Source: a virus. From it: a DNA stretch of 64,000 nt. Positions within the stretch are counted from its first letter, which is position 1. Each line of letters begins with the position of its first letter. This document shows, one piece after another, positions 1 through 64,000 of this stretch. A model generated the notes under the pieces. That model saw only the letters and a list, made by a program, of their open reading frames with translations. It was not told where the DNA came from and did no database searches. The translations under genes were made by a program, and so were the position numbers. The DNA lies in IMG/VR virus record IMGVR_UViG_3300027747_002969, positions 20,334-84,333 of that record; one strand, written 5' to 3'.

Positions 1-132
1 AGATCGGTTGCGAACCTTGTCCAAAAATATTGTTATTCTATCTTTGGGCGTGCCGATATATTTGCGCATGCCCGCAATATTCATCTGTTTTTCATCGATC
101 TTGCGATGGATTAAGATTTCACCTATTTTCAT
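1..132 (-). CDS. 5' part of a late gene running off the left edge (MKIGEILIHRKIDEKQMNIAGMRKYIG...)
   Basis: Own translation: ATG at 132 on the - strand, frame open to position 1; TAAATA 5 nt upstream (138-143). Confidence 0.65.
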   Translation of the reverse strand, partial: MKIGEILIHRKIDEKQMNIAGMRKYIGTPKDRITIFLDKVRNRS

Positions 133-231
133 ACTGTTATTTATTCTTCGTGCGGAGATGACTGCAACAGCTTGTTCCGCGGTAGTTCACCAACACTCTG
201 TTAAATAAGAGATAGATACAGGATCAATCAC

Positions 232-1107
232 ATGAAGTTTGTAGAATTTCTAGAAAAACCAAAGAATATGTCTGCTGCTGACGGCGGCTCACAGAGTGAA
301 TCTGTTATTAGCGAAAAAGATGACAATGAAAAAACACATGCACCCTACCCTGGGCAGAGTTCGGGCAGACTGAAAAACTACATCAAACGTAACTATGGTG
401 GCAAAATTTCCTGTAGAAAAGCCGGTTCGGTTCTAAATGATCCCAATGCAGGCAATTTCTATAAAAAACGAGCCAAATGGTACAAGAGCCTGCACTGTCT
501 TGGTCGCAAACAGGTGAGAGAAGATGACGAAGGTGCTGTTTTGACCATTTTTGACATAGATGACACGCTGATGAAAACCACTGCAACTGTTTTGATCCGC
601 AGGCCAGACGGGTCAAAACAAGAACTAACTTCTGCTGAATTCAACCATTATAAGTTAAAGCCGGGTGAAGAATTTGATTTTGGTCGGTTTAAAGATGCGG
701 AACTTTTTCGCGCCACCAGTAGACCCATCAAAGATCTCTGGAGAACTGCACAGCAAACAGTGAATACAGTAGGTCGTCGTCCAGGTTCGCGTGTAGTTAT
801 AGTTACAGCGCGCAGTGACCTTGACGACAAGAGCAAGTTTCTCAAAACTTTTGAAGATCATGGCCTAGATATGAGCAAGGTGCATGTGTTCCGTGCAGGC
901 AATCTTGGTTCTGGCAGTTCGGCTGAAAACAAGAAAATTATCATAGAAAAATTACTGAGAACTGGTAGATTTACTGAAACTCGGCTATTTGATGATCATA
1001 TGGCCAATCTTCAAGCATTTCTATCTTTGAAAACACAGTTTCCACATGTGGTATTCAAGGCCTATCCTGTGGTCAATGGCAAAATGGGCAGACCAATTAT
1101 TGTTTAA
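232..1107 (+). CDS. HAD-superfamily phosphatase-domain protein with N-terminal extension
   Basis: HAD motif I IFDIDDTL, motif II IVTAR, motif IV LFDD; TAAATA at 202-207. Confidence 0.7.
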   Translation: MKFVEFLEKPKNMSAADGGSQSESVISEKDDNEKTHAPYPGQSSGRLKNYIKRNYGGKISCRKAGSVLNDPNAGNFYKKRAKWYKSLHCLGRKQVREDDEGAVLTIFDIDDTLMKTTATVLIRRPDGSKQELTSAEFNHYKLKPGEEFDFGRFKDAELFRATSRPIKDLWRTAQQTVNTVGRRPGSRVVIVTARSDLDDKSKFLKTFEDHGLDMSKVHVFRAGNLGSGSSAENKKIIIEKLLRTGRFTETRLFDDHMANLQAFLSLKTQFPHVVFKAYPVVNGKMGRPIIV

Positions 1108-1152
1108 GAGACGTAATCTCTGCTATGTTTATGCACAGAATTGGAGATAATC

Positions 1153-1644
1153 GTGACTGTTTTGATTGCACATCGTGGATTGACTCGGGGTCCAGACCCC
1201 CATATTGAAAATACACATTCAGCCATTACGCAGGCTAGACAACAGGGCTATGATGTTGAGATAGATGTTTGGTACTGTGATGGTTCATGGTGGTTGGGTC
1301 ATGATCAGCCACAATATGCACTAGATCTTGCCTGGCTGAGAACCATGGATCGACAAGATAATCTTGACATGCACCACGTATGGATACATGCCAAAGACAT
1401 AAAAACTCTCTATCAACTGAGACTGTGTCGCTGGGGCGGCCATGTGTTTTTCCATGAAAATGATCCTGTGACTTTGACCACAAGTGGATATATTTGGACA
1501 TTTCCGGGGCAGTCACTGACACCCTTGAGTGTGTGCGTTATGCCAGAATCGGCAGGCATGCTTGACACCATAGCCCAAGTTGATGTCTGGGGAATCTGTA
1601 GTGATTATATAGACAGTATTGCTTTGCAAGTAAACCAAAAATAA
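1153..1644 (+). CDS. Glycerophosphodiester phosphodiesterase (GDPD)-like protein
   Basis: LIAHRG, ENT, DVEIDV, LGHD and GICSD motifs; GTG start at 1153 after GGAG. Confidence 0.75.
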   Translation: MTVLIAHRGLTRGPDPHIENTHSAITQARQQGYDVEIDVWYCDGSWWLGHDQPQYALDLAWLRTMDRQDNLDMHHVWIHAKDIKTLYQLRLCRWGGHVFFHENDPVTLTTSGYIWTFPGQSLTPLSVCVMPESAGMLDTIAQVDVWGICSDYIDSIALQVNQK

Positions 1645-1681
1645 CCGCCGATAAATATCCTACACAGCGTTGGGAATCATC

Positions 1682-2677
1682 ATGCAGACTATTCTGGTAG
1701 CCGGAGTTTTAAATCAGCCCTATGGTAGTTGGCCAGCGGCCAGCCAAAGCGATGACGGCATAACTTGGAGCGACATCACTAGACCATTTGACGTTGGTGA
1801 TTTCTGTACTGCTTTGGCCACAAATGGTGGTGTGGTCGCAGTGGCTAATCAGCGAGGTTATCTAGCCACCACAACTGACATGGTCACATGGAGCCATACT
1901 GAGATCAATGATGGATTTGGCACAGTTGGCCTTGGTCATGCCCGGGATCACAACGGTCATGATCATTGGTTGGCTGTGGGCAGTTACAATTACATCAATG
2001 GATACGGTCCCTATCCTGCCTTTTCAGAAGTGGCACAAATATATAGATCCAACCGCGCTGATCTTGGCTGGGCTATGGTTTGGACCAGCAACAACAACAG
2101 CCTCTTGTATCAAGTGGCATATTTTAAATCCGCACCAATAAGCAACAGCGAGACTGCTGATGTCTGGGTTGCTGTGGGCAATAATGGCAGCAACCGTGGT
2201 GAAATAATCTATAGCCTCGACTATGGTCTATCATGGGCAGCAGCAGCAGTACCACAGGGTGTTGAAATTATCTACAGCACAGCGCTGTATCAAAGAGCAG
2301 GACAACTGGTGTGGTATTGGGGTTGCAAAGGCCGCTTGTTTATTACCAATTCGCTGCATGACACGGTCTGGGAAGAAGTGAGTTTGGATGCTGAAGATAC
2401 TGCTGTGTCCATCACAGTCAACAGCACCGGTGCTATGGTGGTCACTGGGGTGAATAGGCTTTATATCACTCTAAACGGTTTGGTTTTTTCCAAATTCAGT
2501 GTATCTGGTTATGTTTTCAACGGTGTAACGGTGTTTGACTATGACAATGGTTCAAGATGGTTGGCCTGGGCACGCAGCGGGCTCAATCAATGGACCATGT
2601 GGTACACAGACAATCTCTTGTCCTGGGAACCCTGGAACAACGGTATTGAAGTACAGGGGTCAACTGTCAATGCTTGA
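1682..2677 (+). CDS. Asp-box/BNR-repeat beta-propeller protein, probably virion-associated
   Basis: Repeats SDDGITW, TTDMVTW, SLDYGLSW, TDNLLSW; TAAATA at 1652-1657. Confidence 0.55.
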   Translation: MQTILVAGVLNQPYGSWPAASQSDDGITWSDITRPFDVGDFCTALATNGGVVAVANQRGYLATTTDMVTWSHTEINDGFGTVGLGHARDHNGHDHWLAVGSYNYINGYGPYPAFSEVAQIYRSNRADLGWAMVWTSNNNSLLYQVAYFKSAPISNSETADVWVAVGNNGSNRGEIIYSLDYGLSWAAAAVPQGVEIIYSTALYQRAGQLVWYWGCKGRLFITNSLHDTVWEEVSLDAEDTAVSITVNSTGAMVVTGVNRLYITLNGLVFSKFSVSGYVFNGVTVFDYDNGSRWLAWARSGLNQWTMWYTDNLLSWEPWNNGIEVQGSTVNA

Positions 2678-2733
2678 TTGACCACCAGTTGCAGATAACC
2701 ATATGCTTGATATACTGCAATAAGGAGTATAAA

Positions 2734-3006
2734 ATGAGTATAGGTTCACTTTCCGCTGGTGACAAGGCACGACTACAGGGTCTGATCAACGAAGGCGTGC
2801 AGGCCATGATTGATATTGCATCTATGCGAGATGGCCTCAAGGAAACCATTGAAAACATCGCAGAAGAACTGGACATCAAAAAGACTGTGCTGAACAAGGC
2901 CATCACCATTGCCTTTAAAAACAACCAAAACAAGGACAAACTGACCGAAAGCCGTGAAGAGTTGGACGAGGTTGAACAGGTGTTGATGGCAGCAGGTCGA
3001 GCATAA
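2734..3006 (+). CDS. T4 DsbA-like double-stranded DNA-binding protein
   Basis: About 90 aa, helical, LKETIENIAEELDIKKTVLNKAITIAFK pattern; AAGGAG RBS. Confidence 0.6.
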   Translation: MSIGSLSAGDKARLQGLINEGVQAMIDIASMRDGLKETIENIAEELDIKKTVLNKAITIAFKNNQNKDKLTESREELDEVEQVLMAAGRA

Positions 3007-3008
3007 AA

Positions 3009-4010
3009 ATGAAAAAATGGATCTTCATCACCGGAGGATGCGGCTACATAGGCAGCCATGTAGCAGCTGAAATCAAAGACAAGACTGACTATTCGGTGCT
3101 GTTGATCGATCGACGTGCTAAAGAATTAGTACACACTACTAAATTCTGCGATATGGTAGCCGATGAGGATTTTGCCAGCAAGGTCAGCCAGGAAGCCATT
3201 CGCGAATATCGACCAGAAACTGTGATACATCTGGCTGCCAACAGCACGATTGGTTCCAGTATGACCAATCCTGCTGGCACCTGGGAAAACAACGTGACCA
3301 AAATGCAGCAGTTGCTGTCATGCTGTGTGCAGAATCAAATTCGCAATGTAATTTTTGCCAGCAGCAGTTCGGTTTATGCAGATCAACATGTGGCCATTGA
3401 TGAATCGCATGCATTGTCCCCCTACAGTCCATATGCTACTACAAAGATGGTTGGCGAAATGATGCTGAGAGATTGGTACGGGGCGCATGGTATACGCAGC
3501 CTAAGCCTGCGTTTTTTCAACGTAGCAGGAGCACATACCAAATACGATCTTGGAGAGTTGCAGGGCAGCAGCCATTTGATGGCCAAGATTATGGAAAGTG
3601 TAGTAGATGGCCGTGATTTCACTGTATGGGGCAGGGACTGGCCTACTCCGGACAAGACTGCCATACGTGACTATACGCATGTCTTAGACATTACCGATGC
3701 AGTCTTATTGGCAATAAAATGGCTGCCAAACAATCACGGCGCGCATGTGATGAATCTTGGCGGTGGCCAAGGTCGCAGTGTACAGCAAATGATCAACACT
3801 ACCGAACTGTTGTTGAGCAAACAACTGCCATATCGATACGGCAATCGTTTGGATGGAGATAGTGCCATGAGATTTTCCAACAATGCTTGTGCATTAAAAC
3901 TACTGGGTTGGCAACCCAGTCGTGGATTAAATGACATCATTTTGGACAGTTTCAAATGGTACAACAGTGACATGTATCGTTCATTAACGCAAGCAAAAAT
4001 TGTCTATTGA
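3009..4010 (+). CDS. galE: UDP-glucose 4-epimerase (GalE-like extended SDR)
   Basis: TGGCGYIGSH, HLAA, ASSSSVY, YATTK (YxxxK), RFFNVAGA, IRDYTHV. Confidence 0.85.
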   Translation: MKKWIFITGGCGYIGSHVAAEIKDKTDYSVLLIDRRAKELVHTTKFCDMVADEDFASKVSQEAIREYRPETVIHLAANSTIGSSMTNPAGTWENNVTKMQQLLSCCVQNQIRNVIFASSSSVYADQHVAIDESHALSPYSPYATTKMVGEMMLRDWYGAHGIRSLSLRFFNVAGAHTKYDLGELQGSSHLMAKIMESVVDGRDFTVWGRDWPTPDKTAIRDYTHVLDITDAVLLAIKWLPNNHGAHVMNLGGGQGRSVQQMINTTELLLSKQLPYRYGNRLDGDSAMRFSNNACALKLLGWQPSRGLNDIILDSFKWYNSDMYRSLTQAKIVY

Positions 4011-4054
4011 ATGTCTCTGATAGAGAGATTATAACTGAGTTAGGAGGTACAGAC

Positions 4055-5749
4055 ATGTATGTTGATGCATTCTATGAACGTGATAAAAATCAAATATTAG
4101 TAGTAGAGCGCAACCGCGCTGGCAAACGCATCTACAACCAATTTCCTACCAAATACTGTGTGTATTGGCCCAGCGCTCGTGGCAAGTTTAAGAATATCTA
4201 CGGTACTGCCTGTGAAAAGTATCAAACTACTAAACTGAAAGAATTTACACGAGAAATTAATATCATTCCCAAGTTGACTCAGCATGAATCGGATATCAAT
4301 CCAGTGTTCCGCTGCTTCTATGACAACTACAAGGGTGTACCGGGACCAGACCTGCATGTGGCTTTTTTTGACATTGAAACTGACTTTGATCCTTTACGTG
4401 GGTTTTCCAGCACAGATGATGCATTTTCGCCAATAACTGCCATCTCAATCTATCTCAAATGGTTGGAAAGAAACTTTACCATGGTGATCAAACCCAAAGA
4501 CATGGATCAAACCACTGCTGAAGAAATTGTAGCCAAATTTGCCGATACAGTTCTGTGTGAAAGCGAAAAAGAACTGCTAGAACTGTTTCTGGGCATCATA
4601 GATGATGCTGATGTGCTGAGTGGTTGGAATTCCGAAGGCTATGATATTCCCTATATACACAATCGCATAGTACAGGTCTTGGGCAAGGAAGAAACACGCA
4701 AGTTGTGTCTCTGGGGAAAATATCCCAAGCGGCGTGAATACGAAGCCTATGGACGTCAGACTGTGACGTATGATCTAGTTGGTAGGATACACCTTGATTA
4801 TCTACAACTGTATCGCAAAAATACCTATCATGAAATGCACAGTTATCGTTTGGACTTTGTGGGAGAATATGAAGTTGGTGATAAGAAAACACATTACGAA
4901 GGCAGTTTAGATAGTCTCTACAACAACGATTTTGAAAGATTCATAGAATATAATCGCCAAGACGTCATGTTGTTGGTAAAGATCGATGCTAAAAACAAGT
5001 TCATAGAACTCAGCAACAATCTAGCACATGAAAACTGTGTGCTGCTGCCAACCACTATGGGTGCAGTGGGGTTGATCGACCAGGCTATTGTTAACGAATC
5101 TTGGGATCTTGGATTTGTTGTACCAAATCGCAAGAATGATCGCGCGAAACACCGCAGTGACGACGACGATGAGGATGACGATTCGGTCGACATATCTGGT
5201 GTGGTTGGGGCATATGTGGCTGATCCAAAACAGGGCATGCATGATTGGATTGGCGGTGTTGACATCAACAGTCTCTATCCCAGTGCCATTCGTGCACTGA
5301 ATATGAGTCCGGAGACTATCGTTGGCCATATCCGCCCAGAAAGCACCGACAAGCTCATCACCAAACGCATGAAGTCTGAAAAAAAATCATTTGCTGATGC
5401 GTGGAACAGCATGTTTGGCACATTGGAATATAACCAAGTGATTAATCAAGATCTCACACCAATAACAGTGGATTTTGAAGACGGTAACAGTCAAACTGTG
5501 TCAGCCAGTGAACTGTATGATTTGGTTTTCAAAAGTGGTAAGAATCTCATACTCAGTGCCAATGGTACTATATTTACCGGTGACAAGCAGGGCATTATAC
5601 CCGGTCTGTTGAGTCGTTGGTACAGCGAGAGAAAAGAACTGCAGGCTGAGATGCGACGATATGGGGATCTCTGTGCCAACGGCATAGAATTGTCAGCTGA
5701 TCTAGCAGATGAGGTTAGACAGATCCTTGCTGCAAACCAGACAACCTAA
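4055..5749 (+). CDS. polB: DNA polymerase B (gp43-like), fragment 1: 3'-5' exonuclease, motif A and first fingers helix
   Basis: ExoI FFDIET, ExoII GWNSEGYDIPY, ExoIII YNRQD, GAYV, motif A DINSLYPS, GIIPGLLSRWYSERK; AGGAGG RBS before ATG 4055. Confidence 0.92.
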   Translation: MYVDAFYERDKNQILVVERNRAGKRIYNQFPTKYCVYWPSARGKFKNIYGTACEKYQTTKLKEFTREINIIPKLTQHESDINPVFRCFYDNYKGVPGPDLHVAFFDIETDFDPLRGFSSTDDAFSPITAISIYLKWLERNFTMVIKPKDMDQTTAEEIVAKFADTVLCESEKELLELFLGIIDDADVLSGWNSEGYDIPYIHNRIVQVLGKEETRKLCLWGKYPKRREYEAYGRQTVTYDLVGRIHLDYLQLYRKNTYHEMHSYRLDFVGEYEVGDKKTHYEGSLDSLYNNDFERFIEYNRQDVMLLVKIDAKNKFIELSNNLAHENCVLLPTTMGAVGLIDQAIVNESWDLGFVVPNRKNDRAKHRSDDDDEDDDSVDISGVVGAYVADPKQGMHDWIGGVDINSLYPSAIRALNMSPETIVGHIRPESTDKLITKRMKSEKKSFADAWNSMFGTLEYNQVINQDLTPITVDFEDGNSQTVSASELYDLVFKSGKNLILSANGTIFTGDKQGIIPGLLSRWYSERKELQAEMRRYGDLCANGIELSADLADEVRQILAANQTT

Positions 5750-5779
5750 GTTTGATCATTGCATCGTTTTGGTTGGCTG

Positions 5780-5809
5780 TTGACATATCATCAACAGGTT
5801 TGGTATATT
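5780..5809 (+). promoter_or_regulatory. Sigma70-like promoter between polymerase fragments 1 and 2
   Basis: TTGACA (5780-5785), 18 nt, TATATT (5804-5809). Confidence 0.5.
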
Positions 5810-5833
5810 ATGATGAACAATATGGAGCTCCAA

Positions 5834-6798
5834 ATGGAAACAATTGACAGCTTGGTAAAGAAACGGGATGCTCGGGGTATAGCAGCATTTATCGAATCCA
5901 ATGGATTGGCTCTAAACGAGTCCAATCGCATGACAGCCGTATCGAGTCAAGCCAAAACTCGCTGCAAGCGCCAACAAGACTTCTATGATCAGCGCCAGCT
6001 TATCAAGAAAATCTTGCTTAATTCGTAGATCTGCGACGCTGATTGGCAACAATCAGATGACAACTGCTCTAATTGCTGGAAACTCCCTGACAGGGACAAT
6101 CAGCAGCCAAGCGTTGGAAACAACGAAGGTTCAACGACTAGATCGAAAGATCGTAGATCCAAGTGGATCGAAATGGGCAGCATCCCACGTGGATGGTGAT
6201 ATAGTCTCCTCTGCATGGTAACATGCAGCAGTGCTGTTAAAGCACGGGGCAGCATTAACGACGCTGTCTGAAGATCAAGGTGTATGGAGCTATTGGTAAT
6301 CCCAGCTCAAGGTTCGCAGACAACCGAGTGGCACAGAGCACCACTTTGACTGGTCGTTGCATTGTCAAACACATGGCAGGAAAGATTAATGAAACGATTG
6401 CAGGCGATTACAATCACACAGGGGTATCAATAATTTACGGGGATACCGATTCGGTTGACGCCGAATCAATTATTAGAACCAATTTAGGTGATAAAACTGT
6501 TGAAGACTTGTTTCTGAGTGGTAGTCTTTTTTGGCAAGAGGGCAACAAGGAATATTCAAGAAACGATGCAGTCCAAGTTGTCAGCTATCTTCCTGAAGAA
6601 AACAAGACAACTCTGTCCAAATATAATTATGTCTATCGTCATAAGGTACGGAAAAAGAAATATAGGATTACCACGTCTAGTGGCAAATCAGTTATTGTTA
6701 CTGAAGACCATTCAGTTATGGTGTTGATTGATGGACAACTGGTAGAAAAAAAGCCAACTCAGTTGACAAAAAATGATAAGGTTATTACCTTGTCATAA
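5834..6798 (+). CDS. polB: DNA polymerase B fragment 2, join(5834..6026,6281..6798): fingers, motif B, start of motif C, fused to N-terminal split-intein half
   Basis: Removing 6027-6280 gives QLIKKILLNS-L-YGAIGNP (motif B); then TLTGR and YGDTD followed by intein block A; GGAG RBS before ATG 5834 (5810 is an alternative start). Confidence 0.88.
6027..6280 (+). mobile_element. Group I self-splicing intron, 254 nt, no internal endonuclease ORF
   Basis: 5' exon ends in U (6026) in P1 helix UCGU|A-GAUC-UGCGA with a U.G wobble; P AATTGCTGGAAA, Q AATCAGCAG, R GTTCAACGACTA, S GATATAGTC; terminal G 6280; splicing restores a TTG Leu codon and the frame. Confidence 0.92.
6451..6795 (+). mobile_element. 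Split intein N-terminal half (IntN, about 115 aa), inserted at YGDTD|S
   Basis: Starts SVDAESII right after YGDTD; block B VIVTEDHSVMV; ORF stops at 6798 without the C-terminal HN. Confidence 0.9.
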
Positions 6799-6858
6799 AC
6801 AATTGTTCAACTATGCTGCGCCTGGTGTGTTGGGTTTGGTTAACGGATTCAACACACT

Positions 6859-6960
6859 AAGATCAAGGTCGCCACAGAAAGATGCTTTTAAGTGAAATAG
6901 TTTGCTGGAGAGAATTTGAAAATTCTCAAACAAATCATAGAGGAAGGTTTTAAATGGTGA
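6859..6960 (+). pseudogene. Possible degenerate C-terminal remnant of a Vsr/DUF559-like homing endonuclease
   Basis: Broken frames read KIKVATERCF* / EIVCWREFENSQ / KQIIEEGFKW*, with the stop overlapping the IntC start (ATGGTGA); resemblance judged by eye. Confidence 0.4.
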
Positions 6961-7085
6961 ACCACCTAATAGAGACGATTGAATCAATTGAAGAATTGGG
7001 AGAATTTGAAGATGAGTATGTCTATGACATAGGTATTGATCCAACTCACCCCTACTTCTTTGCAAATGATGTTTTGGTTCACAAC
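6954..7085 (+). mobile_element. Split intein C-terminal half (IntC, 44 aa)
   Basis: Acidic IESIEELGEFEDEYVYDIGI (block F) and FFANDVLVHN (block G), followed by Ser +1 (TCC 7086). Confidence 0.92.
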
Positions 7086-7937
7086 TCCGCTTATTTCTCG
7101 GCCTATCCGGTGATGAAAGATTCACCAGATTTCCAAGACTTTGAATGGACCAAGGAAGCAGTGGTAGAACTCTATGACAAGATTGGAGACATAACCAATG
7201 CCAGTTTTCCTGATTTTATGCGTGCAGCTTTCAATTGTCAGCCCAGCAGTGGAGCCATTATACGTGCAGCGCGAGAACTCTGCGCACTGAAAGGTCTATT
7301 CATTACTAAAAAACGCTATGCTGTTTTGATCTATGACAAAGAAGGCAAGAGGAAAGATTCCAATGGCAAGCCAGGTGAGATCAAAGCCATGGGTCTTGAT
7401 CTCAAACGCAGCGATACTCCCAAGATCGTGCAGGATTTTCTCAGTGACATCTTGGTTGATGTATTAACTGGCAGTACAGAACGGGACATTCAACAGAAAA
7501 TTCTAGAATTCCGCAAGGAATTTCGCAGTTGGCCTGGTTGGCTCAAGGGTTCTCCCAAGCGTGCCAACAAGATTACACACTATCAAAACATCATCAACAG
7601 TCAGGGTCCGCGAGGTACCATTCCCGGACATGTGCTGGCCAGCATCAACTGGAATCGATTGAAAAAGATCTATGGCGATCATTATAGCCAGTCAATACAA
7701 GATGGTGCCAAAGTCATAGTGTGTAAATTGCGATCCAATCCCAGTGGCTTAACATCCGTAGCATATCCTGTTGATGAATTGACACTGCCGCAATGGTTCA
7801 AAGATCTACCATTTGATGAAGAAGCAATGGAGTCAGCATTGATTGACAAGAAGTGTCAAAACCTTCTGGGAGTGCTGTCATGGGACCTCGAGTCAAATCG
7901 CGAGAACAGCAGTTTCAGCGATCTATTCAGTTTTTAA
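6954..7937 (+). CDS. polB: IntC fused to DNA polymerase B fragment 3 (rest of palm and thumb)
   Basis: After HN: SAYF..., KKRYA, IKAMGLDLKRSDTP, PGHV; ends with clamp-binding-like FSDLFSF. Confidence 0.92.
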   Translation: MVNHLIETIESIEELGEFEDEYVYDIGIDPTHPYFFANDVLVHNSAYFSAYPVMKDSPDFQDFEWTKEAVVELYDKIGDITNASFPDFMRAAFNCQPSSGAIIRAARELCALKGLFITKKRYAVLIYDKEGKRKDSNGKPGEIKAMGLDLKRSDTPKIVQDFLSDILVDVLTGSTERDIQQKILEFRKEFRSWPGWLKGSPKRANKITHYQNIINSQGPRGTIPGHVLASINWNRLKKIYGDHYSQSIQDGAKVIVCKLRSNPSGLTSVAYPVDELTLPQWFKDLPFDEEAMESALIDKKCQNLLGVLSWDLESNRENSSFSDLFSF

Positions 7938-7955
7938 AACAAGGAACAGCAAATA

Positions 7956-8159
7956 ATGGCCACTAAACCCACTACGATATACTCTCCAACTGATCTCAAA
8001 ACACTTGTTGACGCACTCAATGGAGCGCCATCATACTTGTCAAAGCGATTCATACTGAAGTGGCTCTGCGGTTGGACAGACGAAATGATCGAAACCAACA
8101 TGCGTATGAAACAGGAAGAAGACTATCAACACAAGACTGGAGAAAAGACATGGCGTTAA
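7956..8159 (+). CDS. Small protein resembling the C-terminal segment of T4-like portal proteins
   Basis: YLSKRFILKWLCGWTDEMIETNMRMKQEE; AAGGA RBS; overlaps the next start. Confidence 0.5.
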   Translation: MATKPTTIYSPTDLKTLVDALNGAPSYLSKRFILKWLCGWTDEMIETNMRMKQEEDYQHKTGEKTWR

Positions 8160-8893
8160 AAGACTATATCAAAGACCTTACCACCTACGTGACTCCCACG
8201 GGGTTTTTTGACAAGATCAAGGTAGCGGCTACTACCAAAGAAATCACAGTTGAAGCCATGGAAAAGGAAAAGGAAGTGATTCTCAAGGGTCGCTTTACCA
8301 AACCTTTGAGCGACCTTACTGGCGAGTTTGGGCTCAGTAATCTTTCACTGCTGCAGACTATCACCGGCGATCAGCAATTTCCTCATGCCGAAAGCACACT
8401 TGCCATCACCTATGAGTCCAAAGCAGCAGAAAAGATCCCAACTGAACTGGCCTATCAAAACAAAAGCAAAAGCCATATCAACTATCGATTCATGGCCAAA
8501 CAACTGCTGCCAGACCAGCCCAAGTTTATGGAGCCCAAGTGGGATGTCACAGTAACACCCAGCAAGGCCAACATACAGCAGTTGACCTGGGCAGCCAATG
8601 GTCTTGGTACCTATGAGCAGTATTTCATTCCCAAGATTGTGGATGGAGACCTCATGTTTTTCATCGGTGAAGACAATGCAGCAACACAGCGCGGTGGGGT
8701 AGTATTTGCCAGCGAACGCAGTGAAACATTTGTCAGCGATCACAAATGGAAGATTGCGCAGATACTGTCGGTTTTGAAATTGGCAGACACCTGTGATTGC
8801 GAAATGTCTTTTTCTATCAAAGGTGCTATTCAAATCACCCTCAATACTGGTGTAGGAACCTATCGTTATATTTTCCCTGCAAAAGTGCGTTGA
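8150..8893 (+). CDS. Sliding clamp (gp45-like DNA polymerase processivity factor)
   Basis: About 247 aa, close downstream of the polymerase; GEFGLSNLSLL, NYRFM, PKWDVTVTP and C-terminal YRYIFPA patterns. Confidence 0.7.
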   Translation: MALKDYIKDLTTYVTPTGFFDKIKVAATTKEITVEAMEKEKEVILKGRFTKPLSDLTGEFGLSNLSLLQTITGDQQFPHAESTLAITYESKAAEKIPTELAYQNKSKSHINYRFMAKQLLPDQPKFMEPKWDVTVTPSKANIQQLTWAANGLGTYEQYFIPKIVDGDLMFFIGEDNAATQRGGVVFASERSETFVSDHKWKIAQILSVLKLADTCDCEMSFSIKGAIQITLNTGVGTYRYIFPAKVR

Positions 8894-8900
8894 ACATCTT

Positions 8901-8925
8901 GGAGATCACTGTGACAGTGATCTCC
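8901..8925. terminator. Perfect hairpin after the clamp gene (candidate terminator)
   Basis: GGAGATCACTGT-G-ACAGTGATCTCC inverted repeat; no strong U-tract. Confidence 0.5.
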
Positions 8926-8934
8926 TATAGATTT

Positions 8935-8942
8935 TATAAATA
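8935..8942 (+). promoter_or_regulatory. T4-type late promoter TATAAATA
   Basis: Exact T4 late -10 consensus, 6 nt before ATG 8949. Confidence 0.7.
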
Positions 8943-8948
8943 ACCAAG

Positions 8949-9707
8949 ATGAGATATCAAAAGCACTTCCGCACTATCGTAATCAGCGATTTGCATATGG
9001 GCAGCGCTGGTTGCAAAGCAAAATTACTTAATGATTTCCTCAAACATCATTCATCGGATTGGCTCTATCTCAACGGCGACATATTTGACTGTTGGAAAAT
9101 AGAACAAAACAAGTGGAATTTTACCAAAACACAGGGCAAGGTCCTGCGACGCCTGCTGAAGATCAGTCTCGGCAACACCAAAGTAGTATATGTGCTGGGC
9201 AATCATGATGATTTTTTCCGCAATTTCATACCATATAAGATTAACCTTGGCAAAATACGAGTGGTAAACGAATGCTGTCATGTTGGTCTTGATGGTCGCA
9301 GATATTTGGTAACGCATGGTGATCTCTTTGACACAGTCAGCAATCTGCATCGCTGGGTCAGCATGTGCGGAGACAGCGCCTATACATGGCTGCTGCGCAT
9401 GAATGGAGCGGTGAATTGGCTGCGCGGCCTTTTTGGTCTGAGATACTGGAGCCTCAGCCACTATCTCAAAACCAAGGTCAAACGTGCTGTGGATTTTATC
9501 TATCGGTTCGAAGAAACTCTAGCCAACTATGCACAGCACAAAAACTATGATGGGGTTATTGTTGGACACATACATGTCCCCGAAATCAAACTCATCAATG
9601 ATATTGTCTACATGAATTCCGGCGACTGGGTTGAAACCTGCAGCGCATTGGTAGAAGACGAAGAGGGCAATTGGATGGTGTTGTATTGGTGCTCAGTGGA
9701 AGATTGA
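8949..9707 (+). CDS. LpxH-like metallophosphoesterase (UDP-2,3-diacylglucosamine diphosphatase family)
   Basis: SDLHMG, LNGDIFD, LGNHD, THGD, GHIH, YMNSGDW. Confidence 0.85.
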   Translation: MRYQKHFRTIVISDLHMGSAGCKAKLLNDFLKHHSSDWLYLNGDIFDCWKIEQNKWNFTKTQGKVLRRLLKISLGNTKVVYVLGNHDDFFRNFIPYKINLGKIRVVNECCHVGLDGRRYLVTHGDLFDTVSNLHRWVSMCGDSAYTWLLRMNGAVNWLRGLFGLRYWSLSHYLKTKVKRAVDFIYRFEETLANYAQHKNYDGVIVGHIHVPEIKLINDIVYMNSGDWVETCSALVEDEEGNWMVLYWCSVED

Positions 9708-9769
9708 TGTTCATTGGTTGATCTTATCGTTTAACTAGACTATCATCAGCTGAAAACAAGAGGTGATGT

Positions 9770-9871
9770 ATGGCAATTGAACCAACCACAACGATCTATT
9801 CAACTAACAATGACAAAGTCATCTGCAAATATGCCGCTGCACTGAATGATATCTTGTTTGGAGGTCGGTGA
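9770..9871 (+). CDS. 33-aa small ORF (MAIEPTTTIYSTNNDKVICKYAAALNDILFGGR)
   Basis: GAGGTG RBS; TGATG overlap with the next gene. Confidence 0.45.
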   Translation: MAIEPTTTIYSTNNDKVICKYAAALNDILFGGR

Positions 9872-10248
9872 TGAATAAAAAGACATTTGTCTATTGTACC
9901 TTTCAAAAGGAAGGATACCATTTCTTTCCCGGAGCCGACACTGATCCTCAATATGCCACAGGTGATGTATACGATGTCAGTGCACTGGGATTTAGGCACA
10001 TGCACTACTTCAACTTCAAAGTCTGGGTTGAGGTGACTCATGCAAACCGTCAAATTGAGTTTATACAGCTGCGTAGATGGATTGAGCGTTTATATTCAAC
10101 TGGTGCTCTCGAACTTGACAATCAAAGTTGCGAAATGATGAGTGACGCATTGTATGAAAAAATCTCCGCTAGATATCCCGGAATGGAGATCAGGATAGAT
10201 ATCAGCGAAGAAGGTATCAACGGTTCTTACACTGAATATCAACCGTGA
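9871..10248 (+). CDS. QueD-like T-fold protein, candidate CDG decarboxylase (DpdL-like)
   Basis: EGYH, LGFRHMHYFNFKV, IEFIQL, SCEMMS, SEEGING; a canonical QueD is encoded separately at 18179. Confidence 0.6.
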   Translation: MNKKTFVYCTFQKEGYHFFPGADTDPQYATGDVYDVSALGFRHMHYFNFKVWVEVTHANRQIEFIQLRRWIERLYSTGALELDNQSCEMMSDALYEKISARYPGMEIRIDISEEGINGSYTEYQP

Positions 10249-10465
10249 TATTCAGTGTGAAAGACAATCTCGCGCGAAAGCCCGCGAGAGTTTGCTGCGC
10301 GGTAGTTCACCATGTCCGACATACAACTGCTGTCACAATATGACCAAACTGTTGTCATCCTGATAGCAGCTGATATAATACAACAACGATTATCCGGCGA
10401 GTATTTCTTGCACAGACGCTGTGAAACGTTGGTGAGTTGAGATTACAAATCACAAGAGAAATAAA

Positions 10466-11581
10466 ATGACAACAATCTACATCGTGCCAATTGAACCCGT
10501 AACCACGCGCTATACAAAACAATGGTATGACCATATTCCAATTCTGTTAGACCGTGCAGGTGCAGAACATGTGGTGATCGTAGACGGCGAAGCAGTGTCA
10601 GATACGCCAACTCCTGGGGCGTTTTTAGATTTTGCCGCAACAAATCAATGGAAAAGTAGCCAATTGATGATCATTGCACAGTTGTTCCGCGAGCAAAAGA
10701 TACAAGATGGCGACAAGTTCCTCTATACAGACGCATGGAACCCAACATGTATACAACTGCGCTACATGGCAGAATTGTTTGGCAAAAAGATTGAAATACA
10801 TGGTCTTTGGCATGCTGGTAGCTACGATTCGCAAGATTTTCTAGGGAGATTGATCGGTGACAAGCCCTGGATACGCAATGCCGAGACCAGCATGTTCTAC
10901 ACCTATGACACCAATTGGTTTGCTACGAGATTTCACAGTAATCTTTTTCTGCGTGAAATGTTTGATGTTGAGATTTTTTTCCGCAAGGATGAAACTGACG
11001 AATGGGTTCATCATGCCATAGGGGCTGAACGCCGTAGAATCAAGATCACAGGTTGGCCCATGGATTATCTCGTTGATGCACTGAAACCCTACAGCAATCT
11101 ACAAAAGAAGCAGCAGATCTGTTTCCCACATCGTATTGCACCAGAAAAGCAGTTGGAAATTTTCAAAGACCTGTCGTTGGTCATGCCCGAGTACAACTGG
11201 GTAGTTTGCCAGAATACACCATTGACCAAACATGAATACCATACCATACTTGGTGAGAGCAAGGTTGTATTTTCAGCCGGTCTACAAGAAACCCTAGGTA
11301 TTTCTGCATGCGCTGAGGCATCACTGTGTAATGCTATACCATATTGTCCAGACAGACTCAGCTACAGTGAGATATTCTCAAATCATAAAGAGTTTTTATA
11401 TCCATCAGAATGGACTGAAAACTGGGAAGGTTATCTTCGACACAGATCAAAGTTGGTAGATCAAATTAGATCTATCATGAATGGATATGATCAGATGTTG
11501 CCAATTATAAAAGATTATAATCAACATACAGTTTCTAAATACTTTAGTGCAGATCCGTTGGTCACTGCATTGATAGGGTAA
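10466..11581 (+). CDS. GT-B fold glycosyltransferase
   Basis: FPHRIAPEKQ, QETLGIS...EA...P..PDRLSYSE (retaining GT-B E-x7-E-like region). Confidence 0.75.
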   Translation: MTTIYIVPIEPVTTRYTKQWYDHIPILLDRAGAEHVVIVDGEAVSDTPTPGAFLDFAATNQWKSSQLMIIAQLFREQKIQDGDKFLYTDAWNPTCIQLRYMAELFGKKIEIHGLWHAGSYDSQDFLGRLIGDKPWIRNAETSMFYTYDTNWFATRFHSNLFLREMFDVEIFFRKDETDEWVHHAIGAERRRIKITGWPMDYLVDALKPYSNLQKKQQICFPHRIAPEKQLEIFKDLSLVMPEYNWVVCQNTPLTKHEYHTILGESKVVFSAGLQETLGISACAEASLCNAIPYCPDRLSYSEIFSNHKEFLYPSEWTENWEGYLRHRSKLVDQIRSIMNGYDQMLPIIKDYNQHTVSKYFSADPLVTALIG

Positions 11582-11893
11582 TAGGTGATAACCTCAAGCG
11601 AATAAGACAACTTTTGGATTATGACCAAAATCCTGCATGGAAAGCCGTGGGTAGATTTGATTTGCCAAAGGCATGTCTAGCGATTTGGTGATCAACCTGC
11701 CCTAGCAGTAGATTCGTCACAGCTTTTTAATTGTAGAAACCACAGTGCAGCAGCGGAACATTTGCAACGCAGTGGATACCATTTGCTCACCCAATATCGC
11801 AGCAACGTGGTGTTTGCGCCAAAGACTGTCTAATAGAAAATTGCAGAACCTGTTGTTCTGCAACTAAACTGTATGATAGGAGAACTCTCGCAC

Positions 11894-12517
11894 ATGTTAC
11901 CTGCTGTATTCAAAGACCTAGACCGCGGTCTGTTGTGGAAATTGGTCATAATCCAATCACTGCTGATCACCATCAGCAACTATTTGGTACACTATAAATT
12001 CGCCATACTGGGATGGCCCTTGGCCTGGAGCATATGGTGCACACCACTGTTCATGGTGATCACTGATCTGGTCACACGCCTAGTGGGCAAACCACTTGCA
12101 CGAGCTGTGCTGCTGGCCACTCTGGTGCCGGGCATGCTGGGCACTGCGGTTGGTGCTTGGCTCTATGGCAGCGGCCTAGTTGATGGCACTCGCCTCACGG
12201 TAGCCAGTGGCATCTGTTATCTGCTGCCCATGCTGTTGGATGTCTGGATCTTTGCCTGGCTGCGCCATCGTATATCTGCGTGGTATGTAGCACCTGCTGT
12301 CAGCGGTGTTGTGACCACCATATTCATGACATATCTGTTTTGGGGTGTGGCATTTGCAGGCGGCAGCGATCCCTATCTCAGCAGTCATTGGTATGTGTTG
12401 GCCACCAGTCAGCTGATCATCAAGAACCTGCTGAATCTCCTGCTGCTGCTGCCGCTGTATGGTGCACTGCTGACTTGGCTCACACGCAAATCAGGTGCTA
12501 GACATGCAGGAGTATAA
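11894..12517 (+). CDS. yhhQ: Queuosine-precursor (preQ0/preQ1) transporter, YhhQ/VUT family
   Basis: About six TM helices; ISNYLV, TDLVTRLVGKPLAR, LDVWIFAWLR, WYVAPAVS and LPLYGALL follow the E. coli YhhQ pattern. Confidence 0.85.
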   Translation: MLPAVFKDLDRGLLWKLVIIQSLLITISNYLVHYKFAILGWPLAWSIWCTPLFMVITDLVTRLVGKPLARAVLLATLVPGMLGTAVGAWLYGSGLVDGTRLTVASGICYLLPMLLDVWIFAWLRHRISAWYVAPAVSGVVTTIFMTYLFWGVAFAGGSDPYLSSHWYVLATSQLIIKNLLNLLLLLPLYGALLTWLTRKSGARHAGV

Positions 12518-13295
12518 TCGATTGTGGGATACCTACAGCAAAAACTGGGATCTGCTGAAAGCACCCATGCGGCCCACCACTGCTGTGATCCGTGTGCTGC
12601 AGCAGCAGATAGGCGAAGGTCATGTGCTGCAGTTGGGCTGCACTCCTGAGATACATGCGGCGTTTGATCACATCACTGCTGTGGACAGAGATCCCAACAT
12701 GATTGCCACTGTGTGGCCAGGCAACACTGCCACCAAACAGGTGATCAATCAAGACTGGATGCACATGATTTGGCCCCACAACACATTTACAGGCATAGTC
12801 AGTGACTGTGGTGTGGTCATGCTTGGTACCTTGCAACGACAACAAGAGTTTCTGTCTCGCTGCTGGGATTGGCTTGCACCTGGGGGTACCTATGCGCAAC
12901 GCTACTTTGAGCGCCCCATGGTCAACATCACCTTGGAAGAACTACTGGCTGACATCAGCGGACCAGCCAAGATCAACTTTCATGCTTTCAAATGGAAGAT
13001 GGGCATGTATCTGGCAGGTCAACACGGTGCGGCCACTGCCAGTGTGCAGATATTAGATCTGTGGCGTGAGATCAGCGGCGATCGAGAGGCAGTGTTGGAT
13101 CGCACAGGTTGGTCTGCTGAAGCGGTGCAGACAGTGGATTTTTATCAGACCAGTGGGCAGGTAGTGACATTTGCCAATCGTGAGGAATATGCCAGCACTA
13201 TACCTGCAGGTGCAGTTGATGTGGAATGGCTCTATACAACAGATTATGATTTTGCAGAACACTGTCCTATCATGCGCTGGAGAAAGCCGCTGTGA
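12504..13295 (+). CDS. Class I SAM-dependent methyltransferase
   Basis: VLQLGCTPE (motif I), AVDRD, QDW, LAPGG; overlaps the yhhQ stop. Confidence 0.7.
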   Translation: MQEYNRLWDTYSKNWDLLKAPMRPTTAVIRVLQQQIGEGHVLQLGCTPEIHAAFDHITAVDRDPNMIATVWPGNTATKQVINQDWMHMIWPHNTFTGIVSDCGVVMLGTLQRQQEFLSRCWDWLAPGGTYAQRYFERPMVNITLEELLADISGPAKINFHAFKWKMGMYLAGQHGAATASVQILDLWREISGDREAVLDRTGWSAEAVQTVDFYQTSGQVVTFANREEYASTIPAGAVDVEWLYTTDYDFAEHCPIMRWRKPL

Positions 13296-14632
13296 ACCTA
13301 GAAGGTGTGACATGGCCCAAGATGTATACTGGGCCTAACCTAGTGCTTATGGCGCTGCTGGCCGAGTTGGACCGCACAATGTGGTTAGATCCTGAAGTCA
13401 TAGCTGCTGAGCAGTTCAAACAACTGCGTTTGATAATTGCTCATCACACGGCATACAGCCCGCAGTTTGCTGCTAGAATGCTGGCAGCTGGATTGACAGC
13501 TGCTGACATCACTGACGCGGCCAGCCTTCGCCGCCTGCCGCCCTTGCGACGCCTAGACATACAGCGTGCAGGCGATGGTTTTTACAGTAAACACATACCG
13601 CAGAGCCATGGACAACCGGGTGAGACTCGCACCAGTGGTAGCACAGGTGAACCTGTGAAGATACGCAAGACACAGATTGATGCACTGTTTTGGACTGCAC
13701 ATGCTATAAGAGATCATCTCTGGGCCCGTCGCGATTTTCGCCACCGGTTGCTGAGCATACGTGCTGACATCTGGAAGTACGGCGAGTCGCCCAACTGGGG
13801 ACAGCCCATAGCAGACATCTGGCAGACTGGTCGCAGTATAGGCATGCCGGCTACCTATGATGTACGAGAACAGTTGCGGATCATCAAAGAATTCCAGCCT
13901 GGCATACTGCTGATCTATCCCAACAATCTCAGCATTATCTTGGACGAAATGGCAGCAGATGGCAGCGACTTTGGATTTATCAAGCATGTCAAGACCATCG
14001 GTGAGACTGTGCACCAGTGGCAGCGTGACAAGACTCGTGCTGTTCTTGGAGTAAAGATAGAAGACAACTACAGCAGCAATGAAATGGGCTGCATGGCCAT
14101 GCAGTGTCCAGACACCGACAACTACCATGTCATGACAGAAACTGTGATAGTAGAGATCATCAATGATCAGGATCAGCCCTGTGTACCAGGTGAAGTGGGA
14201 CGTTTGGTGGTCACTGACCTACACAACCATGCCAGCCCATTGATACGCTATGACATAGGCGACTGGGCAGAAGCGGGTGAACCCTGCAGATGTGGACGAG
14301 GGTTGCCAACTATCAAGCGATTTGTTGGCAGAGAACACAGCATACTTTCACGGCCCGACGGCACTCGCATCTGGCCCATATTCTATGGCGCCAAAATGAA
14401 TGACATTGCACCGGTGAGACAGTACCAATTCATACAGCACACACTGACCGGCATGGAATTTCGCTGCTTTACAGAACAGCCGCTGACTGCAGCGCAGCGT
14501 GAAGGACTCATAGCATTAGTACAAGAGGCTCTGGGGTGGCCCTATGATTTAGATCTCATAGAATATCGCCAGCCTCTGCCAACCACAGCTCGTGGAAAAT
14601 TTCAAGAATATATCAACCGAATGGCAACATGA
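13292..14632 (+). CDS. Phenylacetate-CoA ligase/CapK-like adenylate-forming enzyme (ANL superfamily)
   Basis: TSGSTGEP, NYSSNEMG, GRLVVTDL, RYDIGD, CRCGR, GR, GKF; GTGA overlap with the methyltransferase. Confidence 0.85.
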   Translation: MNLEGVTWPKMYTGPNLVLMALLAELDRTMWLDPEVIAAEQFKQLRLIIAHHTAYSPQFAARMLAAGLTAADITDAASLRRLPPLRRLDIQRAGDGFYSKHIPQSHGQPGETRTSGSTGEPVKIRKTQIDALFWTAHAIRDHLWARRDFRHRLLSIRADIWKYGESPNWGQPIADIWQTGRSIGMPATYDVREQLRIIKEFQPGILLIYPNNLSIILDEMAADGSDFGFIKHVKTIGETVHQWQRDKTRAVLGVKIEDNYSSNEMGCMAMQCPDTDNYHVMTETVIVEIINDQDQPCVPGEVGRLVVTDLHNHASPLIRYDIGDWAEAGEPCRCGRGLPTIKRFVGREHSILSRPDGTRIWPIFYGAKMNDIAPVRQYQFIQHTLTGMEFRCFTEQPLTAAQREGLIALVQEALGWPYDLDLIEYRQPLPTTARGKFQEYINRMAT

Positions 14633-14807
14633 AAGTGATTTCCTGCATAACAGTTTGGCCATCGCCCAGTTGCGTAGTTGGACCAAAATAACCTCTGTTA
14701 TGTGAAAATCTGACATCCTTGTTGTGATGCGTCTGCATCTAACGCGGACATAACTTGATCTTTCAATGATCCAGCATCATACTGATGCTAGATAGGAATT
14801 ATCAACT

Positions 14808-16442
14808 ATGAATCCATTTGAAAACCAGCGCGGTTTAAACAAACAAGCAGTAAACCTTGCAAAATCGCAAAAAGACTATGCAGTATTTCTACCGTCAATT
14901 TCGGCGATCTATGCCAAGATCGTCAGTATGCCGGAATACAAGATACGTGAAAGGCTGCCCGATGGACTCAATAATGATAGATTAGACTTAAATTTCCTCA
15001 ACAAAGACAATAGTTTATTCTACTATCCTGCTGCACTTTATAGTGCAGGCCATGCATATCTAGACGTTAATGAAAGCAATGTTTACGAAAGCATGGTGCA
15101 AAAGCGAGATCGTTCAAGAACGGTGATAATAGGTGACAGTGGCGGATTCCAGATTGCCACAGGCGTATTGAAATGGCCATGGACACCAAAGAAAAATCAA
15201 GATGATTTAGAATGGGCACGTGACAAGGACAAACTGCGCATGTCGATTTTAAGATGGTTAGAAGCCACTGCAGATTATTCGTCTGTGCTCGACGTGCCAA
15301 CTTACGGTCTTGTTAAATTTGGATTTGATCCTGTCACAGGAGAAAGTCTGCATCCCGGAATGAAGACCTTTCGCGACTGTCTCAATGTCAGCCTTGAAAA
15401 TTATGATTTCTTTATACGAAACAGGGTTGAAGGTGCTACCAAGTTTCTAAACGTGTTGCAGGGTCGCAACCAAGAAGAAGGCGATGTTTGGTGGGATGCT
15501 GTGAAAGACCTGCCGTTTGAAACCTGGGCTTTTTCTAACGTTCAGGCATCAAACTTTTCCATCAACCTGCGGCGTTTGATCATCATGCGTGATGGCAAGT
15601 ATTTAGATGGACGCGATTGGCTACACTATCTCGGCAATGGTAAGATCAAAGCCGGTTGTGCATTGACCACGCTGCAGCGTGCCATTAGACAGCATATCAA
15701 TTCCAACATTACACTGAGTTTTGATGCAGCATCGCCGTTTGTGATGGTGGCTAAAGGACAGATGTATCATGGGTATGAACTCAGCCACAACAGCATGCGA
15801 TTCAAAGGTGGCAGCATAGTCGATGACAAACTTTTAAAAAACAGTCAACTGCTGTTGAACGACTGGATTTCTGCTAATGATCACAAGGGTTTTATAATTC
15901 CCAGTGCCATTGGTTCTCGCTGCACTGTTGGAGATATTTGTGTGCGAGGCTACGAGGATCTTGCCTATAAGAAGGTAGCATGGACCAAAAAGGAATTGCA
16001 AACTGATGCATATCTCAACAGTCAAGAAGGTCGTGCCGGAGACAAGTTCAAATGGAGTAATGATTACAAAGAGTATCTATCACATAGTCGGGATCACGGC
16101 GGGCTGTTTGATTTCAGCAGCAGCAAATTTGAACTAGATCATGAGAAATATCAAGTGAAATGGCCCAGCAGCATGGATGGTTTTTCCTATATCATTGCTA
16201 TGAACCACAATGTTGAGTTGCATATACGTGCAATTCAAGAAGCCTGTGCAGCACAGGATCTACCTCTGGCAGCAGCAACAGCACGAGTCACTCCAGATCT
16301 GCTGGAATTTAAAGATCTCTGCGGCGAAATATTGACCAGCCAACGACCTATGGATATTATCAACAAGCATGAGAAACTGCTGCGCAACATTACTGGCATG
16401 GATGCGGATAACCAAGTCAACATGGAAGTTGGAGACTTTTGA
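14808..16442 (+). CDS. dpdA: DpdA/TGT-like guanine transglycosylase (7-deazaguanine insertion into DNA)
   Basis: GDSGGFQ, LDVP, NVLQG, HYLG, SFDAASP TGT-fold motifs; clustered with folE/queD/queE. Confidence 0.75.
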   Translation: MNPFENQRGLNKQAVNLAKSQKDYAVFLPSISAIYAKIVSMPEYKIRERLPDGLNNDRLDLNFLNKDNSLFYYPAALYSAGHAYLDVNESNVYESMVQKRDRSRTVIIGDSGGFQIATGVLKWPWTPKKNQDDLEWARDKDKLRMSILRWLEATADYSSVLDVPTYGLVKFGFDPVTGESLHPGMKTFRDCLNVSLENYDFFIRNRVEGATKFLNVLQGRNQEEGDVWWDAVKDLPFETWAFSNVQASNFSINLRRLIIMRDGKYLDGRDWLHYLGNGKIKAGCALTTLQRAIRQHINSNITLSFDAASPFVMVAKGQMYHGYELSHNSMRFKGGSIVDDKLLKNSQLLLNDWISANDHKGFIIPSAIGSRCTVGDICVRGYEDLAYKKVAWTKKELQTDAYLNSQEGRAGDKFKWSNDYKEYLSHSRDHGGLFDFSSSKFELDHEKYQVKWPSSMDGFSYIIAMNHNVELHIRAIQEACAAQDLPLAAATARVTPDLLEFKDLCGEILTSQRPMDIINKHEKLLRNITGMDADNQVNMEVGDF

Positions 16443-16969
16443 TGAAACGTGACTATAAAGATGGCATCAAGAATGATGTGGTGTTTTTTACCGGAACAGA
16501 AGTGGAGCACACGCCTGCATGGGGTCTCAAAACACTGTTTGTAGTTGGTGTTCAACCCATTGAACGTGTTGCTGCACTGTTTGATCAGCACCGGTGTGAA
16601 CACATCTATCTTGGTGCCAATCAAAGTTTTGACACAGAAGGTTGGCTAGGTAACATCACTAACAGTGATGCCTGGGATAATATGATCAACAGCGTGTTGA
16701 CAATTGGTTGTTTGACCACGTTGGATTTTGATCTACGGTACGTGGACTGGGTCTGCGAAGGTGGGTATGCTGACAATGACCTCTTTATTCCGCAGATATC
16801 AGTCAAAATACCTTATCTAAACCAACTGGGTTATAATGCCACGTTGAAAATAGATGATCGTGGTTTTCGTGCAACCAACCCCGGCGTGTGGTGCCATAGC
16901 CTTCATGATCTCACTTCTCGCAGGGAGTTTACAGCTTGGAACCAATACAGTAAGGATCAACCAATATGA
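16442..16969 (+). CDS. Hypothetical protein coupled to dpdA
   Basis: Overlapping start/stop; GTEVEHTPA, HIYLGANQSF, TNPGVWCH. Confidence 0.7.
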   Translation: MKRDYKDGIKNDVVFFTGTEVEHTPAWGLKTLFVVGVQPIERVAALFDQHRCEHIYLGANQSFDTEGWLGNITNSDAWDNMINSVLTIGCLTTLDFDLRYVDWVCEGGYADNDLFIPQISVKIPYLNQLGYNATLKIDDRGFRATNPGVWCHSLHDLTSRREFTAWNQYSKDQPI

Positions 16970-17400
16970 ATCAACAGACCATAGACTATTTGCAGGATTA
17001 CAGAAAAAAGACCGCAGATTTAGCCCTGCTAAAATCACAAATACATGTTTTAGAACAGGACCTGATGAACAAAAATCATCAGGTACAGGATATGTTATAT
17101 GAAATCGACAGCATGCGCAAGATCATTACTTTGATGATAGACAATGACTGGGATCCAGTAGAGACCAAACTGCGCAGCGAACCGTCTGAGAGACAAAAAA
17201 ATCACTGGGGATATGCCAGCGACTACAGTGAACTTTCTCATCTTGCTCATAAGAGCATTAACAACAAAAATATATACTACAATCATCAAGGGTGTCACTA
17301 CAGTGGTGCAACCGGGGCAATCGGAGCGCTGGGGTCTAGCAGTGTGCCCAATCCCAGTTATCAAAGTACAACCATTATTGCAAAACAAATTACACCTTAA
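16966..17400 (+). CDS. Hypothetical coiled-coil protein
   Basis: ATGA overlap, heptad-like N-terminus. Confidence 0.55.
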   Translation: MNQQTIDYLQDYRKKTADLALLKSQIHVLEQDLMNKNHQVQDMLYEIDSMRKIITLMIDNDWDPVETKLRSEPSERQKNHWGYASDYSELSHLAHKSINNKNIYYNHQGCHYSGATGAIGALGSSSVPNPSYQSTTIIAKQITP

Positions 17401-17455
17401 TTGTGTTGTTAAAAACTCCCAGTCTAAACTCTAGTGCAATTGCAAGGACAATATC

Positions 17456-18127
17456 ATGACTGCTACCAGCATTAAAATACGCAATCGAATTCAAACCAAT
17501 GGGGGTAAGTTTTTCTGCAACGACAATATCTCTGAATACATGGAACCCGGAGAATTTGACCTGTTGATGACAGAAGTCGAGTCTAAGATGCAGGGTGTGT
17601 TGGAAAGCCTGGTAATTGACACTGAGAACGATCACAACACACGAGAAACTGCACACAGAGTAGCCAAGATGTTTTGTACGGAGGTGTTTTCTGGCAGATA
17701 TCTTCCTCAACCCAAGATCACAGCATTTCCCAACGCCACAGCATATGATGAAGTCTATGTGACTGGACCAATTTCTGTAAGATCGACATGTGCTCACCAC
17801 CTACAGAGCATCAAGGGCCAGTGTTATATTGGTGTGTTCCCAGGCAAGAACGTTATTGGTCTTAGCAAGTTTAATCGCATGGTAGATTGGATTGCCAGCC
17901 GTCCACAGATTCAGGAAGAAATGACCATACAGATTGCCGATCTTGTGGAACGTGAAACTGAAGCCAAAGGTGTTGCTGTGCTGCTGCAGGCAGAGCACGG
18001 ATGCATGACCATGCGAGGAGTTAAAGAGCATGATTCTGACATGACCACCAGTGTGATGCGCGGAGTGTTTCGAGATACTCCGCACATCAAAAAGGAGTTT
18101 TTTGACATACTTGCTAGGATGAAATAG
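17456..18127 (+). CDS. folE: GTP cyclohydrolase I
   Basis: TAHRVAKM, RSTCAHH, GLSKFNR, RPQIQE, HGCMTMRGV. Confidence 0.95.
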   Translation: MTATSIKIRNRIQTNGGKFFCNDNISEYMEPGEFDLLMTEVESKMQGVLESLVIDTENDHNTRETAHRVAKMFCTEVFSGRYLPQPKITAFPNATAYDEVYVTGPISVRSTCAHHLQSIKGQCYIGVFPGKNVIGLSKFNRMVDWIASRPQIQEEMTIQIADLVERETEAKGVAVLLQAEHGCMTMRGVKEHDSDMTTSVMRGVFRDTPHIKKEFFDILARMK

Positions 18128-18178
18128 TGAACTGGCATGAAATGGGTATCACATGTGACAATAGGAAAGGTAATATAA

Positions 18179-18700
18179 ATGGTTAATCAACCAATCAGTT
18201 ATAAATTTGTGAGCACCAAAGAATACATAGATGAATTTCCATGTGCCTATCGACAGTATTTGGCAGATGACAAACCGGGGAATATTCCTGGTTGTAATAA
18301 GATACATGGTTACAGTTTCAGTATAAAATTTTATTTTGGTACCAATTCACTAGATGCACGAAATTGGGTAGCTGATTATGGGGCACTGCGACCTCTCAAA
18401 GATTTTCTGAAAGATCTGTTTGATCATACCTTGTTGGTCAGTGAAACAGACCCTCATTTGGATTGGTATCAAGAAGCCATGCGCAGAGGAATCGCTAAAC
18501 TTACCATTCTCCCCAAATTGGGATGTGAAGGACTGGCAGATATGCTTTACAAATATGTCAACGCTGTGTTCATACCCGAGCAATGGGGAAGTAACGAATC
18601 TGAAAGGATTTGGTGTTACAAAGTGTCTGTTCGAGAAACTCAATCAAACCTAGCATTTCGTGTTGGTCATAGAGAATGGGACGACGATTTATTTTCTTGA
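18179..18700 (+). CDS. queD: 6-carboxy-5,6,7,8-tetrahydropterin synthase
   Basis: CNKIHGYS, WVADYG, FDHTLL, GCEGLA, VRET. Confidence 0.88.
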   Translation: MVNQPISYKFVSTKEYIDEFPCAYRQYLADDKPGNIPGCNKIHGYSFSIKFYFGTNSLDARNWVADYGALRPLKDFLKDLFDHTLLVSETDPHLDWYQEAMRRGIAKLTILPKLGCEGLADMLYKYVNAVFIPEQWGSNESERIWCYKVSVRETQSNLAFRVGHREWDDDLFS

Positions 18701-18819
18701 ACATGTTTCACGGTGTTGACGTTTGTAGTTTCCAAACAAGTTGACCACAGTGAACGATGTAGAATTTCATTGATAGCTGCGGTCGAAAATACAGTTAACC
18801 AACATAGGAAAAATGAAAA

Positions 18820-19011
18820 ATGTCTGATAGCAAGTTAGTAGAATCTGATCAAATGGCCACCGTTTACCAAGGTCGAGTGGCCAAAGAAGACGGCGAACTG
18901 GTGTTGGTATTTCCAGCCAGCATGCTGTTGGACCTTGGTTGGCAAGAAGGTGACAGTGTTGTCTGGGATATTCGACCAGACGCAGTGGTAGTCAAAAAGG
19001 TCAATGACTGA
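18820..19011 (+). CDS. AbrB/MazE-like small DNA-binding protein
   Basis: LVLVFPASMLLDLGWQEGDSVVW swapped-hairpin pattern. Confidence 0.65.
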   Translation: MSDSKLVESDQMATVYQGRVAKEDGELVLVFPASMLLDLGWQEGDSVVWDIRPDAVVVKKVND

Positions 19012-19067
19012 ATAGGCCAAAATCGATATCTAATGTAGTGTGAATCAGCAACAGGATGAGACATACC

Positions 19068-19589
19068 ATGTCAGTAACCAGCAATCCGTATATTACATTC
19101 AACATATCATCTGCCAACACTGGCTCATTTACAGTAAATGGAGGTTGGAGTCATAACACATCTATTGCTGGTCACAGTGGCCCCATAGTGAATCCCGGTG
19201 CAATAACTGTGGCAGGTGCAATGACCAGCGGTTTGAACAGTTCTATGCTGGGCAGTTATAATGTCAACAGCTGTCAGAACGGTTTAAGTATACCAATCGG
19301 CAACAACGTCAGATTAACCATTAGTCCAGACGGCCAAATAGAATGGTCTGGACCTGCAAGCAAGGCTGCAGAGCATTTTTTAACGTCTCTTGGACATGTG
19401 ATCGATTGCAGCACGTCTGGCAAGCGTGCACTGGCCAAAAGTTATCGCCTTGCAATTGAACGCTGTTTGCGCCAGGCCAAACGCATGAGCCATGAAGACT
19501 TCATAGTCATGCTGGAGAAAGAAGTTGCCACAAGGCAGAGCAAGGCTGTGTGGATGACCCTGTGTGAGGACGAGGCTGTAGATGAATAA
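19068..19589 (+). CDS. Hypothetical protein
   Basis: ORF in operon orientation. Confidence 0.55.
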   Translation: MSVTSNPYITFNISSANTGSFTVNGGWSHNTSIAGHSGPIVNPGAITVAGAMTSGLNSSMLGSYNVNSCQNGLSIPIGNNVRLTISPDGQIEWSGPASKAAEHFLTSLGHVIDCSTSGKRALAKSYRLAIERCLRQAKRMSHEDFIVMLEKEVATRQSKAVWMTLCEDEAVDE

Positions 19590-19839
19590 TGACAGCAAAC
19601 CATTTCTACTGCTATGGGATCATCTCAGCAGTGAAGACATGCAAGAACGAATAGACTGGTTGAGGAAAAATCTCACAGCAGGAATTGATTGGGGATTTTG
19701 TGCGAATCCCAAGATTTGCGTTCTGAAGACCAGTAATGCTAACCTGCTCTATCGCCTGCGTTGGTTTGAACCCGGACAACAGAAAGAAATTGATTGGCAT
19801 CCTACATTTGAAAATAGTGACATTAATCGAAATGAGTGA
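19582..19839 (+). CDS. Hypothetical protein
   Basis: Overlaps the previous stop; GAGG RBS. Confidence 0.55.
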   Translation: MNNDSKPFLLLWDHLSSEDMQERIDWLRKNLTAGIDWGFCANPKICVLKTSNANLLYRLRWFEPGQQKEIDWHPTFENSDINRNE

Positions 19840-19944
19840 ACTACCGCGCAAAAACTTAATTCCTGCTGTGTGGTACAGGAATTTTCTAGTTTGACAATCT
19901 AGATGAACCGCAACACACTTAAAAAGTAGATTGAAAGAAATGAC

Positions 19945-20826
19945 ATGTTTGGACATAATTCTATAGTTGGGCAGTCTTATTTTAAAGACGCTGGAGATAA
20001 CCTATTCGTAACAAGTATATTTGGAGTGACTCTGCAAGGCGAAGGTCCGTACCGAGGCGAGCCAGCAGTTTTTGTTAGACTGGCCAAATGTCAATTGGCC
20101 TGCAGTTTCTGTGATACCTTTTTTGATGACGGCGATTGGATGACAGTAGATCAAATTGATCAACGCATACAAACTGTGATTGAACAGTATTTTAATGGAT
20201 CAATTCCACTATGGGCCAGTGAACTACCCAGTTCAGAGTTTCAGGCTGCTAAACCAAGAGATATGGTGTTGGTAGTCACAGGCGGCGAACCCATGCTGCA
20301 GAAAAACATCGGTCCATTTCTCAAGCATATGAGCAAGAAGTTTGTCAAGACTCAGATCGAAAGCAACGGATTGCTGGTTCAAGACATTCCGGAATCCACA
20401 ACGCTGGTGGTAAGTCCAAAGTGCAATGAAAAGAACGGACAACCAACACAGTATCTTACACCAAATCCCAAGATGCTTGAACGTGCAAATTGTTTGAAGT
20501 TTGTAATGAATGCTGATCTCAATTCACCTTATGGGTCTGTTCCAATCTGGGCGCATGAGTGGCGCGACAAAACAGGTAACCCTGTGTTTGTCAGTCCAAT
20601 GAATATCTACAATGAAGAACCGCAGAAAAGCAAGCGTCTGCGCGCTGAAAAGAATCAGATCTCACTTGAAGAACGCAGTACTGTAGATGAAGTGATTTCT
20701 TGGTGGACACCCGGACTGTTAAACATGGCAGAAAACCAACGCAATCACGAGTATGCTGCTAGATACGCTGTCAGCAATGGGTTTGTATTCAATATGCAAC
20801 TGCATTTATTTGGTAATCTAGCCTAA
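19945..20826 (+). CDS. queE: 7-carboxy-7-deazaguanine synthase (radical SAM)
   Basis: TLQGEG, FVRLAKCQLACSFCDT (CxxxCxxC), VTGGEP, IESNG, VSPK, QLH. Confidence 0.93.
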   Translation: MFGHNSIVGQSYFKDAGDNLFVTSIFGVTLQGEGPYRGEPAVFVRLAKCQLACSFCDTFFDDGDWMTVDQIDQRIQTVIEQYFNGSIPLWASELPSSEFQAAKPRDMVLVVTGGEPMLQKNIGPFLKHMSKKFVKTQIESNGLLVQDIPESTTLVVSPKCNEKNGQPTQYLTPNPKMLERANCLKFVMNADLNSPYGSVPIWAHEWRDKTGNPVFVSPMNIYNEEPQKSKRLRAEKNQISLEERSTVDEVISWWTPGLLNMAENQRNHEYAARYAVSNGFVFNMQLHLFGNLA

Positions 20827-21539
20827 TGACATACTCGCTGTATCTTATATCAAACAAACCTCAATATCACAATGTCATACAATCAGGACTTGGCAGCCAA
20901 CATCTGGAATATTTTGATGGTAGCAATGTGGCAAATTTCAGCCAATTGGTCAACACCTGTGTTGAATATGCCAACACAGAAACAGTAATTCTGATGAGTG
21001 ACAAGGTGCGTCCAACACAAGAGCATGTGGATAAAACACTGAGCCTGCTGGAACAAGGCTATGCGTTTGTTGGTCTACAACTTTTTAGATTTTTTGCGTT
21101 TAAAAAACAGTTGTTCAGACAAATTGGCTGTATGGACGAAAGATATGTTGGTACTGGTCATGAGGACTATGACCTATATGTGCGTTTGATCGAACACAAT
21201 CTACCATTTTGGATAGAAGAATCTGTACCCTGGGATCATAGACCTTCTTCTTGGGCTGACAGTCAGGGAGTTTATCGGGGTTATACACATTGGTGTACCA
21301 AATGGCTACACCACTGGGTTGAAGGTCAACCATTGCCTGTATGTCTCGAACGGACTATGGCTGAGGAATCATATGGCTATGATTTTGGCCCAGAGCAGCC
21401 GGTAAGTTTTTTATCGGGACGAGACTGTTTCTATACTACCAACTGGCCGCATGTTGGGGCTTTTCTAGCTATGGATATAGTATCTGGCACTAACCTACGC
21501 TATAATAGGATCCAACCCAGTCTGCAGATTGGAAAATAA
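20826..21539 (+). CDS. GT-A (GT2/GT7-C-terminal-like) glycosyltransferase
   Basis: IGCMDERYVGTGHEDYDLYVRL; TAATG overlap with queE. Confidence 0.6.
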   Translation: MTYSLYLISNKPQYHNVIQSGLGSQHLEYFDGSNVANFSQLVNTCVEYANTETVILMSDKVRPTQEHVDKTLSLLEQGYAFVGLQLFRFFAFKKQLFRQIGCMDERYVGTGHEDYDLYVRLIEHNLPFWIEESVPWDHRPSSWADSQGVYRGYTHWCTKWLHHWVEGQPLPVCLERTMAEESYGYDFGPEQPVSFLSGRDCFYTTNWPHVGAFLAMDIVSGTNLRYNRIQPSLQIGK

Positions 21540-21540
21540 A

Positions 21541-22125
21541 ATGAGAAAACCACTAATACCATTTTGGATGATGCCCGGCTCATGGGGTCTCAGGGGCAAG
21601 ACTCGTGAGATAGCACAGGCGGAATATGAACTAAGGCAAGGCGATCTAGAGAAAAAACTGCTGGAGATAAACTATCGAGATGATCCTAAAGAATTGGCTC
21701 GCAGACAGTTGGAACTCAGTCGCAAACTCCGTGAAATATCTGATATAGTCTATGATCAACACAAATTACGTTTGGAAATAGATGACCAAACCACATTGGA
21801 ATTGGCCGAACTTGACCTGCTGCTGAAGCATGAAAAATTAACCAAATTGGAATATGATCGCAAGCGTGCAGATATTCTCAAGGAACCCTGGGTCAGTATG
21901 CCTGTGATCAATTGGGATCCATTGACCAGTAGTCGAACTTATTTTCAATTGGAATATAACGAGTATTTCTATCCGCATCTTTTGGCCAACGGCTATGAAG
22001 GCGAAGAAGATACAGTGATCAACAACTGGTTGAATGACATCTGCATCAGCATTACCGAAGAGATTAATGGCATGGAAGCAGATCTCATCACTCCCACAAG
22101 GCGTGCAGATCCCCTAGACAATTGA
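21541..22125 (+). CDS. Hypothetical protein
   Basis: Contiguous ORF (PGSWGLRG, EPWV, NNWLNDIC). Confidence 0.65.
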   Translation: MRKPLIPFWMMPGSWGLRGKTREIAQAEYELRQGDLEKKLLEINYRDDPKELARRQLELSRKLREISDIVYDQHKLRLEIDDQTTLELAELDLLLKHEKLTKLEYDRKRADILKEPWVSMPVINWDPLTSSRTYFQLEYNEYFYPHLLANGYEGEEDTVINNWLNDICISITEEINGMEADLITPTRRADPLDN

Positions 22126-22129
22126 CATC

Positions 22130-22157
22130 TTGACAGTCATCCTGGTTGCCGTATAAT
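22130..22157 (+). promoter_or_regulatory. Sigma70-like promoter
   Basis: TTGACA, 16 nt, TATAAT upstream of rnh. Confidence 0.6.
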
Positions 22158-22186
22158 AAAACTGCAGCAACCTAAACGGATTAAAA

Positions 22187-23188
22187 ATGTCACAGACCTA
22201 CATTGTCATCGACACTCAAAATTTATTTCTCAGGGTTCGACATGGAGTCCGTGCTCCTGATGCTGAACAGCAGTTGGCTCTGGCACTGCATATCATATTC
22301 AACAGCATTAAAAAAGTTTGGAATCAATTTGATGCTGCACACACGGTGTTTTGTTTAGAAGGTCGCAGTTGGCGCAAGGATATTTATGCACCATACAAGG
22401 CCAATCGCAAGGCAGCAGCAATCAAACGTACTCCTCGTGAGGTTGAAGAAGACACGATATTTTTTGAAGTGATGGACGAATTCATCAATTTCATTAAGAA
22501 TCAAACCAACTGCACAGTACTGCGCCATGCTGAAGCAGAAGCAGATGACATGATTGCACGTTGGATTGGTCTACATCCGCAGGACTCGCACATCATTATC
22601 AGCAGTGACAGTGATTTCCAACAGTTAGTGGCCGACAATGTGATGATCTTCAACGGTATATCCGGCTTGCTCTATACCAAACTTGGCATCTATGACAAGG
22701 ACGGCAAGATTGCTAAAAACAAGCATGGAGAAGAATTGCCAGTGCCTAACCCCGAATGGCTGCTGTTTGAAAAATGCATGCGCGGTGATGACAGTGACAA
22801 TGTCATGAGCGCTTTCCCAGGTGTACGCAGCAAGAAACTCCAGGAGGCTTATGAGGATCGCAACAACAGGGGCTTTGCTTGGAATAATCTCATGCTCAGC
22901 AAATGGAGTGATCATGAAGGTGTTGAACATCGTGTGAGAGATGATTTCGAACGCAATAAACTGCTGATTGATCTCAGCATGCAGCCAGCAGATCTTGTGG
23001 AAAAGTTTGATGAGACCATACGTGCTAGCATTGTTACTGAAATACGCAAGCAGGTTGGATTGTCTTTGATCAAATTCTGCAACAGACATGGTCTAATAAA
23101 GATAGAAAAAAACAGCGGAGAATACAGCAGTTGTTTCAGTGCGGTCTATACTGGTAATCTCCTGCAGACCCAAGATCAAGGAGAATAG
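22187..23188 (+). CDS. rnh: T4-type RNase H / 5'-3' flap exonuclease
   Basis: VIDTQN, SWRKDIYAPYKANR, EADDMIA, SSDSDFQQL, RGDDSDNV. Confidence 0.9.
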   Translation: MSQTYIVIDTQNLFLRVRHGVRAPDAEQQLALALHIIFNSIKKVWNQFDAAHTVFCLEGRSWRKDIYAPYKANRKAAAIKRTPREVEEDTIFFEVMDEFINFIKNQTNCTVLRHAEAEADDMIARWIGLHPQDSHIIISSDSDFQQLVADNVMIFNGISGLLYTKLGIYDKDGKIAKNKHGEELPVPNPEWLLFEKCMRGDDSDNVMSAFPGVRSKKLQEAYEDRNNRGFAWNNLMLSKWSDHEGVEHRVRDDFERNKLLIDLSMQPADLVEKFDETIRASIVTEIRKQVGLSLIKFCNRHGLIKIEKNSGEYSSCFSAVYTGNLLQTQDQGE

Positions 23189-23192
23189 CAGC

Positions 23193-23672
23193 ATGGCGGT
23201 TAGATACAGTTTAAAACCTCTAGGCGATCAGTGTTGGCTATTGACTGGTGATGGGGATCGTATTGGCCTTGTGAATAAGATCAACGGCGAAATAAACGTA
23301 ATAGGTCGATTAGAACCCAAGCACTATGCAGATCTTGCTGCATTGGAAACTAGACTGGGGGGTAGGTTAGAAATAGAAGCCATGACAGTGAACATACGTG
23401 AACCCGAGTTGGGCAACATTGATGGATATCCTGTTAAGCACAACACATTTTTTGATTCCAGTATGGATCCTGTACCAAACTACGCTAGAACTGCCAAGGG
23501 TCGGGATAGATATGCAGCGGGTTATTATGCATTGCGTTTCCCGCAGGGATGGACACACAGTTTCTGTCCAAGGTTAAACACACTAGGCGATTATGAACAT
23601 GCTGGTCCTTTCAAAAACAAATTGGAGATGCAGCATTATATCACAACCAAAAACAAGGAAAAGACAATATGA
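23193..23672 (+). CDS. Hypothetical protein
   Basis: AGGAG RBS; YAAGYY...SFCPRLNTL...GPFK. Confidence 0.65.
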   Translation: MAVRYSLKPLGDQCWLLTGDGDRIGLVNKINGEINVIGRLEPKHYADLAALETRLGGRLEIEAMTVNIREPELGNIDGYPVKHNTFFDSSMDPVPNYARTAKGRDRYAAGYYALRFPQGWTHSFCPRLNTLGDYEHAGPFKNKLEMQHYITTKNKEKTI

Positions 23673-23893
23673 GTACATCGGCATTGGAGGTATTTGTCAA
23701 AAAGTATCAAACTGCAAGATCCTACAACAGCAAGGAGATACGTCTCAGCATACAAGATGCTGAAGAACTGGCCACGTCAATTGCGTTGGTGTTGTCTAGT
23801 GTCAATTCACTCAGTGCCAAAGTCATTCAACTGCAGGATAAACTATTGGCAGACAAGAATGAGATTGATCTATCGGGTGGCAGTTTCACCTAG
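23669..23893 (+). CDS. Hypothetical protein
   Basis: ATGA overlap; ends DLSGGSFT. Confidence 0.6.
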   Translation: MSTSALEVFVKKYQTARSYNSKEIRLSIQDAEELATSIALVLSSVNSLSAKVIQLQDKLLADKNEIDLSGGSFT

Positions 23894-23915
23894 GAATCAA
23901 CACAGGGGGCATGTC

Positions 23916-24530
23916 ATGACAGATTTGTACAAGTCTATCCGCGACCCGCTGCTGTCTATGGTGATAGACACAGTTGGCCATTTTGATCTATCACGAGGTC
24001 CTTGGATAGCAGGAGGCTGTCCTCGTAGACTATGGCAGGGTATGTCGTGGATCAATAATGATGTAGATTGTTTCTTCAGCAACCAGCAAGACCTTGCTGA
24101 GGCACAGACACGACTGCAGGCCGTTTATCAACAGCAATATGATGAATGGACCAACAAACTGGTTAGCTTGGAGATTTCCAGTTGGCAGACCAGAAATGCC
24201 TGGACCTATAAGATATACATAGCAGGAGAATTGATACAAATACAATTGGTCAAATCGTTGAACCCCAGTCTAGTAGATTTATGGAATAGTTTTGATTTCA
24301 CTGTGTGTAAATTTGCCACAGATGGCCATACAGTGGTGGCCGATGCTACAGCCGTGACAGATGTTGACAGCCGTAGGCTGCGAAAGAACTTTGGTTATGG
24401 AAAAATCAAATTTAATCGAGTAATCAAATACGGTTTTTATGGGTTTGATTCTGATGCTGATATTTTAGCCGAGTTGCTGCAGCAGTACCAACACCAAACA
24501 ATTGACAAGACTGATGATATCTATGTATAA
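23916..24530 (+). CDS. Pol-beta-type nucleotidyltransferase (CCA/poly(A) polymerase head-like)
   Basis: WIAGGCPRR...NDVDCFF...IQLV...FDFTVC. Confidence 0.7.
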   Translation: MTDLYKSIRDPLLSMVIDTVGHFDLSRGPWIAGGCPRRLWQGMSWINNDVDCFFSNQQDLAEAQTRLQAVYQQQYDEWTNKLVSLEISSWQTRNAWTYKIYIAGELIQIQLVKSLNPSLVDLWNSFDFTVCKFATDGHTVVADATAVTDVDSRRLRKNFGYGKIKFNRVIKYGFYGFDSDADILAELLQQYQHQTIDKTDDIYV

Positions 24531-24879
24531 ATTTCTAGAAGAAACACGAGTTTTTAGCCAACTGACCGGTGGTTGTTATTATGCAGATGTTGGCCGGGAG
24601 AAATACGTCTGCATAGGTGGTATTGTCCTGCCCTACCGTATAGGAGTCAACATGATGATCTGGGTCATGGCTAAGTCTACATCATACCATCATCTGTTAG
24701 ATGTTGCTGATATACAGCAGATTATCACAATGAATCCGGAGAGTTTTAGTAGGCCAAATTACGGAAACAAACCACAAGACCGTGCGTTCACGTGCTGGGA
24801 TATTTTCAATAAAATAGAGACCATTATGCGCAATTGGAGCATGGAAGAATTCGACAAGTTTGTGCCCTGCACTGAGTGA
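24523..24879 (+). CDS. Hypothetical protein
   Basis: Overlapping ORF in operon. Confidence 0.5.
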   Translation: MYKFLEETRVFSQLTGGCYYADVGREKYVCIGGIVLPYRIGVNMMIWVMAKSTSYHHLLDVADIQQIITMNPESFSRPNYGNKPQDRAFTCWDIFNKIETIMRNWSMEEFDKFVPCTE

Positions 24880-24918
24880 TAATTGGCTCATGCCATAAAT
24901 ATGAGCGGAGAACAATGC

Positions 24919-25215
24919 ATGAGCCGACCAAAACCCGCAATACTCTTGGATTATACAGACAGCAGTACCTATAAGAGCGAACAGGTTCTGCAGGCGGTTG
25001 GTATTTATGCAGTATTTTACCATAATCAACCAATCAACCTACGCAGCCTTAACAAATTACTGGATTATCCTGGACCAAAATACCGCAAGGTAAGTTTTGC
25101 CAACCCAGGACATGCATTCAATCTAGCCGAAAAACTCAACAAACTTTTTAAAACAGACGGTTTCAAAGTGTACCTGTTAACAAATGGCGAGATTATCACT
25201 GAAAAAACCAAATGA
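24919..25215 (+). CDS. Hypothetical protein (MSRPKP... type)
   Basis: GPKYRKVSFANPGHAFNLAEKLN; GGAG RBS. Confidence 0.7.
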   Translation: MSRPKPAILLDYTDSSTYKSEQVLQAVGIYAVFYHNQPINLRSLNKLLDYPGPKYRKVSFANPGHAFNLAEKLNKLFKTDGFKVYLLTNGEIITEKTK

Positions 25216-25612
25216 TCTCATAGAGTTGCCGCAAGGCTACCAAAATCAAAAAGATCTTGTGGCACTGTTGTTATCAAACCCTGTAGTGGTCAAAACATGG
25301 CAAGGGCAGTATGGCAGCACACTGCCTGATGACGCAGCAGGTTTTGTAAAGATATTTTTTATGAAAAACAGCTGGCAACTCTCTTTTGTTGGAGTCATGG
25401 CCTTTTCACAGATCTTTACCTACTGGAGTGTGCAGCATCCGGACAATGTGGCTCTAACTGGTCGTGTATTGGTCAATATGAGCAAGATCACCAATGGCCC
25501 GTGGTACAGTCAAGGTCGTCATATCTGTGTATGGAGCCAAAACACGCATTTCGAACTGCTGATGTTTGACGGCAGCATCAAAAGGTTTGTGGAATTTTAT
25601 ATGGTGAAATAA
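25184..25612 (+). CDS. Hypothetical protein
   Basis: ORF in operon orientation. Confidence 0.55.
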   Translation: MARLSLKKPNDLIELPQGYQNQKDLVALLLSNPVVVKTWQGQYGSTLPDDAAGFVKIFFMKNSWQLSFVGVMAFSQIFTYWSVQHPDNVALTGRVLVNMSKITNGPWYSQGRHICVWSQNTHFELLMFDGSIKRFVEFYMVK

Positions 25613-25734
25613 CCATTGGCAACCGTCGAACCATGTGATTTTTCAACGGCATCTTGTGAAAAATTTCTGTTGACATGCATGTTGCCATATGCTATTTTCC
25701 TATTATAACTTAACCAAACAAAGGACTAAATGAT

Positions 25735-26937
25735 ATGGCTTCTGCAACACGTAATAAAATGCTGGAAATCAGCACCATTAACCCCAGTCGGTTGAAGTTG
25801 GCAATTCAACATAGTATTGCCCGAAAGCGTCCGCTATTTATCTGGGGTCAGCCTGGCATCGGCAAGAGTGAACTGGTAGCCGAAGTGGCACGCTCACAAA
25901 ACCGTCCGTTGATTGACATCCGTTTGCCTCTGATGGAACCCACTGACATTCGAGGTATTCCCTATCTCGCTGAAGTTAAAGTTTATGACAGCAGTGGCAA
26001 AATTGTGCGCGATGAGCACAACGTTCCTATCATGGACAAGGAATTCCGTTGGAGCACTCCCAGTGACTTGCCAACTGACGAAGCCAGCCGTGCACTGGTG
26101 TTTTTTGATGAGATGAGCGCAGCACCTCCCAGTGTGCAGGCAGCCACATATCAGATCATTCTCAATCGTCGCATCGGCAACTATGAACTGCCGCAAGATG
26201 TGGTGATCGTTGCCGCTGGCAACCGTGTAAAGGACAAGGGTGTAGCCTACAACATGCCCATGCCGTTGGCCAACCGTTTTACACATCTCACTTTGGAAGT
26301 TGATGCTGAAGATTGGCACGAATGGGCTACACTGAATCGTGTGCACAAGGATGTCGTCGGTTACATCAAATTTCAACCTGGTGATTTGAACAGTTTCAAT
26401 CCCAGTGTGGACGGATATGCTTTTGCTACACCGCGCAGTTGGTATTTTACCAGTGAACTGCTGCAGGAAACTGATGATACTGGGGCTATGGTGGACACAG
26501 CACTGCCTGCAGATGTGCTGGGCGACATGATCAAAGGCACTATCGGTGAAGGCATTGGTATCAAGTTCCTCAGTTATCGCAAACAGGCTGTAAACCTCCC
26601 GCATGCCAAAGACGTGCTGAGCGGCAAGGTCAAAAAGTTGAATACCAAACAGATTGACGTGATGTATGCGCTGACCACTGCATTGTGCTATGAACTGCGA
26701 GATGCCAGTGAGCGCGCTGAGAAAGCCAGTCGCAGTGGCGATCAAACAGCAACAGTGGAGTTTCACAAGCAAGTTGACACGTTCTTCCGGTTTATCATGG
26801 ACAATTTTGAAGATGAGTTGGCAGTAATGGCCAGCAAAACCATTCTTGGTACCTACAAGTTGCCCATCAAAGCACCATTGTTGAGCAATTGGACCGAATT
26901 TGTAAAGGCCTACGGCGATCTACTGCCCAACGCCTAA
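25735..26937 (+). CDS. MoxR-like AAA+ ATPase
   Basis: Walker A GQPGIGKS, Walker B FFDE, AAGNR, LANRF, TPRSW; TTGACA promoter at 25670. Confidence 0.9.
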   Translation: MASATRNKMLEISTINPSRLKLAIQHSIARKRPLFIWGQPGIGKSELVAEVARSQNRPLIDIRLPLMEPTDIRGIPYLAEVKVYDSSGKIVRDEHNVPIMDKEFRWSTPSDLPTDEASRALVFFDEMSAAPPSVQAATYQIILNRRIGNYELPQDVVIVAAGNRVKDKGVAYNMPMPLANRFTHLTLEVDAEDWHEWATLNRVHKDVVGYIKFQPGDLNSFNPSVDGYAFATPRSWYFTSELLQETDDTGAMVDTALPADVLGDMIKGTIGEGIGIKFLSYRKQAVNLPHAKDVLSGKVKKLNTKQIDVMYALTTALCYELRDASERAEKASRSGDQTATVEFHKQVDTFFRFIMDNFEDELAVMASKTILGTYKLPIKAPLLSNWTEFVKAYGDLLPNA

Positions 26938-26957
26938 GTGCAGCAGAGGCCAACTTC

Positions 26958-26986
26958 AGCAGCGGGATTCAACTCCCGCTGCTTTT
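26958..26986 (+). terminator. Rho-independent terminator
   Basis: AGCAGCGGGA-TTCAAC-TCCCGCTGCT followed by a T-run. Confidence 0.75.
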
Positions 26987-27098
26987 CTATCGGTGTCAAC
27001 TGTGTAATGTGGGATAATGGTCTTTGACTAGACATCTAAAACGTTGACTGTTGAGTTTTTCATGCTACAATCCAGTTATAAACTTTTTTGAGGAAATC

Positions 27099-28394
27099 AT
27101 GGCACAAGTCCCGTTAGCAACCAAACGCAGTCCTGTTGAGACCAAACTGAAACAGGCCAAACTCAAACTGCTGTTTAATCAGCCTTTTTTTGGCACGTTG
27201 ATCATGCACCTGCCATTGGTTGATGTTACCGATGCAGGATGGTGTCCCACTGCCGCAGTAGATGGACGTTATATCTACTACAATCGAGATTTTTTTGAAA
27301 AATTGAATGTGGATGAGATTCAATTTGTGTTGTGTCATGAACTGTTGCATGTGGCGTTTGATCATCTAGGGCGTCGAAGCCACAGAGACGCCAAGTGGTG
27401 GAACATGGCCAATGACTATGTGATCAATGCTGCATTGATTCGTGATAGAATTGGCAAAATGCCCACCGAACGTGTCAAGGTAGAAGACATTGACGACAGC
27501 GGTAAGAAAACCACTTCGCAGCGTATTGGATTGTATGATGAAAAATATCTTGGTTGGACATCAGAAGCAGTTTATGACGATCTAGAAAAGCGCAAGGTGA
27601 AAAAAGAGTTGACCTTGGATGTGCATCTCGAGTTGGGCAAAGATGGCAAAGGTGGCAAAGATCAAGGTCAGGGCACTGATGATAAATTTAAGATACCGGG
27701 GCTAACAGAAGAAGAAATGAAAGCAGTGCGTGAAGAAATCAAAAGCAAGATTCTTCAAGCGGCTAATGCAGCAGCTGGCAGGATGCCCGTTGGGCTACAA
27801 CGTCTGATCGACGAATTGGTAGAAAGCCGCGTGAATTGGCGAGACCTCCTGCAGCAGAGCATTCAAAGTTGTTTGGTAGACGATTTTACTTTTGCCAAAC
27901 CCAATCGACGTCACATGTATGGTGGCATTTTCATGCCCACGCTCAAAAAAGACGAGACGATCGATATCCAGATTGCCATCGACATGAGCGGTTCGATCTC
28001 AAATGACATGGCCAATGATTTTCTCAGCGAAGTCTATGGCATCATGCAACTCTATAATGAATTCAACATTGGTGTGCTTTGCTTTGACACCAAAGTCTAC
28101 AACTATAGAACCTTTACCAAAGATACCGAAGACGAACTGTTGAAATATGAATGCAAGGGCGGTGGCGGGACCAACTTTGAAGCATTCTGGAACCACTGGA
28201 AAGATCATCATATTGAACCAAAACTAGCGGTGGTTTTCACCGATGGCTATCCATCAGGCACATGGGGTCCCAGCAATTTTTGCGATACTTTATGGGTGAT
28301 CACAGAAGGCTTCAAGACTCGTGTAAAACCGCCGTTTGGCAGATGGGCGTATTATGAACACGGCAAGGGTGTTGAAGAACAGGGACAGGCATAG
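27099..28394 (+). CDS. Metallopeptidase-like plus vWA domain protein (DUF2201-like), MoxR partner
   Basis: TAAVDG, HELLH (HExxH), MIDAS DMSGS, GGGGTNF, FTDGY. Confidence 0.85.
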   Translation: MAQVPLATKRSPVETKLKQAKLKLLFNQPFFGTLIMHLPLVDVTDAGWCPTAAVDGRYIYYNRDFFEKLNVDEIQFVLCHELLHVAFDHLGRRSHRDAKWWNMANDYVINAALIRDRIGKMPTERVKVEDIDDSGKKTTSQRIGLYDEKYLGWTSEAVYDDLEKRKVKKELTLDVHLELGKDGKGGKDQGQGTDDKFKIPGLTEEEMKAVREEIKSKILQAANAAAGRMPVGLQRLIDELVESRVNWRDLLQQSIQSCLVDDFTFAKPNRRHMYGGIFMPTLKKDETIDIQIAIDMSGSISNDMANDFLSEVYGIMQLYNEFNIGVLCFDTKVYNYRTFTKDTEDELLKYECKGGGGTNFEAFWNHWKDHHIEPKLAVVFTDGYPSGTWGPSNFCDTLWVITEGFKTRVKPPFGRWAYYEHGKGVEEQGQA

Positions 28395-28455
28395 CTAGCC
28401 GTCACAGGCTGCACAGAAGTTGACATGCACATAAACGACTCTTAATAATGTGTGC

Positions 28456-28731
28456 ATGTCAACACCTGGTGATTTCAACTCGCAATTGGCCGACCTTGCT
28501 GTGCTATTGGCTGGCAAGGTAGCTGAACGACTGGCTTTTTGGTCCAAAGACATGGAGCCCACTGAACGTCGACGCATCTTAGACATGATAGAGGGTCAAC
28601 TGCCTGATATCATTAGCAACAGCATTGCCAAAGCACCCAGCCTACACAGTGCCAGCGGCGTTGACTATTTTCAACAACATCTTGAAGATTATGCAGATGC
28701 ATATGCAAAAAAATTCATTGGTCGGGTGTAG
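28456..28731 (+). CDS. Hypothetical protein
   Basis: ORF downstream of TTGACA at 28420. Confidence 0.55.
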   Translation: MSTPGDFNSQLADLAVLLAGKVAERLAFWSKDMEPTERRRILDMIEGQLPDIISNSIAKAPSLHSASGVDYFQQHLEDYADAYAKKFIGRV

Positions 28732-28737
28732 AGTCAA

Positions 28738-28977
28738 TTGAACGATGATGCTGCGCTGAGAATTGTGAAACTGTCCTTTCCGAGAAGCCGACTGTTTACC
28801 ACACCAAAGACCAATGTCGATACATGGATTACCATGCTGGAACAACTGTTATCATGCAACTATGATAACTATACAGTGACAGTCAAAAAAGACCATTTCA
28901 AAAGCAGCACTGATGTTGAGATTGAATTTGCCAGTCAAGACGATGCTGTATGGTTTAGGTTGTCACAGAGAGATTAG
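28738..28977 (+). CDS. Hypothetical protein
   Basis: C-terminal IEFASQDDAVWFRL, typical of small phage proteins. Confidence 0.5.
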   Translation: MNDDAALRIVKLSFPRSRLFTTPKTNVDTWITMLEQLLSCNYDNYTVTVKKDHFKSSTDVEIEFASQDDAVWFRLSQRD

Positions 28978-28987
28978 GAGACCTGTA

Positions 28988-29107
28988 ATGCCAAAAGAAT
29001 GGTGGGAAGACGATCATGCTGAAGAGCATGACAGTGATCAGTCAACTGCTCAATCGAGCAGCCATGACCATGCTGATGATGTCTATGATCAACACGGTGA
29101 CGATTAA
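28988..29107 (+). CDS. 39-aa acidic His-rich peptide
   Basis: AGGAG RBS; MPKEWWEDDHAEEHDSDQ...HDHADDVYDQHGDD. Confidence 0.5.
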   Translation: MPKEWWEDDHAEEHDSDQSTAQSSSHDHADDVYDQHGDD

Positions 29108-29120
29108 CTGAGGATTAATC

Positions 29121-29165
29121 ATGTGCCAGTTGCATAGGTCCAAATAAACTATGCAACTGGCACAT
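29121..29165. repeat. 17-bp perfect inverted repeat
   Basis: ATGTGCCAGTTGCATAG, 11-nt spacer, CTATGCAACTGGCACAT. Confidence 0.9.
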
Positions 29166-29247
29166 ACCACTACCAGTTTATCTGTTGTTGTGATCATCCA
29201 TAATTTTCTGTAAATATTGTGCAACGCAATAATTCACAGGAGTTGTT

Positions 29248-29421
29248 ATGATAGAAATGCTGGCCAATATGATGGCATCGATAAACAAAGTGCTATGGTC
29301 CTTGCGTTGGGCAACCTCGCAGGATGATGTCATATCCTTTTTTGAAACTGAATACAAAAAGGATGCACAGTGCGCTTATGAACACTGGCTATCCACACAG
29401 AGAGTGGATTTTAAATCTTGA
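29248..29421 (+). CDS. 57-aa small ORF (MIEMLANMMASINKVLWSLRW...)
   Basis: AGGAG RBS and TAAATA at 29211; own translation. Confidence 0.5.
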   Translation: MIEMLANMMASINKVLWSLRWATSQDDVISFFETEYKKDAQCAYEHWLSTQRVDFKS

Positions 29422-29495
29422 TCTAGTGGCCATGGTGATAGATTGACGCCGGATTTGGTCCACCTTATTATTTGATATGAATATAAGGATTGAAC

Positions 29496-29942
29496 ATGAC
29501 CGTAGACCTCAACAGATACACAGAATTTGTCGCTGAGATTACCAGTACCGAAAGTCAGGACCTTACTGCGTTTATGAACCGTTTGGATCGTGTAGATGGC
29601 AATTTTGAAGCCTATGGTACTGCGGGGGAGATGCAGCACGGACCGGATGTCAACGTACCACTGTTGTTGACTGCTGCACTGGGCATGGCAGCGGAAACTG
29701 GCGAATTCTGTGAGATTCCCAAGAAAGTCTTTTTCCAAGGCAAGAATCTAGATGATGCGGCATTATTCCACATGAAGAGAGAACTTGGTGATGTTGCATT
29801 CTATTGGATCAATGCGTGTCGTGCCATTGGGGTCAACCCCAACGATGTAATTGAAGAGAACATTCGAAAATTGGAAGCTCGCTATCCAGGCGGTAAATTT
29901 ACAGTCGAGCGTTCTGAAAATAGAGTTGAGGGAGATATATAA
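29496..29942 (+). CDS. mazG: MazG-like nucleoside triphosphate pyrophosphohydrolase
   Basis: LGMAAETGEFCEIPKK, RELGDVAFY, NIRKLEARYP. Confidence 0.85.
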   Translation: MTVDLNRYTEFVAEITSTESQDLTAFMNRLDRVDGNFEAYGTAGEMQHGPDVNVPLLLTAALGMAAETGEFCEIPKKVFFQGKNLDDAALFHMKRELGDVAFYWINACRAIGVNPNDVIEENIRKLEARYPGGKFTVERSENRVEGDI

Positions 29943-30132
29943 TGACTATTGAACTTTATAAGGAAAATAGAAAAATTATCACTGAAAAACACGGAGAGGG
30001 TGAAGTTGATCTCACCGTTGGCAAGTGCGCAACTGCTATTAATCTTGGTCATCAGGTGTCTAAAAAAAGCATAGATCTGTCAACATCGGTGAAGCCACAG
30101 ATCAAAGGTTAAACCTGGTGATCTCAAAGCAG

Positions 30133-30160
30133 TTGACAATCTCCTGCTGTGTGTTATAAT
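30133..30160 (+). promoter_or_regulatory. Sigma70-like promoter
   Basis: TTGACA, 16 nt, TATAAT. Confidence 0.6.
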
Positions 30161-30189
30161 GACATACATGATGTCTAGGAGCGACTGCA

Positions 30190-31236
30190 ATGGATAACAC
30201 CATAGCCAATCTTGATCACTCTGTGCCGGGATTTGACGGGCTTTACATGCAGGTTCTCAACTTCCTTCATTATGAAGTAGATACTGCTGCTCTCAAACGT
30301 GAATTAGTTGCCTATGCAGATGTAGTTGGGATGACAGATATTGCAGAACAGATTCCTGCAGCACAGATCTCAGCAGAAGGAAAAATAGCCTATTGCATGA
30401 ATCGAGGTGCTAGACTGCGGCCCAGCAGCATTGACAAGGTGCGGAGGACTCTAGAAGATTGGAAAGTTCGCAGTCTTGGTGAAGTGGATTTTGATTGGGA
30501 CGCAATTGCCACTTCATCTCAGGGCAAGAAAGTTCAACACTATGTTGACTGCTACAGTCAAATTGACAATGCCAAAGCCAAAGTTCTCTCTGGAAAAATC
30601 AGCACACGAGAGTTGGCCGCACTGGTACGAAAGATAGTGGCTGCTAGAGACGGCGGCAAACCCTGGGTTACCAAACAACTGCTGGAGCACTACAGGACTG
30701 CACTGCAGGAAGCCAAGCAGGATGCTGCAGTTGCTCATTGGGTAAAACCTCTGTCAACCATAGCCGATACTCTTGGTCTGTTGGTCAACAATCGCGCTGG
30801 TATCAAAACCAGTGCTAAAAATGCCCGTGTACGCAAGTTGACCAATACTCTAGAACAAAGCGATCGCAACGGGGAAAAAGCCGCTGCCAAGGTTACCTAC
30901 AAGGATCAAGACACTGCGCTGGGCATCAACAGTGTGGATCCTACCAATCTCGTTGGCGCAGCAGCAGCAGTGATCTACAACACCAAAACGCGACATTGTG
31001 AGGTATATTTTGCAGAACCTGGCAAACGACTCAGTGTTCAAGGTTCTCGCATAACCAATTACGACAATGCCAAGAGCCTTGGTAAAATTCTGCGCAATCC
31101 AGATACTGATTTGCCCCACTGGAATCGCGCTGCTAACATTCGTAGGTTGGAAGTATTGTTGGCCAATACCAACGGCAAAAATTGGGCACTGCTGGGCAAG
31201 TTCAACCGCAACACTATGGTACTTAAAGTCCTATGA
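30190..31236 (+). CDS. Hypothetical protein
   Basis: 348-aa ORF with AGGAG RBS; DPTNLVGA...YNTKTR. Confidence 0.7.
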   Translation: MDNTIANLDHSVPGFDGLYMQVLNFLHYEVDTAALKRELVAYADVVGMTDIAEQIPAAQISAEGKIAYCMNRGARLRPSSIDKVRRTLEDWKVRSLGEVDFDWDAIATSSQGKKVQHYVDCYSQIDNAKAKVLSGKISTRELAALVRKIVAARDGGKPWVTKQLLEHYRTALQEAKQDAAVAHWVKPLSTIADTLGLLVNNRAGIKTSAKNARVRKLTNTLEQSDRNGEKAAAKVTYKDQDTALGINSVDPTNLVGAAAAVIYNTKTRHCEVYFAEPGKRLSVQGSRITNYDNAKSLGKILRNPDTDLPHWNRAANIRRLEVLLANTNGKNWALLGKFNRNTMVLKVL

Positions 31237-31237
31237 C

Positions 31238-32032
31238 CTAGTCCTTGACCACACCGACTAGTATCTTACTGCCCGGCGGATTTATGGCTTTGTTTCGAAA
31301 GTCCAATACATTATGCAAGTTGCGTATCAATACCAATTTTTTGAGTGGTTCCATCATAAGTTGTTCAGTAGTTTGATCGTCTATGTCAGCTGTCGAAGAT
31401 CGCAATGTGGTCAACTGCGGGTTGTCCACCCAGGTTTTAGCCAGTAAGGGCATTAGTTCTTCTGGAGTTTTGGCTGTGGCTAGAATATAGTTAGCTATGT
31501 CAAGACGTGCTAGGCTGCTGAGTCTAAACATGGCCATCAGGTTATTGTCACTGTTGGATGAATACCCAGCACTGGGTATCCAAATACCGTGGTTGGTACG
31601 TGCCACATAGTCTGTGGTGATTTTTCTAATGACCTGTTGATCGGAATAGTTTTTCATGCCTTCGATCAACCATAGGCTATTTTGATCAAAAACCATTACA
31701 CAGCCTGTGACTTTGAGGTCGCGCAGCACAGATACTGCAGCTGCAACGTTGGGCTGTGACAGAGCTGCTTTCAATCTTTGGCCATTTTTGCTTTGATGCT
31801 CTGAGACAGTTGGATGACCCGTGGTCATTGGAGTAAGGCTGCTGCTGATGATGCTGACTCCGTGAGAATTCATTCCTTCAGTCCAGCCAGTTTGTTCATC
31901 CATCAAGGTCACACATTCAATACCATTTGTCTGCAGACGAACTAGTTGAGTTTTGGTATCTACAGGTCGATCACGGTTTTTCACACCAACCCAACCAATT
32001 TTAGGAAATTTTTTTGCTATAATGGTGCACAT
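31238..32032 (-). CDS. Ntn-hydrolase family protein (N-terminal Cys nucleophile)
   Basis: MCTIIAK...KNRD...EGMNSHGV...RTNHG; TAAATA 4 nt upstream of ATG 32032. Confidence 0.75.
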   Translation of the reverse strand: MCTIIAKKFPKIGWVGVKNRDRPVDTKTQLVRLQTNGIECVTLMDEQTGWTEGMNSHGVSIISSSLTPMTTGHPTVSEHQSKNGQRLKAALSQPNVAAAVSVLRDLKVTGCVMVFDQNSLWLIEGMKNYSDQQVIRKITTDYVARTNHGIWIPSAGYSSNSDNNLMAMFRLSSLARLDIANYILATAKTPEELMPLLAKTWVDNPQLTTLRSSTADIDDQTTEQLMMEPLKKLVLIRNLHNVLDFRNKAINPPGSKILVGVVKD

Positions 32033-32128
32033 GCGATATTTATTATTTTTTTCACGGTTTGTGACCATCAAAAACTTTTGACATTGTCAATGTCCTGTGT
32101 TACAAACAACCAACAACAGGGCAGTGTC

Positions 32129-33316
32129 ATGCATTATTCATCTCATATCCAGCAATATCTAGATGCTATTAAAGGCTGTGATGCATTCTTTGTAGCCGAA
32201 AGAGAACACTTTAAGATCATCAACTACATTAGTATGGGCAACGATGTATTCCCAAACCCTGCTTCTGCACCAGATGCTGAGACTGCTGCCCACTGGCATC
32301 TTCGTCGTCAGTGTCGTGGTTTGATTTTTGACCACCATGGCAATGTGATCTCTCTTCCGATACATAAATTTTTCAATGCCATGGAAAGAGATGAAACGCA
32401 GATTCATTGCATTGATCTAAATGAACCACATGTTATTCTTGATAAGTGTGATGGATCGATGGTTCGTCCGATTCCCATTGGCGACGACTATCGCCTTGGT
32501 ACCAAGATGGGCATGACAGAAGTTGCTATGCAGGCTGAGGTCTGGGTGGCTCAGCGGCCCAACTATGACGAATTTATACGCCTGCATCTTGAGCGTGGAC
32601 AAACGCCTATATTTGAATGGTGCAGCCGCAAGCAGCGCATAGTCATTGATTATCCTGTGGATCGCTTGGTGCTGATTGCCATTCGTGATTTGGCCACTGG
32701 CCAATATAAGAGTTATCAGCAGATGCTGACCTATGGTGCTGCCTACGACGTAGAAGTGGTACGTGCTTACGATGGCACGGCTGAAAACATGCGGGCATTG
32801 GTTGAAGAGACTCGTGTGCTGCAAAACCAGGAGGGTTGGATCATACGCTTTGATGATGGTAGAATGATCAAGATCAAAGCGGAGGACTATTGTATAAGGC
32901 ATTCTGCCAAAGACAGCATCATGATGGAAAAGAATACGATTGGTTTGATGTTGACTGAAAAACTAGATGACATAAAACCTGTGCTGGACAATGACACTCG
33001 CAGTCAACTGGAAAAGTATGAAACAGCGTTCTGGAAGGGCATTTCAGACTCTGAAAAGATCTGGAGCACTGTGAACAATAGCTGTCGTGGGATTTACGGC
33101 ACTGATCGCAAGGCGTTTGCACTATCAGACATGGCTAAAGTCATGGACGGTAATCTAAAATCGGCAATTTTCCGGGCCTGGGATGTTGAGAATTTTGATT
33201 GGCGTCAAGCGGTGCTGGATGTGGTTGCCAAACACATCGGTAGCCAAAACAGAGTCGATGCCGTTCGTGCTCTGTGGGGTGGTGCTCATTTCTCACTCAA
33301 TCAACCAGATGAGTAG
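32129..33316 (+). CDS. rnlA: T4 Rnl1-like RNA ligase
   Basis: CRGLIF, HKFFN, motif I DKCDGS, FEW, EGWII, KIK. Confidence 0.88.
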   Translation: MHYSSHIQQYLDAIKGCDAFFVAEREHFKIINYISMGNDVFPNPASAPDAETAAHWHLRRQCRGLIFDHHGNVISLPIHKFFNAMERDETQIHCIDLNEPHVILDKCDGSMVRPIPIGDDYRLGTKMGMTEVAMQAEVWVAQRPNYDEFIRLHLERGQTPIFEWCSRKQRIVIDYPVDRLVLIAIRDLATGQYKSYQQMLTYGAAYDVEVVRAYDGTAENMRALVEETRVLQNQEGWIIRFDDGRMIKIKAEDYCIRHSAKDSIMMEKNTIGLMLTEKLDDIKPVLDNDTRSQLEKYETAFWKGISDSEKIWSTVNNSCRGIYGTDRKAFALSDMAKVMDGNLKSAIFRAWDVENFDWRQAVLDVVAKHIGSQNRVDAVRALWGGAHFSLNQPDE

Positions 33317-33390
33317 TGTGATCAATCTTCCATATCCACGGTTGACAGTCAATTCGCAGATGTTATTTTGTAGTTTCACAGGATTATCAA

Positions 33391-33777
33391 ATGAAAATCA
33401 AAACTCAGTATGATGTTGGACATGTATTTTACCTTCCTAGGGTGGTTACACGGTATGAAAAAGACATCATTCAGCACCCAGATGCCGATGGCAACACAGT
33501 TAACTATTATCGAGATGTGGCAACACTAGAACCAACTATAAGACATAAAATTGTAACGCGCATTGAGATCACTGTTACAGCTGACAGGGTTGACATCAAC
33601 TACTGGGCCAAAAATGCCAATGAAGATTCCAGTCTTATAGATCAGAACTACCAAGAGGATGAATTGGACATTACCGATTCCAAAATTGCCTGGGAATTCG
33701 CTAGACGTTGGTGTCGCGAGGAGAAGTGTGTGTATTTTGGGAGACAAGAATACGATGACCCTGCACATGTCTCATAA
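33391..33777 (+). CDS. Hypothetical protein
   Basis: TTGACA promoter at about 33342, AGGA RBS. Confidence 0.6.
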   Translation: MKIKTQYDVGHVFYLPRVVTRYEKDIIQHPDADGNTVNYYRDVATLEPTIRHKIVTRIEITVTADRVDINYWAKNANEDSSLIDQNYQEDELDITDSKIAWEFARRWCREEKCVYFGRQEYDDPAHVS

Positions 33778-34054
33778 GATGTTCAGCATGCTTTTTTGGA
33801 TAAGAACCTGGATCAAGAGTTTTGTTGTACCATGTAGGTTGACCTGGCACGACACCGATCCAGAAATAGCTCGGCAGTTGTCTCGCAGAGTCAAAATGAA
33901 ACTCATAGCAGATCAACTAACAGAGCCTGAATCACTGCTGTTTCATACATTACTCCTCACAGATGATTGGTGTGGTCCCTCCGTTTTTGTCTGGGGACAA
34001 CTGGGATCTGACGCTTTTCATTGTGAATATTGTGAGATCACTGCATGGACTTAG
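33767..34054 (+). CDS. Hypothetical protein
   Basis: Overlaps the previous gene; start uncertain. Confidence 0.4.
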   Translation: MSHKMFSMLFWIRTWIKSFVVPCRLTWHDTDPEIARQLSRRVKMKLIADQLTEPESLLFHTLLLTDDWCGPSVFVWGQLGSDAFHCEYCEITAWT

Positions 34055-34136
34055 TAGTCGTTGAGAATTATCACTGCAAGTGAACCCTGTTTTCCTTTAG
34101 GTTAACAGACTTCCGCTTGAAAGATTAAATAACATT

Positions 34137-34712
34137 ATGACAAAGAGAATCTTTGAATCTAGCCCCGATACCCTGATAGGAAGTTTTACACCAGATTTAG
34201 TGCTGAGCAAATTGTGGTTGATACGAGAAGTCAGTCGAATTAATCGCAGTTTTGCAACCATTTATATACTGGGATCATGGTACGGTAATCTCAGCATACT
34301 GCTTCTGCAACAGCATGATATCACATTCGATCGGATCGCCAATGTTGATACTAATGTTTATAAACTGGACACCGGATATCGTCTAGCCCAGCGTTTAGAT
34401 ATTGACCACAAGATCATTCCTGTAGCCAAAGATGCCAATACTCTTACCTACAGCATGATGAAAAGCCCTGGGTTAGTCATCAACACCAGTGCAGGCAATA
34501 TGCAAAACTCCGGATGGTTTGCCAATATTCCTCCTGGAACACTGGTGGCCATACAGGGTCGCGATCCAGATCCCGGTGCTGTTTATCAATTCAACAGCAC
34601 GGATGAATTGGAAGATGCTTTTTTTATGGACAGGATATTATATCGAGGACAGTTATCACTGACAGACCCTGAAACTGCCTACACAAGACACATGCTGATT
34701 GGCATCAGATAG
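34137..34712 (+). CDS. SAM-dependent methyltransferase-like late protein
   Basis: IYILGSWYGNL, NVD, DAN, VINTS; TAAATA 5 nt upstream. Confidence 0.6.
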   Translation: MTKRIFESSPDTLIGSFTPDLVLSKLWLIREVSRINRSFATIYILGSWYGNLSILLLQQHDITFDRIANVDTNVYKLDTGYRLAQRLDIDHKIIPVAKDANTLTYSMMKSPGLVINTSAGNMQNSGWFANIPPGTLVAIQGRDPDPGAVYQFNSTDELEDAFFMDRILYRGQLSLTDPETAYTRHMLIGIR

Positions 34713-34774
34713 ATGAGACCTTTTTTTTTTTAGATTGGTGATAAATAACGTTAGGAACACAACGGCTGTCAGGG

Positions 34775-34966
34775 GTGATTAACATGTCCAAGCTGCTCAA
34801 GAAGCTATGTTTTTCGTTTGCTGTATTTGTTGCCTTTTATGTCTCTGGACATTTTGCCATGTATCTAGAAAGTTTTAATGAAAATGTCTTGGCAAGTTCG
34901 GCCTTGTTTGGAGCAAGTTTTGCCAGTTTGGTAGGTGGCGGATTTAAATTATGGCATGATTTATGA
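34775..34966 (+). CDS. Small two-TM membrane protein
   Basis: Two hydrophobic segments; TAAATA at 34742. Confidence 0.4.
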   Translation: MINMSKLLKKLCFSFAVFVAFYVSGHFAMYLESFNENVLASSALFGASFASLVGGGFKLWHDL

Positions 34967-35021
34967 ATCCTGCGCCTGGTAAAAATTGATGCTGTGGTTT
35001 TAATTTTGGAGATTTCGTGTT

Positions 35022-35588
35022 TTGGGATCGACACTTGTGTTGAATGCGGATTACACTCCATTGAGCATTATTCCTATATCATCAATTTCTTGGAAAGATG
35101 CTATTAAAATATCATTTTTAGGACATGCAACTGCAATAGAATACTATACAGACTGGAAAATACGCAGTCCCAGTACTACCATTGATGTTCCTGCAGTTAT
35201 GGTATCAAACACCTATATTAAGAAAAAACATGGGGTAAGGTTTTCAAGATATAATCTGTTGCTGCGTGACGGATTTACCTGCCAGTATTGTAGCAAGAAA
35301 CTCAACACATTTGACCTTACAGTTGATCATGTGATTCCTCGTGCCAGGGGTGGCACCACCCGTTGGGAAAATATTGTGTGCTGCTGCTATGTGTGCAACA
35401 GTATCAAGGGGCACAAAACACACATGCGTCCAAATAACAAACCAATAAAACCGGACTATTATCAACTGTTGGATTATGCTCGACGTACTCCAATTAAGAT
35501 TCCTAGTGAAACATGGATAAAATATCTCAACTGGGATGAATCTGTGATCACAGTGGTCAAAACCGAGCAATCTAAAATTGACATCTAG
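35022..35588 (+). CDS. HNH endonuclease
   Basis: LVLNADY, RDGFTCQYC, TVDHVIPRARGG, WENIVCCCYVCNSIKG. Confidence 0.92.
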   Translation: MGSTLVLNADYTPLSIIPISSISWKDAIKISFLGHATAIEYYTDWKIRSPSTTIDVPAVMVSNTYIKKKHGVRFSRYNLLLRDGFTCQYCSKKLNTFDLTVDHVIPRARGGTTRWENIVCCCYVCNSIKGHKTHMRPNNKPIKPDYYQLLDYARRTPIKIPSETWIKYLNWDESVITVVKTEQSKIDI

Positions 35589-35634
35589 ATCTGCGATCTA
35601 CAACAATAGTGTAGAATAATAGGAGAATTTTTCT

Positions 35635-36096
35635 ATGAGCAGCACAGTAACATCTGAATCGCCATCTTCACCACCAAATGTGTCCCTGCAGGATCTGCAG
35701 AATCTATTGATTGTGATTGATTTGGCAACTAGCCGGGGTGCATTTCGCGGTAACGAAATTAGCCAGATTGGTGCATTGTTTGATAAGTTGTCGCTTTTCC
35801 TAGAAAGCGTTGCACCTAAACCAGCTGAAAACAACACGCAGCCTGGGGCTCAACCAGCGCAGCAGATGCCACCACAGGTACAGCAGATGCCACCACAGGT
35901 ACAGCAGATGCCACCACAGGTACAGCAGATGCCACCACAGGTACAGCAGATGCCACCACAGGTACAGCAGATGCCACCACAGGTACAGCAGATGCCACCA
36001 CAGGTACAGCAGATGCCACCACAGGTACAGCAGATGCCACACCCAAACCCAGTTATGCCTATGACTCCACCATTTGCTCCAAAGATAGGTATTTGA
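35635..36096 (+). CDS. Hypothetical protein with a Pro/Gln-rich tandem-repeat tail
   Basis: AGGAG RBS; IDLATSRGAFRGNE N-terminal domain. Confidence 0.75.
   Translation: MSSTVTSESPSSPPNVSLQDLQNLLIVIDLATSRGAFRGNEISQIGALFDKLSLFLESVAPKPAENNTQPGAQPAQQMPPQVQQMPPQVQQMPPQVQQMPPQVQQMPPQVQQMPPQVQQMPPQVQQMPPQVQQMPHPNPVMPMTPPFAPKIGI
35860..36040 (+). repeat. Perfect 21-bp tandem repeat (CAGCAGATGCCACCACAGGTA) x8 plus a partial copy
   Basis: Read directly; encodes (QQMPPQV)8. Confidence 0.95.
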
Positions 36097-36097
36097 A

Positions 36098-36820
36098 ATG
36101 AGCGACATGACAGGAATGGTCAAGCATGTTGGTATGCTAAACAACACTGGCAAAAATGTTGTAGTAGTATACATGCAACTGCCTGGCGATCCAAACCATG
36201 CATTGGTCGTTGATACAGATGCTCTGCCTGACAACTACAATGACAGCCTGCGTCGTGTAGTTGAAAGCACAGAGGGTCAACAAAGCCAAAACCTTGCAGA
36301 TGTGTTAGCACGCCGTATGAGCCCAGACGGCAGTAATACTACACTGTTGAACAAGTTCCATTCGGCTGGGCGTCTGCAGAAAGTGCCAACTAGTTTGGTC
36401 ACTATGACACCCCGCAAGGGTCTACGGTGGCCTTTGTCAGAGGTCATCAATGCTATGGATAAAATGAATGAAAACACTCCGGTTGGTTTTGATGATTTAG
36501 ATCCGGAAACTCGCGCAAGTTTGGCTGCAGATCTCAAGAAGTTTAACGTACATGCCAACAACATGGACGGTGAATCTCGTGCTGATCGCAAGGATGAGGC
36601 TGTGGGTCTCATCCGGCAGGCAGAGTTGTTGGAATCTGATGCACAAAAGATGCGCGAGCGTGCTTATCGTATGGATCCGGCACTGATGAAAAAACAAAGC
36701 AAGTCTAAATCTACAGCAACAGAAGATTTGTTGGTGGGGTTAGACAAGGAAAAGGCAGCAGAATCTAACCAACCTGCAGTCAAAAAGCCAAGATCTCCTA
36801 GGAAACCCAAGGCATCTTGA
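36098..36820 (+). CDS. Hypothetical protein
   Basis: 240-aa ORF; KHVG...LPGDPNHALVV, basic C-terminal tail. Confidence 0.7.
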   Translation: MSDMTGMVKHVGMLNNTGKNVVVVYMQLPGDPNHALVVDTDALPDNYNDSLRRVVESTEGQQSQNLADVLARRMSPDGSNTTLLNKFHSAGRLQKVPTSLVTMTPRKGLRWPLSEVINAMDKMNENTPVGFDDLDPETRASLAADLKKFNVHANNMDGESRADRKDEAVGLIRQAELLESDAQKMRERAYRMDPALMKKQSKSKSTATEDLLVGLDKEKAAESNQPAVKKPRSPRKPKAS

Positions 36821-36825
36821 TATCT

Positions 36826-37092
36826 ATGACACCTACTAGACAGATCATATTGGATGAAATTGCGGCCGAACGTAGACGTCAATATGATCTGCCTGGTAGT
36901 GAATTTGATCAAAAACACACAATCAATGACTGGATTGCAATATCTAGCCAATATCTCACTAGATGTGTTGCACGAAAGCATATGAAATTAGATTATCAAG
37001 AGCAGAGACAATCGCTTATAAAGGCCGCAGCAGTAATACTTGCTTCTATCGAACACCTAGATAGAAAAACGTTCACCTCTGAACAATCATAG
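36826..37092 (+). CDS. Hypothetical helical protein
   Basis: EIAAERRRQ...LIKAAAVILASIE. Confidence 0.55.
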   Translation: MTPTRQIILDEIAAERRRQYDLPGSEFDQKHTINDWIAISSQYLTRCVARKHMKLDYQEQRQSLIKAAAVILASIEHLDRKTFTSEQS

Positions 37093-37160
37093 ATTGTCAA
37101 CTATCAAAAGTTAGCTGTGAATCAGGTTGACTAGCCTCGCTGTTGCAGACATAATATGGT

Positions 37161-37814
37161 ATGAAAAACTGTCGTCTCATAGCCATTACCAAACCTACGA
37201 TTACAGAATGCACCACAGCTGAAGAGCTGGTAGCATATTGTGCAAGGGTATCAAATCCCACCAACCAGCAGAATCACAGCACCAGTGCCAAACTGATACG
37301 TTATCTTATAAGCCACGCACACTGGTCGCCATTAGAAATGGTTCAATTGGTCATTGAGATCAACACCACTCGTGACATTGCTCGCCAGATTCTGCGTCAT
37401 AAGAGTTTTAGTTTCCAGGAGTTCAGCCAACGCTATGCTGATCCTACAGGTAATTTAGGGTTTAGCAACCGCGAAGCTAGACTGCAGGATACCAAGAACC
37501 GTCAGAACAGCATTGAGATCACAGATCAGGAGCTGGAAATTGCCTGGGCAGATCAACAGGCGCAGCTGATCCAGCAGGCCATGGATGTCTACAAATGGGC
37601 AATTGATCACAACATTGCCAAGGAACAGGCCAGAGCAGTGTTGCCCGAGGGTCTAACCAATAGCAGACTATATATGGCCGGTACTCTGCGCAGTTGGGTA
37701 CACTACTGCGACCTACGCCGCGGCAACGGCACACAGAAAGAACACCGTGAGATTGCAGAGTCCTGTTGGCAGATCATTTTGAGCCAATTTCCCATGCTGG
37801 CAGAAGACTTGTGA
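37161..37814 (+). CDS. thyX: FAD-dependent thymidylate synthase
   Basis: CARVS, HWSPLE, QILRHKSFSFQEFSQRY, EQARAVLP, TQKEHR. Confidence 0.95.
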   Translation: MKNCRLIAITKPTITECTTAEELVAYCARVSNPTNQQNHSTSAKLIRYLISHAHWSPLEMVQLVIEINTTRDIARQILRHKSFSFQEFSQRYADPTGNLGFSNREARLQDTKNRQNSIEITDQELEIAWADQQAQLIQQAMDVYKWAIDHNIAKEQARAVLPEGLTNSRLYMAGTLRSWVHYCDLRRGNGTQKEHREIAESCWQIILSQFPMLAEDL

Positions 37815-37844
37815 CGAAGCCGATCAACCAAAAGGAAACCACTC

Positions 37845-38198
37845 ATGACCAGCGATGCCAACAAGCAGTTTACAGATACTTTGGTTGAGTTTGGCGAAGC
37901 CTATCGCTCTCGAGCCAAAGAATATGCAACCGAGTGTGACCTCTATTGGAATAGTCTCACCACTGACAAACAACTGATGGCCTTTTACAGTGTGGTACAA
38001 CGCATCTGCAAAGGTGAACTGAAAGACCAAGGCAGTTATCGTCATGTGTTGTATCGAGTGTTTGGGTTTGACATGGACAGTTATGGCATTGGCATGGAAT
38101 GCGGATATATGGAGCTGCACAACAGCATAGTGAGAAACCGTCCCCCGCTAGACAGATTTGATCATCAAGAGAGGATCGACAATGAAGATAGGACTTAG
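37845..38198 (+). CDS. Hypothetical protein
   Basis: AAGGA RBS; GSYRHVLYRVFGF...GYMELHN. Confidence 0.65.
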   Translation: MTSDANKQFTDTLVEFGEAYRSRAKEYATECDLYWNSLTTDKQLMAFYSVVQRICKGELKDQGSYRHVLYRVFGFDMDSYGIGMECGYMELHNSIVRNRPPLDRFDHQERIDNEDRT

Positions 38199-38592
38199 CT
38201 TCAGCCGATGCCTAAGTGATATTGTAGATGGCAAGGTAGATATAGATGATGTGCTGGTCATTATTGCGGGCACAGACTTTGACCCCAGACAAGATGACCA
38301 GTGGTGGGATATTTGGAATGGTTATTTTCATGGGGGTGCAGGGCATTCACCTTGGTCAAAACACTCGCCAGATGACAGAGAAAAATTTCGCAGCGTCGCT
38401 GTTGATCTTTGGAATCGGGGCAAATTGCATCAGCCTCGCAAGTTTGGTGCAGTCCACCGTCATCGCAGAGAGCACTGGTTAGAAACCATACTGCTCGACA
38501 CTGATCTAGAACAAAATCCCATGGCCAAAGAAGCCTGGGACCATTTCAAAATAGTCGCTGTGCTCAGCGATGTGAAAATTAACCAACGGTAG
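38182..38592 (+). CDS. Hypothetical protein
   Basis: MKIGLSFSRC...GKLHQPRKFGA; GAGGA RBS. Confidence 0.65.
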   Translation: MKIGLSFSRCLSDIVDGKVDIDDVLVIIAGTDFDPRQDDQWWDIWNGYFHGGAGHSPWSKHSPDDREKFRSVAVDLWNRGKLHQPRKFGAVHRHRREHWLETILLDTDLEQNPMAKEAWDHFKIVAVLSDVKINQR

Positions 38593-38601
38593 TTCACTCA
38601 A

Positions 38602-38952
38602 TTATTTGAATTTAGGTTGTTTTTTTGGAAGATTCTCCTCGTTTTCAACCATTTTTGCCGCTTCAATTTCAATGTCTTCTATGAACTTGTTGGCCCATCT
38701 AGTTACATCACGTTTGATGCGGGTAAAATCAATGTTTAAACTGCAGGCATAGATGTCGCTGTCTTCAAATTTTATGTATTTCTGCTGTTCAATCATAGCT
38801 ACAAAATCCTCCGCGCTAATACGGAATTTGGCACCATTTTTGGTAACAATTACAGCATCTTTTATGTACTTGGTAGGGGGCGGATCACTTTCTAATATTA
38901 GATTATCAAATATCGTATTCCACCAATCCATACTTGATTTTGACCTACTCAT
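38602..38952 (-). CDS. Hypothetical late protein
   Basis: TAAATA at 38982-38987 (- strand). Confidence 0.6.
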   Translation of the reverse strand: MSRSKSSMDWWNTIFDNLILESDPPPTKYIKDAVIVTKNGAKFRISAEDFVAMIEQQKYIKFEDSDIYACSLNIDFTRIKRDVTRWANKFIEDIEIEAAKMVENEENLPKKQPKFK

Positions 38953-39095
38953 GTTGACCAACCTTTCAGTTCTCTTGCATATATTTACCTGTTCCCAACC
39001 AGTTGAGTTTTTTTTTGGTCATAGTATTAGACTCACCTCATAAAAATTCATACATATTTTCATAAAAAAACCATTGATTCACAAGAGTTTAAAGT

Positions 39096-40145
39096 TTATT
39101 TTTCTAGTTCATTAAACATGATACTTAAAAAGTCAAAATCATTTATTTTAGAGAAATTACCATGATTGTTCAAGTACCAATCAACCGAATCCCTGCTGCC
39201 TCGACGGCACCAATCTGCATGTTGCGCGTTTGACTCCGTATTGGTCCAAGAGTTCAAACGATTTTGTGATTCCATATCATCTGGATTTATTTCTAAATTT
39301 CGCAACAATTTTACACATTCTCGAAATGCACTTTTCCATGTTTCAAATGGTGACGAATTAAAATGTGTGGTGGCTATGGTTTGATCTAAAATTTTGATTT
39401 GTCCGACGCTGGTTGTAAAGTCCAACCATCGGCCATTATAGGCCAGAACCTTGGCAGCAGGCCATAATTTAACAGCACCATAACCATATTCAAGACTGTT
39501 GATGGGATTCCTGCTGTGCCAAATATGTATATAATTACGATCATACCTACTGGGTACATGGTCAAAATGCCAGGTTTCATCTATGGTTGTATCCCCATCT
39601 ACAGTCCAAAACATGCTAGTGGTTGACTGTTCTGCACAGGTACGATGTGCAAGGTCAATGCCTTTGATTCCGTGTACTCGTTTGGCCATGGGAAATCTGG
39701 CCTGTAATCTTTTGAAGTTTTCGTCTGCATTTGGTTCGAGGTATGAAACAAAAAAGATATCAAACTGGTCAGCATAGGTAGAAGTTTGCTCATCGTGTGT
39801 TTTGATATTGGCTGGCAAACTGGTTAAATCAAAATTCATTGTGGTTTTGGCTAATTTGCGTGGCCATAACTGTATACAACCATCTACTGCATCTGCTGTT
39901 CGTGGATGTCTAGCGCTCCATAGATGCAGATAATTTTGTTCATCACCTTCGGGCATAAATGAAAAATTCCAGGAATTGTCAAAACTCAACTGCTCAGGCA
40001 CTATCCACAGCATGCGCGTAAAGGCAGCACTGGCACAGCGTGATATATAATCATCTGACTTTGGCATGCGTTTGGCATGTGGGAAGCAGGACTTTACTGA
40101 ATGCCAATAGGTCTGATTGTCTGTAATGAAAAACAAATCATACAT
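39096..40145 (-). CDS. GT-A-like glycosyltransferase with a partially duplicated domain
   Basis: FFVSYLEPNAD, HGIKG, FWTVDGD (DxD), YGYGAVKLW, WKSAFRECVKL. Confidence 0.6.
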   Translation of the reverse strand: MYDLFFITDNQTYWHSVKSCFPHAKRMPKSDDYISRCASAAFTRMLWIVPEQLSFDNSWNFSFMPEGDEQNYLHLWSARHPRTADAVDGCIQLWPRKLAKTTMNFDLTSLPANIKTHDEQTSTYADQFDIFFVSYLEPNADENFKRLQARFPMAKRVHGIKGIDLAHRTCAEQSTTSMFWTVDGDTTIDETWHFDHVPSRYDRNYIHIWHSRNPINSLEYGYGAVKLWPAAKVLAYNGRWLDFTTSVGQIKILDQTIATTHFNSSPFETWKSAFRECVKLLRNLEINPDDMESQNRLNSWTNTESNAQHADWCRRGSRDSVDWYLNNHGNFSKINDFDFLSIMFNELEK

Positions 40146-41052
40146 TACGGGTGGCCATATAATGCGCTATCTCTTCGTTAGGCATCCAGGGCCTTGGTGG
40201 ATTCATGTAAACACGTTTGAAAAACTTAGAATTTTCCGTCTGCATGGTTGTAATATCTAGACCTAACTTGTATTTGAGATCTGACTCCAGACTTTGGCAA
40301 CCTTGATGCGGATCGGTATCTTTGATATCCAACCAAAGTGCCTGCATTTGGTTATAGTTGCTGATAATGGTATGATCCTCGTCACTGAACATGGCAAGAC
40401 TAGACCCCATTCGTGCCCCATACATGGCCCAAATACCATGTTCAACGTCTTGGCCCACACTGGCCCAAATGCACAGGCGGTTAATGTTACCGTACCAAAT
40501 TTTTTTATGGAAATCTCTCACAGCTACCTTTTGGCCGCGATCTAAACACATCTTCACACCTTCGCGAAAGCCACTGCGCCAGGCCTGCTGTGCACTGCCA
40601 TTCACATGGCTGGTGCTGTAACAGCCACGTTGATCATGATAGCGAGAATCCCAGCAAAATTCCACAGCCTTTCTTGGATCTTCAGCATTCTCGTGGCTTT
40701 TCATCTGTCGCACAAATGCCTTGCTCCATAATTTCAATCCACCATTACCATATACCAGACCATTGATACTGTTGCGTCCTGCCCAGGTCCAAGCATGGTC
40801 TTTCTGATGATCCTCAATATCGATTTCAAGATTGAGAAATTCGGCATAAATCTCATTGTCGCCGTCGACAGTTATAAAAAAATCCGTATCACTTGCATCG
40901 GCACAGGCTAGATGCGCTGTGTCAAAACCGCAAACGCCATGCACACGTTTTGCCCAAGGCACCCTAGCGAGCAAGTTGGCCCAGAGTAATTCTGCATTTG
41001 GTTCATCAAAACTGAGAAAAACAAAATCAAACGAATCCATTCTGTGTTTCAT
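40138..41052 (-). CDS. GT-A-like glycosyltransferase, paralogue of 39096-40145
   Basis: FLSFDEPNAE, HGVCG, FITVDGD, YGNGGLKLW, WRSGFREGVKM. Confidence 0.6.
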   Translation of the reverse strand: MKHRMDSFDFVFLSFDEPNAELLWANLLARVPWAKRVHGVCGFDTAHLACADASDTDFFITVDGDNEIYAEFLNLEIDIEDHQKDHAWTWAGRNSINGLVYGNGGLKLWSKAFVRQMKSHENAEDPRKAVEFCWDSRYHDQRGCYSTSHVNGSAQQAWRSGFREGVKMCLDRGQKVAVRDFHKKIWYGNINRLCIWASVGQDVEHGIWAMYGARMGSSLAMFSDEDHTIISNYNQMQALWLDIKDTDPHQGCQSLESDLKYKLGLDITTMQTENSKFFKRVYMNPPRPWMPNEEIAHYMATRNV

Positions 41053-41055
41053 AGG

Positions 41056-41508
41056 TCATCCTAGATAAAAACTATAGAGGTGGTGATTTTCTACTGCTAA
41101 TGATATTTTATTGTGGTGTGCAGCACAATCCGATAGATCCCAACTGGCAATTAACCAACTGGGATCATTCTGTTTGGTCATATAGAGCATTTTTTTTCTA
41201 GTTTGGTCATCGTGAGTAATACAGACCAAATTCTTTTGCAGAGATATTGGGTCATTTATGTATTCATCACAAGGATCTATTAGGCTACAAAATGACTCTA
41301 GTTTGGTAGTTGCTATTTTTGGACGAATGGCCAGAGTTGGATTTGACGGTATATTTGTTACAAACCAGTCCTGTAGTCTAACTCTGCCGTTCATAAAATC
41401 TTCTGCTAGTGAAATGTCAATTGCAATGCTTTGGCCAATGATTTCACGCCAGGAAACTTTTTTGATGTCGCCTGTCTGCTGATCATAGATTAACCATGCT
41501 ACGATCAT
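41056..41508 (-). CDS. Hypothetical protein
   Basis: Coupled ORF within the glycosyltransferase cluster. Confidence 0.6.
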   Translation of the reverse strand: MIVAWLIYDQQTGDIKKVSWREIIGQSIAIDISLAEDFMNGRVRLQDWFVTNIPSNPTLAIRPKIATTKLESFCSLIDPCDEYINDPISLQKNLVCITHDDQTRKKMLYMTKQNDPSWLIASWDLSDCAAHHNKISLAVENHHLYSFYLG

Positions 41509-42377
41509 GCCAGTAGTCCTTCGTAGGTTTTCAGCATGGCATCAGTTAAAAAGTCTTTGACATGATAGTGTAGAGGGTAAAACTGCGCATGGTTGCCAAT
41601 TTTGAGATTGGCGTTGGCATTGAGAAATACTTTTATGTGTTTTCTCCAGTCTTCTGAAATGTTGTCAATGTTCCAACCCTGTAGTTGGCTTTTCATGTGT
41701 ACGAATGTTGGAGTAGCATTTGGTGTTGTGTTGGTTTGATCTAGATCTAATATTTTCATTGCCAGTGCAAAAGCTACATCTGTACTAAAATGTGTTGGCC
41801 GCGTATTTGGTTCAAGAAAGTTTTCAAAGAACCTTTCCCAGTTCCATGTAATCATCTTGGTCAAATTGAAAAACTCATAGGCTTCTGACGTTTTTCTAAA
41901 ATATGTAAATGCTGTGTAGATGTTGGGCAATCGGTTTGCTGTGAACACCTTGCGATAGTAGTCGTCGGTAATGGGATTGCTGCGCCAGTCCAGCACTGTG
42001 TTGACAAATGACACAGACTGCTGGCGTTGGCCAAGTTGTTGCCAAACTGCATCAATGTCTGAAAAAAACAACATGTCACTGTCGAGTTTTATGGTTTCAT
42101 CGTATGGTGTCATCCAAATTGATTTCCATTCGTTTTGCAATTTCCAGTCGCTTTGTTCTGAATCATCGCCCCAGGGGATTTCAACTATTTCATCAAATGC
42201 CCATTTATAACGATCTTCAACTTGGGTACCAGGTGTGATGCCGATGCTGAGTCTGCTGATATTACTTTGGCTGTATTTTAGGCTCAAGGCAAGACCATAT
42301 GCCAATCTTACATAGTCAACTGAGTTGGTATTTTGTGCGATAGTAAAAAATCCGCGCGATATTTCAGTTGGTGGCAT
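41505..42377 (-). CDS. GT8-like glycosyltransferase
   Basis: AYGLALSLK, TPYDETIKLDSDMLF (DxD), FTYFRK, FVHMK. Confidence 0.65.
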   Translation of the reverse strand: MPPTEISRGFFTIAQNTNSVDYVRLAYGLALSLKYSQSNISRLSIGITPGTQVEDRYKWAFDEIVEIPWGDDSEQSDWKLQNEWKSIWMTPYDETIKLDSDMLFFSDIDAVWQQLGQRQQSVSFVNTVLDWRSNPITDDYYRKVFTANRLPNIYTAFTYFRKTSEAYEFFNLTKMITWNWERFFENFLEPNTRPTHFSTDVAFALAMKILDLDQTNTTPNATPTFVHMKSQLQGWNIDNISEDWRKHIKVFLNANANLKIGNHAQFYPLHYHVKDFLTDAMLKTYEGLLA

Positions 42378-43242
42378 AATTTATGATCCTTTCTGCAACA
42401 CGTCCTATGCTCCATTTATTCATGACATGCACATTGGTGTTGACCTTGTGTAGTTTGAACTCGCCTTGTCGTGCTTCGCTGGTAAAAAATACCGTGCCTT
42501 GATCAAAAGCTGCTATATCATCGTTTTCGGTGGCAAACATCAATTGCTTGTTGGGTAGGTTTTTAACAGTGTCGCCTTCAAACTGTGCATTCATCATGTG
42601 GATGGCAATACTCAGAGCGTAGTCATTGCGGAAATAATCGCCCGGTGGGACTTTGTAGAGACTTTGATAGTATCGATAGTTGTGTTTGATAAATTTGATC
42701 AAATCAAATAGACATTTGGTCTTGTCTGTCTTTTTGAAATACATGACTGTGGCCCAATACAACGGTATGCTCATGTTATTGAACCGTTTGTCAAATCCGC
42801 CTAAATCTTCTATATGATTGAGATCACAAACTGATTTATTGACCAAAATTTCTTCAGTTGATCCCCAGACCGCATCTAGGCTGTTGTCTAATACCAAAAA
42901 ATCTGCATCGATCAACAGAGTTTCATCAAATGGACTCAATACAAAACTATCAGATCTATTGGTATTATAATAAGGTGCTGTTTTTTTAGTATACCTAGTG
43001 TCGTGAAAACTGCGGTTTGGCACATTTCGATCAATGTCTGTAATAATTATGTGGTCAAAAACATGATTGACTAGATCTTCACCATGTGTTTTGATCATCC
43101 AAAATAAGGTATCTTGTGATGTGGCCACGGCAGTAGATTGTTCTTTAAGATGCTTTTTAATCAATAGACTGGAGCAAATGGCCATGGTACCATAGTCTAT
43201 TTCTAAATTATTGTAGGCATGTATCAAATATCCGCGGCTCAT
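42364..43242 (-). CDS. GT8-like glycosyltransferase, paralogue of 41505-42377
   Basis: SPFDETLLIDADFLV (DxD), WATVMYFKK, FRNDYALSIA, HVMNK. Confidence 0.65.
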   Translation of the reverse strand: MSRGYLIHAYNNLEIDYGTMAICSSLLIKKHLKEQSTAVATSQDTLFWMIKTHGEDLVNHVFDHIIITDIDRNVPNRSFHDTRYTKKTAPYYNTNRSDSFVLSPFDETLLIDADFLVLDNSLDAVWGSTEEILVNKSVCDLNHIEDLGGFDKRFNNMSIPLYWATVMYFKKTDKTKCLFDLIKFIKHNYRYYQSLYKVPPGDYFRNDYALSIAIHMMNAQFEGDTVKNLPNKQLMFATENDDIAAFDQGTVFFTSEARQGEFKLHKVNTNVHVMNKWSIGRVAERIINYATN

Positions 43243-43607
43243 TAATTATTGCCTTTGACTATTTCTGAAAATTGTTCAGCAGTTGATCTAGCCTTGCGCA
43301 GGTTATTGTATTCTAGATTATAATAGTTAGTGGCATTAAAATAGCGATCCAGTAGTTCATCGCGGAATGTTTCAAGATCAGTAATTTCAATAGGATTACC
43401 GTTTTCATCTATCAATACTACTGATTGCCAACCTCTATCTATGATCATCTGCATGAAAGTTATCAATTCACGAGATGCTTTGAACAGCCCGCCATTGATG
43501 GCCATGGTGATCATGGTGTCAACTTTTATTTTGAGATTTTCTTTGATATTAATGAGATTCAAACGTAGGTTTGATGCATCTAATGCCTTCTGCAGTCGCT
43601 CGTCCAT
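43242..43607 (-). CDS. Hypothetical protein
   Basis: AGGAGG RBS; MDERLQKAL...GGLFKASRELI...LIDENGNPI. Confidence 0.7.
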   Translation of the reverse strand: MDERLQKALDASNLRLNLINIKENLKIKVDTMITMAINGGLFKASRELITFMQMIIDRGWQSVVLIDENGNPIEITDLETFRDELLDRYFNATNYYNLEYNNLRKARSTAEQFSEIVKGNN

Positions 43608-43779
43608 AAAATACCTCCTTGATTATTGTTAATAATTTTGACAATAATAGCAAGTTTTATAGCCGGCGACCTAGATTAAATGTGTTGATTTCTGTAGGCA
43701 GTGATATGCCATTTTTGATGTTGGTTTGGGCACTGTTCTGGTGACATAGTTCACAAGGATGGGCTTGCACAGCGAAGAA

Positions 43780-44727
43780 CTAACTAGATAATGAAATAGT
43801 TGTAGCATATGTTGGACTTGCAACTGTCAACACGTCTGCTTTGAGTTGTTGTACATCACTAGTCAAGGTTCCGTCAACTGTCCCGTCACTGCTGATACCG
43901 GTGGCAAAAATAGCCTGCATGCGCACAATGCTCCCATTACCACCATTAACACCGGTTACGGTTTCTACCCTGGCCTGCAGTGTATAACTGGCTGCAGTAT
44001 AACCATAGGCCGACCCATAGTGTATAAACACAGTTTGAAATGTTCCTGTTAGACCATAATATCCAATTGGATAAGACGTTCCACCAGAGCCTGTATATGT
44101 CGTTGCCAGGGCTCCAAGTTTTATGGTTCCCATTTGTGCAAGGAGCGTTGTAAGAGCAACATTGATGTGTGTTGCTGAGCCACCAGTTCTACTACCAGAT
44201 GCATAGACTTGTCCGCCTGTATTGAAAAAATATCTTGCAGAATCTTCGCTGGTAAAAGTCAAAACCCATTGATGCACTATACTGGTATTCCACGTTGTTA
44301 TGCGAGTACTAGTCAACTCACTGGAAACTGCCATTTGCGAAATTGAATACAACAGTCGATTGCTGTCTAGTGTTGATATCAATAATGGTAGATTTGGTCT
44401 GCCGCTGCTGCCATTGTCTGCCTGTATAATATCACCTGCTACCACATCTACAGGCAATGTCAACCCACTGCCAGTCTGTGTGTTGATCACAGCCATAGCC
44501 GAATAGAGATTGTTCCATGGCCCAGCAGTGATCAAATCACCAGTTGCTACTGATGGTAGTGTGATTGATGTTTGACCGTATCCGCGAGATCCATACCCTA
44601 CACCAACCAATGCTGCAACAGCATCAGTAGCAGCACTGGCGTTGGGAAACGCTACATTAGGTGCTTCTGCTCCACGGAAGGCCATGTAGTCAGACGCTGC
44701 TATGGGTTGACCCACTGCGTAAGTCAT
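43780..44727 (-). CDS. Virion structural protein (baseplate/tail-associated)
   Basis: Ser/Thr/Gly-rich; GYGQ, ARYFFNTGG; located in the late block. Confidence 0.65.
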   Translation of the reverse strand: MTYAVGQPIAASDYMAFRGAEAPNVAFPNASAATDAVAALVGVGYGSRGYGQTSITLPSVATGDLITAGPWNNLYSAMAVINTQTGSGLTLPVDVVAGDIIQADNGSSGRPNLPLLISTLDSNRLLYSISQMAVSSELTSTRITTWNTSIVHQWVLTFTSEDSARYFFNTGGQVYASGSRTGGSATHINVALTTLLAQMGTIKLGALATTYTGSGGTSYPIGYYGLTGTFQTVFIHYGSAYGYTAASYTLQARVETVTGVNGGNGSIVRMQAIFATGISSDGTVDGTLTSDVQQLKADVLTVASPTYATTISLSS

Positions 44728-44728
44728 G

Positions 44729-45868
44729 TTAGTTTTTGCCTATTACAATTTCAATTATTTCTATACCATCTGTTTTTTTATCCTGCAGGGCTCGACCAAG
44801 AATACTCAACAGTCCATATTCTTCTGTCCATACACACGCGCATCCTGCAACTGTGCTGGTCATTAGCCTTTGACCCTTTTTGACAGGACCAACAATTTTA
44901 CAGGGCACGCGCCCTGTAAGTGCTACTGCTGGATGTGTAACATCATCTCCTGCTGAAGAATTCATTAGATATGCAGGGTTAGTTGATACAACACCAAATA
45001 CATTTGTATCACCGGGTGTATTAGCAGCAGTGATTTCTGCACTACCACCGATACTAACCACAGTCGCAACATCTAGTTCTGCATCTGATTCATATCTCTC
45101 AGCAAGATCAGCATAGAGTGCAGAAGTGGCTTGACCATTGAAATTAATTGCATACATGTTGGCAAATCTATATGTAACACTACCCATATTATAGAGAGCG
45201 TTGCTGTCAGGTACGTTATTTTTATTATTAGAAAAAATGTTTGGCGACGTTACGCTAGAACCAGCCACTGTTGTACTGAAATTCAACCCTGGATTCACAG
45301 TGGTAAAACCTGAAATAGCAGGGCTGGGTGTAAACGCAGCATCCTTACTGTAAATGGCCAGCAGTGTACCTCCTACCACTATCTCCCAGACTTCATGATT
45401 GACAGAAATTGTATCTGTAATTCGTGCAGCCTGGAAAGCAGTATAGCTGGGAATGCTGGGATTCAACGGATCGGTGTTGATTTGACTGCCAAGCGGACCA
45501 ACGATATTCCATGCAGTACCGTTCCATACATTTAATTGTAGGTTCACTGTATCAAACCACAAAGCACCCGGCTGGCTGCCAACTCCGCCACTGCTGCCGG
45601 CATAGACTGCGCTGGAAATCCATGCTGCGCCTGTCCATACATTGATCAATCCAGTGGTAGTGTTGTACCACAGCTGTCCCTGTACTGGATTGATAGGAGC
45701 AGTGGTGTTGGCAAAATTCTGCATGATCCATAATAGGTCCTGATTAACAGGTTCCCCATAATTTAGATAACCACGACCGGGCATGGCAATGCTGGTGGTA
45801 TTGTCAATGGCCCCATCTGCTATTGTGGTCCGCAAAGTACCATTGTAATTAAAAATGTTAGTGGCCAT
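44729..45868 (-). CDS. Tail fibre/baseplate protein
   Basis: NYGE...NFAN..AP.NP..GQLW repeats; C-terminal YADLAERY...GVVSTNPAYLMN...ALTGRVPCK domain; TATAAATA at 45900-45907. Confidence 0.7.
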   Translation of the reverse strand: MATNIFNYNGTLRTTIADGAIDNTTSIAMPGRGYLNYGEPVNQDLLWIMQNFANTTAPINPVQGQLWYNTTTGLINVWTGAAWISSAVYAGSSGGVGSQPGALWFDTVNLQLNVWNGTAWNIVGPLGSQINTDPLNPSIPSYTAFQAARITDTISVNHEVWEIVVGGTLLAIYSKDAAFTPSPAISGFTTVNPGLNFSTTVAGSSVTSPNIFSNNKNNVPDSNALYNMGSVTYRFANMYAINFNGQATSALYADLAERYESDAELDVATVVSIGGSAEITAANTPGDTNVFGVVSTNPAYLMNSSAGDDVTHPAVALTGRVPCKIVGPVKKGQRLMTSTVAGCACVWTEEYGLLSILGRALQDKKTDGIEIIEIVIGKN

Positions 45869-45902
45869 TGGTTTAACCCTTGTTTAATGATGATGCAGCT
45901 AT

Positions 45903-46511
45903 TTATACCGTTTGAATACGTATGGTATAGACGATTTCAATCTGTCTATTGAGACTTTTTTGTACTGGACTGAACACTACATGTGTCAACAGCAGACCAT
46001 TGGTATCTGTACCATTGGCAGCATCGGTAGCATTGTAGGCCTTGAGACCTAACTCATTGAACACATACGTCCCAGTGATGTTTGTGGTGTTGTCAAAGGC
46101 TTCTTGACCAGATGGTTGTCCATAACCCAGCGTGCAGGTCACTATAACGTCACTATAGGTAGTCCCAGAGACGTGTGCAGTGGTCATATAGTTCTGAGCA
46201 GGGTTGGCATTCAGTGGACTTTGGTCGTTGACACATTGGAAATAAGTTTCATTGTAGAGTTCTGCTGATGTACCTACTACATTTGGTGGTAGGTAGGTAA
46301 TTGTTCCTGTACCGCTGACAGTGGCTGCGCCGTTGCCAAATGCCATGTTCTGTATCCATCCGGTTGGACGATTGCTGAGAGTTTCTGCTAATGACACAGA
46401 AAAATTCTCATAATTAATGGCATTTTTCTTGTTGACCAAAATTTCGCCAGTGTTGATGTCGCGTATCAATACATGGCCTTGTATGCGATTATTGGTATCA
46501 TCTTCAAACAT
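45903..46511 (-). CDS. Baseplate/tail structural protein
   Basis: MAFGNG, FNELGL, THVVFSPVQKSLNR. Confidence 0.7.
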   Translation of the reverse strand: MFEDDTNNRIQGHVLIRDINTGEILVNKKNAINYENFSVSLAETLSNRPTGWIQNMAFGNGAATVSGTGTITYLPPNVVGTSAELYNETYFQCVNDQSPLNANPAQNYMTTAHVSGTTYSDVIVTCTLGYGQPSGQEAFDNTTNITGTYVFNELGLKAYNATDAANGTDTNGLLLTHVVFSPVQKSLNRQIEIVYTIRIQTV

Positions 46512-46514
46512 CTA

Positions 46515-46652
46515 TCACGCCCTTTGATTGACCAAAAGTTTACCTGTATCTAGATCACGTATTTTTATATTGCCGTAGATCATGATGCCCACATCTTCAT
46601 CACGGGGTTTTTCGTTTGGTGTTTGGTCTTTTTGTGTTGCTGTTTTTGACAT
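46515..46652 (-). CDS. 45-aa late protein missing from the ORF track (MSKTATQKDQ...GNIKIRDLDTGKLLVNQRA)
   Basis: Own translation; fills the gap between two structural genes; TAAATA 4 nt upstream; similar to the N-terminus of the next gene. Confidence 0.65.
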   Translation of the reverse strand: MSKTATQKDQTPNEKPRDEDVGIMIYGNIKIRDLDTGKLLVNQRA

Positions 46653-46655
46653 GAG

Positions 46656-49600
46656 TTATTTAGTTTCTGCAGAGTGTTCTAAAAGAAATATTCCCAACGA
46701 CGAGTCGCTATATTGCAAACCATTTGGTGTTGCTACCCAAGAATAGCCTCCGGGTATTTCAACCTGTTGTCCTGCATCTATAACATTTGCTGGCACAGCA
46801 TGACTGAGCTTAGTTTTGTAGGAGATTTGATTTAGACAGGCTATTCGTATGTTTTTGATTCCGATGCCGGGTGCAGCAGAAATAAATCGCACATAGTACC
46901 CTGCTGGGTATCCAGTTGGGTTGGTAACAAATTGATAATCAATGCTTTCAATTTGCATTTGACCGTTGACAAATACAGTGGTAGAGATTGCTTGACTGGC
47001 AGACTCGCTGGCAAATACAGTGTTGATTCCATTGCCGTTGTAGTAGAACGTGTTGTAGACTGTTTGAGGCAATCCCGAAGTACCTAACCTATTGCGAGCA
47101 ATACCAGCCAAAAATGCTCTATTTGGATAAACAGCCGTTGGCGCAGGTTGCACCTGCATGAAACTTATCAATTCATTATTGATATATATCAAACCAGGTA
47201 TACCAATATTTGGCAGTGTCAATACAGACACATCTGCCACTTCAATAGTGCTACTGTAGGTATAGACATTGCTTAGAATATAAGTCATGCGTGTGTTATC
47301 TAGTGCTGTGGACAAAGTTGCATCCCAGCCTGTAGTGGTTCGCCATGAAATAGCAGGGGCCTGTGGTCTTCCTGTCATATAGTTTATGTTTATTGGTGGC
47401 AGATAATCCCAACCTTCATCAGGTTGTTGTGAAACTGCCCAGCCGCCGTTGGCCCAACCTGCATCAGGTTGTTGTAAAATTATATTCAGCATTTTAGGCG
47501 TTGGCACGGCCCATACATAATTGTCCCAACCGCTATTGCCCCAACCACTGCTGGCGGCAGTGGTGGACAGTGTATAGTCTTGTTGTGGTACCTGTAAAAC
47601 TTTGTTGTACCAAACCTGTATGGTATTTGGATCCTCTGGATAGGCTGTCAACGTATAGGTCCCTGTCTCAACGGCGGTAAATTCATCCGTATGGAATTGG
47701 TAATCAATGTCCTGAGTATAGGTGGTGATAATTACCGTATCATCAACTTGAATTGATCCTGCTGCAAAAGTAATGCTGGTGCCTGCAATAGTATAATGTG
47801 TGCTGGGATTCACGCATACCAACACTATTGTGGCGAGATTAATTGGTGCAGCAGCAAATATCAAAACATTATTCTGTATAGTGTAATCAACTCCAATGAC
47901 CTGAAGAGCACTGTCTATGTATACAGTTGTTGTTACCGCGTTGGTAAGATCTACTGTGATGTTAAAGTGAGTTTGATATTGGTTACCAGACCATTCCTGC
48001 AGTAACGGAGGTGTCAGCAACAAACCGTTGCGCCTTACCATAGTTGATATGTAATTGGGCTGTGTGCTAGATGCCTGTGTAATAGTATATGTCAACTCTG
48101 ACGAGTTGTTTATGGTTAGCAGTGTTTCTTGTACTACCGAGAACTGTGAAGTGGTAAAAGATGCCAAAGTTACAGTACTGCCATAGTCTGGTGCTGAGGA
48201 TAGATAAACACCGGTTGAAGTGTAACCTGCTATTGGGGTGAGAATTCCGTCGATATTCAGCATCACACCTGGTTGGAAATTGTCACTGGTCCCTGGCACT
48301 GGGTAGTTTTTGTTTACTCCATCTCCTGTAAAATGGTACATTTGGAAATCATCTGTGAAACTCACAATAAAGTTTGCACCATTACCATGACCACCTGTAG
48401 CGGCTATCGGTTGTGGTGGTAGTTGCGGATATAGACCTAGATCCAAAACGTTGGTAGCAACTACACTGTTGTGGACTCCCACATTGGTCACTGTAAGTTG
48501 CGCAGGGCGCACAGACGTCCCTGGTTGAAAAGGTATCCCCGCAGACAGTGTCAGGGTATCACCTACTACATATCCATTACCACCAGAAACCACATAGGCT
48601 GCTGCTATGCCTCTGCTGGCTCCGCCAAATCCTATGGCAGTTATATACAGCATTTGATCAGGCGGTGGTGTATTAATAAACACCAATTTGCGTGTATTAT
48701 AGTTTACAACAACATCACCGCCTGTTCCAACGGTCAGCGCCGAGCCATTAAGATATGCCATAACAGCCTGATCGCTTTGAGGTGTTACCAAAAGATCATA
48801 TTGCGATGTTGTTCCATCTGTAACATAGGCACGAGCACTTACCAGCGGTCTTCCGCCGTTCTGCCTAATGTAGGTATCCATTATTAGACAATCTCTAGGC
48901 AGCATTGGGTACAATTCTTCTGGGTGATTGTCATCTACATAAGGCTGAACAAACTCGTAGCCATCATAGATACTGTCACTGGGATTGGTAGCTGCAGATT
49001 CAAATGTGGTGCCTATATAGAGTATAAAGACATTTGGTGTTGCACTACTAGCTGGTGGTGTAGTGAATTGTATCCAAGCACAGGACCAATCAACACCTAT
49101 CATTGCATTGGTGCCAAAACCTGGATAGGCCGGTGGGTATTGTGTTTTGTATGGTCCAGGCTGAACAGTGGTATAAGAACCTTTACCCAGTATGTTTACA
49201 GCAGTAATGCTGCCATGACTTACTTCTGTTACCTGCAGACGAACTGGTACTATGCCAGACCCTGCCAGCACATTTATTTGATCTCCAATACTATAACCAG
49301 TGCCGCCATCAAAAACATAGGCATTTATTGCATATGTTGGTACAAACCAGTCAACACCATACAACCTCAGTCCCCCGTCACTCCATACCACTAGGCTGTT
49401 GGGGTTTTGTGCGCCACGTTTTAGTGGGAATGTAACGGTTTGGCCGTCACCTACAGCGGTATCATAATCTGGTATCTGTCCGCCTTGTATGATTTGGTCA
49501 AGATATGCATCTACCACAGCTCGGTCAGCATCCCAACCCAATAGTCCTCCCCATGGGCCTGCGCTCCATCCTGGTTCGGCTGAGAACCCAAGATTGCCTA

Positions 49601-52600
49601 TGGTTTGTCCGCGATAAACTACACCCTGCATGAGATCAGATATTACATTGGGAATCATACCGGGAGTTGGTGCATAGTTGTCTTCTATACGAGTCAGTGC
49701 TCCAAAGTTTTGGCCAGCATTTTCATTTGACCAACCAAATATTGACCAAGTGCTGCCCCAACCCAGCAACAGTGCCGGATTACTGATCCTATCAAAAACC
49801 ATCTTGGTGGTCAATTGTCTTACAAGATTTGGATCAATATACTGTTGTAGTGTCACCGATGTGGCTGCATGGTAATTTTCGTACCATGCACTATATGTAT
49901 TGCGGTATTCAATTCCTTCAAGATTTGTTGTATTGACCGTGATATTTGATGGGTTTACTGCGTTTGAGGGAGTATTGGTAGTGAGATAGGCAAACGGTAC
50001 ATCAAAATCCACCACAGAGGCGTTGGCCGGATCTAGTGCCGAATACCCATTGGTATAGTCCTGTATATTGGCATGATAGGGTTTGGTTTCGTTGATGAAT
50101 GCCAATATGCTGTTGGTGTTGTTTACAGCCAATAGTGGCGGTTGACCTAGAGTTTGGTTGAAACCGTTGAACACTATGTTGCTGGTCTTGAAAATCCAAT
50201 CTGCCTGTAGCTGTTCGGCAACTACAAAATTGGTCATGGCAAAGAACAAGGAATTAAGTTCAATGCTGTTTGGTCCTGGGAAGATGGCCAAATATATACC
50301 ATCTATTATATTGGCAAACTCAATGGCAGCATTGTCATCGAATACTGGCAATGGATTGAAAATACTGCTGGTACCAGCAGCATCAAATGGCGATCCGTCA
50401 AATCCACCAGAAGTTTCAGCCCATTGATACACACTTGGCAGCACCTGCATGGTGCCATTTTGTTGACATACCAAAGACCACGCGCTGTTTGAATATGCCC
50501 ACCATTGGTAATTACCATCACCACCGTTGACCACCTCTACAAGTTGACCCTGAGTGGGGTTGGCTATGGCATATAAATCTGCAATCGTTTCAACGCTGGT
50601 GTTTGGTGGTGTTTCTGCACTGTAGCCTGTTGCATACCAATTGACATATTGCCAATAATTGGCTGTGTTATAGGATTGTATGCGTGTCAAAGACCAATAT
50701 TGTTGACTGTTGTTAGTATATTGCCATATGGACCATTTGTTATCAGTGCTGCTGTTGGCATCACACAGTATCAATTGACCGGGCAATATTGCTCCAATCA
50801 GACCGTCGCGTTGTGTTAGGTCAGCCACTTGATAATCCCAGACAGTAACGGTCTCTGTAGCCGTAGTTGTCACAGAAGTATCAGCAAGTTCAATGACTTC
50901 GCCACCAGGTACCATGCTGACACTAAAGGTAGTTTGACTGGTGATTGCCAAAACATAGTAGGTTGTGCCACCGATTAACCCGCCAATGCTGCTGTTGAAT
51001 ACCACCGGCTGTGCAGGTATCATACCCAGGGTTGATGTTACCACAACACGATTAGCTGCAGTACCTGTTACTGACAGCAAGATATTGCTAAATTGAGTTG
51101 GTATTGGTTCAGCAGCGTCAAAGTAATTTAACCAGCTTGCTATACCAGCGTCATATACCAATGGAGTATTGCTAGATGCTGCTAGATTATTAAAGGTACT
51201 GACAAATAATTCACTGGCTGACACTCTGTTGACAAACCATGTTTGTCTAGGACGTATAAAGGTACCGTATCTGTTGTAGGCATTGAGATGGTAATCTGGG
51301 ACATCGTTGCCCATTCCATCGAAGGTTACCAAACTGGCTTTGAGCCTTGACCATACAGTGGTATTGATAGGACTGTTTGGATCTCCCTGTCTGATCAACT
51401 CCCACTCGCTGTAGATGTTGGCATTATTGGCTTTGGAAGTGTAGTTAATGCGCTGCGCCACTTGCAGGCCATTTAACAGATTCTGTACATTTCCAAGGAT
51501 GATGCTGTTTTGGCTTATAGCAGCATACCATGGCACACCGGTTTGGCTAGGTCTTTGTATAAGAGTTGCAATAGCAGAGGTGCTTAAACGTCTGTTAATA
51601 CCAGATGGGGGGAGGCCGCTGTTGCCAACCCAGAAATAATAATAGGTTGTTGGTTGATTTTGATTATTATACTGTTGTAGTTGAACCCAATTGTAAGGTT
51701 CTTTTACTGTGCCAGACGGAATTACCATTGATCCATTGACCATAATGGCTGTGCCAGCAGCAACTGATGTGGCCCAGTCAGTTGGGGATACACTGCTTTG
51801 TATCCATTCATACACCACAACAGCAGTGCCCGGTGCTATTTGCCCCCAGGTGCGTAGTCTATATGAATCGTCGCCCTGTTCATAATCTAAATATCTAACC
51901 TGTGCAACATCCCACCAGGTTTGTCCTATCTGTGCGCTGCTCCATGCAAGGCTGGGATTTACCAAATATCCGGCGGTGTCTCCACTATTGTAGGTAGCTG
52001 GGTCTACATCTGTGATAAAGGTAAGTTCCTGCTGTGCCTGGCCTGGTATCTTGCCCTTTACTGGATCCCAGTATTCAAGACTGGCAAGATTTTTGCCAGT
52101 CTTGATGTTGTAGATGGCGCTGGATTGCAGCAGGTTTGGGTCAACCTGCAGCGGTTGTTGTCTATATGGTACAAATTGGCTGCGTACATAATGATATACT
52201 GTCCATGCATTTGGTATGATACCGCCTTGGTCGACATAGACTAGATTGCCTTCTTGATACCCGCCAGGTGGGGCACTGGTATCTCGATCAAAAATGTTGG
52301 CAAATCTCATTGGTCGATATACCCAGATAGTGCCGCCTGAACCTGCAGTGAATGTGCTGATTTGTATATTGAATGTAGTTGGTGTAACTGATCCAATCAC
52401 ATAAGTGTTGTTGATTGCCGGCGTACCTGCTACGCCAAATACCACACAAAGGTCCCCGTTGAGCAATCCGTGTGGACCAGATGTTACTATAGTAGTCGGA
52501 GTACCAAAACTCGTGCTGGGTATAGTGTAGGACGGTTGACTTGCAGCAGGAGACAAAATCCATACCATCCAAGATCCGTTGTCAGTGATAAATTGCCAAA

Positions 52601-55600
52601 CTGTATCATAGAAGTTCAAAGGCCTATTAGTGTACAGCACACTAGAATAGAGACCTTTTAGTTCGCTGGTGTTGGCAACATACCAGTTTGTTTCACCTAA
52701 CTGAGCATAGCCAGCAGTTGGAATGTCAGTAGCTGGATCTGACGCATATGAATTGCGTAGACCAAAAATCTTTGTGGTATAGGTGGCCGGCGGCGTGATC
52801 AATAATGGATCATTTGGTACTATATCAAACACATTGTCATTGGGATTATTACTAGTGCTGCTGAAAAATCTGATCCACTGAGGATCATAGTTGATATATG
52901 ACTGAGGCAAGATGTATTCGATGTCCACATTGAACGCTGTGGCCCCGTAGGTTCCAACACGTATCATCCATTCGTCGAAATAATTAAATGTACTGCCGGT
53001 TGGAATAATCGATGAACTGCGCAACAGGGCATTGATGCTGGACAATGTACCTTTTTGCCTGATGAAACCTTGATAGAATTGGAATTCTACCGATTCGTCT
53101 AGAAGGAGATTTTGCAGATAAGCCCGTGGTTGATAACCTATTGTGTGCTTGGATATATTGGCTATGGCTTGGTTATCGATGGACCCCAGCGTGCTGCTGG
53201 ATGTAATGGTATTGACACCGCCATAGGTGATTTTTGAATAGTTCTTTGGTTCATCGATGTTGAAGTACTTGGTAAAATCGCTGGCAGTTTTGTCAAAGTT
53301 GTTGGTCATGGTCCAGGTATTTGAAGAAACTGTCTGCCCGTTGACCGTGGTATTGTTCTGTATTACAACATAACCTGGAGCATTTATGGTACCATTCCAG
53401 CCATTGGCTCGATAGGTATAGAGTTTGATGCGCTGTTGTTGTAGATTGTAAAGAGGTTCGTAAATTACATCACCAAATGCTGTAAGATTGTCAAAAAACA
53501 CAGCATGTTCTATGGTTGTGGTGAACAACCTCATGCCGTAGATGCCCTGCGTGTTGTTTGGCTGAACGGTCATTACACCTTCGTTGCGTAGCACATCGAG
53601 ATGCTGTGATTGTATTGGCTGTCCTGCCCTATCTACTACAGGATAGGTCCCACTGATAATACCATTCACATAGTTTATCATACCAACTGGTGTGGTAAAC
53701 TGAGTTGATGCTGCACTGGGACTCAGTGCAATCAGTGTGCCGTTGGCCCATGATCCTTGTGCCCAAAGTAGATATTCTTTAGCACTTTGGCTCCAGTTCA
53801 ACACTGCTCCCGCATTGCTACTATAGGTTTCAAATAACCAACCCTGTGATGTCAGCCAGCGACCGTAACTGATCAAAAAGTCATATACCTGTTGATATGA
53901 TGTCAATACTGTATTATACAGCACGATTTTAATGCTGTTGGTTAGGCCTGTTTGATATTCTGTAACTTGTTGATTGCCTATGGCAATGTTGATCTTGGAT
54001 CCAGATGTATTGGACGGTATTATGGTAAAAAATTGTTCGATTGCATCATAACCATATATCTTCCAACCACCAACTACCTGTTGCACTATAACTCCGCTGT
54101 AGTAATAATTTCCAGTGCTGGTGCTGCGATAGAGATAGGTGCTGATGTTTTCATTTGGTATGATTTGGCTGTTGTAGCCTATTTGGCCAAAACTGTCAAC
54201 AACTCCGCGTAAATTAGTAGTGTTGATATAGCCGGCCATGCGATGTGCCAATTTTACGTTGCCACCCCTTATGACACTGCCGATAAAGTTGGTCACAGAT
54301 AGTCCTTGACTCACAACATATTCAGTAATCCAAACTTGAAAACCTGCACTGGCAAAATAGGCAAGATTGGTTTCATCGGGAACGTAGACCCCAGTTACTA
54401 ATGTGTTAGGAGTTTCTCTATTGATATAGAATTGATCACTTGCGCGTCTTGTATTGGTATCTATGTAGATCCATTGGCTTTCGTTAGTGGCTGGATAAAT
54501 CTCTTGGGTACGGAGGCTGTCCCAGGTATATTCAACAAATGCCGCAGGCTTCATAAGGTATCCCGTAACGGACTCTACAAATGGATAGTATTGAGAATGT
54601 ATCCAAGCACTTTCTACAGGCCCCCCATCGCCAAAAATCCAAGGTGCTTGGGCAGCAGTGGCAGTTGGCAGATAAGCTGCGCAGCCGGACAGTACTGGGG
54701 GCAAGAGATTACCTTGTGCATCCACTGGTATGCAGGACATCAGTCCGGGTCTTGCCCAAACAGAATAAGTGCCTGCGCGCTGACCCTGCCGTATGATTCC
54801 AGATGCAAGATCTTGCCACAGTGCAGTATTACCACTGGTGTAGGGGGCCGCGCCATACTGTTCTGTCCACCACAAAGGCTCCTGACTGAAACCCAGCATT
54901 TCCCAGGGGCAAATATGTGGTCGATCAGTGTCGTAGAACCAACGATAAATGCCCTGCCATCCACCTGGTATGCTGTTGCCCTGCTGATCAGTAACAGTGC
55001 TATAATTGAAACTAAATGGATCGCTGGGATTGTAACCGGTATTTGATTGATAATCTATCTGATTGTTGATCACCCATTTGTCAAATGCTCCGCGCTGTAG
55101 CTGTATATATTCAGCAGCAGTATAGTCTGTAGTTCTCCAACGACCCGGAGCATAGGTGGTTATATCAAACACCAAAGTTGCCTCTGGATTGCTGTAGGCT
55201 GGTGGTAGATTGTTGAACATGTTGAGTTCAAACTGAAGCCAGGCGGCTGCTACAGGATTGGTCAACTGTTCTGGATTGGTAGTCATGCTTTGATTGTGTA
55301 GAATCGTACCAAGAGGCACACCTTGGTTGTCTACCATCACGATTCGTGCACCGTCGTGCGTTTGTATTGTCAACTGAGGAGTTAGGTAACTGGTATCAAA
55401 GTATACCATAGGGGTAAAGGCAGAAGTGATGCCCAGTCGTGTAGCAGTAGCTGGTATATACAGTGGATTAGTGGCCTGTATCAGACCATACGCGCCAGGA
55501 GGTCCGCCGTACCCTGTGTTGGCCCAAGGAGATGCAGGAGTTTTGCCTATGTTGATTTGATTCAGTGCTGTGGTTATCCACAGAGCTGTGTTGTAGGGGT

Positions 55601-57854
55601 TGCACACGTTGGGGTCACTACTGGCAGTATATCCCTGCTGTGCTGCAACATTGAACAGTGCTCTCAGGAATCTATTATAGAATCGAGTATAACTATTTTC
55701 GGCATATTGCATAGCCTGTACTGGATCAGTAGGCGCTGTGGTTAAATTGATATTGTTCAGCGGTACACTGTTCAGTAGGTTTAATTTGATCATCGGAGCA
55801 CGATGCTGTAGGATACTAAGTCCAAGGCCTCGTTGCTGTGCTGTGTCCCGGTAATTGTTCTTGCCCAATGCTGGACCTACTATACCGGTTTGATTTTCTA
55901 TTATTTCTTGGAACTGTTGCAGAAACTGGCTACGTGCTACACTGGTGATCGGTAGATTGTTGGGATTGGCACTGATATTGAGTGGGATTTGGTAGTAACC
56001 TGTTATATTTACAGGTGCAACTGGATTCCAAGATGCTATTTCAACGATGCTGCCTGCCACTGCAGGCACTGTCAAGGTGACAACGTTGTTGCTTACAGTG
56101 TAATCAACTCCATTAACCAGCAATTTATCATTTTGATTGACATTTATACGGACAAAAATTGTTGGCAATGTATTGTCAGATTGTGCTGCTGGAGCTTGGT
56201 CTATAACAAAGACAGTGGTGTCTGTTGTTAGATCAAATTGATTGATGATATATTGCCGACTCAATTGCGGCGCGGTATACCACGAATCTATATATGTTGA
56301 TCCAATCTGGGCAAAAAGATAACCATTATAATTGATTCTAGTGGAATTACTGACATAGGTGACAGTGTCAGTGGTTAGATTGTTGTCGAATACCCAGTCT
56401 CCAAATTGATCCAGTTGGACAGATTGCCCAAGATACGGGTCTATTGGTTGAGTTGGATCAATTGCATATGAAAAGACCTGACTGCCCATGAAACTGCTGC
56501 TTGGGTACACACTGGGGTCGCTCATGCTGTTGCCGTCAATATCATACAATTGAAACAATGGCGGAGTTAATCCAATCAATTGCTGACAATTCGTCGTCCA
56601 TACGCCGTTGTTGTAATAAATGTTTTGTCCCTGCAGTAACCCAAACTGTACAGTTGCTCGGTCACCCTGAGTTGGTTGGCCATCTGATGAATGACAACCG
56701 CTGGTATCTACTGTTAATTGTATTGCACCGTTGGCCTGTCCACTTACAATGAAAATTTTACCCGCAGCCTCTGGACTGTTGTCAGCAAGACTCAGTATCC
56801 TCATGCCGTCTTGCAGAGGGACACCATTTATTGTCCAATAAGGTTGGCCTACTATGTTTTTTAAAATACTTGTGTTAACAGTATCAACAATTGTAATAAT
56901 ACCACGATTGTTAGTGCCATAGTTCCATAGTTGAGTATCAACATCAAACTGAATGATAGGGCGTGCAGCTTGATTATTAGAAATGTTGCTGACTAAAGTT
57001 TTTGATATATTGATAATATCGATATGAAACCACCGGTTTTGGCTACTCCACTGGTTACCGTCACTGCTGCCTCTGGCTATTGTGACATACAGTGTGGTTG
57101 GGTCTGTAACACCACTCCATCCATAGAGATCCCAACCTCCAAGGTCCCAGTTTGTATATGCAATGTCACTGAAATTAATCAACTGTATACTGCGACCTAC
57201 TCCTCCTATGATCAACTCTTGGTCGTTCAACAACAGAGTTTGGTCCGCCTTTGGTATGATTTTTAAACCTGTTGTAAAAACCAAAGGTGCTGAAGCCGTA
57301 AATGTGGCAGTGGTATTGTTTGATGAGTATATCACACTGCCAACATAAGAATAGGCAGTTTGTCCGGCTGCTGTATTGACTAGATCGGTAGTGTTGAGAA
57401 GGATAATAGCATCTGGACCGTTTGGTAACCAAAAATAATTGGTATAGTTTGTAAACATGTCAAGATCAATAGGCGGACTCCATGAATAATATTCTTGGGC
57501 GAATAGCCGATCATGGTTGTTGACCAATGCACCTTGAAACGCCAGTTGACCTATGAGATCTTCATAGAACATGGCATTGGTCAACTCGGGATTGTTGTAG
57601 GGACTGCTGACCACAGTGGGATCTAACTGATAATTCTGGCGATTGGCATCGGGTTCTGGTATATAGAAATCAGTGAGTGGATTATACCAAGGCGGTATAT
57701 GCCCAACATATCCGTCTAGAAATTCCACACTGGCTGGTTGGAACAGATGGTTTACCGTGGCATTGAATACTTTTTTCAGTGCATCTGTCTGTAGATATTC
57801 AGGCAGCAGTTCAATTGGATAGCGCTGCAGGTAAGTGGTGTTGATGTTAGCCAT
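46656..57854 (-). CDS. Giant baseplate structural protein, 3732 aa (gp7-like position)
   Basis: Directly follows the gp6-like gene; FYQGFIRQKGT, WDPVKGKIPG, YEW..S..P..W, KPYH motifs; repeated GDG..T.F / V..NG..DY modules. Confidence 0.75.
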   Translation of the reverse strand: MANINTTYLQRYPIELLPEYLQTDALKKVFNATVNHLFQPASVEFLDGYVGHIPPWYNPLTDFYIPEPDANRQNYQLDPTVVSSPYNNPELTNAMFYEDLIGQLAFQGALVNNHDRLFAQEYYSWSPPIDLDMFTNYTNYFWLPNGPDAIILLNTTDLVNTAAGQTAYSYVGSVIYSSNNTTATFTASAPLVFTTGLKIIPKADQTLLLNDQELIIGGVGRSIQLINFSDIAYTNWDLGGWDLYGWSGVTDPTTLYVTIARGSSDGNQWSSQNRWFHIDIINISKTLVSNISNNQAARPIIQFDVDTQLWNYGTNNRGIITIVDTVNTSILKNIVGQPYWTINGVPLQDGMRILSLADNSPEAAGKIFIVSGQANGAIQLTVDTSGCHSSDGQPTQGDRATVQFGLLQGQNIYYNNGVWTTNCQQLIGLTPPLFQLYDIDGNSMSDPSVYPSSSFMGSQVFSYAIDPTQPIDPYLGQSVQLDQFGDWVFDNNLTTDTVTYVSNSTRINYNGYLFAQIGSTYIDSWYTAPQLSRQYIINQFDLTTDTTVFVIDQAPAAQSDNTLPTIFVRINVNQNDKLLVNGVDYTVSNNVVTLTVPAVAGSIVEIASWNPVAPVNITGYYQIPLNISANPNNLPITSVARSQFLQQFQEIIENQTGIVGPALGKNNYRDTAQQRGLGLSILQHRAPMIKLNLLNSVPLNNINLTTAPTDPVQAMQYAENSYTRFYNRFLRALFNVAAQQGYTASSDPNVCNPYNTALWITTALNQINIGKTPASPWANTGYGGPPGAYGLIQATNPLYIPATATRLGITSAFTPMVYFDTSYLTPQLTIQTHDGARIVMVDNQGVPLGTILHNQSMTTNPEQLTNPVAAAWLQFELNMFNNLPPAYSNPEATLVFDITTYAPGRWRTTDYTAAEYIQLQRGAFDKWVINNQIDYQSNTGYNPSDPFSFNYSTVTDQQGNSIPGGWQGIYRWFYDTDRPHICPWEMLGFSQEPLWWTEQYGAAPYTSGNTALWQDLASGIIRQGQRAGTYSVWARPGLMSCIPVDAQGNLLPPVLSGCAAYLPTATAAQAPWIFGDGGPVESAWIHSQYYPFVESVTGYLMKPAAFVEYTWDSLRTQEIYPATNESQWIYIDTNTRRASDQFYINRETPNTLVTGVYVPDETNLAYFASAGFQVWITEYVVSQGLSVTNFIGSVIRGGNVKLAHRMAGYINTTNLRGVVDSFGQIGYNSQIIPNENISTYLYRSTSTGNYYYSGVIVQQVVGGWKIYGYDAIEQFFTIIPSNTSGSKINIAIGNQQVTEYQTGLTNSIKIVLYNTVLTSYQQVYDFLISYGRWLTSQGWLFETYSSNAGAVLNWSQSAKEYLLWAQGSWANGTLIALSPSAASTQFTTPVGMINYVNGIISGTYPVVDRAGQPIQSQHLDVLRNEGVMTVQPNNTQGIYGMRLFTTTIEHAVFFDNLTAFGDVIYEPLYNLQQQRIKLYTYRANGWNGTINAPGYVVIQNNTTVNGQTVSSNTWTMTNNFDKTASDFTKYFNIDEPKNYSKITYGGVNTITSSSTLGSIDNQAIANISKHTIGYQPRAYLQNLLLDESVEFQFYQGFIRQKGTLSSINALLRSSSIIPTGSTFNYFDEWMIRVGTYGATAFNVDIEYILPQSYINYDPQWIRFFSSTSNNPNDNVFDIVPNDPLLITPPATYTTKIFGLRNSYASDPATDIPTAGYAQLGETNWYVANTSELKGLYSSVLYTNRPLNFYDTVWQFITDNGSWMVWILSPAASQPSYTIPSTSFGTPTTIVTSGPHGLLNGDLCVVFGVAGTPAINNTYVIGSVTPTTFNIQISTFTAGSGGTIWVYRPMRFANIFDRDTSAPPGGYQEGNLVYVDQGGIIPNAWTVYHYVRSQFVPYRQQPLQVDPNLLQSSAIYNIKTGKNLASLEYWDPVKGKIPGQAQQELTFITDVDPATYNSGDTAGYLVNPSLAWSSAQIGQTWWDVAQVRYLDYEQGDDSYRLRTWGQIAPGTAVVVYEWIQSSVSPTDWATSVAAGTAIMVNGSMVIPSGTVKEPYNWVQLQQYNNQNQPTTYYYFWVGNSGLPPSGINRRLSTSAIATLIQRPSQTGVPWYAAISQNSIILGNVQNLLNGLQVAQRINYTSKANNANIYSEWELIRQGDPNSPINTTVWSRLKASLVTFDGMGNDVPDYHLNAYNRYGTFIRPRQTWFVNRVSASELFVSTFNNLAASSNTPLVYDAGIASWLNYFDAAEPIPTQFSNILLSVTGTAANRVVVTSTLGMIPAQPVVFNSSIGGLIGGTTYYVLAITSQTTFSVSMVPGGEVIELADTSVTTTATETVTVWDYQVADLTQRDGLIGAILPGQLILCDANSSTDNKWSIWQYTNNSQQYWSLTRIQSYNTANYWQYVNWYATGYSAETPPNTSVETIADLYAIANPTQGQLVEVVNGGDGNYQWWAYSNSAWSLVCQQNGTMQVLPSVYQWAETSGGFDGSPFDAAGTSSIFNPLPVFDDNAAIEFANIIDGIYLAIFPGPNSIELNSLFFAMTNFVVAEQLQADWIFKTSNIVFNGFNQTLGQPPLLAVNNTNSILAFINETKPYHANIQDYTNGYSALDPANASVVDFDVPFAYLTTNTPSNAVNPSNITVNTTNLEGIEYRNTYSAWYENYHAATSVTLQQYIDPNLVRQLTTKMVFDRISNPALLLGWGSTWSIFGWSNENAGQNFGALTRIEDNYAPTPGMIPNVISDLMQGVVYRGQTIGNLGFSAEPGWSAGPWGGLLGWDADRAVVDAYLDQIIQGGQIPDYDTAVGDGQTVTFPLKRGAQNPNSLVVWSDGGLRLYGVDWFVPTYAINAYVFDGGTGYSIGDQINVLAGSGIVPVRLQVTEVSHGSITAVNILGKGSYTTVQPGPYKTQYPPAYPGFGTNAMIGVDWSCAWIQFTTPPASSATPNVFILYIGTTFESAATNPSDSIYDGYEFVQPYVDDNHPEELYPMLPRDCLIMDTYIRQNGGRPLVSARAYVTDGTTSQYDLLVTPQSDQAVMAYLNGSALTVGTGGDVVVNYNTRKLVFINTPPPDQMLYITAIGFGGASRGIAAAYVVSGGNGYVVGDTLTLSAGIPFQPGTSVRPAQLTVTNVGVHNSVVATNVLDLGLYPQLPPQPIAATGGHGNGANFIVSFTDDFQMYHFTGDGVNKNYPVPGTSDNFQPGVMLNIDGILTPIAGYTSTGVYLSSAPDYGSTVTLASFTTSQFSVVQETLLTINNSSELTYTITQASSTQPNYISTMVRRNGLLLTPPLLQEWSGNQYQTHFNITVDLTNAVTTTVYIDSALQVIGVDYTIQNNVLIFAAAPINLATIVLVCVNPSTHYTIAGTSITFAAGSIQVDDTVIITTYTQDIDYQFHTDEFTAVETGTYTLTAYPEDPNTIQVWYNKVLQVPQQDYTLSTTAASSGWGNSGWDNYVWAVPTPKMLNIILQQPDAGWANGGWAVSQQPDEGWDYLPPININYMTGRPQAPAISWRTTTGWDATLSTALDNTRMTYILSNVYTYSSTIEVADVSVLTLPNIGIPGLIYINNELISFMQVQPAPTAVYPNRAFLAGIARNRLGTSGLPQTVYNTFYYNGNGINTVFASESASQAISTTVFVNGQMQIESIDYQFVTNPTGYPAGYYVRFISAAPGIGIKNIRIACLNQISYKTKLSHAVPANVIDAGQQVEIPGGYSWVATPNGLQYSDSSLGIFLLEHSAETK

Positions 57855-60800
57855 TGCTGTTGTTTATCCCTAATACTGAATCAGTCAGACTCTGCACTAT
57901 CTGCACGTTGTTTACGGTTGCACAACTGAGTACTATCTGATCAGGACCCACTTGTATTTCAAAAAGATTACCAAAAACCGCCTGCGCACTGATGGGTTTC
58001 ATTACGATGCTGCCGATTATAGTAGCAAGATTTTGATGGATATATGCAGCCATTTCTGTAAAGAAAAAACTATCACCAAAATCCCAATTCCTGAGAGAGA
58101 AATATTGGTTTATTGATTGTATAACCAAACTCTGTATTTGATTATTGGTAAAAGTTGTACCAGGAACAGGTACCACAACAAAGTTGGCCTGCAGTTCCTG
58201 CGGTGCTTGTGGACCAAACAACAATACATATGTTACAGGATGCCAAACCATTTGATCTGTCATCATGGCAAATTGATCTAGGTTACTGAATTCTGCTGCC
58301 AGTTGAGCACTGGTTTCGGGTAGAGGCAGTGTGGCCAAACTACCATTAGTGGCAATCCAATTGCGGATATTAGTATCATATGATGTTGTCAACACATACA
58401 TGTCAATGACATTAGTGACTGCCGGGTTAATGCGTTGATCTGTTGGCGGAGTATGCACCCAGAGAAAACTTAGATTATTGCGACCAATACGTACTTTATA
58501 CTTTGTCGTGACATCTACCAATGTACCTACAACTTCCGCGGAGATGCTTTGGTATTGATACATAACTGATTGATTCATGACCCAGACAATTTTTCCTTGG
58601 ACCCAATAGGGATTTATAACCACTTGGCCTTTGACGATAATAGTAATAGGTGGTATCTGATTGACTGTTTGGAAAATCTGTGACAGTGGTATTTCGATTG
58701 GTTGCCAATATTGATAGCCGTCACTTGAAGTAACAGATACCCAAAACAACAGTAGTTGTGGGGTATCACTGGGGTTTACTACCTGATTGTATTCATTTGG
58801 ATCATTTGGAACACCGTAGTTATTGCTCTGCCACATGGTGACATGCACGCTGCTGGGGTTGGTATAACCATCTGGATCTGTTTGCTGACCTATGATTTGC
58901 CACAGATAATCTTTGCCTAGAGATGGGTTGGGATAAAATCCTAGTATTACATTAGTACCAGATACTGTAATTGCATGATTGATACTGACAGTATTGCCAA
59001 CTATACTGACTACCTTTGATCCTGCTGGTATTCCTGCGCCTATTACTATTAATCCCACTGATAGACCTGTTGTAGACAGGACAGAAAAAGAATAGGAACC
59101 TCTGGTTACAATTGGTGCAGTGGTTTGATAACTGGCAGTTTGGCTATTGGAATTGGTGCTGAGAATATTGATATAGTCATAGTTAGTTGAACCTGTATTG
59201 GGGTCAAAAGACTTGTTGAAATTATCAAAATAGAACTGATTCTGCGATGCACTTTCAAAAATATAACGCAGCGCCCGGGCATTGACTGTCCAACCTGCGC
59301 CGGTCCATGTTACTAGTAATAACCAACTGTTGTCTTTGTTGGTGTTGGAAGTATCCCCAGCATACAGCATGCTGAAAGTGTTATTAGAGTTCAAATCGAC
59401 CGTGGGGACTACTACCCAATAGTCCAGAGTACCTACACTGTTGGGCACACCTGCCTGGGAATAACGTATGCCAAATGTATTACGCAACGCCATTGCTGCG
59501 GCAATGGCTGTGACAGCGGTAGCACTTAGAGTTGTATGATATGCTGGTATGATAGACACTGGAATGTCGTTAGATGCAACTGGTATGCTCAATGTAATGG
59601 CCCCCGGACCAGCATTTGGACCTGAGGTTACACCATTGGTCGAACCTGTGAGATTAACCCCTGTGCCGTCACCTACTACACCAACCACCGATGCAACTGC
59701 ACCGCTGGCAAATTGAATAATTGCGCCTTTGGTAATATATAGCAGAAATGAAGTTCTGGGAGCAAAACTTCCTACCTGGACTGCAACGGCTCCAACATAA
59801 ATTGCTCCTGAACAGGTTTTGGTTGAACTTGTCACAGTACCCCATGTATAGCCATTTGGTATTGCTACAGTTGGATAGTTGTAGAAATAAAATTGTTCTA
59901 ATTCTATAGCATCAAGCTGATGACCAAAACTCCCATTGATCATCGGCTGTATTTGTGTTTTAACAATAACATTGAGATTTATGCCCGGAGCATTTGTAAC
60001 AATATTAGTGCTGAGATCGTTTTCACTGTAAAAAATACCATCTGTGCAGACCACGTTGAGACCGTTGTAAGTACCGGTTGGATCGTTAACACTGAGATAT
60101 CTGCTTTGTCCGCTGTAGAATCTATTTACTGCTTTGACTTTTAATATAGCTGCTTCGCTCAACGGGAACAGGTTATAGTCTTCGCCGTTTACCATTCTAT
60201 CCTGGGTATAGTAGGTTTGGGGAGCATTCAGTGCTATTTGTGCATTGGTTTCTCCACTTTGGGCGTTGGTTACAGTATATTGGAGGTTGGTGGTTAAGGC
60301 AATGTTCCAAATATTATTGAGATTGTCTACATATGAAAAAGCAAACACTTGATTTACAATATCATTTGGTGTGATTTGATAAGTCAAATTGTTACTGATG
60401 CGATACCATACTCGGACAATACCAATTGGTACATTACCAAAAGTACCGTCAGCAAATCTTATACTGATTTGATCACCGCCTGCTACGTTGCGGCTGATTA
60501 CACTGTAGATATTGCGAACGTTGTTGGCAAGGCTGTTGTATATTATGTTTGACCCGACAACTGCTGGAACTGGTATCCATTGGTTAATTACCAAACCGTT
60601 GGCATCAATGGTTTGCACCCAAACATCTGTTTGATTGACATTTGACGCATTGACATCTATGATACGGTTGGCAATTGGCTGACTGCACTGGTAATCCTGA
60701 TATTGCATGGTACCTTGTTTAAAGTACAAAAAGAATCCAGTGTTTGGTGATGAAAACCCGTTGCCGTCATTTTGGAAAATTATGTTCCAACTATTCAGAG

Positions 60801-61524
60801 GATTGGGGTTTATTTCGAAGAATGAGCCAGAGTTAAGAATGTTGGTATTGGTGCCCCCTTTGAATCCAGGGTTAATCAATTCAAGGTTCAGCGTATTTCC
60901 AGCAGCCGTTGCAGTGAAGGGCAGCACGCTGGTTGGTATAGATGTGTTATTCATAGTATACAGTTGAGTTGATATACCATTAACAGTGCCAGATTGAGCC
61001 GGATTACCAAAGGGATTGGTACTGTTGAAACTGGCACTCATCACCAGTATAAACTGTTCATACCAATTGGGATTATTAAGATCATTCCAATTGATCTTTA
61101 TGTTCTGAAGATTGTTGCCATCTGCATCTATTACCGGTTGATCGGTTATCACGCTGGTGATCTGCAATTGACCACTGGCAGGGATGCTGCGCTGTGGTTG
61201 ATAACTCAACATCCTGGCCAGTTTGAAGATACTGTCTCTGCGTTGCGCAGTTTCTATAAAATTCTCTCGAGTATTGAGATCCATACGGAACGCAATGCTT
61301 TGGCCAAGATAGGCTAGAAGATCAATCAGTGCAACAAATTCGCTGCTTTCGATCCAGTCTGTAAAATCTTCTGGATAATTCAACCTAATGTAGTTGATCA
61401 TAGCAGAACGTATGGTTTGGAAATCATACGCACTGAAATTAATCTGCGTATACGCAGTATAGATGACCTGCCAGTCATGGGCGGCAAATAATTGGCTCTG
61501 TCTTACCTGTTGTGTAGTCGCCAT
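57847..61524 (-). CDS. Baseplate wedge protein (T4 gp6-like)
   Basis: YDFQTIR, LIDLLAY, ENFIETAQRRDS, LSYQP, FADGTFGNVP, QDRMVNGEDY. Confidence 0.85.
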   Translation of the reverse strand: MATTQQVRQSQLFAAHDWQVIYTAYTQINFSAYDFQTIRSAMINYIRLNYPEDFTDWIESSEFVALIDLLAYLGQSIAFRMDLNTRENFIETAQRRDSIFKLARMLSYQPQRSIPASGQLQITSVITDQPVIDADGNNLQNIKINWNDLNNPNWYEQFILVMSASFNSTNPFGNPAQSGTVNGISTQLYTMNNTSIPTSVLPFTATAAGNTLNLELINPGFKGGTNTNILNSGSFFEINPNPLNSWNIIFQNDGNGFSSPNTGFFLYFKQGTMQYQDYQCSQPIANRIIDVNASNVNQTDVWVQTIDANGLVINQWIPVPAVVGSNIIYNSLANNVRNIYSVISRNVAGGDQISIRFADGTFGNVPIGIVRVWYRISNNLTYQITPNDIVNQVFAFSYVDNLNNIWNIALTTNLQYTVTNAQSGETNAQIALNAPQTYYTQDRMVNGEDYNLFPLSEAAILKVKAVNRFYSGQSRYLSVNDPTGTYNGLNVVCTDGIFYSENDLSTNIVTNAPGINLNVIVKTQIQPMINGSFGHQLDAIELEQFYFYNYPTVAIPNGYTWGTVTSSTKTCSGAIYVGAVAVQVGSFAPRTSFLLYITKGAIIQFASGAVASVVGVVGDGTGVNLTGSTNGVTSGPNAGPGAITLSIPVASNDIPVSIIPAYHTTLSATAVTAIAAAMALRNTFGIRYSQAGVPNSVGTLDYWVVVPTVDLNSNNTFSMLYAGDTSNTNKDNSWLLLVTWTGAGWTVNARALRYIFESASQNQFYFDNFNKSFDPNTGSTNYDYINILSTNSNSQTASYQTTAPIVTRGSYSFSVLSTTGLSVGLIVIGAGIPAGSKVVSIVGNTVSINHAITVSGTNVILGFYPNPSLGKDYLWQIIGQQTDPDGYTNPSSVHVTMWQSNNYGVPNDPNEYNQVVNPSDTPQLLLFWVSVTSSDGYQYWQPIEIPLSQIFQTVNQIPPITIIVKGQVVINPYWVQGKIVWVMNQSVMYQYQSISAEVVGTLVDVTTKYKVRIGRNNLSFLWVHTPPTDQRINPAVTNVIDMYVLTTSYDTNIRNWIATNGSLATLPLPETSAQLAAEFSNLDQFAMMTDQMVWHPVTYVLLFGPQAPQELQANFVVVPVPGTTFTNNQIQSLVIQSINQYFSLRNWDFGDSFFFTEMAAYIHQNLATIIGSIVMKPISAQAVFGNLFEIQVGPDQIVLSCATVNNVQIVQSLTDSVLGINNSNG

Positions 61525-61537
61525 CGATAAATTCCTT

Positions 61538-61921
61538 TTACGCTAAAGCTGCGCTGCGATTATCAAAGTTGATTTCAAATGTACCAATTGCCTGCCATGG
61601 CACATAGAACAAGGTCATCTGTATGCTTAATCCAAACTGCTGTTGTGCTACGTTTATGGATTGAATCTGCACTCTTGGATCGTTGTTGATCACCTGTTGT
61701 GCTTCTGATATTATGATGTCTCGTACCTGATCAATTGGTTCGAAGAGATAATCCCATCCTCCAAATCCATAGCCGGGCATCATTACTCTTTCGTTCTTAC
61801 GGGTATAAAACACATTCAACAGGTCTTGATTGACTATTGCTATGTCAGCCAATTGCTGGCTGCCAAAGGTGTTTACGGTAGAATACCCAACGAACATGTT
61901 TTTGCTTGTTAGTGTTGCCAT
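61538..61921 (-). CDS. Baseplate wedge subunit (T4 gp25-like)
   Basis: DLLNVFYTRKNERVMMPGYG...LFEP...DPRV; TAAATA 5 nt upstream. Confidence 0.88.
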   Translation of the reverse strand: MATLTSKNMFVGYSTVNTFGSQQLADIAIVNQDLLNVFYTRKNERVMMPGYGFGGWDYLFEPIDQVRDIIISEAQQVINNDPRVQIQSINVAQQQFGLSIQMTLFYVPWQAIGTFEINFDNRSAALA

Positions 61922-62051
61922 AGCGATATTTATCCAGGTACAAGATGGTGATATTTAGGAACTTGCGGATCATAGCAGATTGCAGCAGGGTTTTGGTTGA
62001 CAGAAGATTTTTGTCTGCTATTCTGTAGGCATGGCAAGCAAGGAGATCGAA

Positions 62052-62756
62052 ATGTCAACTTGGACCGTAAATCCGCAAGCTGCAGTCACTGCCGAATTTC
62101 TAGTGTGCAAGTTGGCCAACATGTGCGATGGCGCAGCCAGCGAAGATGGCAATGGCTTCAACAAGAATGACACGGATTTTGGTCACAGCCTTGCTAGTGC
62201 TGCTGCAGCAGGTCGTGCGTGGACTATCAAACAGGCCGCGGCTGCACTGAAAATAATTCGCAAATACCAACGTCAGATCGGTGGCAAAGAATTCATAGAC
62301 AACTGGCTAGACCAGCCTGTGTTTCGGCAACAGCCGGCAGATTCTACTGCCGAAAAGCCTGTACCAACTCGTCGATTGACCAGTCGGGACACTGTAGCTG
62401 TTTTGTCTTTTGTCTATGATCTCGAGTTGGTCACCGCTGTCAAAGCCATAAAAGGAGAGCACCGCGGTAAGAAATTTTGGGCTAGTTGGGATGCCAATAC
62501 TCGCGTGTGGACCGTGCCGGTAAATGAAACCAGTATAGTGAAAATTATGGAGATTGCTGAGCAATGGAAGTTTGAAGTCGAACAGAGATTCACAGACTAT
62601 CTAGACAGAGTACAGGCCAAAACTGCAGAAAGCCGTGTGATGCTGGCACTGAATGACAATAGAAACATTATCCTGTGCGGGGATACTGTGATAATTTCCA
62701 TTGATGATGTTGAAGTACTAAAAGAGTTTTCTCAAGAACTGGGTTTAACCATTTGA
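62052..62756 (+). CDS. HARP-like domain protein
   Basis: DGNGFNKND...WTIKQ helical domain plus SFVYDLELVTAVKAI...WDANTRVWTVP; TTGACA at 61997, AAGGAG RBS. Confidence 0.55.
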   Translation: MSTWTVNPQAAVTAEFLVCKLANMCDGAASEDGNGFNKNDTDFGHSLASAAAAGRAWTIKQAAAALKIIRKYQRQIGGKEFIDNWLDQPVFRQQPADSTAEKPVPTRRLTSRDTVAVLSFVYDLELVTAVKAIKGEHRGKKFWASWDANTRVWTVPVNETSIVKIMEIAEQWKFEVEQRFTDYLDRVQAKTAESRVMLALNDNRNIILCGDTVIISIDDVEVLKEFSQELGLTI

Positions 62757-62819
62757 ATCGCATATGGCTTTGATATAATGCTGTGATTAATCCGTCAGAT
62801 ATTTGGATAAATAAGACGC

Positions 62820-63704
62820 ATGGCAAACATTTGGATCCTTTCTAGAAAAACTATTCAGGAATATGAGAATCGTCGTCTTCTAGAGAGTTTTGCTGATCAA
62901 AACATCACAAGCATCCTGGTACATCCAGATACATTAGATCTAGTGGTCAATAAAAAAGACCTTGCTAACATTTGGCTAAACGGCATACGAGCGGACATGC
63001 CTGATGCAGTGTTGGCAAGAACTGGTAGTGGCTCAAATTATTTTTGTCTTGCAGCCATGAGACAGATGGAAAACCTTGGTGTTCCGGTGATCAACAATGG
63101 CGAAAGCATTGACCGTGTTAAGGACAAATTAGAAACCAGCCAGTTGCTGGCTCGTCACGGTATACCAATTCCCAAGACCATGCTGGTACGTTGGCCAATC
63201 AACGAAGATTTGGTCTCTAGTGAGATAGGTTGGCCTTGCGTAGTCAAAGTCATAACTGGCAGTTATGGCAAGGGCGTGTATCTCTGCAAGGACCGCAACA
63301 GTTTTGCCGAAGTTATGGAATTGATCAACAGCCTCAGTACCAACAAGAGTTTGATCATTCAGGAATATATCGGATACAAGCCCGGAACCGATCTGCGTGT
63401 GTGGGTCGTAGGTGGCAAGGTCATCGGAGCTATGCAACGTACTTCGGCTAATGACTTTCGGGCCAACATCAGCAATGGCGGCACCGGTTCTCCACATGAA
63501 ATCACTCCAGAAATTGAATTTATCGCTCGCGAAACTGCTCGCATTCTAGGGCTTGACATAGCAGGAGTTGACCTGTTGTTCGATATAGACGGCTTCAAGG
63601 TTTGTGAAGCCAACAGTGCCCCGGGCTTTGAAGGTTTTGAGACCTACTGCGGTCAGGACATGGCCAAGGCCATAGTTGACTACATTAATTTCCGCATATC
63701 TTAG
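62820..63704 (+). CDS. rimK: RimK-family ATP-grasp alpha-L-glutamate ligase
   Basis: DKLET, IPIPKT, PCVVK..GSYGKGV, QEYI, DLRV, FRANISNGG, GVDLL, EANSAPGFEG. Confidence 0.9.
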   Translation: MANIWILSRKTIQEYENRRLLESFADQNITSILVHPDTLDLVVNKKDLANIWLNGIRADMPDAVLARTGSGSNYFCLAAMRQMENLGVPVINNGESIDRVKDKLETSQLLARHGIPIPKTMLVRWPINEDLVSSEIGWPCVVKVITGSYGKGVYLCKDRNSFAEVMELINSLSTNKSLIIQEYIGYKPGTDLRVWVVGGKVIGAMQRTSANDFRANISNGGTGSPHEITPEIEFIARETARILGLDIAGVDLLFDIDGFKVCEANSAPGFEGFETYCGQDMAKAIVDYINFRIS

Positions 63705-63757
63705 ATTGACAACATTGTAGGCGATGCTAATATACGGCATCAAGGACGGAGGTTCGC

Positions 63758-64000
63758 ATGCTTTCAGTAGCCGCAACCGTTGCTAACGTATGCAAGATTA
63801 ATAGGTTAGCCGTAAAACATGGATTGACTATTGATCCAGAGGTATTGTCAGTGCTTGACAATATTCCGCGTGTGACCACCATACCTGGTTTTGCTTTCAC
63901 GCTCAAAGATTATCAAGCTGAAGGTGTGGCTTGGCTGGAACGACAGGACGGCTGCGGTCTCCTTGCCGATGAACAAGGAACTGGTAAAACCGTGCAGGTT
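63758..64000 (+). CDS. SNF2-family helicase, 5' part (truncated by the window edge)
   Basis: Own translation: TLKDYQAEGVAWL...LLADEQGTGKTVQ (Q-motif plus Walker A); GGAGG RBS; TTGACA at 63706. Confidence 0.85.
   Translation, partial: MLSVAATVANVCKINRLAVKHGLTIDPEVLSVLDNIPRVTTIPGFAFTLKDYQAEGVAWLERQDGCGLLADEQGTGKTVQV

Follow-up and report, generated by a model that had tools for sequence, protein, structure and literature searches.

How could a working replicative DNA polymerase be made from a gene that is interrupted at three places, and what put the interruptions there? The question is raised by the family-B polymerase (PolB) locus in the window, the whole 64,000-nucleotide stretch of viral DNA analysed here. 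We think it probable that the three cistrons of the locus together encode the replicative DNA polymerase, of family B (T4 gp43-type), that belongs to an uncultured freshwater jumbo phage, and we extend that judgement to the explanation as a whole, in which the pieces would be rejoined by splicing and docking. A preliminary description of the locus placed PolB in three ORFs (A, 4055-5749; B, 5834-6798; C, 6954-7937), and these coordinates were borne out to the base. The features are as follows.

4055 to 5749, plus strand: ORF A, 564 aa, with the N-terminal and 3'-5' exonuclease domains, palm motif A and the first fingers helix.
5750 to 5833, plus strand: spacer of the fingers break, 84 nt, without an endonuclease gene.
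5834 to 6026, plus strand: exon 1 of B, 64 codons plus 1 nt, running from the second half of the fingers tip through the second fingers helix to KILLNS.
6027 to 6280, plus strand: group I intron without an ORF, 254 nt; U6026 pairs with G in P1, and the last base is G6280.
6281 to 6450, plus strand: extein part of exon 2 of B, which completes motif B (LYGAIGN) and extends as far as YGDTD of motif C.
6451 to 6798, plus strand: N-intein, 115 aa plus stop, with Ser1, NX motif RH and block B TEDH.
6799 to 6953, plus strand: spacer between the intein halves, 155 nt, without an ORF or an endonuclease remnant.
6954 to 7085, plus strand: C-intein, 44 aa, with an acidic N-terminus, block F VYDIG and block G VLVHN.
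7086 to 7937, plus strand: C extein, 283 aa and a stop codon; its first residue is the Ser of motif C (SAYF), and it covers the remaining palm and the thumb.

Conserved sequence reappears when any of the three cuts (fingers tip, motif B, motif C) is closed. Joined in silico, the pieces make a 968-aa protein whose alignment with intact relatives runs from end to end: it takes in residues 2-968 against the undivided PolB of Sinorhizobium phage Phosso (49%) and residues 1-953 against that of GAP32 (41%). Motifs A (DxxSLYPS), B (KxxxNSxYG) and C (YGDTDS) follow in order in an alignment with Phosso, GAP32, Atu_ph07 and PA5oct, and the C extein aligns with Phosso, GAP32, the B protein of Atu_ph07 and the B protein of PA5oct. 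The preliminary description had also assigned motif A to a separate polypeptide, and had stated that motif B forms only after intron removal and motif C only after the intein halves are joined. All of this agrees with the in-silico joins: DINSLYPS lies in ORF A, joining 6026 to 6281 gives KILLNS/LYG in frame, and YGDTD precedes the N-intein while SAYF follows the HN of the C-intein. Profile searches matched ORF A to PF03104 (71 bits) and PF00136 (45 bits), exon 2 of B to PF00136 (27.6 bits) and ORF C to PF00136 at 22.2 bits, against a cut-off of 23. Residues 501-533 of ORF A align with residues 457-489 of RB69 gp43, and ORF A carries FFDIETDF, GWNSEGYDIPY and YNRQDVMLL, which we take to be the Exo I-III motifs.

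The interruption of motif B matches the Rfam group I intron model RF00028 at 6017-6228 (83 bits, E 1e-20, gathering score 50) over the full model, 1-253. An unspliced B RNA runs directly into a TAG codon (6026-6028). Homologous introns occupy the identical site in six loci (the window, L029, L039, L045, L052 and L015); joining restores KILLNS/LYG in all six, and the U-G pair is invariant among them. A seventh intron, in L063, was identified by Rfam and blastn only. In an alignment of just these six sequences, from which the structure itself was predicted, 99.1% of paired cells are compatible with the 71 pairs, against 90.3% in shuffles, and 25 of the 71 pairs show compensatory changes, a count reached in none of 500 shuffles and compared with 0-3 in slid controls. 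Among these 25 is the P1 pair beside the U-G pair, in which the exon base and the guide base are both changed in L039. Within the bounds of that test, these values suggest that the secondary structure of the intron is conserved under selection.

Several features identify the interruption of motif C as an intein. The N half scores 37.6 bits against TIGR01445 (cut-off 24.5), and with the Pfam model Intein_splicing (PF14890) it reaches 35.4 bits, just below the cut-off of 35.8, with a weak 19.4 bits for the C half. The N-intein begins at the Ser after YGDTD, lacks cysteine, and has segments (SVDAES... and VTEDHS) that align with the inteins of Aes123 and PA5oct. The nearest solved chain is 9hth_A, the Aes123 PolB1 intein (E 1.5e-11), and the NX motif YVYRH lines up with IMKH of 9hth, whose histidine is His68 once 4 extein residues are taken off the count. 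An NX histidine preceded by R or K is the signature of Ser1 inteins (PMC10189870; this and the other papers cited by number are drawn on here from excerpts). The C-intein end, VYDIG ... VLVHN/S, supplies block F, the terminal HN and the +1 nucleophile, and the complete set of Ser1, RH, TxxH, block F, HN and Ser+1 is present in alignment with L029, L008, PA5oct and Aes123. The two halves lie on two polypeptides, separated by a stop codon (6796-6798) and the 155-nt spacer, after which comes an ATG with a Shine-Dalgarno sequence. The spacer contains a strong hairpin and GAGGAAGG at 6940-6947, upstream of the ATG at 6954; a search of 6799-6953 found neither an ORF nor an endonuclease remnant. The sequence thus points to a class 1, Ser1/Ser+1, cysteine-less split intein that is predicted to splice in trans. 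The Aes123 PolB1 intein is naturally split and trans-splices in vitro (PMC11923092, PMC13014065), the wild-type Aes intein with an efficiency of only about 30% (PMC11923092). Related inteins were found at the YGD/TDS site in L011, L039 and L052.

The break between A and B is of the 43A/43B type: it falls at the fingers tip, lacks intein and intron motifs, and leaves each half with its own translation signals. The C-terminal end of ORF A is the first half of the fingers tip, and GGAG at 5824-5827 stands 6 nt upstream of the B start codon at 5834. The split in the PolB of Atu_ph07 lies no more than 4 alignment columns away. None of the Rfam or intein models matches at this break, and the 84-nt spacer yielded no endonuclease gene or remnant and no similarity to the ORFs that relatives carry in the same gap. 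It does hold a sigma70-like sequence, TTGACA-18-TATATT, at 5780-5809, and a hairpin at 5777-5797.

Related loci suggest where the breaks came from. The triple layout was found in at least three further IMG/VR contigs of the window's own clade, and it is kept in lineages whose A proteins diverge by 20-40%. At the fingers break, L015, L063 and L039 carry an ORF of 398-412 aa, L029 and L052 a Vsr/NUMOD3-type ORF on the opposite strand, and L045 a zinc-finger ORF of 431 aa; between the intein halves, L029, L011 and L039 have ORFs of 313-347 aa. The close relatives L009 and L010 are free of any lesion, as are 73 of the 75 informative loci surveyed. Homing-endonuclease genes at both protein-level breaks, together with lesion-free relatives, form a pattern of selfish invasion and not of regulation. 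The three breaks would then be scars of separate invasions: of the fingers tip by a free-standing endonuclease, of motif B by a mobile intron, and of motif C by an intein with an endonuclease between its halves. All the endonuclease genes would have been lost in the window's phage, leaving the repair devices, now obligatory, behind; we infer this loss from the relatives, because no remnant survives in either spacer.

The preliminary description had suggested instead a layered checkpoint on replication, in which the rejoining steps are kept to gate polymerase production, for example through GTP and Mg for splicing or through subunit concentration. Persistence of the layout across the diverged lineages, its recurrence in Aeromonas phages and the conservation of all the repair devices are in keeping with such a role. 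However, elements lodged in catalytic motifs, where an imprecise deletion is not tolerated, are expected to persist in any case (PMC2988022), the breaks match the sites of free-standing homing-endonuclease genes in relatives, and close relatives and nearly all surveyed loci do without any lesion. The regulatory elements amount to the one promoter-like match, and such matches are not enriched in the region (7 observed, 9.8 expected). We therefore consider a checkpoint improbable; no support for one was found, and a regulatory purpose is not needed to explain the layout.

On the selfish-invasion reading, the active enzyme would be assembled in steps. The B transcript would self-splice by means of its group I intron, which has no ORF; the B product (121-aa extein and 115-aa N-intein) would associate with the C product (44-aa C-intein and 283-aa extein); the two would trans-splice to a 404-aa chain; and this chain would dock non-covalently on chain A (564 aa), as do gp43A and gp43B in Aeromonas phages. 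Homology is what supports self-splicing, trans-splicing and the non-covalent assembly of A with BC, and for the last of these the argument is purely one of analogy with gp43A/gp43B of phage 25, where proteins 43A and 43B co-purify and are active (PMC2988022). The earlier proposal, in which the active site depends on RNA splicing, protein trans-splicing and docking, fits all of the homology evidence, and we retain it as a prediction.

A decaying pseudogene, with the fragmented PolB unused and an intact polymerase in the unsampled four fifths of the genome, is a somewhat weaker contender than the checkpoint. PolB matches in the 84-kb contig are confined to these three pieces, but the contig represents only about 20% of the genome by CheckV, and a minimal Pol III alpha, itself split, is also present in Group 2.2 jumbo phages (PMC7824862). 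Decay is nonetheless difficult to square with exonuclease and polymerase motifs that are all intact, a start codon and Shine-Dalgarno sequence on every piece, compensatory changes that maintain the intron structure, intact catalytic residues in the intein, and retention of the layout across diverged relatives.

There is very little likelihood that A and B are joined in translation, by read-through of stop codons or by ribosomal bypass of the 84-nt spacer. A and exon 1 of B do share a reading frame, the gap contains the hairpin noted above, and the gap of Atu_ph07 is likewise in frame (18 nt). However, two in-frame stops intervene (TAA at 5747, which ends ORF A, and TGA at 5753), reading the spacer by eye shows no landing codon to match ACC, the last sense codon of A, B has its own GGAG and ATG, and the same gap holds a gene of at least 1 kb in L015, L063, L029, L052 and L045, on the opposite strand in three of them.

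That the breaks are artefacts of assembly or sequencing can be dismissed almost entirely: although the Logan contigs of all four runs end within the intron core (about 6125-6156), they do so because the core is a repeat (a 26-mer of it is present in 45 IMG/VR contigs), the contig ends overlap, the flanks are bridged on both sides with 0-2 differences, and the layout is common to seven diverged contigs. The preliminary description had named assembly error as a possible flaw; independent metagenome assemblies from four DNA runs of four studies bridge every break. In X3, record 1 spans 3900-6156 with 2 differences and record 6 spans 6127-8100 with none, and X4 records 9 and 16 and the X7 and X8 pieces bridge the stops between A and B, both intron borders and the intein spacer. 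No intron-less form of the DNA occurs among the Logan contigs of these runs. The runs listed as containing the stretch include none of RNA.

The claim that no known gene combines all three lesions does not survive comparison with gene 43 of the Aeromonas salmonicida T4-like phages Aes508 (JN377894), Aes517 (JN377904), Aes144 (JN377900) and AS-gz (MF479730). These four have the same lesions in the same order: a 43A/43B split at the fingers tip, a motif-B intron, and a cysteine-less split intein at ...DTD/S that is homologous to the window's. In the Aes508 record gp43A is followed by a GIY-YIG endonuclease, then gp43B-1 (annotated as "including group I intron and N-intein"), then a VSR-like endonuclease and finally gp43B-2, which has the C-intein, and Rfam confirms the group I intron in all four. 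The triple layout is thus already annotated there, in GenBank only and not in the papers searched, and the window is a further case. Their polymerases are only about 30% identical to the window's. In the Aeromonas phages the intron is placed about 3 codons downstream (YGA/LGN) and has only core stretches in common with the window's, indicating that it was inserted independently. The VSR-like gene still separates the intein halves in all four, and the GIY-YIG gene is still present at the fingers break in Aes508 and Aes517, whereas the window has neither. Loci of this kind are easily mistaken for three unrelated small "DNA polymerase" genes, as happened in AS-gz.

Other known systems share parts of the layout. 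The Pseudomonas jumbo phages MIJ3 and PA5oct have a split PolB with a split intein and an HNH/Hef-like endonuclease (Imam et al. 2019, PMC6892783); their intein is homologous to the window's (about 40% identity) and sits at YGDTD/S, and PolB A is 46% identical, but they carry a 560-aa endonuclease gene between the halves and have neither a fingers split nor an intron. The two-gene PolB of Agrobacterium phage Atu_ph07 (MF403008) resembles the window in its fingers-tip split and short in-frame spacer without an endonuclease gene, and differs in having no intron and no intein. In phages 25 and 44RR (gp43A and gp43B) and in Aeh1 (NrdA-a and NrdA-b) an essential enzyme is divided into two cistrons at an endonuclease insertion site and reassembles non-covalently, the lesion being single in each (PMC2988022). 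An endonuclease gene, which marks such breaks, is absent from the window's and present in L015, L063, L039, L029, L052 and L045. The "fractured genes" of Dassa et al. 2009 (PMC2677866) also have split inteins in conserved replication genes of environmental phage-like DNA; an endonuclease gene between the halves, characteristic of that class, is present in L029, L011, L039 and PA5oct and missing from the window, as it is from gp41-7. The loci of Dassa et al. are gp41, NrdA/J, IMPDH and DnaE, and the passages of that paper drawn on describe neither PolB nor a gene in which an intron and an intein-less split occur as well.

A further idea, which we advance tentatively and rate as possible and no higher, is that the fingers-tip endonuclease gene and the motif-B intron, about 190 nt downstream, form one co-mobile unit. 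In such collaborative homing the free-standing nuclease would cut intron-less motif-B DNA, and the ORF-less intron would protect its carrier. A co-mobile unit would account for three observations: intron-bearing genes are also split in 7 of 7 cases in the window's clade and in 4 of 4 Aeromonas records; in the polymerase tree, genes with a long tip, a split and an intron are interspersed among unsplit, intron-less genes with a short tip; and the triple layout arose twice, in polymerases only 30% identical. If the idea is true, the window would be an end state, its nucleases purged and its three scars fixed as obligatory steps in making the enzyme.

The window and L029, L011, L039 and L052 supply further natural split inteins that lack cysteine and are related to Aes123 PolB1, a class in which, according to the excerpt of PMC13014065, only four useful members are known. 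The locus would be a clean natural case of one active site that depends at once on RNA splicing, protein splicing and subunit docking. The window also matches what the gene-breaking model of Dassa et al. (PMC2677866) foresees as an end state, a locus free of endonuclease genes. The triple layout is now known from two phage lineages, the window's being remote from that of the Aeromonas phages and carrying an independently inserted intron, which indicates that PolB is a recurrent target of homing elements at its fingers tip, its motif B and its motif C.

The PolB (family-B, T4 gp43-type) DNA polymerase of the window is encoded in three ORFs, A, B and C, which lie on the same strand between 4055 and 7937.

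Features of the polymerase gene, listed in order along the common strand of the three ORFs
4055-5749: ORF A, 564 aa: exonuclease domain of family B (PF03104, 71 bits), then the first part of the polymerase domain (PF00136, 45 bits)
5747 and 5753: in-frame stops after A, TAA and TGA respectively
A-B spacer: 84 nt, 3' of the ORF A stops
5834: ATG start of ORF B, with GGAG six bases upstream
6017-6228: full-length match to the Rfam group I intron model (83 bits, E 1e-20, gathering score 50)
Exon 2 and N-intein: extein to YGDTD, then a 115-aa N-intein from SVDAES, with the stop at 6798
6799-6953: spacer between the intein halves, 155 nt, with GAGGAAGG before ORF C
6954-7937: ORF C, a 44-aa C-intein ending in VLVHN, then SAYF and 279 more residues

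Motif A (DINSLYPS) is found within ORF A. ORF B runs for 64 codons up to KILLNS and then straight into a TAG. The splice-site U of the Rfam model corresponds to U6026 and the last intron base is G6280; joining 6026 to 6281 produces KILLNS|LYGAIGN in frame. The spacer between the intein halves has a long hairpin fold (GGTGTGTTGGGTTTGG ... CAACACAC). The window corresponds to bases 20334-84333 of an IMG/VR contig 84,333 bases long, with a CheckV completeness of about 20%. Across this contig a single group I intron, a single intein and, in the three pieces, a single PolB were identified. Immediately 5' of polB, at 3009-4010, is a gene for an NAD-dependent sugar epimerase (PF01370, 162 bits), and such a gene also precedes polB directly in three related loci (L011 3044-4039, L045 1356-2363 and L052 5055-6044; L numbers denote loci compared with the window, mostly IMG/VR contigs). 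This synteny is not present in Phosso, Atu_ph07, PA5oct or GAP32.

Joining the three exteins in silico yields a protein of 968 aa. Its residues 2-968 align with the uninterrupted PolB of Sinorhizobium phage Phosso (1012 aa, 49% identity), and its residues 1-953 with the PolB of GAP32 (41%). The joined protein can also be aligned with the PolB pieces of Atu_ph07 and PA5oct, and the alignment is gap-free at both the intron site and the intein site. Residues 501-533 of A match residues 457-489 of RB69 gp43, which form the first fingers helix, placing the A-B break at the fingers tip. The preliminary description of one polymerase in three pieces, with a split at the fingers, a group I intron in motif B and a split intein in motif C, is confirmed by the ORFs, the Rfam match and the alignment of the joined protein. 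A megablast search of 4000-8000 against cultured phages returned no match, and the best protein match among cultured phages was to Phosso (51%); judged from these comparisons, the phage is without a close cultured relative.

Comparative evidence indicates that the intron is a conserved structure. A 26-base word of its core is present in 45 IMG/VR contigs, mostly in genes other than polB; the intron family is abundant in these communities. In five of the 45 (L015, L029, L039, L045 and L052) the intron occupies the identical site in a related polB and scores above the Rfam threshold (83.6-97.1 bits); L063, with 104 bits, brings the number of cases, window included, to seven. Six sequences of 250-258 nt each were aligned, L063 being left out, and in every one KILLNS|LYG is restored by the same U|...G| rule. 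The RNAalifold structure has 71 pairs, 99.1% paired, against 90.3% in shuffled alignments. Changes on both sides were seen in 25 of the 71 pairs, a number reached by none of 500 shuffles and compared with 0-3 in slid controls; this covariation is based on six sequences, and the structure was predicted from the same alignment. The exon base of P1 co-varies with its partner in the guide sequence, being GC in five sequences and CG in L039. The window intron is ORF-less. Among cultured phages the sequences nearest to it (72-77% identity) are in other genes, namely the RNA polymerase beta gene of 201phi2-1 and, in a group of Escherichia myoviruses (V5 and its relatives), a stretch listed under the large terminase.

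The N half of the intein passed the NCBIfam intein N-terminal model (37.6 bits, cut-off 24.5) and fell just under the cut-off of Pfam Intein_splicing (35.4 vs 35.8 bits), for which the C half was weak (19.4). Among chains of known structure the Aes123 PolB1 intein (9hth_A, E 1.5e-11) is the closest. That intein is reported to be naturally split (120 + 39 aa) and cysteine-less, to occur in T4-like phages of Aeromonas salmonicida, in their PolB genes, and to trans-splice in vitro, the wild type with an efficiency of only ~30% (PMC11923092, PMC13014065). Neither half of the window intein contains a cysteine. Ser1, TEDH, VYDIG, HN and Ser+1 are all retained, as is the NX-motif histidine with its preceding arginine, a combination described as a signature of Ser1 inteins (PMC10189870). 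A tblastn search of cultured phages with the N-intein found 23 records: 11 from the PA5oct group, 10 from Aeromonas phages, Salicola SCTP-2 and Lak-C1. For the Pseudomonas jumbo phages MIJ3 and PA5oct, Imam et al. (PMC6892783) report a split PolB with a split intein and an HNH/Hef-like endonuclease. Homologous inteins occupy two sites offset by two residues, YGDTD|S (window, L029, L008, PA5oct and the Aeromonas phages) and YGD|TDS with Thr at +1 (L011, L039, L045 and L052), and it looks as if the intein had shifted by 6 nt between them. The copy in L045 (~6067-6543) is a contiguous mini-intein at YGD|TDS with a terminal KN in place of HN. L011 (4117-7650; IMGVR_UViG_3300025781_000038) has, in addition to its motif-C split intein, a full-length intein of ~430 aa in the PolB exonuclease domain (GWN|C...VHN|SE), which brings the insertion sites in this polymerase family to four; the inserted domain received no Pfam name.

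The third lesion, the fingers break, is a site of varied gene insertion among relatives. A 398-412-aa ORF on the same strand fills the gap in L015, L063 and L039; no Pfam family was found for those of L015 and L063 (398-400 aa), which appear HNH-like from an HHILP motif read by eye. The ORFs in L029 and L052 (328-331 aa) are on the opposite strand; that of L052 scores 33.3 bits with NUMOD3 and 27.1 bits with Vsr, right at the Vsr cut-off of 27, and that of L029 reaches 20.1 bits with Vsr, below this cut-off. L045 has a 431-aa zinc-finger/DUF723 ORF, also on the opposite strand. The presence of three different endonuclease-like genes at one break identifies it as a homing hot spot. The PolB of Atu_ph07 also breaks here, no more than four alignment columns from the A-B break of the window, and its two parts are in frame across a gap of 18 nt. 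No Pfam family was found for the ORFs that separate the intein halves in L029 and L011. The A-B spacer of the window contains no endonuclease gene, and blastn and tblastx against ten related loci (E <=0.05) detected no endonuclease remnants in either spacer. The best sigma70-like match of the region (11/12) lies in the A-B spacer at 5780-5809. It is of the extended type (TTGACA, 18 nt, TG, TATATT), overlaps a hairpin at 5777-5797 and may drive a separate transcript of B and C. Such matches are not enriched over the region (7 found vs 9.8 expected).

The split, the intron and the split intein occur together in the window, in L029 (with endonuclease genes at both breaks), in L052 (the contig ends after the N-intein) and in L039 (the locus DNA lacks the end of A). 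L045 combines the split and intron with its contiguous mini-intein, L015 and L063 have the split and intron and no intein, and L008, L009, L010 and L011 have no fingers or motif-B lesion. L008 has an N-intein, and the split intein of L011 is at YGD|TDS. A wider survey covered 80 IMG/VR loci, the best tblastn matches among those listed (L029, L045 and L052 were missed), and scored as insertions an excess of >90 nt between tblastn segments, stops inside segments not being counted. Among these best 80 matches motif B was reached by 75 loci, with an insertion of ~1.4 kb in two, L063 and L069 (the latter is the L015 contig), and none of the 70 loci reaching past motif C had an insertion at that motif.

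All split forms have a long fingers tip, and the intact relatives at ~50% identity that were considered for structure prediction all have a short one. The tip is ~55-70 aa shorter in most IMG/VR relatives (L072-L141, ~50% identical; compared with window 5650-6000, Phosso, GAP32, PA5oct and RB69). A tree from the first ~540 residues recovered the groups {window, L029, L045, L008} (99/99) and {L052, (L010, L011)} (98/99), so that loci with a long tip, split and intron are interleaved with loci that have a short tip, no split and no intron. Exon 1 of window B is 64% identical to L052 and 48% to L029, and in A the order is reversed (67% to L052, 80% to L029). These mosaic identities suggest that the segment from the fingers tip to motif B moves as a unit. 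A protein homologue search with B exon 1 returned one cluster with one candidate, the window's own 72-aa ORF (98% identity).

Observed, then, are three cuts, the sequences of three repair devices with their conservation and covariation, and endonuclease genes that relatives carry at these sites. We think it probable that the cuts are the work of selfish elements and are repaired at successive levels. The three cistrons would be transcribed from one promoter or with the help of the spacer promoter, and the intron would self-splice, unspliced RNA yielding only a 64-aa peptide. The N- and C-inteins would then pair and ligate exteins of 121 and 283 aa into a 404-aa chain, which would dock on A, the contact being made by both fingers helices and the split tip. 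For Aeromonas phage 25, co-purification and polymerase activity of the split 43A and 43B have been described (PMC2988022).

The same anatomy had been read as a possible layered checkpoint on replication; the anatomy and the three rejoining devices stood, and a regulatory role for them is very unlikely. That the pieces are an unused pseudogene is very unlikely. Read-through or ribosomal bypass, by which A and B would be translated together across the gap between them, was considered and rejected as highly improbable: two in-frame stops end A, the spacer offers no landing codon to match the last sense codon ACC (read by eye), B has a GGAG and an ATG of its own, and in L015, L063, L029, L052 and L045 a gene of at least 1 kb fills the gap.

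That the breaks are assembly or sequencing artefacts is scarcely credible, since they recur in independent assemblies. The stretch or parts of it are present in 16 public runs from ten studies, all of them DNA, and Logan contigs were compared for four runs, one from each of four studies. In run X3, record 1 spans 3900-6156 with 2 differences and record 6 spans 6127-8100 with 0; the same junctions are spanned by records 9 and 16 of X4 and by short pieces from X7 and X8. No joint, in the sense of an intron-less or fused DNA form, was found among the Logan contigs of the four runs. Contigs of all four stop inside the intron core (~6125-6156), with loose ends continuing into other sequences, which fits a repeat because the core word is so widely distributed. 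In runs X4 and X7 the exon 1/intron junction (window 5952-6154) also occurs as a variant allele, with synonymous changes in leucine codons of KILLNS and changes in the P1 loop, at a depth in X4 of 49 vs 33 for the main contig; it represents a second strain or a relative with the same intron.

The preliminary description knew of no gene combining all three lesions, a claim overturned by four of the six Aeromonas phage records examined. In GenBank JN377894, the record of Aeromonas phage Aes508, gene 43 is annotated as five features in a row: gp43A; a GIY-YIG Seg-like endonuclease; gp43B-1, "N-terminal fragment including group I intron and N-intein"; a protein with a VSR endonuclease domain; and gp43B-2 with the C-intein. 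Rfam searches found the group I intron in Aes508 (73.3 bits), Aes517, Aes144 and AS-gz, and none in Aes123 or Aes509. The fingers break is free of endonuclease genes in Aes144 and AS-gz, as it is in the window. In AS-gz (MF479730, 3666-4629) the annotation gives a "DNA polymerase" ORF of 58 aa and, after a gap of 262 nt, another ORF that contains the intein; the Rfam match in this gap (73.8 bits) indicates that the intron there is unannotated. A literature search, whose reach did not extend to supplementary tables, found no paper describing the triple layout; PMC5539321 and PMC6043867 mention Aes508 without the words "intein" or "intron". In gut jumbo phages, many introns, inteins and endonuclease genes are reported to fragment genes, the DNA polymerase included (PMC12880540).

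Judged against Aes123, which has no intron, the Aeromonas intron falls within codons G117-L119 (YGA|LGN), about three codons past the site in the window. The two introns have only short core stretches in common (86% over 37 nt), and the polymerases are ~30% identical. The differing sites, the introns sharing only their core and the low polymerase identity imply that the triple layout arose at least twice. The layout was thus already present in GenBank annotation, and the window represents a second, independent origin and an endonuclease-free end state of it.

Follow-up and report, generated by a model that had tools for sequence, protein, structure and literature searches.

A mobile transporter–methyltransferase–ligase operon inserted upstream of dpdA in a phage and recurring in unrelated phages

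Three genes encoding a YhhQ-family transporter, a methyltransferase (MT) and a PaaK-like ligase form a recently acquired insertion just upstream of dpdA in the 64,000-nucleotide stretch of phage DNA analyzed here (the window). As the same operon is present in other phages, the cassette may serve to bring in and modify an unusual DNA base. Our analysis establishes the identities of these genes at the superfamily level, the operon structure, its foreign origin, its insertion site, and the recurrence of the trio. Phage 7-deazaguanine DNA modifications give protection against restriction enzymes and also, in vitro, against Cas9; to date, eight phage 7-deazaguanine derivatives are known, together with their enzymes.

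The window belongs to a giant freshwater phage. The cassette and the genes around it are:

9868–10248, plus strand: small DpdL-like protein whose translation carries LGFRHMHYF; matches phrog_17812
10466–11581, plus strand: 371-aa context ORF bordering the insertion site on the left; in relatives, the gene immediately before dpdA
11838–11893, plus strand: 5′ leader of the cassette, with a hairpin at 11841–11863 and the Shine-Dalgarno sequence AGGAGA at 11878–11883
11894–12517, plus strand: YhhQ/QPTR-family (COG1738, Vut_1) membrane transporter of 207 aa, starting at ATG 11894
12504–13295, plus strand: predicted class I SAM-dependent methyltransferase with a C-terminal extension of ~130 aa
13292–14632, plus strand: PaaK-like adenylate-forming (ANL) ligase of 446 aa, in a distinct subfamily
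14629–14691, plus strand: decayed stub, 20 codons long, of the fourth gene in the donor operon, phrog_1574 family
14808–16442, plus strand: DpdA-like protein, 544 aa, with a TGT fold in its AF2 model and no Pfam match
17456–18127, plus strand: FolE (Pfam GTP_cyclohydroI, 6.5e-49)
18179–18700, plus strand: QueD (Pfam PTPS, 3.8e-12)
19945–20826, plus strand: QueE-like radical SAM protein (weak Radical_SAM/Fer4_12 matches)

The layout is as an earlier note on this DNA had described it: three overlapping plus-strand ORFs preceded by a hairpin, with the dpdA-like ORF directly downstream after a 175-nt spacer. The yhhQ ORF opens at ATG 11873 in the ORF listing and ends at the TAA read at 12515–12517, and the MT ORF has openings at 12495 and 12504, so that the two genes overlap by 14 nt if the MT starts at ATG 12504 or by 23 nt if it starts at GTG 12495; the Atlas record of the MT begins at residue 4, which is ATG 12504. 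The MT stop (TGA, 13293–13295) and the ligase start (GTG, 13292) form a GTGA overlap, with GGAGAA 6–8 nt 5′ of that start, and translational coupling of the three genes appears plausible from this arrangement. From ~11838 to the ATG, the leader (TAAAC..GATAGGAGAAC..CACATG) is kept in the window and in the cassette copies of the phages L002, L105, and L106, a conservation that supports ATG 11894 as the yhhQ start. The hairpin consists of the arms TTGCAGAAC and GTTCTGCAA, a 9-bp stem closed by a 5-nt loop (CTGTT). A terminator scan flags it solely as a minus-strand terminator-like site, its arms show no conservation in L002, L105, and L106 in an alignment of the upstream regions, and a riboswitch search returned nothing near the cassette or near bacterial MT–ligase pairs.

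The cassette had looked rich in GC and CTG by eye, and a scan of composition and codon usage against the 80 ORFs in the 84-kb contig that reach 100 aa agrees. GC content is 0.530, 0.516, and 0.515 for yhhQ, MT, and ligase, compared to 0.441 ± 0.035 contig-wide, making these the most GC-rich genes of the contig (GC3 ranks 1, 2, and 5 of 80), and CTG makes up 0.60, 0.45, and 0.34 of their Leu codons against a mean of 0.25. Windows of 1 kb at 12–14 kb have 0.52–0.54 GC, as opposed to ~0.43 in the flanks. The trio is absent from all six related phages that share the same deazaguanine cluster (L207–L212). In these relatives the 371-aa ORF is 35–56% identical to that of the window, and in four of them the gap from its end to dpdA is 49–129 nt, judged by tblastn match ends. 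At the other edge of the insertion, the DNA of the stub aligns with the start of the gene at 11325–11990 of L105 and its L106 homolog, members of a family that matches phrog_1574 at E 1e-53 and has no predicted function. The acquisition proposed in the earlier note thus stands on foreign composition, on relatives without the trio, and on a remnant of a donor gene; the best explanation is that the donor operon had four genes and that large phages pass this operon among themselves.

Since all six relatives have the cluster without the trio, the deazaguanine pathway does not need the cassette. The same junction is occupied by a different, 267-aa ORF in L207 and L212, and adjacency to dpdA may for that reason reflect a permissive site. 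Such a hot spot, with relatives that lack the trio, favors the main rival explanation, namely that this is a moron-type cassette with no connection to DNA or deazapurines, serving to take up and activate another small carboxylate (an aromatic or heteroaromatic acid, for example, or a compound resembling a vitamin). In that case the product of the ligase would be a CoA thioester or amide, which the methyltransferase would modify, and the operon would lie beside dpdA only because the junction tolerates insertions.

Recurrence in other phages bears on both this explanation and the import and tailoring of a DNA base. The trio with YhhQ occurs in at least four other phage lineages, with completely different flanks. 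Identity to the window yhhQ/MT/ligase is 74/44/84% in L002, 73/76/85% in L105 and L106, 35–39/36–37/42–43% in L084, L085, and L132, and 39/41/38% in L159, values that mark the trio as a conserved unit across deep divergence, and the upstream transporter gene is a Vut_1 member in all copies tested. A gene-neighborhood search, which the earlier note had recommended, finds the trio beside deazaguanine genes in L105 and beside a DNA glycosylase in L084 and L085. Upstream of the trio in L105 lie genes for a QueC-like protein, a second Vut_1 member, and a nitroreductase, and QueD is encoded downstream; the trio's neighbors there match jumbo-phage proteins. In L084 and L085 a run of overlapping genes begins with an MBD4-like DNA glycosylase, continues with a second methyltransferase, and ends with YhhQ, MT, and ligase. 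A PDB match of this glycosylase to MBD4 has E 4.6e-13, and the stretch GIGKYG.DSY is retained. An association with base exchange or deazaguanine genes is found in three contexts without common flanking genes (the window, L105, and L084/L085). Chance would hardly produce this in genomes several hundred kb long, and, like the persistence of the trio at 35–43% identity in different flanks, the association argues against an unrelated carboxylate. Other trio-bearing viral contigs (158, 116, and 91 kb) gave no Pfam match to TGT, QueC, or PTPS, but they are fragments that are 27–32% complete, and the window's DpdA likewise escapes the Pfam TGT model; the window DpdA protein, searched in the 158-kb contig only, had no match there.

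In another group of phages, that of L086, MT and ligase are paired with a TctC-type binding protein and a porin-like protein, without YhhQ. The TctC-type protein follows the pair in 11 of the group's 12 viral contigs, and the pair adjoins tail-fiber, Laminin_G_3, and head-fiber genes, a setting that speaks for the carboxylate explanation. L159 and the L086 group are related phages in which the pair follows homologous tail-fiber genes, the partner in L159 being YhhQ. Because YhhQ and TctC plus porin swap as partners, the pair seems to need an imported substrate. TctC-family proteins bind carboxylates, and preQ0 and preQ1 have no carboxylate, so a substrate common to the two groups is not obvious, unless it is CDG.

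In L002, the trio is found within a phage tRNA array, with six tRNA genes in the 8.6 kb upstream and a Pth2-type peptidyl-tRNA hydrolase after it. Such a location would suit a cassette that serves tRNA by importing queuosine precursors to raise Q34 modification during infection, in tRNAs of the host or the phage, while the two enzymes act on what has been salvaged. DpdA is also not seen in several trio-bearing contigs, all fragments, and the native role of YhhQ is the salvage of precursors to Q for tRNA, for which the enzymes QueK, Qng1, and QueL are named (PMC11130926/PMC5372724). However, a GUN anticodon is found in none of the six L002 tRNAs near the trio. The tRNA regions of large phages also commonly gather accessory genes, and we know of no Q salvage step that requires an ANL ligase or a methyltransferase. 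We give a role in tRNA modification only a small chance.

The transporter is a Vut_1 member by Pfam (PF02592, 48.2 bits against a cut-off of 27.2) and passes TIGR00697 (69.5 against 50.95), while its score of 117.5 with NF008406, the equivalog model of the E. coli-type preQ0/preQ1 transporter, is under the cut-off of 252. It matches phrog_4899, and its phage homologs carry the labels preQ0 transporter or VUT family protein. Characterized YhhQ/QPTR members carry preQ0, preQ1, or queuine (PMC11130926, PMC5372724), and that the members characterized in these papers carry only 7-deazaguanines is a further point against an unrelated carboxylate.

The ligase gives partial NCBIfam matches far under their cut-offs (DVU1553 family, 99 against 300; FlxY, 92 against 520), and the Pfam AMP-binding model by itself scores 22.9, under its cut-off of 29.9. 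We rejected its identification as a phenylacetate-CoA ligase (PaaK) equivalog, as it fails both models by a wide margin (TIGR02155, 48.4 against 646.3; NF041878, 49.6 against 700). A profile search of the PDB retrieves PaaK chains at E 4e-28 to 1e-25, together with the PaaK-like 6siw and AjiA1 (6wuq). Fifteen family sequences share the invariant residues T114, S115, G116, G119, E120, P121, Y260, S261, S262, E264, G435, and K436, which we take to be the Ser/Thr/Gly-rich loop, the YxxxE motif, and the C-terminal Gly-Lys of the adenylation core. R140, H142, R157, and several Trp residues are likewise invariant in the family alignment, and this polar and aromatic set would be compatible with a polar heteroaromatic acid as substrate.

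The MT–ligase pair is a widespread, uncharacterized bacterial enzyme pair. It occurs in 55 of 80 bacterial genome loci, none of the 80 having yhhQ, dpdA, folE, queD, or queE within 8 kb, and its neighbors vary (outer-membrane beta-barrel, NUDIX, alcohol dehydrogenase, hydrolase, prephenate dehydratase, Crp-type regulator), with the beta-barrel gene upstream of the pair in eight loci. The earlier note had held that its proposal would fall if the ligase did not act on deazapurines and the pair normally occurred in unrelated contexts; the second part describes what we see in bacteria, while the first concerns the enzyme's substrate. Among 251 Alphaproteobacteria genomes, 18 carry the ligase family (E <= 1e-60), with up to six copies each, and tandem ligase paralogs without the MT are found, which suggests varied substrates. 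Cross-reading the lists for this sample, Vut_1 is not enriched with the ligase (10 of 18 carriers, against 135 of 233 others). Unrelated bacterial contexts, many paralogs, the upstream beta-barrel gene, and this lack of co-occurrence all favor uptake of another carboxylate, an explanation that we nevertheless judge somewhat unlikely.

The MT scores 23.8 bits with Methyltransf_11, over a cut-off of 21.2, and its AF2 model has a pLDDT of 96.3. Among the Foldseek matches listed, all have the class I methyltransferase fold (E 4e-10 to 3e-8, TMq 0.43–0.58), and these are generic enzymes with no specific relative. The canonical motif I of class I methyltransferases is a glycine-rich GxGxG, but in the family alignment the corresponding stretch is LQLGCTPE in the window and LLLGVTPE in the consensus, and the GxGxG pattern is missing. 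SAM binding is for this reason read from the predicted fold, which places the protein among the class I SAM-dependent methyltransferases.

Downstream, the model of the DpdA-like protein has a pLDDT of 90.8, and its top 50 listed PDB matches are all tRNA-guanine transglycosylases (best E 1.6e-6; TM-score 0.41–0.53 normalized to target), while sequence and profile searches found no PDB match. Its homologs lie beside Que genes in PA5oct (QueE) and in Vibrio phage 2.275.O (QueF, a Vut_1 gene, QueC, a Gat-like gene, and FolE), and in the window and relatives L208–L212 the gene clusters with preQ0/CDG synthesis genes. The DpdL-like protein has homologs in Acidovorax phage ACP17 (44%) and PA5oct (50%), and the published DpdL motif is LxxxHRHxF (Cui 2023, PMC10516641). 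Searches of the 84-kb contig gave no QueC (PF06508) and no QueF; this contig is ~20% of the genome, so QueC may lie elsewhere. The earlier note had suggested that the cassette replaces QueC, the ligase adenylating CDG made by FolE, QueD, and QueE to yield ADG or a further product. CDG is a heteroaromatic carboxylate of the type that ANL enzymes adenylate, and QueC itself works through adenylated CDG and ADG. ADG is named as an intermediate in PMC5372724. Against this suggestion, all six relatives keep the cluster, with FolE, QueD, QueE, and a DpdL-like homolog, in the absence of the trio (QueC was not among the genes sought there), the donor-like L105 has a QueC-like gene adjoining its trio, and the transporter and methyltransferase would be left without a role. 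Phages with DpdA, FolE, QueD, and QueE but without QueC use the DpdL route (Cui 2023, PMC10516641), and the presence of a DpdL-like gene in the window thus explains the absence of QueC. Replacement of QueC by the cassette appears unlikely on these grounds, and we lend it very little credence.

Our preferred reading, held tentatively and as possible rather than probable, is that the cassette works as an accessory module for importing and tailoring a base of the deazapurine type. The permease would bring a base of the 7-deazaguanine type into the infected cell from outside, and two coupled cytoplasmic enzymes would tailor it. The PaaK-like enzyme would adenylate a carboxylate and join it to an acceptor, candidate acids being the 7-carboxyl of CDG or an acid then joined to the preQ1 aminomethyl group, and the methyltransferase would add one methyl group at a site on the product. 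The salvaged or tailored base might then be available to the neighboring DpdA in the window phage, the module being an add-on to an already complete route (FolE, QueD, QueE, DpdL-like, and DpdA) and not a core step. That the cassette yields a 7-deazaguanine derivative new to DNA, installed by the TGT-fold DpdA or, in L084-type phages, by the MBD4-like glycosylase, is a more doubtful extension, for which a CDG amide, a CDG ester, or an N-acyl, N-methyl preQ1 would be candidates. If it were true, the DNA-hypermodification toolkit would gain a class I methyltransferase and a ligase that forms adenylates, and a large orphan bacterial enzyme pair would be given a function. Even if the cassette is unrelated to DNA, the analysis defines an orphan MT and PaaK-like ligase pair in many Alphaproteobacteria and other bacteria, which phages supply with interchangeable uptake proteins (YhhQ, or TctC and porin) that point to a small imported substrate. 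A mobile importer–MT–ligase operon beside DpdA, QueC/QueD, or a DNA glycosylase in unrelated phages is a concrete candidate, open to testing, for a further branch of salvage or tailoring.

With the published phage 7-deazaguanine clusters (Hutinet 2019, PMC6884629; Cui 2023, PMC10516641) the window shares DpdA-like, FolE, QueD, QueE-like, and DpdL-like genes; the parts described there are DpdA, FolE, QueD, and QueE, with or without QueC, QueF, DpdL, DpdM, DpdN, and YhhQ, a homolog of which some phages encode (Hutinet 2019, PMC6884629). The published pathways differ in having no ligase, a word with 0 occurrences in the Cui 2023 main text (PMC10516641), and the trio also occurs away from visible deazaguanine genes. 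No searchable paper joins 'deazaguanine' with 'phenylacetate-CoA ligase', or that ligase with 'queuosine' and 'phage', and the searchable phage deazaguanine literature has no ANL or PaaK-like enzyme, in keeping with the earlier note's view that such an enzyme lies outside the known phage pathways. DpdM, the preQ1 methyltransferase, has a unique fold according to the abstract of Cui 2023 (PMC10516641), whereas the window MT is predicted to be an ordinary class I enzyme, a comparison by description only. QueC, which converts CDG to preQ0 via ADG, resembles the ligase in that both would use ATP to activate a carboxylate, but QueC is a PP-loop ATPase without sequence relation to this ANL enzyme. 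The window transporter is like QPTR/YhhQ (COG1738) in passing the Vut_1 and TIGR00697 cut-offs, and differs in falling under that of NF008406, in being 25–31% identical to other phage YhhQ homologs, and in its probable translational coupling to two enzymes, of which we found no description in the literature. PaaK and PaaK-like ligases (4r1l, 2y27, 6siw, and AjiA1, 6wuq) are the best PDB sequence relatives of the window ligase (E 4e-28 to 1e-20), the alignment covering chiefly the latter half of the N-terminal domain and the adenylation residues being conserved, whereas the window ligase sits in its own clade, coupled to a methyltransferase.

The contig that holds the window (its bases 20334-84333, out of 84,333 bp in IMG/VR) has a CheckV completeness of about 20%, and therefore represents only part of the genome of a very large phage. 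Upstream of a dpdA-like gene it carries three overlapping genes, referred to here as the cassette or trio:

11873-12517, plus strand: yhhQ reading frame (YhhQ/QPTR transporter), start ATG at 11894
12495-13295, plus strand: class I methyltransferase reading frame, start ATG at 12504, the same start as in an Atlas record
13292-14632, plus strand: PaaK-like ANL ligase reading frame, starting within a GTGA overlap
14808-16442: DpdA-like protein of 544 aa, with an AF2 fold match to tRNA-guanine transglycosylase (TGT)

The earlier note had described three overlapping genes rich in GC and CTG and preceded by a hairpin, and the reading frames, their overlaps, the GC3 ranks and a 9-bp stem confirm this. 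The end of yhhQ (stop TAA, 12515-12517) overlaps the methyltransferase start at ATG 12504, and the methyltransferase stop and ligase start share the GTGA, which is preceded by GGAGAA. AGGAGA lies 10 nt 5' of the yhhQ ATG at 11894, and three other cassette copies conserve the leader directly 5' of yhhQ (TAAAC..GATAGGAGAAC..CACATG), which supports this ATG as the start, in agreement with the note. The hairpin at 11841-11863 closes a loop of 5 nt; in the leader comparison its arms show no conservation in the other cassette copies. GC content is 0.515-0.530 in the trio versus 0.441 +/- 0.035 across the 80 ORFs of the contig, among which the trio genes rank 1, 2 and 5 for GC3, and 34-60% of the Leu codons in them are CTG, versus a mean of 25%. 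A promoter scan gave no signal (6 sites, 5.0 +/- 2.4 expected), and neither riboswitches nor other Rfam elements were found near the cassette or the bacterial gene pairs discussed below, the only matches being tRNAs, GOLLD and skipping-rope RNA in L002, a 158-kb viral contig. Around the cassette, the window encodes a split family-B DNA polymerase with intein pieces, an epimerase, a metallophosphoesterase and a 5'-3' exonuclease.

The yhhQ product is a Vut_1/COG1738 (QPTR, YhhQ) permease that exceeds the Pfam and TIGR00697 cut-offs and falls under that of the E. coli-type equivalog model. Characterised members of this family are described in passages of two papers as transporting only 7-deazaguanine bases (PMC11130926, PMC5372724). 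The methyltransferase scores barely over the Methyltransf_11 cut-off, and its AF2 model (pLDDT 96.3) has Foldseek matches only to generic class I methyltransferases, with TM-scores of 0.43-0.58. In its family alignment (53 of 94 full-length matches, picked for spread), motif I is unusual (LGCTPE or LGVTPE), and about 130 C-terminal residues form a conserved extension. A sequence search of the PDB returned nothing useful for it, and a search for its fusion into longer proteins returned no match, which by the tool's own statement is weak evidence. The ligase family profile matches PaaK and PaaK-like ligases in the PDB (E 4e-28 to 1e-20), and the adenylation residues are invariant in an alignment of the window protein with 14 of 120 listed homologues. 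Its scores lie far under the cut-offs of every NCBIfam equivalog, PaaK included, which places it in a distinct subfamily.

The 544-aa neighbour has no match by sequence in Pfam, PHROG or the PDB, the last also when searched by profile, and is here accepted as DpdA-like. An AF2 model from a 24-sequence alignment (the window protein and 23 of 120 listed homologues) has a pLDDT of 90.8, and its listed top-50 PDB matches are all TGTs. The alignment holds a DSGGFQ stretch (D110-Q115), which we take to be the TGT catalytic-Asp motif and which is invariant save for F114, absent from both conservation lists. Homologues adjoin QueE in Pseudomonas phage PA5oct and, in Vibrio phage 2.275.O, QueF, a Vut_1 gene, QueC, a Gat-like gene and FolE. 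In the window, genes for FolE, QueD and a QueE-like radical SAM protein follow 3' of dpdA, and neither QueC nor QueF was found in the 84,333-bp contig. A 126-aa ORF (9868-10248) contains LGFRHMHYF, near the signature LxxxHRHxF that passages of Cui 2023 (PMC10516641) give for the proposed CDG decarboxylase DpdL, a protein that the same passages place in phages with DpdA, FolE, QueD and QueE but without QueC. Homologues of this ORF occur in Acidovorax phage ACP17, PA5oct-like phages, Phosso, Aeromonas Ahp1 and other large phages. Together, the DpdL-like ORF and the absence of QueC lead us to predict a 7-deazaguanine (dDG)-type modification.

Several other features of this cluster were observed. 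The window QueD (PTPS) homologue (18179-18700) reads CNKIHGY, its second zinc-binding His apparently replaced by Tyr; the QueD signature quoted by Cui 2023 (PMC10516641) is CxxxHGH. A 176-aa ORF with no family match (16439-16969) overlaps the dpdA stop and also follows dpdA in three of six relatives (L207, L208 and L212; 63-65% identity), and may be a partner of this type of DpdA. Two further ORFs within the deazaguanine cluster are conserved in relatives, one with weak glycosyltransferase family 2 matches (20826-21539) and one of 371 aa with no family match (10466-11581).

The trio in the window is a recent insertion. Six related viral contigs share the gene order DpdL-like ORF, 371-aa ORF, dpdA (DpdA 61-84% identical), and all six lack the trio; as far as these contigs extend, folE, queD and queE are found 3' of dpdA in four, two and four of them. 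In four relatives only 49-129 nt separate the end of the 371-aa ORF from dpdA. The gap is occupied in the other two, L207 and L212, by a different, 267-aa ORF (9217-10020 in L212), so the junction 5' of dpdA tolerates insertions; the N-terminus of this ORF is GIY-YIG-like by eye only, and a PDB sequence search with it came back empty. Trio GC is foreign to its surroundings in the window (0.518 vs 0.436), less so in L002 (0.459 vs 0.417), and matches them in two other trio-bearing loci, L105 and L106 (0.52-0.55 vs 0.51-0.53). Directly 3' of the ligase stop lies a decayed stub of 20 codons that corresponds by alignment to the beginning of gene four in the L105/L106 operon; this gene encodes a phrog_1574 protein, a family without assigned function. 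The segment that was transferred therefore covers about 11838-14700 and derives from a GC-richer large phage.

At L105, whose neighbours match jumbo-phage proteins, a QueC-like gene, a second Vut_1 gene and a nitroreductase gene lie upstream of the trio, and QueD lies downstream. This bears on one option in the earlier note, that the cassette replaces QueC. The missing QueC is what would recommend such a bypass, but a DpdL-type route already accounts for it, this donor-like locus has a QueC-like gene next to the trio, and the transporter and methyltransferase would be left without a role. QueC replacement is thus a weak explanation, and the least probable one that we weigh. L105 also carries, at 1512-1661, a tRNA-Met followed directly by a tRNA whose anticodon is CTA (amber-reading; ARAGORN 'Pyl'), a possible sign that this phage suppresses or recodes TAG.

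Two genes of the cassette have a life of their own in bacteria. More than 1,700 proteins are related to the ligase: about 20 metagenomic ones at 52-93% identity, and otherwise bacterial 'phenylacetate-CoA ligase family' proteins, whose identity is about 45%. The methyltransferase gene lies directly upstream of the ligase gene in 55 of 80 bacterial genome loci, and none of the 80 has yhhQ, dpdA, folE, queD or queE within 8 kb. Other neighbours vary, with an outer-membrane beta-barrel gene preceding the pair in eight loci, including those of the closest bacterial homologues. Among 251 sampled Alphaproteobacteria, 18 have the ligase family, in up to six copies, some in tandem without the methyltransferase; one such alphaproteobacterial locus (L218, G199:C63, 3954-13019) has four to five tandem paralogues, 31-35% identical to the window ligase. 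By cross-reading of lists, Vut_1 is not enriched in ligase-bearing Alphaproteobacteria (10/18 vs 135/233 of the others), and TGT, present in all ten ligase-bearing genomes tested, is uninformative since it is nearly universal. The methyltransferase-ligase pair is therefore a self-standing bacterial unit without visible tie to queuosine genes. The earlier note had named two things as speaking against its reading, a ligase inactive on deazapurines and a pair that normally keeps unrelated company; of these, it is the unrelated company that the bacterial loci show.

In phages, the full trio is also found in L002, L105, L106, L084, L085, L132 and L159, with each of the three genes falling to identities of 35-43% and with wholly different flanks. 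Megablast of the cassette against 50,697 phage records gave no match, and tblastn of the ligase against phage records found only four unannotated gut-phage records (25-28% identity) and no isolate genome with the cassette. L084 (7030-11332; also L085 and L132) has an overlapping run of, in order, a 121-aa ORF, an MBD4-like HhH-GPD DNA glycosylase (146 aa), a 290-aa class I methyltransferase, YhhQ, the cassette methyltransferase and the ligase. The L084/L085 glycosylase matches MBD4 in the PDB (E 4.6e-13 over 111 residues), and the gene run suggests that the partner of the cassette in such phages is glycosylase-based rather than TGT-based. These loci, classed as viral, also have CsgF, CsgG and curlin-repeat protein genes directly after the cassette (L084 11389-17050), then genes for a FecR-like protein and a CHASE2 adenylate/guanylate cyclase, and further on a GT4 glycosyltransferase and an alpha/beta hydrolase. 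The three other viral contigs with the trio, the 158-kb L002 among them, are fragments 27-32% complete and have no Pfam matches to TGT, QueC or PTPS; the window DpdA has no match in L002. There the trio sits in a tRNA array with GOLLD and skipping-rope RNAs and a Pth2-like hydrolase. A tRNA-directed role for the cassette is conceivable in such a setting, and we consider it improbable. In detail, the L002 GOLLD RNA (1956-2409, 217 bits) encloses a tRNA-Arg, the skipping-rope RNA (11797-11913) lies just 3' of the cassette, six tRNA genes lie upstream (536-8200), and the Pth2-type peptidyl-tRNA hydrolase gene overlaps the end of the ligase gene.

A further group of 12 viral contigs (L086 6414-12745 and L191-L202, L086 being the same contig as L199) has the methyltransferase-ligase pair without YhhQ, and in 11 of the 12 a TctC-type solute-binding protein follows it. 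In L086, the only annotated contig of the group, a gene for a porin-like outer-membrane protein comes next, while an Mtd-type (Mtd_N) tail-fibre gene and Laminin_G_3 proteins precede the pair; in L159, the YhhQ form of the cassette lies after a homologous tail-fibre gene. A ligase tree (FastTree only; 25 of 183 matches dropped for covering fewer than 380 residues or containing stops, and eight metagenomic proteins added) puts every phage group into one 45-row clade (support 97), together with the closest bacterial group. On this tree, at least three changes are required for the trio label, which fits single as well as multiple recruitment of YhhQ.

Several findings argue that the cassette need not be linked to DNA modification and may have no such link at all: the pair's bacterial distribution and paralogy, the exchangeable TctC partner, a junction that permits insertions, and relatives that run the same deazaguanine cluster with no trio. 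The cassette might then serve uptake and activation of an unrelated carboxylate, an alternative that we regard as unlikely but as the most serious of those considered. On the other side, the trio adjoins base-exchange or deazaguanine genes in three contexts, and these contexts, the persistence of the trio across divergence and changing flanks, and coupling to a transporter family with only 7-deazaguanine bases as the cargo of its characterised members argue that the enzymes act on the transporter's cargo, in a role related to nucleobase chemistry. We therefore tentatively favour, at somewhat less than an even chance, an accessory module that would import and tailor a deazapurine-type base.

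Literature searches found neither 'deazaguanine' together with 'phenylacetate-CoA ligase' nor the latter together with 'queuosine' and 'phage', and the main text of Cui 2023 (PMC10516641) does not mention a ligase. The cassette is best grouped with phage deazaguanine and Q-precursor gene sets, to which it would add new candidate tailoring enzymes.
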